Shown here piece after piece: positions 1 to 55,080 of a DNA stretch of 55,080 bases. Location: positions 1 through 55,080 of the forward strand of contig NW_001865086.1 in the NCBI RefSeq assembly GCF_000002865.3. The letters run 5' to 3'. This DNA is from Monosiga brevicollis MX1 (lineage: Eukaryota). The notes below the pieces were generated by a model. The model ran no database searches, was not told where the DNA came from, and saw nothing but the letters and a program-made list of their open reading frames with translations. The translations under genes and the position numbers were made by a program. The stretch's first letter is position 1, and each line of letters begins with the position of its first letter.

Positions 1-73
1 CTGTTCTCCCTTGCCGTACACGGGTACGCCACCTCATGCTTGTTTTTGTTGTTCGGGCCCACCCCTGTTGCAG

Positions 74-529
74 TCGGCCAACTTTTTGGACATCAAGGGC
101 TTGTTGGATTCAGCTTGTCAGCAGGTGGCCATGCGCATTCGCGGCAAAAAATCCGAAGAGGTGCTGCGCCTCTTTGGAGTCCAAGACCAACCCACCGACG
201 AAGAACTGAAGCAAATCTTTTTGGAATACCCCTTTCTCATGGAAGGCTGCGAAAGCATTCCCGGTACGTGGTCTCGTCTTATTCAGCCCGCCCACCTTGA
301 GTCGAGTGTTCCCTTCCCACGTGTTTCTCTTGATCTTTTTTGCCCCGCGCCCGTCTGTATCATTTTGTTTCATGCTGCCCGCCTGATGGAAAGACAACAC
401 GCGCCCCCTCATCTTCCTTCCAACTGTAATGCGCATGGGTTTCCAAAAACAGAACACAAGCGTATCAAAGAAAAAATCCTGGAGGAGCGACGCGATGAGG
501 ATCCCCCATCGGCCGGTGATGCCATCTAG
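74..529 (+). CDS. SKP1-like protein, last two exons (74-263, 453-529); 5' part outside the window
   Basis: SANFLDIKGLLDSACQQVAMRIRGKKSEEVLRLF resembles the SKP1 dimerisation-domain consensus (AANYLDIKGLLD..CK.VA.MIKGK); CAG acceptor at 71-73, GT donor at 264, AG acceptor at 451-452 keep the frame to TAG at 527-529. Confidence 0.8.
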   Translation, partial: SANFLDIKGLLDSACQQVAMRIRGKKSEEVLRLFGVQDQPTDEELKQIFLEYPFLMEGCESIPGTWSRLIQPAHLESSVPFPRVSLDLFCPAPVCIILFHAARLMERQHAPPHLPSNCNAHGFPKTEHKRIKEKILEERRDEDPPSAGDAI

Positions 530-925
530 ACATGTGTGTTGCTCACCGTTTCCTGTCCCTTGCAAAGGACGCCGGCGCTGGGCGTCGACCGTCGTTTGTT
601 TGACCGTAGTCCTGGGCACATCCCCCACCCTCAATTTCTCCCCTGTATACGTGCGAGCACACAAGAGTCGACTCGGCCCGTGTTTTGAATTCAACCCTTG
701 CGCTCGCTTCCGTGTCGTTCACCCCGTCCCAGGCTTCGGATGATGCGCTGATGCCTCTGATTACATGAATGACATGTGGCGTCATAAAAAAAAATGAATT
801 TCTGTGCGCGCTCAAGGGCGTCCTGAAGAGAGGAAAGGGCTTGGTCCGTGCAAGCTCTCCTCTGCACCTAAAAAAATGAAAAACACAAACGACAACAACC
901 ATCACTGCCGCCATCGCCACCAGGT

Positions 926-2446
926 TTATGATTGGGCCGGGGTCGATGAGCTTTGAAAGTATTCGCGTGTATTGATAATCTGCGGCGGTCGCCAGTCGGC
1001 ACTACACGAGGATGAAGCAAAGGACACGCATAATTGGTCATGAGATACCATCGGCCTCTGCAAAGCGGGGGAAAAATAAAAATAAAAATAAAAAAAAAGT
1101 GCTTGGTTTCACCAAACTCACGAAATGGGAGAGGCTGCGTTGGCGGAAGCATTGCTTGCGTCGGCGTTGGCTGGCGCTTGGGTTGCATTGCCTCGCTGTG
1201 CCCCCCATCACCCAAAAAAAATGGACATAAAATGAGTGCCGACCAAGAGACCAAGGAGAAACAGGCTCGTCAAGATCAGAGCGGGCAGGACAATGGATGG
1301 GTGGAGCTGACCGAGAAGAAGGAAGTGAGTTTCATGCGACCTAGCATCGAGGACATGAGCGTCTTGTTGCCATCAAGGGCAGTGAGCTGGGATTCAACCT
1401 CATCCACGTTCGCGCGCAGTCCTTGCACCAAGGCCTATTCAAGTTGAGGAAGACGGAAGCACGGTGAATCGACAGGCCTGGCCTTCTCCGAGGGAAGCAA
1501 CTGGCCGAGGAACAACCACACATGGAGCAAAGGATCCGAGCACGCACGTCAAGCTGCTCAATGACCATGAAGAGACCCACGAGCTTCTCACAGTTGGCTT
1601 GAAGAGCAGGCAGCACCTTGTCTGTGAGCTCTTGGCGCTCTTGGGTTAGCTGCGGGCGAGGGGAGACAAGGCGCAGCATCAGTGGCCTTGGAGTGGAAAG
1701 GAAACAAAGAAAACGAGAGGCTATGTCGGGCATTGCAATCAAGCCAGGGCACCTACACTATCGACCACGCCCTGGGTCTCATCAATACGTGCCAGCAACA
1801 CCTCTGTGGCCGTGTCCACGTTGCTGAGCTGCGCACACGAACCAAGCGTGAGTACGAGTCGGCGTTTGGAGGAACCAGGCGTCGACCATGCCATCAAGGC
1901 GTATTCCATTCAATCTCTCTTCCTCTCACAACAGGCCACTTCAAAGCGAGAGCGTACCTCTTTGCGAACAACATCGACGTCCAGGCGGGCATAGCTGGCG
2001 TACTGAGTCGCAATCTCCTGAATAAGGGCTTGAATGTCAGTGGCCTCGGGCTCGGGGGCCTCCTTTTCGTCAATGGCCTGACTCGGCGCATCAGGTTGAG
2101 CCACAGCTTCTTCCGCCTGCTTTGCTGGCACCTGCTTTTTCGGCTCCGGCTCCGACTCTGCTTTCTCTGCGGCAGGCTTTGACAAGTCACTGGACGATGC
2201 TGGTGGCGCGGTGGTGACGGGCGCCTCCGGCTCATGATCGTTGCTCGCCTGTGAATTTTCACCGTCCACTTGACCATCCGGCCCCACAACTGGCTCTGCT
2301 TCACTCTTTTCTACCTGCCCCACAGGCTCCTCCACCCCTGTCGTCGGCTTGGCAGCAGTGCTGCTGTCATCACCACGGCCATCACCGCCGCCGCCGCCGC
2401 CGTCGCCAGTGTTTTTGCGATTTTTTCGATTCTTGTTCTTGCCCAT
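926..2446 (-). CDS. BLOC1S4: BLOC-1 subunit 4 (cappuccino) homolog, multi-exon, with an acidic/Pro-rich N-terminal extension
   Basis: Spliced reading gives IATQYASYARLDVDVVRKE / LSNVDTATEVLLARIDETQGVVDS / LTQERQELTDKVLPALQANCEKLVGLFMVIEQLD / ALVQGLRANVDEVESQLTALD...LTSFFS / ...WRPPQIINTREYF, collinear by eye with cappuccino/BLOC1S4 (LLTRVDEF, RIDRLEAFV, PVLFRTEDYF); GT-AG junctions; TAA at 926-928. Confidence 0.75.
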
Positions 2447-3061
2447 TGTCGTTGATGGTATAATAAAATAAACTCCTCGGATCTAAACCATGGCTTTATT
2501 TCCCAGGATGGTATTTTATCTTCAAGTGCGTTCTTCGCATTTTTTCTTTGCCTCTGTGGCTTTTTGCCCTTTCCCTTTGACTTCTTCTGCTTCTTGCCCT
2601 TTTTGGCAGCGGTCTCGGTATCGATATTGGCATCGGCGGGCTGGCTTGACCTGTGTCTTGCTTTGTGTGCGCGTGGTGGCTGATCGCTTGTGCTGGATAC
2701 GGGACTCTCCTGGTCGGGGCCTTGGGGCGACGCCAGAACGTTTTGATTGATGCTGCCGTTTTTTTGCTTTCAGTGAGGCTTCTGATCTCGCCGACGTGCG
2801 CTTGGGCAAACAAGTAAACCTGTCCTCGCAACTGACCACCGAGAACTGTTGGCCAAAGGTGGGTCGTTTGTTGTAACAGGCAGAGAAGAGCAAGACCCCG
2901 CTGACCCGACTGCCGTTTTGGAAACGGCGCGCGCACGTCGAGTCCGAATTCTGGGTTGTCAGACGAGTTGTACTTGGAGGGGGCTCATGAGATTGGTGGT
3001 GGATAGAGAAGCAAGCAAAGCGGTTTGAAGCGGATGGTGAATAGAGAGAGATACCGTTGCC

Positions 3062-6000
3062 ATGAGTGCTGATGGAAAGCAGCTGTACAGGGCGTGTCGT
3101 TCATCAGATCCACAAGAGGCGCTGCGGCTGTTGACCAGTTGGGACCAACAACGCATTCGAGATGCTGTCCAATACAGATTGGTACGTATGCTGTTTGGTA
3201 TGATATTGTGTGATGTCAGTTACACTTTGAATATGTCACTGAATGGGGTGACGTTATGGTATAACATGGGACATATACTGCATGTTTGCATCATCCCACA
3301 GGATGGCTATACACCACTGCACAATGCCTGCGGTAACGGTCATGTCAAGGTGGTGGAGATGCTGTTGAAGCACGGTGCTGATGCTAAAGCCAAGGCCAAC
3401 GTCAGTACAGTACCTCCCTCTTCCCCTTTACCCCCCTATGATGGTGCACCTGTACCACATGATGATGATGCTGTACCTGTACGTCATGCTGATGCATCAT
3501 CCCACAGGATGGCTATACACCACTGCACCGGGCCTGTCGTAAGGGTCATGTTAAGGTGGTGGAGATGCTGTTGCAGCAGGTGCTGATACTAAAGCCAAGA
3601 CCAACGTCAGTACAGTACCTCCCTCTTCCCCCCTTTACCCCCTATGATGGTGCACCTGGACCACATGATGATGATGCTGTACCTGTACGTCACGCTGATG
3701 CATCATCCCACAGGGTGACTGGACACCACTGCACCAGGCCTGCCTTCACGGTCATGACAAGGTGGTGGAGATGCTGTTGCAGTACGGTGCTGATACTAAA
3801 GCCAAGACCAACGTCAGTACAGTACCTCCCTCTTCCCCCCTTTACCCCCTATGATGGTGCACCTGGACCACATGATGATGATGCTGTACCTGTACGTCAC
3901 GCTGATGCATCATCCCACAGGGTGACTGGACACCACTGCACCGGGCCTGTCGTAAGGGTCATGTTAAGGTGGTGGAGATGCTGTTGCAGCACGGTGCTGA
4001 TACTAAAGCCAAGACCAACGTCAGTACAGTACCTCCCTCTTCCCCCCTTTACCCCCTATGATGGTGCACCTGGACCACATGATGATGATGATGGTGATGC
4101 TGTACCTGTACGTCATGCTGATGCATCATCCCACAGAATGGCGTTACACCACTGCACGATGCCTGCTATACGGGTCATGACAAGGTGGTGGAGATGCTGT
4201 TGCAGCACGGTGCTGATACTGAAGCCAAGATCAGCGTCAGTACAGTACCTCCCTCTTCCCCCCTTTACCCTCCTGGCTGCTGCTCCCCGCTGCTCGTCGC
4301 CTTTGTCCCCCGTCCCTCGCTCCTCTACACCCTGCCCACCCGTGCGCGTCCGTTCTCCCTCCCCCTTGCTCCCTTTCTTCTTTTCCCGCTATTCCTTTCC
4401 TGCGCTTGTTTCGCGTCTGCGCTTTGTCGGTGCTCCCCGCGCCCCGCCCCGTTCCCTGCTGGTCTCTTGCCTTTGCCGTCCTTGCTCTTCCCCTTTTTCT
4501 GATGTTGTGACTTTAGTCCGTCCATCCCTGGCCATCGCGCCTCTGCCTCCCCTCGCACGCTCCAGCGGCTTTCGGTGGCCGTATCTTCTGTTTTGTCCCC
4601 GACACGGGTGACGTTGCTGTTTTTTCTTTTTTTCTTTTTTTTTGTTGTTTTTCTCCAAACGCGCCTCCTTTCGGACCCCTGCTACCTGCCCGCACCATTT
4701 GTACAATGCCCTCGCATCTGGCGGCTCTGACACACTCTGCAGCATTTTTACCTCGCCTTTTTTATGAGAAAGCAAATGCACACCGCCCAACTCAACCCTC
4801 GCGTCGCTGCCCACCTCACACGCTCCAATCACATGTTCTCAGGATGGCAGAACGCCCCTCGATGTCGGACGTCAAGAAGGACACGGCGACAAGCTGGAGC
4901 CCGTGTTTGCTGCTCACGAGGCTCGCCTGGCGCAACCACCCGCCCCCTTCGCTACGCTCACGCCTGCACCGCCTTCCGCCTGGCTGCCGCCTCTGCCCAC
5001 CACCCCCACCCTCGAGGTGAGCCTGCTCCCCTATCTTGTTCTCCCAATGCAATCCCCACGGCCTTATCCACCTGATCACGATCATTGGCACCACACAACC
5101 CCCCATTAGACCACGGCCTCTGTTGTGGTGGCGGTGGACACTTGCCTCAGGCCACTCCTGCCGGAGCACACCACCAGCCATCCCCTCCCCCACCTCGATG
5201 CCTTTATCAACGGTGCCGCCAAACAAAACCCCAATCTTGCAACGGCGGTTGCGGATATCCAGAGAACCATCAATGAAGCACCACCAGAGTTTCCCGCCAT
5301 GGACTGGGCTGCCTTTCAGGCGACTACCACCCAGGCTCTCAACGCACTCGACCAGGCGCTGGCAGCGCCCGAAGCGTTGAACAACCGCTTGGGTCAATTG
5401 GACCCCAGTACTGACGACCTAGAAACAGTACTCCAAGAGCTGCACGATGTCACAACTGGCTTCGAGCTGCAGCCTGCTCTTCTTGAGCTTCAGACTGCGT
5501 TGGCAGCATGCCCCGTTCCACCCACCGCGCCAGTAGTCGCGCCCAAAACGCCACCCACCGACCTGGCAGCGGCCCTGAGCAAAGTCATCATTATGAGCGC
5601 CGTGGAACCCAAGCGTCAAGAGCTGCTCACCAGCGCCAACAGCAACCTCAAGCGCCTAGTGCTGGCCTTGATCGATGCCCTGGGCGTCGTGGCAAAAGCG
5701 GGAACCACCGACACAATTCATCGCGTAGAGACGCTACGGCAATGCGCGCAATGCGTGGATGCAAGTGCACCACCTCAACCGGAGGCATTGCCCGAGGCCT
5801 GGAAGGCGCTGTGCCAAGCTCACGAGAAGCTGAGCCTACTCGAGCAAAATGGTCTCGAGCAAATTGCTCAGTGGCAACCACCTCCAGACTACGAACATCA
5901 GGATTGGTACTTGGCGTTTGTGCACCACGAGTCGCAAGCTTTGGCGCAGCAGTTGCAAGACATGATCGACTGGCAGGCCACGACGCTCTCCGTGTTGGCC

Positions 6001-8265
6001 TCGTGCATGAGTCATGTGGACAGTTTGACTCAAGACGTTGATGATGAATCGGTTGCTGCCCGCGACGAACTAACCAAGGTGGAGACTGAGATTCAAGGAT
6101 TCCACACGGCTCTACAACATCTGCCTGAAGCTGTTCGGTCTGGTCTCGAGCAGGAACTCAAAAAGCTAGAAGAGCGACGCAACACCTTGCGACAACAATT
6201 ATCAGATCAGCCACACGTGGACCACGTTGCAGAGCTCGCCCAGCTGCTGCACCAACACTTCCCAGGACTGCTGGTCTTTCTGCACCCTGAACAGAGCACG
6301 CTGGGAGCGCGCCTCCGCACTGTGCTTGGACCCGACCTTCCAGCCAGTCTGATCTTGGAGGCCATGACCGAAGTAGACCGAACGTTGTCGCTCTCCAGCC
6401 TGGGTCAGCTGTCGCTCCAATACAGCCAGAATCACAAGGTGTATAAAGCCCGCGCAACGCTGCCGAATCTTCCTGAGCAAGATTTGGCTGTCAAAGAGTA
6501 TGCACTCGCTGAGCAGCATAAGCAGGATCAGTGTCGTACGTTTCTCCGCGAACTCCGCGCGATGCGCCAGCTTGAGCACCCACACATCATTCCGGTCCTC
6601 GGCGCGCTCGTGGACGTACACAGTGGCCACCCGAGCGCATACCTGGTACAGCCATGGTGTGCACAGGGTGATTTGCAGCAGTGGCTCAGCAAGGCGCGCC
6701 ACCTGGCCACCTCGACCGTGATTTCGAGTCTGATGACTCAGCTGCGCACGGCCCTGGCGTTTATGCATAGCAAGGGCCTGGTGCATCGGGATGTCAAGCT
6801 GAGCAACGTCATGCTGGACGGTGCAGAGGACCAGCCCGTCGTGCGGCTGGGCGACTTTGACATTGCCAAGGCCGCGGCCGAAGCCACCATGCTACCATGC
6901 ACAGCCACCGCGTCGTCAGGCACGACTGGCTATGTGGCACCGGAGCTGCTATTTGGCATGGGTCGTGTGGGTGCACGACCGGCACAGGATGCCTTTTCCT
7001 TTGGCTGCGTGCTGTACAACACATACATGTTCCCACAAACGGTGCCACCTGCTCACCCACGGGACGATGAGGTTGTGGACCAATGCAGCTGGAGCATACA
7101 AGCAGGAGAGTCTGACTGCGACTTTCCGCATTTGGCTGCTGAGGTGAGCAATACCGCGATGCCTCTTGACCTGCAACTGGGCACCGTGCCTCTTATGTGA
7201 TTGAAATTCACTTGTGCTGTCCTTTGCTGAAGATGTGCGATTCATCGAGTGATTTGTACAAGGAAACGCGGGCTTTGCTTGCAACAGATCCAAAGCAACG
7301 GCCAAGCCTTTTCAGCGCCAAGCAGATTTCGCAGCAGTTTGCCATCGCTCAAGTTGGGCCAGCCATTGATGTCTTGCGCGATGCGCCCGAGCTCATGTCA
7401 GAGGTGCGTTGCTTGTTAACTGTTTTGTTCTTCCGCGGATCGTCTGATTTGAATCTACTGGGTGGGTAGGTGGGTGAGCTACTGAAGCAGCTGAACACCG
7501 GTGGACAGGGACCAGTGAATATTGCAGTGCAACGAGTGGAGCGCGTGCACAACCCCGTGCTGTGGGAGCGCTACAGCGCCAAGCGACGAGAGATGTTGCA
7601 TCGTATCAAAAATCAAGTGCACTATGATCAGCTCCAAACGGCCACATCAGATGCACCCTCGGGCTCTCTAGCTCTGCTTCGCGATGCATCCTGTCAAGAG
7701 CGCCTGTTGCTCCACGGCATCGCCCCTGACACAATGTTGCGCGACAAGATTGTGCGCCTGGGCCTTGACCAGCGTTTTGCTGGCAACAGTGCCGGCCACC
7801 GCTTTGGTCTCGGTGTTTACTTGGCGGACAATCCCGGCAAGGTATGGCAGCGCTGGCTGTCAATCTCATCTGTCTACCCAAGTGCTGTGGTGCTGACGCA
7901 ATGTGCTTACATGATTTCAGAGTCATCAGTATGCCAGTGCCGGACCCAACGGCGAACGAATGCTTGTCATCACGCGAGCCCTGCTGGGTCATGCCTTTGT
8001 CCACCCATCACCTCCTTCTGGGGCGCTGGCGCCACCGCTCCTGCCCGATGCGCCCAACAACGAGCGGTGCGTTGGGCAAAATCGACCATCTGTTGCATGT
8101 TGTCTCTGTCCGCCTCCTGATCTGACTGTTATGTTGCGCCGGCCATTTTACTTTTGCAGGTATGACTCGGTTGTCGCGACACCCTCTGGGCAGTTCCATG
8201 AGGTGATTGTGTTTGAGAATGCCCAAATCTATCCCGAGCTGGTTGTATACTACACGGCCAATTAG
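3062..8265 (+). CDS. Ankyrin-helical-kinase-PARP protein, copy 1. Exons 3062-3181, 3302-3400, 3508-3605 (98 bp, frameshifted), 3714-3812, 3921-4019, 4137-4235, 4843-5016, 5110-7143, 7233-7403, 7470-7841, 7921-8066, 8160-8265
   Basis: TPLH..C..GH..VVEMLL..GAD ankyrin exons; kinase motifs [37 protein letters not shown] motifs [33 protein letters not shown]; junctions GT-AG and phase-compatible except for the 98-bp exon. Confidence 0.88.
3302..4270 (+). repeat. Tandem array of five ankyrin exon+intron units (~205-215 bp period)
   Basis: Repeated intron gtcagtacagtacctccctcttcccc...gatgatgatg...gatgcatcatcccacag between 99-bp exons. Confidence 0.95.
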
Positions 8266-8718
8266 GATGAACTGGACTAGGTGCTAGTTTGTTGTGAGCG
8301 GCAAATTTGTTGTTCAGTTGCTTTTGCACACAATCAGCGTAATCTACCATGGGTTTTCCCACAGGAACCCCTATGAGCCGGTGTGACTTCATTTCCTGAC
8401 TAAAATACGCACCTCCACGGACTGGGTTGCCCCCCCTCCCCCCGTATTTTAGGGGTCATGCGTCGACCCCGCGAGCTTTGTGTACGTGTAATGTCTTGGC
8501 AGACGCCTTGTCTGATAAGCCCGTGTTCATTGTTGTTCGTTGTTATCTGTTTGCTGTGACATGCACTTTCCTTGAGCGTCTCTACAGCCATTTCGATGGT
8601 GCACCTGTTCTGGTCTGGTCACTGTGAATGCTTTGCCGACCGAAGCTGGTTCAATTGACCTCACGACACCACCAGTTTCTTGTTTCGTCCCGACGGACGT
8701 CGTTCAAACCGCTTTCAG

Positions 8719-9237
8719 AATGCCTCGTCAACACGACCCGCTTCCTTGCAAACCCAACACTGGCCTTTGACATGCTGTGGAGCCTGACAGCTGGCTGTCT
8801 CTGAATGAACGGCATACCTTTCCATACATGGATCAGGAAAACAGCATGCTGTTTTTTCATGTATTTACTGCTGAGCAAGCCTCTGGAGCACAGGCTGAGC
8901 CGTTGGCTGGAGAAGCGGGGCAGGCTGGACACGCCCGACGACTATGTTGTGCATTTCGTTGACAAACGACCACGTACCTGTATCGGCCAACGGTTGAGGT
9001 ACGCCGCGACCTTTTTGGATGTCGCACTTCGTGATTAATCGACTCTCGGCCGAGACGACCAGCGCCCTTTGCAGCCTGATCCACACTCAAGCTCGGCACT
9101 TTGGAGACACGGCCGAGCAAATGACCATGTGCAAACCAAGATGCATCGCGTGGTCTCGCATCAATGGCATGCTTTGTTTGGACGAGATGGCAAAGTGCAG
9201 CATGGCCGAGTTGACAGCAACCCAAGCAGCATTGGAA
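8719..9237 (+). pseudogene. Decayed coding exon of unknown type upstream of the second PARP cassette
   Basis: Peptide-like reading (FLANPTLAFDMLWSL...LEHRLSRWLEKRG...RTCIGQRL...AETTSAL...ELTATQAALE) conserved in all three copies, with an in-frame TGA and a 1-nt frameshift in the T-run near 9012-9017; candidate donor at 9238. Confidence 0.45.
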
Positions 9238-9344
9238 GTTTGCTATATTCCATCAGTTGGAACCCGGTGACTGACCTATCGCCCGAGGCAAATCTTGTTG
9301 CCACGGTATTGTTGTTGTTGTTGACATGTGGTGTTTGTGTGCAG

Positions 9345-10467
9345 ATGTGCGAGGCGACGAGCGATTTGTACAAGGAAACACGAGCCTTGCTTGCAACAGA
9401 TCCGAAGCAGCGGCCAACTCTCTTCAGCACCGGGCAGAGTGTGCAGCGACCTGTTACGACCCAAGTTGTTGGGCCAGCCATTGACGTTTTACGCGACGCA
9501 CCCGAGCTCATCCCCGAGGTGCGTTGCTTGCCGTTATCGTCATAATAGTATGATTATTTTTATCTTGACAAGCCGACTGATGGAAGTTCATTGTGTATAT
9601 AGGTGGCTGAGCTGCTACAGCAGTTGAGCACGGACGGGCGAGGGCCAAGCAACGTTGTTGTGAAGCGGGTGGAGCGCGTGCACAACCCCGTGCTGTGGGA
9701 ACGCTACAGTGCTAAGCGACGCGAGATGCTGGATCGCATCACAAGGAAGGAGCACCTTTGTCCTCTTGTAACCTTCACAACGGACGCGCTCTCGGGCTGT
9801 CCAGCTTTGCTTCGGGATACACCCTGTCAAGAGCGCCTGCTGCTCCACGGCATCGCCCCCGACACCGAGCGATCGCTGCGCGACAAGATTGTGCGCCTGG
9901 GCCTCGACTATCGCTTCGCCGGTAGCAGCAGCGGCCATCTGTATGGTCTTGGTGTTTACTTGGCTGACCATCCCGGCAAGGTGCGGCGGCGCTGTCTTGC
10001 AGGTTTAATTTGATCGTATTTGCTATCGCTGCTCACAGGCGCGGTGTCGGCATGGCTGTAGAGTCATCAATATGCAAAGCCTGGACCCAACGGTGAACGC
10101 ATGGTCATCATCGCGCGAGCCCTGTTGGGCCGTGCCTTTGTCCATGAATCGCCTCGTTCTGGAGCGCTGGCCCCTCCGCCTCTACCCAACCGGCGTAGCA
10201 ACCATGAGCGGTGCGTTGGGCAGACTTTCCTTTTTTTTTTATTATTATTTTTTTTTCCCTTTATGCATGTGAGGCTTAGCCGAGTTGCCTTCTGGCCGCC
10301 TTCTGACCCAACCTGACTGTTACGTCTGCCTTTTCTACAGATATGACTCGGTTGTCGCGATGCCGCCTGGGCGCGGTTTTCACGAGGTGATCATCTTTGA
10401 GAATGACCAAATCTATCCCGAGTTGGTGGTGTGCTACACGAGCGATAGGATGGGGCGTGTTGTTTGA
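9345..10467 (+). CDS. Second kinase-tail + PARP exon cassette (module B), intact. Exons 9345-9518, 9603-9980, 10062-10210, 10341-10467
   Basis: Same four-exon structure as 7233-8265; [31 protein letters not shown]; open frame across all junctions. Confidence 0.8.
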
Positions 10468-11258
10468 TGCTTGCTGTTTTGCAGTTTGCGCTTTTCGCTT
10501 GATGCTTGTTCATGCCGCAAGAGCTTCACGCTGAATTGAGTTGCGCCTGATCTTGGTGCGACCACACCCACAGCACATCTTGTCACGCTTCTTACCTACA
10601 AAGCGCGTGGCTTGGAACGCTGGCCAATAAACCTTGGCGCAACCACAGTGTAGGAGCGGCACACCCATGTGCCATGATCCATATTCCCAGCTTTGTAAGG
10701 TGCCGTGCCACGTGCCTAGGAACCCCCATTCCCATCGAAATGTCTGCACATGTTCCAACAGCGAGTATAGATGATGAACGTCGACTTCACTTCACCCATG
10801 ACGATTCTTCAGCGTAATTGGCGATCCCTCTACCTGTCTGATGGCGAGGTTCTCGCCGACCATAACCGCTGGATTGCCAGCCAGCATGCAGAGAGCAGAG
10901 ATTCAGAACGCGGGGGCGGGAATTGGCCGGAACCCTTGTCTCCGACTATGAAAACGCCCAACTCACGTCGCACAACTCGCGCCGCTACAACAGCAACAAC
11001 AACGAGCAAGTCGCCATCTCTCTTCTTCCTCAAGCCCCGGGTCGGCAGGGCTGGAGTTTTGATTCGGCTGTGAATTGGAAGACGGAGCCGAGTGTTGCAG
11101 GCATGTCGGGGATATACGACGACACCACCGTTGATCAAGCCCATAGTTCAAAGTCAATAGCGATCATAATAATCAATCGTGTGCGCGCGCGGGGCATGGA
11201 GGAGCCGAGTGTCGCAGACGCTAGCATGCCTGGGATATAATATAATATATTACATGTA

Positions 11259-13420
11259 TCCCTCCTACTCACTCGTCTCAAACAAAATCTTCACAAGGTT
11301 ATGCCCAAGCAAGTCAAAGCAAATCGTGACAAGTCGTGGCATGATATCAAAAAGTCATAATCACAACTGTTCCTTTCGAAATCGTAAGCAACACTCAATT
11401 TTTTTCCGTTGAAAGTTGAGATGTCAAGGCGACGTGTACGGCGGCAGTTCAAGACGCCAGTTCAGCATGCTCCACCTGATCACCTGCTGAGCTTGCCAGA
11501 ATCGTTGGGTGATGATGTCCCTGGCAGTGGTGCACCATGGGGCTTTGCTGATAACACCCCTGCCAGTGATTCGGAGCCAGTATCGCCCCCCCCAAGCTGC
11601 CTCGGAAGCTGCTCGCACCCGGAGCCCAAACGACCGTGGAAAAAACCGAGTGGGAAGGCGCGTTGGCCGCTATTCGGACAGCGACTGCCGGGCTTTCTTG
11701 GTAGCACTGGATGAGGTCGATGAGCATCAAAAATCGTGTTCTGATAGCAAGATTGCCGCTGTGCTCAAGCGGAAAATTGGAAAACAGATATCAGTCTCAA
11801 CGATCTCAAGATGGCGCCGCGAATATATCCATGAAGCGCCTGAATATGCGCGCTGCAGGCGAGCTGTCTTCAGAAGAACCACATCTCAAACCTCAAAAAC
11901 CACGATCTGGCCGCCCTTCTGTTTTGGATGCTCAGGATGAAGAGATTTTGGCTGAGTATGTCATGCGATACGGCAAGCGAGGTTCGACAGCGGACGCTCG
12001 TGAGTATCTTTACGCAAAGCGCTACAAGCCCCTCGAGCTCAGCCATTCGATCGAGCCTTGGCATGTTTCCCTTGCCACCATTTGCAATCATCTGAAGAAG
12101 CAAAACCGGGATTCTGGAATTGACAGCGAGTACGTTAGTCTACGTCCTCGTCGATATGATTCTTTCGGCCCACAGACCCAAGAGGCTTGCCTCAACTACA
12201 TTACATTCCTGCAAGCCCTGGACAAGGAGCACCTCCTCTTTTCGTCGAACAAGCATGCTCTTCTCTCTGCGGACGAGAGCTGGATGACTACCCAAGCAAC
12301 GCGACACAAAGGCTGGGTCGTTCAAGGACAAGCAAGGAGTCTGGCACCAGCGCCTCGTTCGTCGATCTCTTTCTTTGCAGCATTGGCCTACTCCGGAGAG
12401 ATTGTTTTCTTGCGTACCGACATTGGCAACAGTACAGGCGAGAGTTCACAGCGCTATTTGGAGGGCACAATTTCTGCCTGGCGAAAAAAGTATGGCTCAG
12501 GTCTTCTGGTCGTGACCTGGGACAATGTGCCACATCATTATAAAGCTCTCAGTCTCATGTCCGGCTCTCATGGTGTTGAACACACGAAAAAGGTGTTTGT
12601 GCGCGCCTCAAGCACAATTCCAGAAACTGATGAGCGCTACTCACCGCTCATTTACTATGAGTTGGATCGTGAGCTGTACGGCGGTCCGGTTCTTGTTGTC
12701 CCAATACCAAAATACCAGCCCGACTTTGCTCCCATCGAGACCGTTTTTGGTTCCGTCAAATATGCAGCAGAAGGCATTCGCGCGCGTTCATCAAGCTTTG
12801 GCTACACGCGCCTCTCAGAGAGGCTCGAGAAGATTCTCAACGTTGTTTTTGGATCCTACCTGACAAAAGATATGTTGAAAGGAGCAATCCGTGATACACA
12901 CAGGTACATGAAAGCCTGGCAGGATGGCGCCACAAATGAAGATGAGGCTCGAGCTCGCCGCGACCAGCTACGCATTCGCGACAAACAAGACTATGACCAG
13001 ATCAGGGCCGCAACTGGCGGAATCTTGAGACACAGGAGTGAATCCTTCGAGCTCGCGCCAATCTTGGACATGGCTGTCGACAACTCCCGAACTCGCCGCC
13101 AGACTGCTCGAGCCGTTGCCGCCAGCCAAGAAGACGATGCTAACGTGAATGACTTTAAATCTACATGTGAAAATAAGCGGTTGCTACTACAACGTGACAA
13201 AGCTCAGGCTCGAGCTCGCCGAGCAGCATCAGCTGCTTTGCGCAGCTCAAATTGAACTTCAAAATTTCAATGATCCTCGCGATTTCAACGGAAAAAAATT
13301 GAGTGTTGCTTACGATTTCGAAAGGAACAGTTGTGATTGTTTTGCAGTTGCTCATGACTTTTTGATATCATGCCACGACTTTGTTACCATTTGCACGATT
13401 TTAACCTTGTGTAGGAGGGA
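11259..13420 (+). mobile_element. IS630/Tc1/mariner-superfamily DNA transposon with imperfect TIRs and TA target-site duplication
   Basis: TA at 11257-11258 and 13421-13422; termini TCCCTCCTAC...GTAGGAGGGA; inverted blocks 11259-11414 vs 13283-13420, including aagtcgtggcatgatatcaaaaagtcat and aatcacaactgttcctttcgaaatcgtaagcaacactcaatttttttccgttgaaa; encodes a DDE transposase. Confidence 0.9.
11421..13255 (+). CDS. DDE transposase split over three frames; catalytic ORF 11711-13255
   Basis: HTH-like SDSKIAAVLKRKIGKQISVSTISRWRR (ORF 11509-11940); KPRSGRP linker; LSADESW, VTWDNVPHH and PKYQPDFAPIE catalytic motifs. Confidence 0.8.
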
Positions 13421-13514
13421 TATACCCATAGGGCTCGTTGAACAAGTCCCATAGGAAAAAACAAGAGAGAGTTCACAACAACAGTTTCACACTTGTCATT
13501 CTTTTTTCTTTTCT

Positions 13515-13574
<60 letters not shown>

Positions 13575-13630
13575 ACACACACACACACACTTTTTTTTCC
13601 TTTTTTTAGGTTCTCATAACAACAACGACG

Positions 13631-16081
13631 ATGCACCAACGGCTGGTGCTGGCATGGGGGTTTGCGGTGATGATCGTGCTGACGCTGGTCGTGCATCAGC
13701 TGGGTTCGACTCAATCGACGCTCCCGCCGCGGAAGCAAACTAGTTTGTGTCAGGCATGGGGGACTGGGAGTGGATCTGGGCAGGGTTGTAATCGTAGCCA
13801 ACAACCGCCCGATGCGCGCCACGTGAAGGACGACACCTTTACTCTTTCCCCGAGCGGGAGCAACCACCGCCCCCCGTCTCCACCGGCCACGCTGGCGCCC
13901 AGTCTTACGCCCCGACAAACCACAACCACTGCTCCACCAACTCGCCCCACCACTACCACTCGCCCCACCACCACTCGCCCCACCACCACCACTCGCCCCA
14001 CCACCACCACTCGCCCCACTACCACCACTCGCTCCACCACCACCACTCGCTCCACCACCACCACTCGCTCCACCACCACTACCACCACCACTCGCTCCAC
14101 CACCACTCGCTCCACCACCACTCGCTCCACCACCACTCGCTCCACCACTCGCTCCACCACTACCACCACTCGCTCCAGCACCCCCGCAGTCACCGCTCGC
14201 CCCAGCACTTCCGCAGTTACCATGATGTCCCGCGGCGATCCGAGCGTGCCCCGCGCCTGGCAAGATCAGATTTCTCTACAAACAGACTATGTCGACTTTG
14301 CCTACGAAGAGGTTGACGTCAACTCTAGCTTTTACTTTAAACACGTGTGTCACATCTTCAATCCAACCGTCATTGCTACCCCGACCGGCCCCAACAACGG
14401 CCTCGAGCTCCGCCTCTTTACCCGCTTCACGGGCGGCAACGAATCAGGCCACTTTGTTGACTGCCCCGACCACGACCTCCAGTCCCGCCACCCCTGCCCC
14501 GCTCAAGATTTTCGCGGCTTTTCGTTCCTCCTCACCTGCCGCCTCGATGCCGAGCTTCGTTGCATGTACGTCCCACCCGGTTCCTTCCCGTATCAACAAG
14601 GCGTTTTATTTTTTGTTTTTTGTTGAAGAAAAATACGCAAGCCCCTTTCTTATTCCCATCCGCGCTCCCCGGCTCCGACCCTTGCTCTCTAATTTTTGCT
14701 CCTGTGATTTTCCATCCACAAAGTGAGACGCTGAATCCGCTGCCACAGCAATTCAATTTTGAAGCTGGACGGGATGGCTGGCGCTATCTCGGTCCCGAAG
14801 ATGCTCGCACTTTTGTCATTCAAGACCGTGCCTACATTCTCTTCAACTCGCCCATTCACACTGGCGGCGATGGGCGGTACGTTCGCACTGCAGACACTGC
14901 ATGTTTGTGATTGTTGACTGGTGCCGGTGTTTTTCCCTCTTTCTTCGAACGGGAACTCACCTTGTTACACCTGTGATGGCCTGTTCCGTCCCAACGCAGC
15001 ACGCCCATCAAGGACTCGAGTGACTACTAGTACGTCCATCCAACCCACCAGCGTGATTCGGAGGGGGGTGCAGGAGCAAAGGCCACCTTTCTTCTTTTTC
15101 GCCTTGTTCTGTGTCGGTTGTTTTTTGTTTTTTTTTTTTTTGTTTTTTTTCGCCTTTGCTTTCAGCCCTCACCACCCTGCGTTGTCGACGGGTGGCCTGC
15201 TTTCACAGCCAGCGCCTTATGAGAGTCCAACAGGTTTACCCTACTCTTGGTGAACCGCTGACTTTGATGTATCGCGGGAGCGGTCGGATTGAAAAAAATT
15301 GGTCCTTTCTACGCCATGACCCAGAGACCAACGAGATGTTCTTTAGCCGTTTCTTTGTGCCTCACGAGGTGCGCCGAGCCGTCTGCGACCGCACCGGGCA
15401 CGGCAGAATGGACTGACCCACCCATGCCTCAACCCCTGTGGAATAGGTCGTGGCCTGTCACATGGAGACGGGGGTCTGTCGAAAGGTTGAAAGCTTTGCC
15501 AGCGCGCCCTTGTTGAGGGGTTTGATGCAAACGCTCCGCCTCCAGGTTTGATCCCATGCACAAAAAGAAAGAGAAAAACAAAAGGGTGGGGGCCCTTGGG
15601 CCTCGGATGCTTCTACTCCCCGTGCCGTCTTTCAAGCGTGTGCAGGTGGCTCATGCATCAACTTTTTTTTTTTTTTTCTGCCGTGCTTCACACTCTTTCC
15701 TCTCCTCCTCGGTGTTTTTGCGCAACCTTGCGCTAGAGTTTTCATTTGGCCTCGAACATGCTGCAGTTGTCAGAGCACGAGAACTTTGGCGTGTTGCACG
15801 GTCGTGCGACGACAGACTACTCCTATGTGCCTTTGGCGTACATTGTCGAGCCGGTCCCGCCCTACCGTGTCCTCGGCCTGGGCAAGGAGCAACTGCGGCT
15901 TCCCATCCCCAATCGGCCCGATCCCAGGGGAAGGGATCAGACGCGCCGTGTCTACGTGCATTCGCTCTTTTTGCTCAACACAACACATGTCCTCGTGGGC
16001 TACAACGTCCTTGACCGCAGCACCACCTTTGTCGTTCTCTCCCTATCTTCAATCCTGTCCACCATTCAGCGATTCTTTTGA
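13631..16081 (+). CDS. Type II membrane protein with a Thr-rich mucin-like stalk and a putative beta-propeller glycan-active domain (GH130/GT91 beta-mannosyltransferase-like); multi-exon, internal exons approximate
   Basis: N-terminal hydrophobic anchor LVLAWGFAVMIVLTLVV; (RP/RS)TTTT repeats; FNPTVI, GPEDARTF and IEKNWSF motifs; TGA at 16079-16081. Confidence 0.55.
13920..14180 (+). repeat. Coding tandem repeat encoding RPTTTT/RSTTT
   Basis: actcgc(c/t)ccaccaccacc-type units read directly in the sequence. Confidence 0.9.
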
Positions 16082-16310
16082 GACGCCCGCCGGCCTTTTG
16101 ATTTTTTTTTTTTTAATAATCATCTTTTTTTTGCACATATACATGATATGATCACCAGTGCGCGAGCGTACTTGTTTGCGTGCGTGGGCGCGTGCGTGGG
16201 CGCGTGCGCCGGTTGCCAGAGGGGTCTTTTTATGCTTGATTTTATTTTTTCCCCGTGGCNNNNNNNNNNNNNNNNNNNNNNNNNNNNNNNNNNNNNNNNN
16301 NNNNNNNNNA

Positions 16311-16714
16311 AAAGTCTCCAATGGCTCCACCTACGAATTTAGTAAAGATCAGCGCCAGTCAGTGCGCCCCCTCCTCCCTCTACACCACATTACTTTTGAC
16401 CTCGTGCGCTCTTTGCCCTGCCTTTGCCCCTCCTCAACTACCCTGGTTTTTCCCTCTTTCGAATACCTCTTCCCCCCCCCACCCCCCATTGGTTGGATTG
16501 TTTGCCTCAAAGGCCGAGCAAGGAACTTCTGTGGACCGTGTTCAGGCCATTGCCGCTTCTTCCGCATTACTGGGCACTTCCAGCCGACGCGCGTCTCAGC
16601 CTGCCGAGAGCCCCGAACCGGCGCCGCGGCCCCAGGGATTGCACAGCCCTGGTGGCCCTTCGAACACATCTGCCAGCAACACCTCCATGTCTCGGCCCGA
16701 ATCAGCGCCCCGCC
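16311..16714 (+). other. Possible exon fragments of an unidentified Ser/Pro-rich gene between gaps
   Basis: Open reading AEQGTSVDRVQAIAASSALLGTSSRRASQPAESPEP... after a pyrimidine-rich intron-like stretch; no recognisable domain. Confidence 0.25.
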
Positions 16715-17139
16715 CNNNNNNNNNNNNNNNNNNNNNNNNNNNNNNNNNNNNNNNNNNNNNNNNNNCGGTTTTGGCACCTCCCCTGTCAACACCGGCCTTT
16801 TCTCAGCACCCCACGTGTTATGAGCCTGGGGAATTGTTGGCACGTCGGCATTTGTCCTGTTGAACCGCCACATCTTCGCCCGTTGCTTAGGGGCCCGGTC
16901 TCATCGAGTCCACCTCCCCGTTTGTGCACCTCGCCATGCCAAGCGAGTGAACAAGCCGCCCCCAGAAACACATCTTCCTTTTTTCCCCGAGTCCCTCAAT
17001 GTTTTTGCCCCATTCTCTCACTGACTGATCGATCGACTGACAATCAATCCCGTGCCAGACCTCTTTCGGTTGGCCGTTCATCTCCCATAACTAGACCGCG
17101 TCGCTTTCTGACTAGAAGCTGTCCAATTGAATTCACAAA

Positions 17140-17786
17140 GCTTGACTCTCTTTACTCTCTTTACTCTCTCGCTCTTCTTTTTCTCTTCTTCTTTCTCTCG
17201 TTGTTCCCTGTTACATGTGGTAGTTGTGCTTTTCCTTTGTGTCTTTGCTGTTTACACCTTTCTCTCGTTATTCTCTCTCTCTAATCTCTCTCTAACCAAT
17301 TTTGACTCTCACTCTCTTTACTCTCTTTACTCTCTTTACTCTCTTTACTCTCTTTACTCTCTTTACTCTCTTTACTCTCTTTACTCTCTTTACTCTCTAT
17401 CTATCTCTCTTTGCTCTCTTTACTCTCTATCTATCTCTCTTTGCTCTCTTGGCTCTCTCTCTAACCAATTCATTTCTCTCCCCTCTATCTCTCTCTCTCT
17501 GTGCCTTTGCTGTTTATGCCTTTCTCTTTCTCTAACCTCTCGCTCTCTCTCTCTCTCGCTCTCTCTTTACGCTCTCTCTCTCTCTTTACGCTTTCTCTCT
17601 CTCTCTCGCTCTCTCTTTACGCTCTCTCTCTCTCTTTACGCTCTCTCTCTTTACGCTCTCTCTCTTTACTCTCTCTCTCTTTACGCTCTCTCGCTCTCTC
17701 TTTTTCTTGACGCTCTCTCTCTCTTAACACACTCTCTCTCCCTCTCTCTTTACGCTCTCTCTCTCTTTACGCTCTCTCTCTCTTTA

Positions 17787-17827
<41 letters not shown>

Positions 17828-17910
17828 TCTCTTACATTTTCTTGATGTTGATCTGCTCATCAACGCACATGTAACACGCGCATCGCGCGCTCTCTCTCTC
17901 TCTCTCTCTC
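17140..17910. repeat. CT-rich low-complexity/minisatellite tract (ctctttact and ctctttacg units)
   Basis: Direct inspection. Confidence 0.95.
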
Positions 17911-18063
17911 GTGAAACGGCGGCGGCGGGCGGTGAGTCCGACTTGTTGATGGTGGTGGGGGGTGGGGGTGAATGCAGTGGCGGTGGCATGGTGACGGCCG
18001 TGCGTTTTGACTGCACACATACACGCGCATCCATTCATACACCTCGAGTTGCCTTTCCCGACG

Positions 18064-18097
<34 letters not shown>

Positions 18098-18379
18098 ACA
18101 TCTTGTGACACAAGCAGATTTGGCGTCTTCCACACACACACACACACCGAGAGTCTCCGGTTTATGAAACGGCAGCGCCTCGGTGATCTTCTCAAAGGCT
18201 GATACAACACGCCACACCACGCCACGCCACGCCACGCCACGTCACACACCACCACACACCACACGGACACATAAAGTCGTGCTCCCCCCGGCTTTGCTCA
18301 TTGCGCCTGCCTCCAAGGGCGCATGACGCGCGTCTGCTTGTGTGATGATCAAAGACCCCTTGCTCCCGGCTGGCCTCAA

Positions 18380-21300
18380 ATGGCCTTGACATTCGAGGCC
18401 ATAACCACCATCATCGCCTCGCGGTGCTTTCCTCCCTCTATGACACCCTCCTTCACTCTCTTCCTTCTTCTTCTTTTTTTTTCTCGCCCTTGTCCCCCCT
18501 CTGTGTCTCTTTGGCACATCCGACCGCTGCTCTCCTCAATCTGCCCCCCCCCCCCCCCCCCTTTTTTTTTACTTAGAGGCACAAGGCCGGGTGTTGTGNN
18601 NNNNNNNNNNNNNNNNNNNNNNNNNNNNNNNNNNNNNNNNNNNNNNNNTGATAAACACGCCAGCCAACCCCTCTCCTCCATGTTCGACCTCCCCCGCTTT
18701 CACCCCCCATGCACGCACGCACGCACGCACGCACGCACCTTTTTTTTTTTTTTTTTCTTGACTTTTTTTTTTTTGTTTTTTGTTTTTTTTTCCAATTTAA
18801 ACTCATGCACGCCCGCCGGCAGACCGAATCATGTTATTGACACGCTCGAGCTACCCGACGCACACGATTACGGCTTTAAACTTTTGTGCAACTGCCTCGC
18901 AATGCTCCAAACCAACGGCGGCTTTGCAGACCCTACCCGCCGACCTGAGCTGCTCAAGCATCATTTTTACAACTTGACTTTCGTCGACCTCTTTGCCGTC
19001 GTTTACGCCGGCTTTATCTTGGAGGTACATGCCTCCCCACAACAAGCGACCAAAGGGAAACATGGCCATATTAGACGAGCCTACATCGCGAACACACACA
19101 CACACACACCCCTCCTCTGCCTTTTCCTCCAATCACAACGCCTCACCATTGGCTGGCTCCGTATGTTGCGGGGCCCATTGCTTTATCAGGTGCAAGAAGT
19201 CATGTCGATTGGTTCGGATGCCTTCCGCGACCGAGTAGCGGCGCTGACCGTTGGTGCGCCATGTGCTCATGCCCGTGTCGTTATGCCCTGTCCCTCGGCC
19301 GTGCCCCAGACCTTGACTCTCTCACCCAATTGGCTTACTCGCAGACGAACTCCAGAAGCAGCTTGAAAAGCCAAAGCAAGACACTTGTGCCGCCGATGAC
19401 GGCTTTGAGGTATGCGCTTCTCAACCCTTGCCAAAGCTCCCCTCTGCTCGCTCAACTCAACACAAACACACAATCGCCGTCATGTTTTTCTCAGGTCTTG
19501 AACGTGCCAGCTCCCGAAGAGGCCCCAAAAAACCGCGCTCCTACAACCAAGGTACCAGCCCAGCCCCATGCTTCCCATAAACAACTCAAGACGTCTGCCT
19601 GAATACAATCTCCCTGACCATGGGTTTGAATCGTCTGGTCAGTCATGTCACAGTTGCCACGAGCAACTCGAGATTATTGGCGGCCACCACACGTGCCGCT
19701 CCTGCAACGCATCCCTCTGCCAGGGTTGCACACGATACATTCAGCTTGACCGGGCTTTTGCCGAGGTAAGAGCGAGTCAACCATCACGCACACGCTCAAC
19801 CAGCGCCGGTTCTCCCAACATAACGCCTTACAACCCTCATACCCGACGCCGTGTGCTCTTGTTTTCCCCGCAGCAATTGGAAAACGATGTCGGTATTCCC
19901 TTTTTCACGCGATATTTCACCTATGCCCGCCGTGCCATTTTTGAGAAGACCACTCGCGTCAAAAAAACGCCCATTTGTGACCGCTGCAAGTCCATCCTTG
20001 ATCAAGGTGGGTCACTTTTCATCTTTTTGTTAGGGGCAGGGGGGGGCCGTGTTTCCTGCTTTGTTTCTTGCTTTTTGTGAACGTGTGGCGACAGGCCACT
20101 GGGCTAGGCCAACTCACTGCGTTTGGGCTCGGCCGATCTGGTAGGTCCACGAGCAGAGGAGCAGGTTCTCGAGGCAGCCACCACGTTTCGGTTGGCGCTT
20201 TTGCCGCTTGAAGACCTCATTTTTCTCCAGGAAGTAGACAGTACCTGGCGTCAAGCTGCAGAGCAGTGCATCCAACAGCTGCTGACCGTGAACTATCGCC
20301 TCCTTTCTGCCCACGGCCCCGAGGTTGGTTTGAGCTGGCCGAAACCCATCCAGCCCCACCAAACCCATCGTTGCGTTCCCGCCCTGCCCTGCCCCCTCCT
20401 CCCTCGCCAAATATTTTTAAAAAAACTGACATCGCGCCCATATGCTGCTTTAGGATTTCTCGTGCGAAGAGCGCCAGCTTCTGATGAGAAATCGCTTTTA
20501 TTTGCGTGGACACCCGGAATGGATGGCAACATTGGTATGACCATGTTGTATCACTTTTGGTTCCATTCAACATTGTCCTCATTGTGCCTTACTGCTTTAA
20601 ATCTTCGCACCCCTCCCCAGCTTCGCGCATTCGCCAATTGCACGGCCCGACAGGAAAAGACGCTCCTCGATCTCATCAATATGACGCCAGAGGAGGCAAT
20701 GACACAGATCACCGGCCATTTCGGCCAGTCTCCTTCCAATGTGACGTGTGACCATTTGGGCTGCCAAGAGTATGTCACGTGCTCGGTTCCTGCTTTCTGT
20801 GCAAATTATTGACTCACCGGGCTCGCAATCTCTCACTTGCACATACCACGCATCTCTCAGGCGCTGTCATGACCTTATGTCAGATTACGGCCAATTACTG
20901 CCCCCAACAATGGCCTTGACGCTTTTAAGTCCACTTGTGGGAATGACCAGCCCAACTTTTCGCCATTATTGTCTCGAGTCACTCAAGTCGTTCTGGAATG
21001 CTGAAATGGGCCGCCATATCCTTACCCAGCTCGAGGCTATTCTCATGGTGCGCGGGAATGCAGACGAATTTCCTCCCATCTGGGCATTGCTTTTGGATTG
21101 GGCAGAAGAGCTGGAGGTTTGTGCACATACCCCATCCGTGTGGGCGGTGTTATGGATTTGATATCACAGTCACTTGTCATACCTCATCACCGCGCTGTTC
21201 ACCGGGCATGGCAGTCCTTTCGAACCGATCTCTATTGGCTGCTGCAGTGCATGCTGGGTGAGCCAAGAAACACATCACGAGCCTTGCGCATGCTGTTGGA

Positions 21301-24115
21301 CCTTTGCGGTAAAATGAGCTGCGTGTATAGTCCCAACTATGGCCATCTGTCAACTGAGAATATGACTCGGCCTTTGACATGGGCGGCCAATGTCCGGGAA
21401 GTCACTCGTGCTGGACTTGTCTATGGAGCCGGTGCTGCTGGCTCGGGCAGCATCGCGCGAATGCGACAGAAAATCAATGAACGTGCGTGCGCGTTGAAGC
21501 ATAACAGGGAATGGCTCGGATTCCCTACTTGGTCTTCGTGCTTTCGTCAAAGAACTGACTCTCGCACATGCTTCACCTTTCTGCTTAGAGCTGCAAGATG
21601 GGCTGTACACGGTTCCGATACCGCTCCCCTATGATCCCAACCAGCTACTCGGCGCCATCCACGCCGATGATATTCTGGTACGGGCTCTTGCTCTCGCCAT
21701 GCCCGGCACCGCCCGTCGTGACAAAGCTCATCCGGTTGTACCCCCTTTGCCCTTCCAATTTGTTGTGTGCCACGACAGTGCCCTGGGGGGGTCAAGGGCA
21801 TGGTTCGCTTCAAATTTGATGTCGAGCCGAACCACGTGGTGCTGTCCACGCCCTCCTCGCGTTGCACCACTGCCACTACCCGCAGCCCAGCCTCGCGGCC
21901 TTGGCTGGATGACAGGCCCATCCCCGTCTTTTCACTTGCGGATGCTTCGCCCGGCATGAGAGGTGCTGCAGTTCATCGACCAGTAGCGACCAGCCGACTT
22001 GATCTGGAGGACGAGGAGGATCCGACATCCATGGTCCATAGCTTCATTGCGCGCTCCGCCAACGAGTTGCAAAAGACGTTAGAGGACGTCAACGCGAAGC
22101 AACAGATCCGCCAAGACCGCTTAAAGGCTGAAATGACCGCGTCCTTGCTCGAAGCCATCGAGGATGGTGGTTCTGATTCCGGCAGTGACTTTGAGGACTG
22201 CAACTTGGAGGACTTGGTGGAAAACACCGTGTCTACGACACCAGTCGCTTGTCCCCGAGGCTCGCGAGATGCAACCCCAACTGGTGAAGCTGAGTGTAAC
22301 AACGCGCCCACTCCTTCGAAATCAAGCCCTGCACCGACAACGCCCCATCTGATTGAGGGCAAGGACGGTACTGCAAGCGAGGTACCCGCGAGCAACCTGC
22401 GGGCCGTGTCAGAACCCGAACACAGGCCGGGCAGTTCGCTTCCAAGCCATCCCCAACCCCCAGTGACGCCGCCTGTGCCCTTGTTGCTCGAGAGGAGCGC
22501 GGTCTCTTATAGCAGCCCGGCCAGCTTGGAATCTCGCTCTTGGCGGGACCGTGCCGACTCCCGCACCTCGCAGGGGTCCCTCTTTTCCCGTGCCGACTCT
22601 GACGTTCGCCTCAACGAGGATCGATCGACTTGCTTCCTGGCTTACAAGCCAGACGATGTCCGAATCGATGATACGGTCATGCGTACCATTCGGCTCGTTG
22701 TGGAGCTGCTGCGAACCGACAAACGATTTGATGTCAAGGACTTTGATGACGACGACATTGTTACTTATGGTGTGACACCCACCTCGAGTGAGGATGGTTT
22801 TGTCGAGTGGATTGACAATGCCAAGACTTTGGGATCACTCATGGCTGAAGACCAGTATGTCTTGTCCGCGATGGGACATGCCCATTTTTGACAGCAAGCC
22901 ACTGACCTTGCGCTCATCTCCTAACTTCTGGTGTCGCGGTGTGTTGTGTGTGTCGTCTAGGGGATATGCCTTTCATACTTTTCGACATCACGACCCGAAC
23001 ACTGTGAGTCGTCATTCTGGCCAATGGCCCAACGCCTCGGCTTGTGCAATGGCACATCGTGTGCGCGCCGTGCTTGGGAACCGACCAAGCGCTGACAGAC
23101 TGGTCTTTCGTGACTCTAGGCCGTGGGGCTGCTGAAACGCCGCCTGTGGAACAGCTTGGCCGTGTACGCTGCGTTGACCTACATTCTGGGTCTCGGAGAT
23201 CGACACGGCGATAACATTCTCATGACTCGGGTATGCTGTTGGCGCTGCAGATGCTGGTAGCACATTTGTCATGCAACGCTCACATCTGCTATCTACGTCG
23301 TGTGCTCTATCCTGGGCCATGTCCCCGCATTGGATGGAAACTGAATGATGTAGACTGGCAAGGTGTTCCATGTCGATTTTGGCTATGTGTTGGGAGCGGA
23401 TCCCAAGCCTTGGCTGCGGTACGTTTGTCTAGTCTGAGCACGAATTTTTGCCCATTTTATTCTTTTGTTCTGGGCGCGGCTCACGTTTGCTGCAAGTACA
23501 GCCTGTCAGTGGCGGTGACAAAGAAGCTGCTGTGTGCCACGGGTGGGGCGGAAGTTCAGCAGGAATTTCTGGAATTGGCGGGCGACGTGTATGTGGCCAT
23601 TCGGCGACATCGCCACGTCATCATGGCTCAAATGCTCGCCCTCACTCTAAAGCAGCCCACCATCAACTCGCTACCTACGGCGACGTTGATTGACCGCCAC
23701 TTTGCAGAGCGACTTATGCCCTATGCCTCTGAAACCGAGGTGTGTGTATAACGGAAATGGCACTTTTCACAGGGGTGCTTCTTGCGTTTGACAAATTTGC
23801 TCCTGGGTGCTGGCAGGCTCGCGACAAATATCTCCAAATTTTTCGGAATGAGACGGAAAGCGCATCTGCCCAGCTCCGTGAGTGGACTGTCATAGCATAC
23901 TCGGCTGTTTTACGCCACCCGCACTTTGCTGTTCCTCATCCGGCTGCTCTCCTCACGAATGATGTTTTTGACGATAACTCCTTTCCATCACATCATTTGG
24001 CACAGTCGAGGTCACGCGGGGCTTTGGTCAAAGCTGTCGCTCGTTTTTTCACACGGCCATGCGCAACGCTGCCGCCTATGTGGAAACGCTTGGAAAAGCA
24101 CCGTCGGCAAACTGA
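18380..24115 (+). CDS. FYVE-like zinc-finger-containing phosphatidylinositol 3/4-kinase family protein, multi-exon; start inferred across a gap
   Basis: CHSC...HHTCRSCNASLCQGC...ICDRC finger; YKPDDVRIDD, VTYGVTPTSSEDGFVEWI, YILGLGDRHGDNILM and VFHVDFGYVLGADPKP PI3K catalytic motifs; plausible ATG at 18380; last exon ends at TGA 24113-24115. Confidence 0.8.
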
Positions 24116-24786
24116 CATGCGCGCTGGCTCTTCCGAGTCGTTGGACACGGGCACAAGCTCCCTCCTGTCCCGCGCTCAATACTTGAAGGTTTTTGGTGTT
24201 GCCTTCTTGCCATGGAAACGTAGCTCGTCGGACAAATGTTTCCCAAAGTGCTGTGCGCCTTCTTTGCGTGGATCACCGCCCCTCCCGCTGGCCATTGATT
24301 GTTGAGTGTTGATTGATTATTGATCGGTTGTCGTTGTCCTTGTTCCCGTCGTTGTTGTTGTTGTTAACTAGTGACGGATGCACATCAACTTATACATGTG
24401 CCATCTTGTCTTCATTTGCCCCCTCGCTGGTCTCGAGCCAATCTGTGTCTCCCGTCCCTGTTGCTTTCGCGTGTAACCCGTTTTTCTTTTCTTCCTTCAA
24501 CGCCTTGAAATTTGGTGTTGGTAATCGACTGCGTCGCCTCTCTCTCTCTCCCTCGCTCCCTCTCTCTCTCTCCCTCTCCCTCTCTCCAGCCGAGCCCCTG
24601 AGGCCTCCGCTTGAAAGACTTCCGTTCTTCTCAACCGCCTCGCCGTCGTTGTGAGTAGCGAGAGCGACTTGGTGCCTGCGCTCGACACCAGTGACCGGGT
24701 TAAGCTATGAAATGACGATGTGTTCAAAACAGATGTTTGAAACAGCATTTGGTACCAACACCTGTTGAGAACGATCCACTATCACG

Positions 24787-25814
24787 ATGGCGGCGACCAT
24801 GTTGATGAACCGCGCGATGGCAGCCGCAATGGCTGCGCGTACGACGCCTGCCCTGGCCGCCCGCTTTGGGGCTCTGGCTCAGACGCCTGCTCGTGTTGCC
24901 GTGCCGGCTTTTGTTCGGTAGGTGCATTCCCTGCTTTTGGTTCACGAACACGAGAAGGGCGGGGGGGAAGAGAGATGTGAGGGCCAGCGAGCGAGTGGCT
25001 CAAGGGCAGCGGCCAGCGCTTGGCCTCGGTCCGGAGTCCTGCGGTGTTGACGCCTCTAAAAAAAATTGGCACCTCTTTTCCTTTGCTGCCTCTGCTGTGC
25101 TGCTGTTCTCATGCCTTCCGTGGGAGGAAACCAAACACTCACTGCTTGTCTCTCTTCTCTCTTCTCCTTCCCCTCACTTGTTAGTGCGTACGGCGGTGGT
25201 GCTGCTGTTCCAACCCAGAAGGAGGTGAGACTTGCGATGCTGAAAGCTGAAAGACTCTTGGCATTGAACGCTCTTTTCTTTCGTGTTTGTCTGTGTGCTC
25301 CAAGAACATCATCCCGGTGACACGGGTTCGGGCACGGTCTGGCCCAATGCCAGAAGACAGTTGTCTCACTGGTCTCGCTCCGTGCGCATCATCCTGCAGC
25401 TCGAGGAGCGTTTCCAATCAATCTTCAGGCTATACGACAAGATTGACGAGAGCAAGGTATGGCGGATGGGCAGCGCAGCGCGCTCGAGCAAATTTCTGCC
25501 TGGTGCTGAAACTCAGCTCGCTTTTTGTTGCATTGCTCCCCCATGTAGCTCACGGCCCAGGCACACTTTGTCAATGACTTGGGCTTGGACAGCCTGGACG
25601 TTGTCGAGGTTATCTCTGTCTTTGAGGAAGATCTTTGTGCGTGGGCTTGACTCGCATTCCACTTGCTCTGTCACGTTACTCGCGTCCGATGTGCTGACCT
25701 GACCTGACCTGATGACCCATGCTTATTCCTCTAGCCTACGATCTGCCCGACACCGAGGCCCTCAACATCTTCTCGATTGAGGATGCCGCCAAGGCCTTCC
25801 TCAAGCACATGTAA
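24787..25814 (+). CDS. NDUFAB1: Mitochondrial acyl carrier protein (5 exons)
   Basis: Ala/Arg-rich presequence; RLYDKID, HFVNDLGLDSLDVVEVI (phosphopantetheine Ser motif), FEED, LPDTEA; TAA at 25812-25814. Confidence 0.9.
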
Positions 25815-26391
25815 AGCCCTTCACTTGGCCACTGACTATTCGTCTTGTAGTGGGTCTCTTTCCCCGCTCTGGCCCTTGAGCTGGGGCGGCGTTCCGTGTG
25901 GTGTTGCCTCCCCTATTCCTGATCGAGGAGCAGGCTGTTTGCGTCTTCCGTCTTTTTTTTTCTTTCTCTACCTGGATACATTTCCTTTCCGTGGCTTAGC
26001 CACTACCTTGGCTGTTCTTGTTGCCTTGCAATTTTACTGCCAATGGTTGAACGCACCATATTGCTCTATTGCTCGAGGCTCGCGCGCACAATGAACGCAC
26101 TGGTAAGGATCTCAGCACAAGGAACCCCTCACTTAAGCCCCTCACCCCTAAAGAAGGCACGTAAAAAGGAACAATACTATCGACGAGCAGTTAATTTGCA
26201 ATGAGATTCAAATTCTCGATTGGGATAGGGATGATCAATCTCTAGTTTGCTGAGGTGGTCAGTCATGCTGGCTTGAGCCCGGCTCAAAACCAGAGGTGAG
26301 AAGGAGGCGTGCCCACATTGTGTTTGGCTTTGAAGCCAATTTAGTCAACAAGGCTACACACAAACACACATACACTAAGCGTGCGACTCGC

Positions 26392-29300
26392 TCACGAGTC
26401 ACTTCGCCGACCATGGTCCTCACGGCGCAATGTACGCAGATCCAGGAGCCAGCGTGGGGAACTCGTTACTTGAGTCAAAGCATCAGCATCGTCCTCGGCA
26501 CACCAACGTTCAATGTCATCGCCCCAAAGCGCCTGGTTGACATCACCGCGCGTTAGTTGGCGACGAGCCATGTAATGCATGTCGTACGTGTCGGCAAACG
26601 ACACAAACGGGGCATGCCGTGCCACGCTGTTGCGCAGCTGTCGAAGCTTTCGCCAGTCTTTATCAGTGCGGGCCACGGCGCGGATCGCCACGTCGTGTGG
26701 CAGCACGAGGTGATGCACAAGCTCCGACTCGCCATCCACGCCCTCGGCGTGCACGGCTTGCGGATTGCGGTTTTCACTGCCGGCGTGCTCCGATGATACG
26801 CTGCCATCCTCGGCATCCCCGGCCATGTAGGCTTGGTGCAGGCGATACACCGTTGGCAAGACGCGGCGCCGGAAGAGGACGGGTGCTTCAAGGCTACTCG
26901 TCACCACCAAGACATCAGCCAGTGCCACAGGTAAAACTAGAAACTCCTGATCTTTGATCTTATGTACGTAGCCAGCGCGGAAGCGGGCAGCCACGAGGCC
27001 GTGCTCAAAGGGCTTCTGGTCGTTGGCCGAGCGGGTGACATCGAGTAGGAAGTGCTGAAACAGCAAAGACTCGTTGCGCGCGGTGAGTGCTTCGCAAGGG
27101 AAATGCACGCGCACGGTTGCTTGGCCCGAAAGGGCGCCCTTGTCCAGCAACTCTTGAAATCCTCCGGCATTACCACCGTTGCCTTCGCCATCGTCGTCTG
27201 CCTCACGACTCTTGCAAGGGTCCTGGCAAAACTCTTCCAATGCCGACGCATGCTTGTCATCAAAGGATGCAATGAGTGGATGCAGCTTAAGGAAAGCTGT
27301 GTGGGCACGTGCACCAAGTCAGTACTGTGGTGAGAACCCTCTCTGAAATCGGCAAGGAAGCGGCACTGAATGGCAGCCGAAAGACAAGAGCCTGCGTGCG
27401 CACAAACCGTCGAGAAGGTAGGCGGTGATGATGTTGCTGACAATGTTTACGATAAAGAGCATGTAGACCACAAAGAAAACTCGAGCCGCACGCGAGGTGG
27501 CTGCAACATGTCCTTGCTGTCAAGGGGCAAGGCAAAAGAGAGCGGAGCACATACGGGCACACGTGCAGCAAAACGAGAGAGATGAGCGAGCGCAGTGTGC
27601 TGACATCGCGACGAAAGGAAAGCCAAAAAATGAACAGATATATGTGGAGTCGGTCAGCGGGGAACACACCATGATGAACTGCCAGTTATTGACAATCATG
27701 AGCGCAAAGAGGGTATAGTATGAGTAGAGAATGTTATCAAAGCTCATGAGCTGGTAAAAGCCGGGGACATCGGCGCCCATGTCATAGGCACTCCCACACT
27801 CGGCACCACACTCGGAGGTGGTATTGGAAAAGGCCAGCATGCCGATGATGGCGTAAGAGTAGAAGATCAGCAGGAGGGCAATGACGTAGTGGCCCAAGCG
27901 ACCCACAAGAAAGACCATGGTCTGCAGCACCTGCCGCATGGACTTGCGCAGGCGGAAGAGTCGGAAAAGGCGCAGCGCACGGTAGATGGTGGCGTGGGTA
28001 CCCAAGCTGTCGGGTTGAACCCATTGTTGGATAAAGCCGGACAGAGAGACGATAACGATGAGAAAGTCAAAGCAATTCCAGGTCGAGCGAAAATAAGCAC
28101 GGGGGCCCCAGTGGAGGATCTTGCACGCTGCTTCGACCACGTAGATGGCAAAGAAAATGTAGGTCGGCGTGGAGGCGCGATTACTGTCGTTGTTCAGGGA
28201 GGCGGTCACCACGACGTAGAGCATGTTGGCAACGATGGTCAGCTGGATCATAAACTCAAACAGGGCCGTATCCACAAAGGCCAGGTTGATGGAAAACGTG
28301 CGTCGGCTGCGGTATTCTTGGAGAATGGTGCTCCATTCGGTGCGTGGCATGTCCGTCTTGCTAGCGAGTGTTGCGCGTGGATCTAGCTGCCAGCGCAGCG
28401 TCAATGCCGTATACAACTGAGGGCGGTGGGGGAGGAAGACAGGCAGTCCAAAAAAAAGGTATGAGCTGAGGGGCGCAATGCATAAAGTGCCAGGTCAAAA
28501 TTGAGCTCGGTCAAAGCAGGGTGCTTTTCTGACCTGGTAAAAGGCGTTGAGAGAGATGCCGGGCTTGTCGGACGCGGCCATGCCAACCTCGCTTTGGCTT
28601 ATCTGGCTGAGGTATTCAAAGTGCAAATTGATGGTCTTGGGTTTGTCGGCGAGGCCAGGTTGCAGCTGGGCCATAAATTCACTGAAGGTGTCAGCCGAGA
28701 TGCGCTCAGTCTCATAGTCGTCCATCAACGGCTGATCACGGTCGGCGGCCTCTGGTGTCAAATGCGGAGCGGTGGGGGCAGTGGCGCCACCATTGGCTTG
28801 GGCACGAAGGCGTTGCACATGGACCAGCATGGCAAAGGCTCGCCGCAGGCCACGACGTTCGTGCACAAGCATCCTCTGAAATTTGTCCTTTTCAATATCC
28901 GAGAAGGTATTGTAAACGACGGCCAAGAAAAGGCTGAGTATAAAGTAGACGCCGAAAAACTGGAAGGCGTGATGCGGGGGGGGAACGGCGGGTGCAACAC
29001 AGGAATGAGTGGATGGTGAGAGATGCATGTAGCATGGTGCGTGAGGTGCTGGCTCTGGGTTGCATGCGTGTTGAAGGCGTACCATGTACAGGACGAAGAA
29101 GATGCCGGCACTGCGGTCGTTGTGAAAGGCGAACAGGCTGACATCGGGGTAATTGGCGGTGGTAATGGCGACAAAGAGGCTGACGAAGGACTCATCAAAG
29201 CTGGAAAAGTAAGGATCGCCGTTTGACTTTTGATTGTGAAAGAGCTTGGTGGGCGAAAAGTACTGGTAAGATATCTGTCGGGGGCATTGAGTCGTGAGGC

Positions 29301-30415
29301 GTCGCACGCGTGTGTGAGTGCCAGCGTAAAGCTGACGGACACTGCCGCCATATTTCGCGCTCCATAGCTCCTGCCCAGCTTTGAAGCATCGAGGAGGTGG
29401 CAAGACGTACCACGGCGCAGACGAGGATGTAAACGAGGAGGAGCATAAACATGTCGACGACACCGACTGAGGTGTTGAAAATGCGCAAGACGACGCGACG
29501 GATGCTGGCGGCATAATAGGCGTCCACCAAAAATAAGGGCCGCACCTAAGAGCGCCACATCGAGTGGTGTGCGCGTTTACCAGAAGATGAGGGGTTGCCG
29601 CGCGTGTAGCAAGATCGTGGGACACGGGAAAGGATGGGCAATCGAGATTGGGCCCCGGAGCACGGGTGGGCTTGTCGAGACGGTGAAAGGGGGCGTACCA
29701 TGCGAAAGGGACGAATGTGGTCGGTACTAAAGCTGGTAAAGATGTCAGTAAAGATGGCTACCAAGCCAACGAGGCGGAGTTGATTGCCGCGGTGGCTGAG
29801 CCAGCGGCGAAAGCCGCCCGAGGCTTGAGCACGGTGATAAGCGTCCCAGACAAAAAAGAGCATGAGGACGAGTTCAACGGCGATGGGGACGCCGTTGGGA
29901 ATGTCGGTAAAGACGGCCGGCTTTTCGATGAGGGCGAGGAGCAGGAGTAGCGTGGCGGCAATCAGCTCAAACCACTTGAACAGGTTGTACCGAGACATGT
30001 GGATGAGGGCAAAGGAGCGCTGGTGAGCAACGCTGACGGGATGGTGTTGGTATTTGAGATAGTATCGGCCTTCCAAGAGGAGGATGACGGCGTGGTCGCG
30101 GTAGGCGTCGGCGGCTGCCAAGGGATTGGTGCGTTCAAGTTGGGCAAGGCGTTGCTGCTCGAGATCCACGGCGTGGCGCTGATCGCCGAAAAACTCGCTG
30201 AGTGTGTCCATGCCAGGCAGCATACCCGAAGCTTGCCCATCGGCGCTGTCCGCGGGAGCGCCTAGGTTGGAACCATCCCCAGTTGGCGGAAGGAGCGGGG
30301 CCTGGTCCTGGTGTGGCTCTGCCACGCTCTCATCAGCAGCTAGCGGCAGAGCTTCGGCCAAATGGGCGCCATCCTCATCCGTTTCAGACGTGGCCAGCAG
30401 TCCCTCGGTTGACAT
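26392..30415 (-). CDS. Two-pore channel (TPC), multi-exon
   Basis: Two 6-TM halves; pore motifs SLFVAITTANYPDV and TLFALMIVNNWQFIM; S4-like YRALRLFRLFRLRK; YFRSTWNCFDF; ATG at 30413-30415. Confidence 0.9.
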
Positions 30416-31289
30416 GATGCCCGTGCAGTTTGAGCGCACACGTGAGACGTTGAAACGTTGGGTGCGGGGTCTCCTAAGCTGAAGAGCGCAGAGCGGGATG
30501 AGGAAAAGGAGAAGAAAAAGAAGAAGGGGGGCCGGGGCTATCAATCAGTCCAAGGTCATTCCCCGATCAACATACCCATGGGCATCAGCGGCAACCACAT
30601 CAGCAGCAGCAGCAGCGGTAGCAGTAGCAGTAGCAGTAGCAGCGGTAGCGGTAGCAGTAGCAGTAGCAGCCAGGTGAAGCGACAGGGCTATAGAATGTGC
30701 GTCCGCAGCTCTGCCACTGAAAAAAAGGGATCAACCCCCCGTGAGCCAACGAACGCAGCAAGCAAGCACGCTTCTCCGCCCCCCACACACACACGCACAC
30801 ACACACATGTATAAACGGAAGGCTGAGGCGGTTCATCAAGCCATGAAGCCAGTGGTACGTACCAACCAACGGCTGCGCGCGCACACGGCCCCGTCGAGAC
30901 GATGAAGAGGACGACGACGTGAGCTGCCGTAAAATACGAGAGAGCGAGAGAGAGAGAGATGTGGTGTGCGTTCTCATGCAGAGACACTATCAATCTGACA
31001 GTTTTGGCCAACGGAAAGTATAACGTATATCCAGAGATGGGGTGGTGGCGTGGACGTTTGGCCAGAGAGGTGTGCGTGGTTGTTGTTTTTTCTGTTGATG
31101 ATTTGCTGGGCCAACTCACCGTCTTTTTGTCAGACAAAATGAGACGAAGGGAAGAGGGAGAGGGAGAGGGTAAAAGTGAGATATGTTTAGAGATATGAAC
31201 AGGCAGGGGATGTGAGTACACGGGAAAACAAAGGCAAGAACAGGGAGAGAGAGGCGAAAAAGGATGTATCCAGAGAGACAAACATTTCA

Positions 31290-31437
31290 CCAATTCAACC
31301 CTCTCTCTTCTCTCTCTCTCTCTCTCTCTCCCTCTAGATCACCAGCAAATCTCTCCCTCTCTCTAAATCTCTCTCTCTCTCTAAATCTCTCTCTCTCTCT
31401 CTCTCTCTCACCTCTCTCGATCCCGAGCATAATATCT

Positions 31438-31485
<48 letters not shown>

Positions 31486-31975
31486 AAACTCTCTCTCTCT
31501 CTCTCTAAAACTCTCTCTCTCTCTCTCTTCTNNNNNNNNNNNNNNNNNNNNNNNNNNNNNNNNNNNNNNNNNNNNNNNNNNAAATTTCTCTCTCTCTCTC
31601 TCTCTCTCTCTAAATCTCCTCTAAATCTCTAAATCTCTAAATCTCTAAATTTCTCTCTAAATCTCTCTCTCTAAATCCCTCTCTCTCAATCTCTCGCTCT
31701 CTCTAAATCTCTCTCTCTAAATCTCTCTCTCTCAATCTCTCGCTCTCTCTAAATCTCTCTCTCTAAATCTCTCTCTCTAAATCCCTCTCTCTCTAAATCT
31801 CTCTCTCTAAATCTCTCTCTCTAAATCCCTCTCTCTCAATCTCTCGCTCTCTCTAAATCTCTCTCTCTAAATCTCTCTCTCTCAATCTCTCGCTCTCTCT
31901 AAATCTCTCTCTCTAAATCTCTCTCTCTAAATCCCTCTCTCTCTAAATCTCTCTCTCTAAATCTCTCTCTCTCTT
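31290..31975. repeat. CT-rich satellite with higher-order structure (ctctctctaaat / ctctcaatctctcgct); second copy at ~42400-43190
   Basis: Direct inspection; near-identical arrangement in both duplicated segments. Confidence 0.9.
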
Positions 31976-32047
31976 ACTTAGGGGAGAGATGGGCAGAGCG
32001 CAGTAGAAGAGGTGAATTTATGTGCCTGCGTGTGTCTCAGGGAGTTT

Positions 32048-32089
<42 letters not shown>

Positions 32090-32126
32090 CGTGCGGCGCA
32101 ACTCGCGGGCGTTGGCATCAATATGA

Positions 32127-32363
32127 GACGTTGTCACCGTCAACAGTCAAACGGCCAGCGTGACTGTGTCAGCCTTTGACAGCATTTCGTTGACGGCTGC
32201 CAACGAGCTCTCCCTCTCGGGGAACGCAATAGTTATGGATAACCTTCCGGTGCTGGCGGCTGATGCAGGGGCAGCCGCCTTTCAGCTCTGCGCTTGTGCT
32301 TCGGGCCAGCTCTACCGCGTGGCAAGCGGTGCCGCTTGTGCTACGGGCGTGTCTCTTTGCTAA
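32127..32363 (+). pseudogene. Sarcoglycan (gamma/delta/zeta-type)-like C-terminal fragment
   Basis: LSLSGNAIVMDNLP...FQLCACASGQLYRV...AACATGVSLC* resembles the Cys-rich sarcoglycan C-terminus (FEICVCANGRLF...TC....VC); no upstream exons seen; in-frame TGA at 32124-32126. Confidence 0.55.
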
Positions 32364-33003
32364 GTAACCCGCCATATCCGCAGTCCAAGCTTGTTGTCCC
32401 TTGGACGTGTATGGGGGATGTTCGCGTAAACATGTTGATATGATGTCTGTGGATGTTCCAGTCGTCTCCTCTCTTCCTCTCTCAACTTGAGCTCGTACCT
32501 GTCGCCTTGAAACCAAGTCGATTTGGATTTTGATTTTTTTTTCTTTACAATGTTAAAGAGAAAAGCACAGTGTGCTAAGCGCCGAAAGCCGTGAATGGAG
32601 CCGTCTTCGAAGCATCCTCAATGCCAGTGCGATGTCTGAAGGTTTGGCAGTTGGCAAGCATAAAAACGTATTTAGACTGGCAGGCAGACGCTTCCTTTAC
32701 CTGCCTACGTCGCAGAGTTGCCAAGCGCGATCCAGAGAGTGCAGGGGTTGCGATGTGATGATCGCCCACACAAGCCGGGCGCCGAAATGAATCGTGAGGC
32801 ACAGTTCGGCCTCTGTGATCTCAGAGTAAAGCGAGCACAACGCGCCGCGGACTTTGTGGCTGTGGCACGGGAAGCCGAGATGATGCGCATCCAAGAACGA
32901 TATTATTCACGCATCACTCCAGTCAGTCCACGGTCGCGTTCAAATGCTCAAAAGCGAATCATGCGAGCAGAGAGGAAAGGATCTCAACACCAAAACCCAA
33001 TGT

Positions 33004-34700
33004 TCACACTGCCTCGAGTTTGGCATCATTCGATCGTGTATAGGACACCACCAGCTCGGAATAGATGTGTGAATGGTCGTAGATGGCCACCTGGTGAAAT
33101 TCGCCACACGGTGTCGCGATCACCGAGTCATGTTTGTAGAAAAGGTCACAGGCAATCGTCGTGTCAGGTCCAAAGTCGACCAGAGGTACTCGCGGCTCAG
33201 AACCAACATGCAACGTGTCTGTCCGGCGCACCGCTCATTGTCTGGTGCGCCTGGCAAGAGCAGTGGGGCCAGTGCTCCACAAGGTGGTGCTTCATGGACC
33301 TAGGCATGACCCAACAGAACTTGCGTGACAGTGAGCATGCGCTTGCCGTCGAGTCAACCGTTGGTGTACCGATGACTCTCTAAAGTCATACACAAAAGCG
33401 CATCTGGCATCAGACCAGCAGCCCATTTCGATCAAACCAGTCGCAGTTTCTAACCCCACCTTGCCAAAAATGATCGAACAAGTAAACACCGAAATCAAAA
33501 CCGGTGGCTCGCGCAGCGACCAGCAAAGCGATGGTCGAGACCCAAGCGCACAATCTTATCGCGCAGCGATTGCTCGGGCGTGAAGCAGCCAGCGCTCTTG
33601 ACAGGGTGTATCACGAAGCAAAGCTGGACTGCCCAAGAACGCGTCCGAGGTGGTGGTGACAAGTCGATTATAGTGCCCTAACTTGTGAGGCGGTGCAGGA
33701 TCTCCCGTCGCTTGGTGTTGTGGCGCTCCCACCGCACGGGGTTCTGCACACGCGCCACCCGCTGCCCTGCAGCGTTACCTGGTCCTAGCCCGTCAGCAAT
33801 CAGCTGCTGCAGTAGTTCAGCCACCTAGTCACACAATAAATTCAAACCACACGGCTTGTCAAGATCAAAAGAACAGTATTATTATGACGATATCAGCAGG
33901 CAACGCACCTCTGACACGAGCTCGGGCGTGTCGCACAAAACGTCAATGGCTGGCCCAACAACGTGGGCGTTGCACACTCTGCCCGGCGCTGAAGAGAGTT
34001 GGGCGCTGCTTGAGATTTGTTGCAAGCAGGCCCATGTTTCCTTGTACAAACCGCTCGTCGCGTCGCACATCTGCACACAAACACCACATGTCAACAACAA
34101 CAACAACAATGAGATTCGCCTCGGGCGAGAGGTCAGTCACTGGGTTCCAACTGTTGGAATTTCGCAAACTCCCAATGCTTCTCGGGCTGCTGTCAACTCG
34201 GCCATACTGCGCTTTGCCATCTCGTCCAAACAAAGCATGCCATTGATGCGAGTCCACTCGATGCATCAGTCGAGGTGACATCTTGGTTTGCACATGGTCA
34301 TTTGCTCGGCCGTGTCTCCAGAATGCCAAACTTGAGTGTGGATTAGGCTGCCAAGAGCGCTGGTCGTCTCGGCCAAGAGTCGATGAATTACAACCGCCGT
34401 CATCCAAAAGGTCGCGGCGTACCCCAAGCGTTGGCCGATACAGGTACGTGGTCGTTTTTCGACGAAATGCAGCATAGTCGTCGGACGTGGCCAGCCTGCC
34501 CCGCTTCTCCAGCCAGCTGCTCAGCCTGTGCTCCAGAGGCTTGCCCAGCAGCAAAAACATGAAGATTAGCATACTGATCTCCCGATCCATGTATGGAAAG
34601 GTATGCCGTTCATTCAGGGACAGCCAGCTGTCAGGCTCCACAGCATGTGAAAGGCCAGTTTTGGGTTTGAAGGAAGCGGGTCGTGTTGAGGAGGCGTTTT
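33004..34700 (-). pseudogene. Decayed module B (kinase tail + PARP, 34070-33004) with upstream decayed exon, copy 2
   Basis: Homologous to 8719-10467; deletion/frameshift at the HG motif; catalytic Glu position reads Q (EFHQVAIY). Confidence 0.85.
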
Positions 34701-35114
34701 AAAAGAGGTTTGAGAGACGTCCATCGGGACGAAACAAGAAATTTGGAGGTGTCGTGAGGTCAATTGAGCCAGCTGCGGTCGGCAAGCATTGACAGTGACC
34801 AGACCAAGAGGTGTTACAACAAACAAACAAACAACAACGAACAACGGTGAACACAAGCATATCAGACAAGACTGTCTGCCAAGACATTGCAAAGCTCGCG
34901 GGGTCGACGCATGTGCCCCCTAGAGGAAGGGCACGCCTCAGTTCGTCTCGGTGCGTATGTTAGTCAGGAAATGAAGTCGCACCAGCTCCATAGGGGCTCC
35001 TGTGGGAAGACCCATGGTAGATGACGCTGATTGTGTGCAAAAGCAACGGGGTGTCCATATGCGTGGGAAAGCGGCGGATTGGACGCGAACGACCACCGAC
35101 TAGTCCAGCTCATC

Positions 35115-38100
35115 CTAATTGGCCGTGTAGTATACAACCAGCTCGGGATACATTTGGGCATTCTTAAACACCACCACCTCGTGGAATTCCCCAGAGGGTG
35201 TCGCGACGACCGAGTCATACCTAAAGAGAATTCAATGGCAAATGCAACAAGTCAGATCAGGTGGTGGACAGAGGTACCCTGCTGAAGACAACATGCAATA
35301 GGCAGGCGATTTTGTCCGACGCACCGCTCGTTGTTGGGCGCAGCGGGCAGGAGCGGTGGCGCCAGCGCCCCAGAAGGAGGTGATGGATGGACAAAGGCAT
35401 GACCCAGCAGGGCTCGCGTGATGACGAGCATCCGTTCGCCGTTGGGTCCAGTATTGGTGTACCGGTGACTCTGAGATCATGTAAGCACATTGCGTCAGCA
35501 CCACAGCACTTGGGTAAACAGGCGAGATTGATAGCCAGCGCAGTGCTGCCCTACCTTGCCGGGATGGTCCGCCAAGTAAACACCGAGACCGAATCGGTGG
35601 CCGACGTTGTTACCCGCAAAGCGATAGTCAAGGCCCAGGCGCACAATCTTGTCGCGCAACATTGTGTCAGGGGCGATGCCGTGGAGCAACAGACGCTCTT
35701 GACAGGATGCATCGCGAAGCAGAGCTGGAGAGCCCGAGGGTGCATCTAATGTGGCCGTTTGGAGCTGATCATAGTGCACTTGACTTTTGATACGATGCAA
35801 CATCTCTCGTCGCTTGGCGCTGTAGCGCTCCCACAGCACGGGGTTGTGCACGCGCTCCACTCGTTGCACTGTGATATTCGCTGGTCCCCGCCCATCGGTG
35901 TTCAGCTGCTGCAGTAGCTCACCCACCTACCCACCCAGTAGGTTCAAATCAGACGATTCGTGGAAGAGAGAAAAAAAATCACAAGCAACGCACCTCTGAA
36001 ATGAGCTCGGGCGCATCGCGCAAGACATCAATGGCTGGCCCAACAACTTGGGTCGTGACAGGTCGTTCTGCGATTTGGCCGGCGCTGAAAAGGCTTGGCC
36101 GTTGCTTTGGATCTGCTGCCAGCAAGGCTCGCGTTTTCTTGTACAAATCGCTCGACGAATCGCACATCTGCATCAGAGACGCCAAAGTGAGTTCCAGTCA
36201 CTGAAAGGCGCAGTTGGTTCTTCGTTGTGGGTCAATAGGTATCGCACTATCGCTCACCTCAGCCGCCAAGTGCGGAAAACCGAAATTTGCATTTCCTGCT
36301 CCTGCATCCCATGTGCATTTGTCAACAAGCTGATCCGTGGGTAAACGAGCAGGCGGCACCGTTTGTGGATACATGTAGGTGTTGTAGACTACACAGCCAA
36401 AGGAAAAGGCATCCTGTGCCGGTCGTGCACCCACACGACCCATTCCAAATAGCACCTCCGGTGCCACATAGCCCGCCGTGCCCGACGATGCGGTGGCCGT
36501 GCATGGTAGCATGGTGGCTTCAGCGGCGGCCTTGGCAATGTCAAAATCGCCCAGCCGCACTACAGGCTGGTCCTCTGCACCGTCCAACATGATGTTGCTC
36601 AGCTTGACATCCCGATGCACCAGGCCCTTGCTGTGCATAAACGCCAGGGCCGAGCGCAGCTGCGTCATGAGTCCTGCTATCACGGTTGAGGTGGCCAGGT
36701 GGCGCGCCTTGCCGAGCCACTGCTGCAGATCCCCCTGTGTACACCACGGCTGCACCAAGTAGGCGCTGGGGTGGCCACTGTGTACGTCCACGAGCGCGCC
36801 AAGGACCGGGATGATGTGTGGGTGCTCGAGCTGGCGCATGGCGCGCAGTTCGCGCAGGAATGTACGGCACTGGTCCTGCTTGTGTTGCCGAGCAAAAGCA
36901 TACTCCTTGACGGCCAAATCTTGCTCAGGAAGATTCGGCAGCGCTGCACGAGCTTTGTACACCTTGTGGTTTTGGTTGTAATGGAGCTCAAGCTGACCCA
37001 GGCTGGAGAGCGACAATGTGCGATCCACTTCGGTCATGGCCTCCAAGATGAGGCTGGCTGGAAGGTCGGGTCCAAGCACTGTGCGGAGCCGCGCTCCCAG
37101 CGCGCTCTGTTCAGGGTGCAAAAAGATCAAGAGGGCTGGGAAGTGTTGGTGTAGCAGCTCTGCCAGTGCCGCCACCTGGTCCACCTGTGTTTGATCCGAT
37201 AGTTGTTGCTGCAAAGTGACCAGACGCTCCTTCATAGTTTGCAATCGAGCCTCGAGTTCAGCCTGCATCTCATCTGAAGCCAAAGGCAAGAATGCCGTGG
37301 TTGTCTGGATGTTCTTCTGCAGCTCGGCCACTTCTTCGTGGATGGATACGACTTGATCTGCGCTGCTCTGCGTGATGCCGCTTGCATACTCTTCGCACGA
37401 AGTCAGCACGGACAGCGTCGTGGCTTGCCAGTCGATCATGTCTTGCAACTGCTGCATCAGAGCTTGCGACTCGTGAAGCGCAAACGCCAGATACCAGTCT
37501 TGATGCTCATAGTCGTGCTCGACTCTCCAGGTTATCAGCTGCTCCAGGCCGTTCTGCTCGGGCAAGCTCAGCTTTTCGTGGGCTTGGCACAGCTCCTCCC
37601 AGGCCTCGGGCAATGCCTCGGCTGGAGGCGGTGCACTCACATCCAAGCCTTCCACACACTGCTCTAGTGTGTTCATGCGATGGTCCGTGTCAGTGATTCC
37701 CACTCTTGCCACAGCACGCAAGGCAGTAATCAGCGCCTTCGCCAGCTGCTGGAGGTTGCTGTTGGCGCTGGTGAGCAGCTCTTGACGCTTGGCTCCCACG
37801 TCGTGTAGCATGGCGACTTTGTCCAGGGCTGCACCGAGGTTGGCAGGCAGCGTTTCGGGTGCCATGGTCAGCGCGGTGGGTGGAGCGGGGCACGCTGCCA
37901 GCACGGTCTGAAGCTCGAGAAGCACCGGATGCAGCTCAAAACCAGCAGTGACACCGTGCAGCTCTTGCAGCACTGATTCTAGGTTGTCAGTGTTGGGGTC
38001 CAATTGCTTCAAGCGGTTGTTCAACGCTTCAGGCGCTGCCAGTGCCTGGTCGAGCGCGCCGAGAGCCTGGGTGGTGGTCGCCCGAAAGGCAGGCCAGTCC

Positions 38101-38291
38101 ATCGCCGGAAACTCTGGTGGCGCTTCATCGATGCTCCTCTGGATATCCGCAACTGCCGTTGCAAGATTGGGGGTTTGTTTGGCGGCACCGCTGATAAAGG
38201 CATCGAGGTGGGGGAGAGTATGGGTGGTGGTGCGCTCCGGCAGGAGGGGCCTGAGCCAGGTATCCACCGCCACCACAACAGAGGCCGTGGT
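35115..38291 (-). CDS. Helical-kinase-PARP protein, copy 2; ankyrin exons not seen (gap at 38311-38360)
   Basis: Kinase exon 38291-36258 open; the four downstream exons intact with LLHG, GVYLAD, FHEVVVF; TAG at 35115-35117. Confidence 0.85.
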
Positions 38292-38392
38292 CTAATGGAG
38301 GGTTGTGTGGNNNNNNNNNNNNNNNNNNNNNNNNNNNNNNNNNNNNNNNNNNNNNNNNNNTGTCTTGATACAAGACAGTGTCTGCCACATAC

Positions 38393-39324
38393 ATCGTTGA
38401 TGTTGGGATACACGAGCTCGTCAATCTCGGTCATGGCCGATTCCAAATCGGCCGGCTCCAGGTCCAGCTCGGGACGCTTGGCCAAATCGTTGAACTGTGA
38501 GTTGAACATGCCTAAAGGTCAAGGATATGTGCACGAGTCAGGCACCACACCAAGAGGTGAGCGCCACAAAGAGAACAGATCATCGGAAGAAATCCTCAAG
38601 TTGTCCTTGAAAAGGACAGAGGAAAGTTGTCTGATTGTGTTTTTTTTTTTTTTTTTCCTTTAAAGAAAAAAAGGCCAAGGGGTGGCGCGCGGGAGGCTTG
38701 GGGGCAGGCTGACGCACGGATGATTTCGCTGCTTTCATTGTTCACAATGGTCTAAAAAATGATCGCGAGCCCGCGGCATGCTTGATGAGATTGCGTCCGG
38801 GACGCATTGCAGGCCCGTGGAGGATGAACCAACCTGAGTCTTCTTATCAAAGAGGACGGGCACGGAAAGCTTCTTGTACGGATAGCCGGGCTGTGCCAAA
38901 TTGTAAACCTGGCAGATCATCGGTACATGATGGAAAAGGGTCATGAGGGCATGCTGGAGCGTGATGCCGCAAGCGGCCGCTGAAAGAAAAAGCCAAGGAA
39001 GGTCTCGGAGGAGCAATGACTGGTGCGTACGTCGTGAAGATACTCAAACTCTGGGTGAAGAGGATCGGGGTCCTCCTTGGTAAAGGGCCAGCCGCGGTAG
39101 GGCCGGCCATCATCGGGCCACTCCAGAAACCAGCCTAAAGCCGACGCGGGCCATGGAATAGCGCAGTGGTGTGGTGCCAACGGCGTGAGGGCAGGGCGTG
39201 GTCCTTGGGAAGGGTGGATGAGCAAAGCTGTGGCTGAGGGAGGAAGGGTGCGAAAAGCTAACCAAGCATGGTGACGGAGATGACGTCTTCGAGGCCCTTG
39301 AGCGAGCGCATCAAGAGGGCGCGG
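38393..39324 (-). CDS. Glutathionyl-hydroquinone reductase (ECM4/YqjG-type GST), partial duplicate bounded by gaps
   Basis: [45 protein letters not shown]...YPNIND; near-identical to 53965-54945. Confidence 0.8.
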
Positions 39325-39399
39325 NNNNNNNNNNNNNNNNNNNNNNNNNNNNNNNNNNNNNNNNNNNNNNNNNNGCAGGTAATTGACAAGGAGGACGTT

Positions 39400-40435
39400 G
39401 GCAGCTGACAAGAGCCTCCGCGCACGCGGATCATGGTCGTTGACTCGTACATGTTGTTGTTGAAGGTGGCATTGCGCACCGTGACGTTTTGCCCAAAGGT
39501 CTCGAGGCCAACGGTGGCTTGAAGCCTTAAAGCAAACCGGTCAGAGCCCTGGAGGAGGGTGTTCCTGCTGATATGGTGAATGTAGACGGCAAGCGCCATG
39601 TTAAGCCCGACATTATCAGAGAAATGGCCAAAGACGGAATCCTCTGCCAGGGTGTCGGTTCCAGAAATGTTGAGGCCATACCCTCCCAATTGCGCCAAGG
39701 ACTTGACGTTGCGCATCATTGTATTGTTGGTCGATGGGCCCGGCATGATGTTGCATGTATTGAATCCAAGAGCAAAGGGGAGACCATCCGAGTTGAGGGC
39801 CCAATTGATGTTCAAGTTCTCCAACAGCGTGTCTGTGCCTTGAATCAGAAGAACGGTGGAGAGGCCAAAAAGGACGCTCTCCCGGAGTGTTGTATTGACC
39901 GCTTCCTCCTGAACGAAGATGCAAAAGTAGGCATCAACGTACACGTGGTTCGGTTGTTCCATCCGATGGCAAGTGATTTGGTCCATGAGTACGTGGCTGG
40001 CAGCCGTCATGATACCCCCGCCAAAATTGTTGTACGTCACGATATTGCGCAGCACGACGTTGGCAGCTTGCGTCGCATAAATGCCTGGCATAGGTTGCGT
40101 GGAGACTTGTGGTAAAGTTTTCAACAAGTAAGTCGTTGCCGCGAACGATGGCCATTGGCGAGAAGTAGCCCATTGCAAAGCTCGCTCTGCTGGAGCAAGA
40201 TGGAAACGCCAACGATGTCATTACCCTAAGCGGAAATTCCTTCGATGTTTGAGGCCCCTCCGCCGAGTGAAAAGCCATGCCAGGAACAATGGTGAGCTTC
40301 ATTTTGGGACATCAAGTTGTGCCAGCCCCTGACCCGGATGCCGATGTAGCTGCTTCTGGTGGCAACGATGCGAGACAGGGTATTGTGGCTAGCAGAAAAG
40401 AAGAGACCGCTCGCCACCTTGTTCCAACTCCATAA
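39400..40435 (-). pseudogene. Right-handed parallel beta-helix (pectin-lyase-like) protein fragment, frameshifted
   Basis: Repeating xNxxlxN/GI patterns (ANVVLRNIVTYNNFGGGI, NTTLRES, DTLLENLNI, NTMMRNVKS, NVTVRNATF) spread over three frames with a stop; contig is flanked by gaps. Confidence 0.55.
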
Positions 40436-41256
40436 TCAAGCAATCGATGGTGGTGCCATTTCCATAAACGGAAAGGGCTGCGGTGGTGGTGACCGGGGAT
40501 AGGGGGTCAGGCCATCAGAGTGTGGTGCATGCCCANNNNNNNNNNNNNNNNNNNNNNNNNNNNNNNNNNNNNNNNNNNNNNNNNNNNNNNNNNNNNNNNN
40601 NNNNNNNNNNNNNNNNNNNNNNNNNNNNNNNNNNNNNNNNNNNNNNNNNNNNNNNNNNNNNNNNNNNNNNNNNNNNNNNNNNNNNNNNNNNNNNNNNNNN
40701 NNNNNNNNNNNNNNNNNNNNNNNNNNNNNNNNNNNNNNNNNNNNNNNNNNNNNNNNNNNNNNNNNNNNNNNNNNNNNNNNNNNNNNNNNNNNNNNNNNNN
40801 NNNNNNNNNNNNNNNNNNNNNNNNNNNNNNNNNNNNNNNNNNNNNNNNNNNNNNNNNNNNNNNNNNNNNNNNNNNNNNNNNNNNNNNNNNNNNNNNNNNN
40901 NNNNNNNNNNNNNNNNNNNNNNNNNNNNNNNNNNNNNNNNNNNNNNNNNNNNNNNNNNNNNNNNNNNNNNNNNNNNNNNNNNNNNNNNNNNNNNNNNNNN
41001 NNNNNNNNNNNNNNNNNNNNNNNNNNNNNNNNNNNNNNNNNNNNNNNNNNNNNNNNNNNNNNNNNNNNNNNNNNNNNNNNNNNNNNNNNNNNNNNNNNNN
41101 NNNNNNNNNNNNNNNNNNNNNNNNNNNNNNNNNNNNNNNNNNNNNNNNNNNNNNNNNNNNNNNNNNNNNNNNNNNNNNNNNNNNNNNNNNNNNNNNNNNN
41201 NNNNNNNNNNNNNNNNNNNNNNNNNNNNNNNNNNNNNNNNNNNNNNNNNNNNNNNN

Positions 41257-41345
41257 GTTTCGACGTGGCCAGCAGTCCCTCGGTTGACATGATGCCCGTG
41301 CAGTTTGAGCGCACACGTGAGACGTTGAAACGTTGGGTGCGAGGT
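41257..41345 (-). pseudogene. Duplicated 5' end of the TPC gene (MSTEGLLATS...), running into a gap
   Basis: Near-identical to 30381-30470. Confidence 0.7.
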
Positions 41346-42459
41346 TTCCTAAGCTGAAGAGCGCAGAGCGGGATGAGGAAAAGGAGAAGAAAAAGAAGAA
41401 GGGGGGCGAGGGGGAGGAGGGAGGAGGGGAAGGAGGGAGGAGGGGAAGGAGGGAGGAGGGGGAAAGGGCGGGGGGAACGTCGAGGAAGAGAATCGAGGTG
41501 GCGGAACAGGTGCATGCAAAATAAAAAGCAGGACTACCATCAAGCACATCAAATGGGGGCCGGGGCTATCAATCAGACCAAGGTCATTCCCCGATCAACA
41601 TACCCATGGGCATCAGCAGCAACCACATCAGCAGCAGCAGCAGCGGTAGCAGTAGCAGTAGCAGCCAGGTGAAGCGACAGGGCTATAGAATGTGCGTCCG
41701 CAGCTCTGCCACTGACAAAAAGGGATCAACCCCCCGTGAGCCAACGAACGCAGCAAGCAAGCACGCTTCTCCGCCCCACACACACGCACACACACACACA
41801 CGCATGTATAAACGGAAGGCTGAGGGGGTTCATCAAGCCATGAAGCCAGTGGTACGTACCAAGCAACGGCTGCGCGCGCACACGGCCCCGTCGAGACGAT
41901 GAAGAGGACGACGACGTGAGCTGCCGTAAAATACGAGAGAGAGAGAGAGAGAGATGTGGTGTGCGTTCTCATGCAGAGACACTATCAATCTGACAGTTTT
42001 AGCCAACGGAAAGTATAACGTATATCCAGAGATGGGGTGGTGGCGTGGACGTTTGGCCAGAGAGGTGTGCGTGGTTGTTGTTTTTTCTGTTGATGATTTG
42101 CTGGGCCAACTCACCGTCTTTTTGTCAGACAAAATGAGACGAAGGGAAGAGGGAGAGGGAGAGGGTAAAAGTGAGATATGTTTAGAGATATGAACAGGCA
42201 GGGGATGTGAGTACACGGGAAAACAAAGGCAAGAACAGGGAGAGAGAGGCGAAAAGGGATGTATCCAGAGAGACAAACATCTGCCACAGACTTCACCAAT
42301 TCAACCCTCTCTCCCTCAAAATCTCTCTCTCTGTGGTAGTTGTGCTTTTCCTTTGTGTCTTTGCTCTTTATTTCTCTCTTTCTCAAACCGACCAAACCAA
42401 TTCATCTCTCTCTCTCTCTCTCTACTCTCTCTCTCTCTAAATCTGTCTCTCTCTCTAAA

Positions 42460-42493
<34 letters not shown>

Positions 42494-43265
42494 CTAAATC
42501 TCCAAATCTCTCTCTCNNNNNNNNNNNNNNNNNNNNNNNNNNNNNNNNNNNNNNNNNNNNNNNNNNNNNNNNNNNNNNNNNNNNNNNNNNNNNNNNNNNN
42601 NNNNNNNNNNNNNNNNNNNNNNNNNNNNNNNNNNNNNNNNNNNNNNNNNNNNNNNNNNNNNNNNNNNNNNNNNNNNNNNNNNNNNNNNNNNNNNNNNNNN
42701 NNNNNNNNNNNNNNNNNNNNNNNNNNNNNNNNNNNNNTCATCTCCCTCTCTCTAAGTTCATCTCTCTCTCTCTAAATCTCCCTCTCTCTAAGTCTCTCTA
42801 AATTTCTCTCTCTCTCTCTCTCTCTCTCTAAATCTCCTCTAAATCTCTAAATCTCTAAATCTCTAAATTTCTCTCTAAATCTCTCTCTCTAAATCCCTCT
42901 CTCTCAATCTCTCGCTCTCTCTAAATCTCTCTCTCTAAATCTCTCTCTCTCAATCTCTCGCTCTCTCTAAATCTCTCTCTCTAAATCTCTCTCTCTAAAT
43001 CCCTCTCTCTCTAAATCTCTCTCTCTAAATCTCTCTCTCTAAATCCCTCTCTCTCAATCTCTCGCTCTCTCTAAATCTCTCTCTCTAAATCTCTCTCTCT
43101 CAATCTCTCGCTCTCTCTAAATCTCTCTCTCTAAATCTCTCTCTCTAAATCCCTCTCTCTCTAAATCTCTCTCTCTAAATCTCTCTCTCTCTTACTTAGG
43201 GGAGAGATGGGCAGAGCGCAGTAGAAGAGGTGAATTTATGTGCCTGCGTGTGTCTCAGGGAGTTT

Positions 43266-43307
<42 letters not shown>

Positions 43308-43344
43308 CGTGCGGCGCAACTCGCGGGCGTTGGCATCAATATGA

Positions 43345-43581
43345 GACGTTGTCACCGTCAACAGTCAAACGGCCAGCGTGACTGTGTCAGCCTTTGACAG
43401 CATTTCGTTGACGGCTGCCAACGAGCTCTCCCTCTCGGGGAACGCAATAGTTATGGATAACCTTCCGGTGCTGGCGGCTGATGCAGGGGCAGCCGCCTTT
43501 CAGCTCTGCGCTTGTGCTTCGGGCCAGCTCTACCGCGTGGCAAGCGGTGCCGCTTGTGCTACGGGCGTGTCTCTTTGCTAA
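43345..43581 (+). pseudogene. Sarcoglycan-like C-terminal fragment, second copy
   Basis: Same translation as 32127-32363. Confidence 0.55.
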
Positions 43582-44220
43582 GTAACCCGCCATATCCGCA
43601 GTCCAAGCTTGTTGTCCCTTGGACGTGTTTCGCGTAAACATGTTGATATGATGTCTGTGGATGTTCCAGTCGTCTCCTCTCTTCTTCTCTGAACTTGAGC
43701 TCGTACCTGTCGCCTTGAAACCAAGTCGATTTTGATTTTGATTTTTGTTTTTTTTTCTTTACAATGTTAAAGAGAAAAGCACAGTGTGCTAAGCGCCGAA
43801 AGCCGTGAATGGAGCGGTCTTCGAAGCATCCTCAATGCCAGTGCGATGTCTGAAGGTTTGGCAGTTGGCAAGCATAAAAACGTATTTTGACTGGCAGGCA
43901 GACGCTTCCTTCACCTGCCTACGTCGCAGAGTTGCCAAGCGCGATCCAGAGAGTGCAGGGGTTGCGATGTGATGATCGCCCACACAAGCCGGGCGCCGAA
44001 ATGAATCGTGAGGCACAGTTCGGCCTCTGTGATCTCAGAGTAAAGCGAGCACAACGCGCCGCGGACTTTGTGGCTGTGGCACGGGAAGAAGCCGAGATGA
44101 TGCGCATCCAAGAACGATATTATTCACGCATCACTCCAGTCAGTCCACGGTCGCGTTCAAATGCTCAAAAGCGAATCATGCGAGCAGAGAGGAAAGGATC
44201 TCAACACCAAAACCGAATGT

Positions 44221-45315
44221 TCACACGGCCTCGAGTTTGGCATCATTCGATCGTGTATAGGACACCACCAGCTCGGGATAGATGTGTGTATGGTCGTAGA
44301 TGGCCACCTTGCGAAATTCGCCACACGGTGTAGCGATCACCGAGTCATGTCTGTAGAAAAGGTCACAGGCAATCGTCGTGTCAGGTCCAAAGTCGACCAG
44401 AGGTACTCGCGGCTCAGAACCAACATGCAACGTGTCTGTCCGGCGCACCGCTCATTGTCTGGTGCGCCTGGCAAGAGCAGTGGGGCCAGTGCTCCACAAG
44501 GTGGTGCTTCATGGACCTAGGCATGACCCAACAAAACTCGCGTGACAATAAGCATGCGCTCGCCATCGAGTCCACCATTGGTGTCCTGATGACTCTCTAA
44601 AGTCATACACAAAAGCGCATCTGGTATCAGAGAACAGCAGCGCATTTCGATCAAATCAGTCGCAGTTTCAAACCCCACCTTGCCAAAAATGATCGAACAA
44701 GTAAACGCCAAGAACATAACTTGTGAAAGCCCGCGCGGCTACCAGCAAAGGGATGGTCGCGGCCCAAGCGCACAATCTTATCGCGCAGCGATTGCTCGGA
44801 CATGAAGCAGCCGGCGCCTTGACAGGGTGTATCACGAAGCAAAGCTGGACAGCCCGAGAGCACATCCGAGGTGGTGGTGACAAGTCGATTATAGTGCTCC
44901 TATCTTGTGAGGCGGTGCAGCATCTCCCGTCGCTTGCTGCTGTACCGTTCCCACAGCACGGGGGTTTTGCACACGTGCCACCCGCTGCCCTGCAGCGTTA
45001 CCTGGTCCTAGCCCGTCAGCACTCAGCTGCTGCTGCGGTTCAGCCACCTAGTCACACAATAAATTCAAATCAGTCGGCTTGTCAAGATAAAAAGAACAAT
45101 CTTAGTATGACGATGTCAGCAAGCAACGCACCTCTGACACGAGCTCGCACACGTCGCACAAAACGTCAATGGCTGGCCCAGCAACTTGGGCGCTGCACAC
45201 TCTGCCCGGTGCTGAAGAGAGTTGGGCGCTGCTTGAAATCTCTTGCAAGCAGGCCCTTGTTTCCTTGTACAAACCGCTCGTCGCCTCGCACACCTGCACA
45301 CAAACACCACATGTC

Positions 45316-45381
<66 letters not shown>

Positions 45382-45990
45382 AACAACAACAACAAGATTC
45401 GCCTCGGGCGAGAGGTCAGTCACCGGGTTTCAACTGTTGGAATATAGCAAACTTCCAATGCTTCTTGGGTTGCTGTCAACTCGGCCATACTGCGCTTTGC
45501 CATCTAGTCCAAACATAGCATGCCATTCATGCGAGTCCACTCGATGCAACAGTCGAGACGACACCTTGGTTTGCACACGGTCATTTGCTCGGCCGTGTCT
45601 CCAGAGTGCCGAGCTTGAGTGTGGATTAGGCTGCCAAGAGCGCTGGTCGTCTCGGCCAAGAGTCGATGAATTACAACCGCCGTCATCCAGAAGGTCGCGG
45701 CGTCCCCAAGCGTTGGCCGATACAGGTACGTGCTCGTTTGTCAATGAAATGCAGCATAGTCGCCGGGCGTGTCCAGCTTGCCTGGCTTCTCCAGCCAGCT
45801 ACTCAGCCTGTGCTCCAGAAGCTTGCTTAGCAACAAATACATGAAGATTAGCATGCTGATTTCCTGATCCATTTATGGAAAGGTATGCCGTTCATTCAGG
45901 GACAGCCAGCTGTCAGGCTCCACAGCATGTGAAAGGCCAGTTTTGGGTTTGCGAGGAAGCGGGCCGTGTTGAGGAGGCGTTTTGAAAAAA
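44221..45990 (-). pseudogene. Decayed module B (45293-44221) with upstream decayed exon, copy 3
   Basis: Frameshifts around the HG and GVY motifs; catalytic Glu position reads K (EFRKVAIY); expanded (AAC)n in the upstream intron. Confidence 0.85.
45315..45394. repeat. (AAC)n microsatellite
   Basis: Direct inspection; only about 4-5 units at the paralogous sites near 9310 and 34095. Confidence 0.95.
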
Positions 45991-46384
45991 AGGTTTGAAA
46001 GACGTCCGTCGGGACGAAACAAGAAATTTGGTGGTGTCGTGAGGTCAATTGAACCAGCTGCGGTCTGCAAGCATTCATAGTGACCAGACCAAGAGGTGTT
46101 ACAACAAACAAACAAACAATAACGAACAACGGTGAACACAAGCATATCGGACAAGACTGGCTGCAAAGACATTGCAAAGCTCGCGGGGTCGACGCATGTG
46201 CCCCCTAGAGGGAGGGCACGCCTCAGTTCGTGAAGGTGCGTATGTTAGTCAGGAAATGAAGTCGCGCCAGCTCCATAGGGGCTCCTGTGGGAAGACCCCT
46301 CATCGATAACGCTGATTGTGTGCAAAAGCATCAGGACAAAGGGCTCTGCCGCTCACAACAAACTAGCACCTAGTCCAGCTCATC

Positions 46385-49300
46385 CTAATTGGCCGTGTAG
46401 TATACAACCAGCTCCGGATACATTTGGGCATTCTCAAACACAATCACCTCGTGGAATTGCCCAGAGGGTGTCGCGACAACAGAGTCATACCTGAAGAAAA
46501 TTCAATGGCAGATGCAACAAGTCAGATCAGGTGGTGGACAGAGGTACTTTGCTGAGGGCAACATGCAACAGATGGTCGATTTTGCCCAACGCACCGCTCG
46601 TTGTTGGGCGCACTGGGCAGGAGCGGTGGCGCCAGCGCCCCAGAAGGAGGTGATGGATGGACATGGGCATGGCCCAGGAGTGCTCGCGAGATGACGAGCA
46701 TTCGTTCGCCGTTGGGACCGGCACCGGCGTACTGATGACTCTGAAACCATGTAAGCACATTGCGTCAGCACCACAGCACTTGGGTAAACAGGCGAGATTG
46801 ACGGCCAGCGTTGCCATACCTTGCCGGGATGGTCGGCCAAGTAAACACCAAGACCGAATCGGTGACCAGCGCTGCTGCCAGCAAAACGCTGGTCAAGGCC
46901 CAGGCGCACAATCTTGTCGCGCAGAGATCTGTCTGGGGCGATGCCGTGGAGCAACAGGCGCTCTTGACAGGATGCATCGCGAAGCAGAGCTGGAGAGCCC
47001 GAGGGTGCATCTGATGTGGCCGTTTGGAGCTGATCATAGTGCACTTGACTTTTGATACGATGCAACATCTCTCGTCGCTTGGCGCTGTAGCGCTCCCACA
47101 GCACGGGGTTGTGCACGCGCTCCACTCGTTGCACTGCGATATTCGCTGGTCCCCGCCCACCGGTGTTCAGCTGCTTCAGTAGCTCACCCACCTACCCACC
47201 CAGTAGATTCAAATCAGACGACTTGCGGAAGAACCAAAAAGTTAACAAGCAACGCACCTCTGAAATGAGCTCGGGCGCATCGCGCAAGACATCAATGGCT
47301 GGCCCGACTTGGGCGGCCACAGGTCGTTCTGCAATCTGCCCGGCGCTGAAAAGGCTTGGCCGTTGCTTCGGATCTGTTGCAAGCAAAGCCCGCGTTTCCT
47401 TGTACAAATCACTCGACGAATCGCACATCTGCATCAGAGAAACCAACGTGAGTTTCTATCACATTAGAGGCGCGGTGCCCAGTTGTCGTTTCAGAGAATC
47501 ACAATACGCTTACCTCAGTCGCCAAGTGCGTAAAACCGAAATTTGCATTCTCTGCTCCTGCATCCCATGTGCATTTGTCAACAAGCTGATCTGTGGGTAA
47601 ACGAGCAGGCGGCACCGTTTGTGGATACATGTACGTGTTGTAGACTACACAGCCAAAAGAAAAGGCATCCTGTGCCGGTCGTGCACCCACACGACCCATT
47701 CCAAATAGCACCTCTGGTGCCACATAGCCCGCCGTGCCCGACGATGCAGTGGCCGTGCATGGTAGCATAGTGGCTTCGGCTGCGGCCTTGGTAATGTCAA
47801 AATCGCCCAGCCGCACAACAGGTTGGTCCTCGTCACCGTCCAGCATCACATTGCTCAGCTTGACATCCCGATGCACCAAGCCCTTGCTATGCATAAACGC
47901 CAGGGCCGTGCGCAGCTGAGTCATCAGACTCGCAATCACGGTCGAGGTGGCCAGGTGCCGTGCCTTGCTGAGCCACTGCTGCAAGTCACCCTGTGTACAC
48001 CACGGCTGCACCAAGTAGGCGCTGGGGTGGCCACTGTGCACGTCCACGAGCGCGCCAAGGACCGGAATGATGTGTGGGTGCTCAAGCTGGCGCATGGCGC
48101 GAAGCTCGCGCAGGAATGTACGGCACTGGTCCTGCTTGTGTTGCCGGGCAAAAGCGTACTCCTTCACAGCCAAATCTTGTTCCTCAGATTCTGGTAGCGC
48201 GGCGCGGGCCTTGTAGACCTTGTGATTTTGGTTGTAATGAAGATCAAGCTGGCCCAGGCTGGAGAGCGTCAAACCCTGGTCTACTTCGGTCATGGCCTCC
48301 AAGATCAGGCTGGCTGGAAGGTCGGGCCCAAGCACAATGCGGAGGCGCGCTCCCAGGGTGCTCTGTTCAGGGTGCAGAAAGACCAGCAGCGCTGGAAAGT
48401 GCTGATGCAGCAGCTGGGCGAGTTCTGCGACGTGGTCCACGTGTGGCTGATCTGATAATTGTTGTCGCAAGGTATCCAGCCGTTCCTTCTTCTCTTGGAG
48501 CTTGTGTTCGAGGCTTGGACGCACGTCTTCAGGCAAATGTTGTAAAGCCGTGTGAAATCCTTGAATCTCGGCCTGTAGTTTTGTCAGTTCCTCGTGAGCA
48601 GCAACCGATTCATCATCGACGTCTTGGTTCAAGCTGTCCACGTGCTTCATGCACGAGGTCAACACGGAGAGCGTCGTGGCCTGCCAGTCGATCATGTCTT
48701 GTAACTGCTGCAGCAGAGCTTGCGACTCGTGGTGCACAAACGCCACGTACCAATCCTGATGCTCGTAGTCTGGAGGTGGTTGCCACTGAGCAATTTGCTC
48801 GAGACCATTTTGCTCGAGCAGGTTCAGCTTCTCGTGAGCTTGGCACAGCTCCTCCCAGGCCTCAGGCAATGTCTCGGCTGGCGGCGGTGCACTTGCATCC
48901 ACGCATTGCGCGCACTGCCGTAGCGTCTCCACGCGATGAATTGTGTCGGTGGTTCCCGCTCTTGCCACGGCGCCCAGGGCATCAATCAAGGCCAGCACGA
49001 GGCGCTTGAGGTTGCTGTTGGCGCTGGTGAGCAGCTCCTGACGCTTGGGTTCTACGCCGCTCAGAACGATGACTTTGCTCAGGGCCGCCGCCAGGTCGGT
49101 GGGTGGCGTTTTGGGCGCGATCACTGGCGTGGTGGGTGGAGCAGGGCATGCTGCCAGCACGGTCTGAAGCTCAAGAAAAGCTGGCTGCAGCTCAAAACCA
49201 GCAGTGACATCATGCAGCTCTTGGAGCACTGATTCTAGGCTGTCAGTGTTTGAGTCCAATTGACCCAAGCGGCTGTTCAACGCTTCGGGCGCTGCCAGTG

Positions 49301-51658
49301 CCTGGTCGAGCGCACCGAGGGCCTGGGTAATGGTCGCCTGAAAGGCAGCCCAGTCCATGGCAGGAAACTCTGGTGGGGCTTCATCAATGGTTTTGCGGAT
49401 TGAAGCAACTGCCTTTGCAAGATTGGGGTTTTGTTTGGCGGCACCGCTGATAAAGGCATCGAGGTGAGGGAGGGGATGGGTGGTGTGCGTGGGCAAGAGC
49501 GGCTTGAGCCACTTGTCCACTGCCACCACAACAGAGGCCGTAGTCTAATTAAGGGTTGTGTGGTGCCATTGGTCGTGATTAGGTTGGATGAGGCCGTGGG
49601 GATTGGGGCAATAAATGCATTGGGAAAACAAGATGGGGGAGCAGGCTCACCTCGAGGGTGGGGGTGGTGGGCAGAGGCGGCAGCCAGGAGGAGAGAGCTT
49701 TGTGAGCAGCAAGCACGGGCTCCAGCTTGTCGCCATGCCCGCGTTGACGTCCGACATCGAGGGGCGTTCTGCCATCCTGAGAACATGTGATTGGCGCGTG
49801 CGAGGTGGGCAGCGACGCGAGGGTTGAGTTGGGCGATGTGCATTTGCTTTCTCATAACAAAGGCGAGGTGACAATGCTTTGAAGTGGGCCGAAGACGCCA
49901 GACGCGCGAGTGGTGTGCAAATGGTGCGGGCAGGTAGCAGGGGTCCGAACGGAGGCGCGCTTGGAGAGAGGAAAAAAAAAAACAAAAAGGGCGCGTGTGC
50001 CGGGGGCAAAACTCAAGGCACGGCCACCGAAAGTCGCTTGAGCGAGCGAGAGAGGCAGAGGCGTGATGGCAAGGGGTTGGGGATGGATCAGAAAAAGGGG
50101 AGAGCGAAAACGGCAGGCGGAAGAGACAAGCGGGGCGCGGGGAGCACCGACAACGGGCGGACGCAAAACGGGGGAAGAAGAGGGATAGCGGGAAAGAAGA
50201 AAAGGAGCCAAGGGGGAAGAACGAACGCGCACGGGAGGGCAGGGTGTAGCGGAGAGGAGGGACGGGGGCAAAGCACATGCAGCGGGAGCAGGAGCAGCAG
50301 CCGATCAAGGGGGGTAAAGAGGGGGAAGAGGGAGGTACTGTACTGACGTCGTTCTTGGCTTTAGCATCAGCACCGTACTTCAACAGCATCTCCGCCACCT
50401 CGTCATGACCCTTAAGGCAGGCCATGTGCAGTGGTGTTTCGCCATTCTGTGGGATGATGCATCAGCATGACGTACAGGTACACATCCATCATCATCATCA
50501 TGTGGGGTACGGGTGCACCATCATAGGGGGGTAAGGGGAGAAGAGGGAGGTACTGTACTGACGTTGTTCTTGGCTTTAGCATCAGCACCGTGCTGCAACA
50601 GCATCTCCGCCACCGCGACATGACCCTTAAAGCAGGCCATGTGCAGTGGTGTTTCGCCACCCTGTGGGATGATGCATCAGCATGACGTACAGGTCATCAT
50701 CATCATCATCATGTTGGGTACGGGTGTACACCATCATAGGGGGGTAAGGGGAGAAGAGGGAGGTACTGTACTGACGTTGTTCTTGGCTTTAGCATCAGCA
50801 CCGTGCTGCAACAGCATCTCCGCCACCGCGACATGACCGCAAATGCAGGCATAGTGCAGTGGTGTATCGCCATACTGTGGGATGATGCATCAGCATGACG
50901 TACAGGTACAGCATCATCATCATCAGCATCATCGTGGGGTACGGGTGCACCATCATAGGGGGGTAAGGGGAGAAGAGGGAGGTACTGTACTGACGTTGTT
51001 CTTGGCTTTAGCATCAGCACCGTGCTGCAACAGCATCTCCGCCACCTTGACATGACCGTTGTGGCAGGCCATGTGCAGTGGTGTATTCGCCACCCTGTGA
51101 AATGATGCATCAGCATGACGTACAGGTACAGCATCATCATCATGTGGTACAGGTGCACCATCATAGGGGGGGTAAAGGGGGGAAGAGGGAGGTACTGTAC
51201 TGACGCTCTGAAAAAAGCCACCCTGTGGGATGGTGCATCATCATCATCATCATCATGGGGTACAGGTGCACCATCATAGGGGGATAAAGGGGGGAAGAGG
51301 GAGGTACTGTACTGACGTTGTCCTTGGCTTTAGTATCAGCACCGTGCTGCAACAGCATCTCCACCACCTTGTCATGACCGTTGTGGCAGGCCATGTGCAG
51401 TGGTGTATAGCCACCCTGTGGGATGATGCAAACATGCAGTATATGTCCCATGTTATACCATAACGTCACCCCATCAAGTGACACATTCAAAGTGTAACCA
51501 ATATCACACAACATCATACCAAACAGCATACGTACCGTATTTTTGTATTGGGCAGCATCTCGTATACGTTGTTGGTCCCAACTGGTCAACAGCTGCAGCG
51601 CCCATTGTGAATCTGGTGAACAACACGCACTGTACAGCTGCCATCCATCATCACTCAT
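46385..51658 (-). CDS. Ankyrin-helical-kinase-PARP protein, copy 3. Exons 51658-51536, 51415-51317, 51222-51205 (18 bp), 51094-50995 (100 bp, frameshifted), 50874-50776, 50661-50563, 50446-50348, 49776-49651, 49544-47514, then four exons from 47428 to the stop
   Basis: Same architecture and motifs as copy 1; H-Y-E intact (LLHG, GVYLAD, FHEVIVF); TAG at 46385-46387. Confidence 0.88.
50310..51420 (-). repeat. Tandem array of six ankyrin exon+intron units (one collapsed)
   Basis: Same repeated intron as 3302-4270, on the opposite strand. Confidence 0.95.
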
Positions 51659-52544
51659 GGTAACGGTATCTCTCTCTATTCACCATCCGCTTCAAACCGC
51701 TTTGCTTGCTTCTCTAGCCACCACCAATCTCATGAGCCCCCTCCAAGTACAACTCGTCTGACAACCCAGAATTCGGACTGGGATTCAACAGGTGCGCGCC
51801 GTTTCCAAAACGGCAGCCGGTCACCGGGCCCTTTGCTCTTCTCTGCCTGGTGCACCAAACGACGCACCTTTGGCCAATAGTTCTCGGTGACAGTGGCGAG
51901 GACCGGTGTACTTGGTTGCCCAGCGCACGTTGTCGACTGCGAGGTGAGAACAGTGAGGCCAACTTCAGTTGAAAGCAAAAAAAATGGCAGCGGTGCTTTC
52001 AATCAAAACGTTCTGGCGTCGCCGTAAGGCCCCGACCAAGAGAGTCCCGCACCAAACACAAGCAATCAGTCACCACGCACACACACACACAGAAAGCAAG
52101 ACACGTCAAGCAGCCCGCCGATGCCGATACCGATACCGACACCGCTGCCAAAAAAGGGCACCACCAACAACAAGAAGAAGAAGAAGAAGAAGACGAAGTC
52201 AAAAGCAAAAGCAAAAGCAAAAGCAAAAGCAAAAGCAAAAGCAATGGCAAACAACCGAAAGGAAGAAAAATGCAAGCAACACACACACACACGTTTACAC
52301 CTTTTTCTTCTTCTTTTTTAATTTTTTTATTTTCAGCAACAGCGGGAAAAGCAAATTCCATCCGCACGTCCTGGACCGGGCTCATGGGTGGTAAGGACGG
52401 TTTGCGCCGGTCAATCGGATCGCCACGCCCAACGTACCTGCCAAATCTATTGGCTCGGCCGATCGAGCCCCCGTGTATTTCTTTCTTCTGCGCACCAACC
52501 ACACCCATCGAGAGTGTAATTCGTCTCAGTCTCTCTTTTTTTAT

Positions 52545-52940
52545 GTATCTCTCAAACTCTCTCTTTCTCTCAAACTCTCTCTCTCTCTCAAACTCTCTCA
52601 CTCTCTCTCTCTCTCAAACTCTCTCTCTCAAACTCTCTCTCTCAAACTCTCTCTCTCAAACTCTCTCTCTCTCTCAAACTCTCTCTCTCTCAAACTCTCT
52701 CTCTCAAACTCACTCTCTCACTCTCACTCTCTCTCAAACTCTCTCTCTCAAACTCTCTCTCTCAAACTCTCTCTCTCAAACTCTCTCAAACTCTCAAACT
52801 CTCTCTCTCAAACTCTCTCTCTCAAACTCTCAAACTCTCTCTCTCAAACTCTCTCTCTCAAACCCTCTCTCTCAAACTCTCTCTCTCAAACTCTCTCTCT
52901 CAAACCCTCTCTCTCAAACTCTCTCTCTCTCTCTCTTTCT
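52545..52940. repeat. CT-rich minisatellite (ctctctctcaaa units)
   Basis: Direct inspection. Confidence 0.95.
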
Positions 52941-53634
52941 CACGCCAATTCATCTCGCCGTCAAGCTTGTGTACGAACAACGTGTACTGCCCCTCTGCCA
53001 GCCATGACAGCTCGCCTCTTACACCACAAAAATGGGGCTCGTACCTACAACATGTACTGCCCCTTTGCCAGCCATGTCATCCCAAGCCCGTTGGCTAAAT
53101 GCCCCCCTCTGGTCATACCAATCTTATTCCCCGCCCAAACGTGAGCGACCATTCCTGACGTGAGCTTTAGGTTCATTGCCATGGCGGTCATGGTGCTGCT
53201 CGTTCCCTTTGGAGCATTGCAACGGCAACCTTCACAAACCGATATGTCTCCTGCAATAACTTACATCATCATTCCTAGCAGAACTACATTAACTTCTCGT
53301 ATATCGAAATAAACGGTTTAAAGAAGAGTAAAAAACCGAGGTGCATTTCCCCTGCAGCAACTTGCATCTCTACGCAAAATAAGAGGGTGTGTTCAACATT
53401 GCGAGGTTCGGGGCAGCAAGGGCAGCGGGTGACGGGACTGAGGAAGGGCAGCGGGAGAGGAGCAAGTGTAGCAGAGACTCTTTTTGAAGAAGGTCGGAGG
53501 GAGAGAAGATGGTGCTTGAGGGATCAAAGAGTCTGTCTACACGCGTGGGTGGTTGCCACTACAAGCTCATGCATGGTGCAGGGCCTTCCTGGCTCACTTG
53601 ACTGCAGTTTGGAACACCCACCCCGACAGAAGAT

Positions 53635-54240
53635 TCATCGTGTTGCGCTGGTAAATTTAAGAATGGACACACGCGTATACAAGCGGAAGTCGGCCCTCCC
53701 CGAAGATTTCAATGTAGGCGCGATCGCGACCGTGGGCTCGCTGACNNNNNNNNNNNNNNNNNNNNNNNNNNNNNNNNNNNNNNNNNNNNNNNNNNNNNNN
53801 NNNNNNNNNNNNNNNNNNNNNNNNNNNNNNNNNNNNNNNNNNNNNNNNNNNNNNNNNNNNNNNNNNCTTCCTGGCTGCCCGCAAAGCCGCAGCGATATAC
53901 GCCCTGAAAATGGGCCCAGCACGAGACACACGAGTTCAAATCAGCTGCACATCCCAAAAACTTTGTTTTGATACAAGACAGTGTTTGCCACATACATCGT
54001 TGATGTTGGGATACACGAGCTTGTCAATTTCGGTCATGGCCGATTCCAAATCGGCCGGCTCCAGGTCCAGCTCGGGACGCTTGGCCAAATCGTTGAACTG
54101 TGAGTTGAACATGCCTAAAGGTCAAGGATATGTGCACGAGTCAGGCACCACACCAAGAGGTGAGCGCCACAAAGAGAACAGATCATCGGAAGAAATCCTC
54201 AAGTTGTCCTCGAAAAGGACAGAGGAAAGTTGTCTGATTG

Positions 54241-54277
<37 letters not shown>

Positions 54278-55080
54278 CTTTAAAGAAAAAAAGGCCAAGG
54301 GGTGGCGCGCGGGAGGCTTGGGGGCAGGCTGACGCACGGATGATTTCGCTGCTTTCATTGTTCACAATGGTCTAAAAAAAATGATCGCGAGCCCGCGGCA
54401 TGCTTGATGAGATTGGGTCCGGGACGCATTGAAGGCCCGTGGAGGATGAACCAACCTGAGTCTTCTTATCAAAGAGGACGGGCACGGAAAGCTTCTTGTA
54501 CGGATAGCCGGGCTGTGCCAAATTGTAAACCTGGCAGATCATCGGTACATGATGGAAAAGGGTCATGAGGGCATACTGGAGTGTGATGCCGCAAGTGGCC
54601 TCTGAAAGAAAAGGCCAAGAAAGGTCCCGGAGGGGCAATGGCTGTTGCGTACGTCGTGAAGATACTCAAACTGTGGGTGAAGAGGATCGGGGTCCTCCTT
54701 GGTAAAGGGCCAGCCGCGGTAGGGCCGGCCATCATCGGGCCACTCCAGAAACCAGCCTAAAGCCGACGCGGGCCATGGAATAGCGCAGTGGTGTGGTGCC
54801 AACGGCGTGAGGGCAGGGCGTGGTCCTTGGGAAGGGTGGATGAGCAAAGCTGTGGCTGAGGGAGGAAGGGTGCGAAAAGCTAACCAAGCATGGTGACGGA
54901 GATGACGTCTTCGAGGCCCTTGAGCGAGCGCATCAAGAGGGCGCGGTGGGCCCAGGGACAAGCCCATGCCACGTCTACAAAGGATGGGCCGAGATGAGTC
55001 GCAAGGCACTTTCCAAAGCTCGAAGCACTGTCCAAAACATGTGTGTGTGCATGCACGCGCAAGGCGAGGGGCTGGCGAAA
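53635..55080 (-). CDS. Glutathionyl-hydroquinone reductase (ECM4/YqjG-type GST), multi-exon; 5' end outside the window, 3' end uncertain
   Basis: [18 protein letters not shown] active-site motif; [37 protein letters not shown]. Confidence 0.85.

What the first reader, a model, noticed from the sequence alone, without database searches (positions are those of the whole stretch)
3062..8265. Multicopy ankyrin-helical-kinase-PARP gene family: candidate sensor-effector (immune-like) system
Seen: splicing gives a ~1,200-aa protein with an ankyrin array, a Pro-rich linker, a long helical/coiled-coil region, a protein kinase and a PARP catalytic domain. It occurs in three copies (3062-8265 +, 35115-38291 -, 46385-51658 -). 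Known: tankyrases are ANK-SAM-PARP with no kinase, and RNase L is ANK-pseudokinase-effector nuclease. I do not recognise ANK-kinase-PARP as a described architecture. Inference: ligand binding by variable ankyrins could drive oligomerisation through the helical/kinase part and activate ADP-ribosylation or NAD+ consumption as a defence output.
Basis: partly seen in the sequence, partly recalled or inferred. Interest (0 to 1): 0.92.

Follow-up and report, generated by a model that had tools for sequence, protein, structure and literature searches.

The report
Choanoflagellate ankyrin-kinase-PARP receptor-like gene family
A single-celled relative of animals, Monosiga brevicollis, carries more than two dozen gene copies that join a fast-changing ankyrin binding arm to a protein kinase and an ADP-ribose-adding (PARP) enzyme, and these likely work as detectors of foreign proteins inside the cell.

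Summary
The architecture is real. The window is Monosiga brevicollis. Copies A and C splice to 1,172 and 1,156 aa proteins (ankyrins, Pro-rich linker, ~420-aa helical stalk, kinase, PARP), but only if one frameshifted ankyrin exon is skipped in each. Copy B shows no ankyrins because it starts at an assembly gap. RNA contigs show most joints separately at family level; none spans the gene. I found 29 gene models on 17 contigs and no relative of the stalk in another named species. Each ankyrin repeat is one 99-nt exon. Exons differ more than their introns (85% against 96% identity), mostly at six binding-face codons, while kinase and PARP are under purifying selection with catalytic residues kept. 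It is not a tankyrase or RNase L. The scan noted this family before on another piece of this genome, and a similar layout in Naegleria (not checked here).

The parts
3062..3181 (+). Copy A first coding exon: start codon and N-terminal ankyrin-like cap
   Evidence: exon model; helical and confident in the model of paralog P0007
3302..3400 (+). Copy A ankyrin exon 1 (99 nt, one repeat, phase 0)
3508..3605 (+). Copy A ankyrin exon 2, 98 nt, out of frame (must be skipped, or assembly error)
3714..3812 (+). Copy A ankyrin exon 3 (99 nt)
3921..4019 (+). Copy A ankyrin exon 4 (99 nt)
4137..4235 (+). Copy A ankyrin exon 5 (99 nt)
   Evidence: joint 4235 to 4843 in run X4
4843..5016 (+). Copy A C-cap repeat and Pro-rich linker exon
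   Evidence: joint to 5110 in X3 and X4
5110..7143 (+). Copy A large exon: helical stalk (about first 420 codons) and kinase through subdomain X; Lys 6493-6495, HRD Asp 6790-6792, DFD Asp 6853-6855
7233..7403 (+). Copy A kinase C-terminal helix (subdomain XI) and linker to PARP
   Evidence: (Pkinase match of paralogs runs across this joint)
7470..7841 (+). Copy A PARP exon with catalytic His (7713-7715) and Tyr (7818-7820)
7921..8066 (+). Copy A PARP exon 2
8160..8265 (+). Copy A last exon with catalytic Glu (8200-8202) and stop
8266..9344 (+). Conserved non-coding spacer (about 82% to B and C, frameshifting indels), covered by RNA-run contigs, one GT..AG joint 8481-8676
9345..10467 (+). Second cassette of unit A: four exons (9345-9518, 9603-9980, 10062-10210, 10341-10467), kinase tail + PARP with H-Y-E, open frame, 74% identical to the first; begins with ATG
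   Evidence: last intron spliced in X3 and X4
35115..38291 (-). Copy B: stalk, kinase, PARP (943 aa open); part of gene model MONBRDRAFT_34748
38311..38360 (.). Assembly gap that probably hides copy B's ankyrin exons
33028..34070 (-). Second cassette of unit B, broken by stops and frameshifts
46385..51658 (-). Copy C: cap exon, four in-frame ankyrin exons, one 100-nt out-of-frame ankyrin exon (51094-50995), an 18-nt ankyrin remnant (51222-51205), linker, stalk/kinase, PARP
44245..45293 (-). Second cassette of unit C, broken by stops and frameshifts

Best explanation
These genes are members of a Monosiga brevicollis family that joins a diversifying ankyrin arm, a helical stalk, a kinase and a PARP in one reading frame, and they likely act as intracellular receptors that would bind a fast-changing foreign protein and answer with ADP-ribosylation. 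Shown: the architecture, one exon per repeat, excess amino-acid change on the binding face, conserved catalytic residues, many mosaic and broken copies, splicing of most joints. Inferred: unequal recombination between the 207-213 bp exon+intron units changes repeat number and keeps the introns alike, while selection keeps new binding-face residues; ligand binding would bring molecules together through the stalk, the kinase would switch on the PARP, and the PARP would modify the bound target or itself, or spend NAD+, to stop the invader or the cell. The orphan second cassette is most likely the remnant of a tandem copy that in unit A is still expressed as a sensor-less PARP.
For: Ankyrin exons: pN 0.173 against pS 0.054 over 8 in-frame exons (codon bootstrap, 0.03% of 10,000 replicates at or below zero); exons 85% identical, their introns 96%; the six codons that a published ankyrin library randomises as one exposed face (PMC3308923, passage) have pN 0.53 against 0.085 elsewhere, 25 of 1,107,568 six-codon sets reach this; the same positions are the most variable in 22 distinct repeats of database paralogs. 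Kinase dN/dS 0.12-0.16, PARP 0.25-0.41, stalk 0.22-0.36 among A, B, C. HRDVKLSN invariant in 21 of 21 aligned rows; PARP His in 19 of 20 and Glu in 18 of 19 models where the motif was found. 29 gene models, 17 contig lengths; region trees and sliding identity disagree, i.e. mosaic paralogs. No signal peptide or membrane segment by hydropathy. Best solved relatives of the PARP are PARP12/15/14, a clade with antiviral members (PMC4245714 section 3.1.5). The same evolutionary pattern marks Ectocarpus candidate receptors (PMC3341825 abstract).
Against: No ligand, activity, oligomer or induction data. No contig spans ankyrin to PARP, and many joints come from paralogs; the copy-A joint 7143-7233 and ankyrin-to-ankyrin joints were not listed. 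Both complete copies carry an out-of-frame ankyrin exon and may be pseudogenes if it is not skipped. pN also exceeds pS outside the six face codons (0.085 against 0.026), so homogenised or constrained silent sites may inflate the signal; exon pairs are not independent, and I chose the second position set after seeing that position 8 varies (the first, recalled set gave p 0.005). The kinase lacks a Gly-rich loop and has DFD for DFG, so it may be a nucleotide-binding scaffold. The M. brevicollis immunity paper does not mention PARP or ankyrin in its main text.
Confidence: 0.45

Rival explanations
1. Tankyrase-like writers: the ankyrins recruit substrates, with no activation gate. Each paralog would bind a different fast-evolving protein (viral, transposon or bacterial) and tag it by phosphorylation and ADP-ribosylation.
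For: Tankyrase ankyrins serve protein-protein interaction and partner binding (PMC4245714 and PMC9688111 passages); all selection results fit equally well; no STAND NTPase switch is present.
Against: Does not explain the 420-aa stalk or the strongly conserved kinase between arm and PARP; a sensor-less PARP cassette kept open in unit A has no role in it.
Confidence: 0.25
2. Conflict inside the species: allorecognition between cells, or a selfish toxin-antidote array in which the PARP is toxic and the variable arm reads a polymorphic self protein.
For: Species-restricted expansion, tandem units, decaying copies; fungal repeat receptors that control incompatibility evolve alike (PMC2873952, search listing and abstract start only).
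Against: No linked antidote or partner gene was identified in the units; the family is spread over 17 contigs.
Confidence: 0.15
3. Ordinary stress or signalling PARP that multiplied neutrally in an unstable region; gene conversion erases silent differences and mimics positive selection.
For: Segmental duplications, gaps and a transposon lie beside the copies; several cassettes are broken; pS in ankyrin exons is very low everywhere.
Against: Conversion is blind to codon position, yet 245 of 407 pairwise nucleotide differences fall in 6 of 33 codons on one protein face and 17 of 18 amino-acid-invariant codons show no silent change; paralogs as far as 60% identity keep all catalytic motifs.
Confidence: 0.1

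Closest known systems
Tankyrases (PARP5a/b, clade 4; ANK-SAM-PARP)
   Same: N-terminal ankyrins, C-terminal PARP with H-Y-E triad
   Different: 4-5 variable repeats instead of 15-18 conserved ones (PMC2964712); stalk and kinase instead of SAM; multicopy; tankyrase was not detected in M. brevicollis (PMC9688111)
RNase L (ANK-pseudokinase-KEN RNase; layout and mechanism recalled, no paper found)
   Same: ankyrin arm, kinase-like middle, enzymatic effector at the C terminus; a DFD motif in RNase L is recalled, not checked
   Different: effector is a PARP, a long stalk lies between arm and kinase, HRD/Lys/Glu are intact, the arm is hypervariable rather than tuned to one ligand, many copies
Ectocarpus ROCO-LRR and NB-ARC-TPR candidate pathogen receptors (PMC3341825; PMC11378527)
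   Same: one repeat per exon, exon shuffling, diversifying selection, gene birth and death (abstracts)
   Different: ankyrin rather than LRR/TPR; no GTPase or NB-ARC switch; carries its own kinase and PARP output
Clade 3 PARPs (PARP12, 14, 15, 10)
   Same: best solved matches of the catalytic domain (E 1e-9 to 5e-9)
   Different: keeps the catalytic Glu that most clade 3 members lost (PMC2964712); no macro, WWE or CCCH domains
Ankyrin PARPs noted in passing by Perina et al. 2014 (PMC4245714)
   Same: the paper states that ankyrin+PARP proteins occur in M. brevicollis and Naegleria gruberi, possibly this family
   Different: the passages read name no kinase, no expansion and no accession; its figure and trees were not visible to me

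Membership tests
Tankyrase | 15-18 or more ankyrin repeats | tested here: not met
   4 in-frame repeat exons plus caps in A and C; 0-7 motif hits per database model
Tankyrase | SAM domain before the PARP | tested here: not met
   no SAM among the Pfam families of 21 aligned members; a kinase occupies that place
Tankyrase | clade 4 catalytic domain | tested here: inconclusive
   whole domain of P0019 hits PARP12/15 at E 1e-9, tankyrase-2 at 7e-3; one exon alone ranked tankyrase-2 narrowly first; no tree with outside PARPs was built
PARP/ARTD enzymes | PF00644 domain with H-Y-E triad | tested here: met
   16 of 21 members hit PF00644; H, Y, E located in copy A
PARP/ARTD enzymes | ADP-ribosyl transfer, mono or poly | not testable with these tools
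   needs an assay
Clade 1A ankyrin PARPs | WGR and PARP regulatory domains | tested here: not met
   neither among Pfam hits
Clade 3 mono-ARTs | third triad residue aliphatic | tested here: not met
   Glu aligns with the Ile of PARP12; Glu in 18 of 19 models with the motif
RNase L | ankyrins followed by a kinase-like domain | tested here: met
RNase L | KEN ribonuclease effector | tested here: not met
   C terminus is PARP
RNase L | ligand-induced dimerisation | not tested
Active ePK kinase | VAIK Lys, alphaC Glu, HRD, Asn, DFG Asp, APE | tested here: met
   K692, FLRE, D791, D812, APE in copy A; invariant or near-invariant in the family
Active ePK kinase | Gly-rich loop and DFG glycine | tested here: not met
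   no GxGxxG before the Lys strand; DFD in 22 of 22 models with the motif
Exon-shuffled candidate receptors (Ectocarpus type) | one repeat per symmetric exon, variable number | tested here: met
   99-nt phase-0 exons in 207-213 bp tandem units, an 18-nt remnant
Exon-shuffled candidate receptors (Ectocarpus type) | diversifying selection on the binding face | tested here: met
   with the caveats given
Exon-shuffled candidate receptors (Ectocarpus type) | ROC-COR or NB-ARC switch | tested here: not met
   none among Pfam hits
Exon-shuffled candidate receptors (Ectocarpus type) | alternative splicing of repeat exons | tested here: inconclusive
   skipping is required for an open frame but no skipping joint was listed in short contigs

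The most novel reading that the evidence does not exclude
Choanoflagellates, in which LRR-type NLRs and RIG-I were not detected, have a natural DARPin-like repertoire: exon-cassette ankyrin receptors, reshuffled by recombination and exon skipping, wired through a kinase to a PARP, with downstream sensor-less PARP cassettes as helpers or conversion donors. With the similar Naegleria and marine-protist genes noted elsewhere in the scan, this would be an undescribed protist class of ADP-ribosylating immune receptors.
Probability: 0.3. Interest if true: 0.9.

Novelty: new variant of a known kind. Interest (0 to 1): 0.72.

Why it matters
How the closest relatives of animals detect intruders inside the cell is open: a survey of choanoflagellate transcriptomes found cGAS and STING but not LRR-type NLRs or RIG-I (PMC6040629, passage). 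This family offers a concrete, diversified candidate in a species that has a known pathogen, RNA-seq and CRISPR tools (PMC8592570), so it can be tested now. It also links ADP-ribosylation to a variable receptor, which I did not find in the papers searched, and its hypervariable positions match those that protein engineers randomise in ankyrin libraries.

Tried and rejected
No whole genome was held, so the copy count rests on database gene models, many of them mis-spliced; it is not a genome census. The DEAD helicase in P0001 and AGTRAP in P0004 look like fusions of neighbouring genes by the annotation (P0001 runs through spacer-derived sequence first), so I did not count them as alternative effectors. 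The spacer holds no remnant of the stalk/kinase exon (best tblastn E 0.03) and has frameshifting indels. No joint from the kinase exon to the second cassette (7143 to 9345) was listed, but 10 joints were hidden, so alternative 3' splicing is neither shown nor excluded. Full-length fold: ankyrins confident, kinase and PARP under pLDDT 50, not used. Stalk fold (mean pLDDT 63): no Foldseek match at E 0.001; best Z 9.7-9.4, incl. spectrin-repeat bundles, within the range of generic helical matches. Codon-model runs did not print omega and are not used. Metagenome scan: 79 loci, all generic kinases at 29-41% identity, 0 of 79 with a PARP or ankyrin match. ESM Atlas: generic kinase clusters and PARP clusters at 0.80, no kinase+PARP cluster among rows shown. 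No run is on record as RNA; X3-X6 are taken as RNA because they show GT..AG joints, and they come from one study. Paper searches with no paper on the architecture: 0 papers; papers listed, none on it by title and abstract start or by passages read. Expression tables of PMC8592570 (supp2.zip) were too large to read and may show whether the family is induced; two papers were not held.
Full report
Source. All 5 hits of the stalk region among longer proteins are Monosiga brevicollis MX1 gene models; copy B matches MONBRDRAFT_34748 at 99.5% over 885 residues. No model found matched copy A or C exactly; the collection shows cluster representatives only, so this does not show that they are unannotated.

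Gene models. Splice motifs and exon phases were mapped. Copy A has a cap exon, five ankyrin exons, a linker exon, a 2,034-nt stalk/kinase exon and four exons for the kinase tail and PARP; every intron is GT..AG. The frame is open for 1,172 aa if the 98-nt ankyrin exon is skipped and stops at codon 353 if not; copy C gives 1,156 aa with its 100-nt exon skipped. Because all ankyrin exons are phase 0, skipping costs only one repeat. Copy B is open for 943 aa and starts under a 50-N gap; the sequence above the gap matches sequence 4.4 kb above copy C's large exon, so B's ankyrins are probably unsequenced, not absent. Synonymous divergence of 0.33-0.64 in stalk and kinase makes A, B and C paralogs, not alleles.

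Transcripts. Of 24 listed runs I laid 6, all as assembled contigs. X1 and X2 show no splice joints and behave as DNA; X3-X6 (one study) show GT..AG joints: 4235-4843 (X4), 5016-5110 (X3, X4), 7403-7470 and 8066-8160 (all four), 7841-7921 as loose ends that read into the next exon. The kinase-to-PARP link is seen in paralog contigs that join the kinase exon to the 7233 exon (4 joint rows, each in 1-4 runs). The kinase domain itself crosses this intron (Pkinase match of paralogs). No contig spans the gene, the copy-A form of that joint and ankyrin-to-ankyrin joints were not listed, and the tables were cut. So the fusion is supported joint by joint at family level.

Family. One search gave 78 hits: 19 M. 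brevicollis models at 58-91% identity and 59 unrelated kinases matching 14-36% of the query. With this makes 29 models on 17 contigs of distinct length; 8 of the first 24 carry ankyrin, kinase and PARP labels together, the rest are partial or mis-spliced models. The stalk alone hit 8 of 1.84 billion representatives: 7 M. brevicollis and one unnamed 66-aa fragment. The PARP part hit 19 of 1,322 candidates, all M. brevicollis; that search needs shared 5-residue words and would miss distant kinase-PARP proteins. Earlier scan notes report ankyrin-helical-kinase-PARP genes in Naegleria and a marine protist; I could not test them, so the layout may be wider than this sequence family.

Evolution. The eight in-frame ankyrin exons have pN 0.173 and pS 0.054, are 85% identical while their introns are 96% identical, and vary mainly at exon codons 1, 3, 8, 11, 12, 32 and 33. 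A published ankyrin library randomises repeat positions 2, 3, 5, 10, 13, 14 as one exposed face (PMC3308923, passage); these map to exon codons 33, 1, 3, 8, 11, 12, with pN 0.53 against 0.085 (exact p 2e-5). Caveats: pairs are not independent, recombination is likely, the two frameshifted exons were left out, pN exceeds pS also off the face, and this position set was chosen after the first look (first set p 0.005). Kinase, PARP and stalk are under purifying selection. A coiled-coil hairpin in the stalk is 25% identical between A and B but 70% between A and C, with pN below pS; trees of hairpin, kinase and PARP place B and P0002 differently: old variants shuffled among paralogs.

Enzymes. The kinase keeps Lys, alphaC Glu, HRDxKxxN, the DFG Asp and APE, lacks a Gly-rich loop and has DFD in 22 of 22 models with the motif. 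The PARP keeps H-Y-E and is closest to PARP12/15/14 among solved structures; mono or poly activity cannot be told. The stalk is predicted all-helical with a long hairpin and has no specific fold match. Hydropathy shows no signal or membrane segment.

Second cassette. About 1.08 kb behind each stop lies another copy of the last four exons. In A it is open, keeps H-Y-E, is 74% identical to the first (dN/dS 0.24) and would be in frame either spliced to the kinase exon (1,183 aa) or from its own ATG. In B and C it is broken. From the spacer's indel rate about 5 frameshifts would be expected in A's cassette if unconstrained (rough P 0.005 for none), so it is probably kept, or recently refreshed. 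RNA-run contigs run unspliced from the spacer into its first exon in all four runs, and its last intron is spliced with no mismatch in X3 and X4. This fits a read-through or stand-alone sensor-less PARP better than an alternative 3' end. In X1 and X2 the stretch 9866-9948 differs from the assembly, 8-10 of 13 letters and a 6-nt gap agreeing with first-type cassettes: a weak hint of gene conversion, or another locus.

Mechanism. Most likely a cytoplasmic receptor whose variable arm binds a fast-evolving foreign protein, with stalk and kinase coupling this to PARP activity (0.45). A tankyrase-like substrate-recruiting writer (0.25), conflict within the species (0.15) and neutral expansion (0.1) are the rivals. 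Everything after 'the arm is diversifying and the enzymes are conserved' is inference.

Literature. Perina 2014 (passages, sections 3.1.5 and 3.1.6, one short supplement) notes ankyrin+PARP in M. brevicollis and Naegleria without a kinase. Citarelli 2010 (passages) lists no such family. The tankyrase survey (passages) found no tankyrase in M. brevicollis. Woznica 2021 (passages, one supplement) has no PARP or ankyrin mention; its large data file was unreadable. Zambounis 2012 (abstract, one section) and Teng 2024 (abstract) give the closest evolutionary parallel. Richter 2018 (passages) did not detect LRR-type NLRs in choanoflagellates. Ten searches of the open library found no description of ankyrin-kinase-PARP; subscription papers were not searched. 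RNase L details are recalled.

Verdict. Real, expressed at family level, undescribed as far as I could search; a new variant of repeat-sensor plus enzyme-effector proteins, function untested. Interest 0.72.

Noticed in passing
window 11331-13381: DNA transposon with terminal inverted repeats (56 nt perfect plus 33 nt at 94%) around a 516-codon frame with a DDE_3 transposase match, right behind unit A.
   Followed up: partly
window 30381-39324 and 41257-54946: Units B and C lie in a tandem segmental duplication of roughly 12 kb with microsatellite blocks and five N gaps.
   Followed up: partly
window 9866-9948: DNA-like runs X1 and X2 carry a patch resembling first-type PARP cassettes where the assembly has the second type; possible gene conversion or a further locus.
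   Followed up: partly
window 2595-3061: About 470 bp upstream of the start codon is 85% conserved between A and C; loose ends of RNA contigs at 3005 suggest a 5' UTR intron from about 2859 to 3006.
   Followed up: partly
window 8266-9344: The non-coding spacer is 85-94% identical between units over most of its length, more than silent sites of the large exon, and has a spliced intron in X4.
   Followed up: partly
window 27523-29757 (-): Ion-transport (voltage-gated channel type) gene, Pfam Ion_trans E 6e-28.
   Followed up: no
window 19502-22888 (+): Weak FYVE and PI3/PI4-kinase matches in neighbouring frames.
   Followed up: no
window 2-526 (+) and 39261-40217 (-): Skp1 dimerisation domain match; weak right-handed beta-helix match that gene model MONBRDRAFT_34748 fuses across gaps to copy B.
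   Followed up: no
P0085, P0021, P0023, P0024: Database models with stalk+PARP but no kinase, ankyrin+kinase+PARP without stalk, or ankyrin+stalk only; may be real deletion variants or annotation errors.
   Followed up: no
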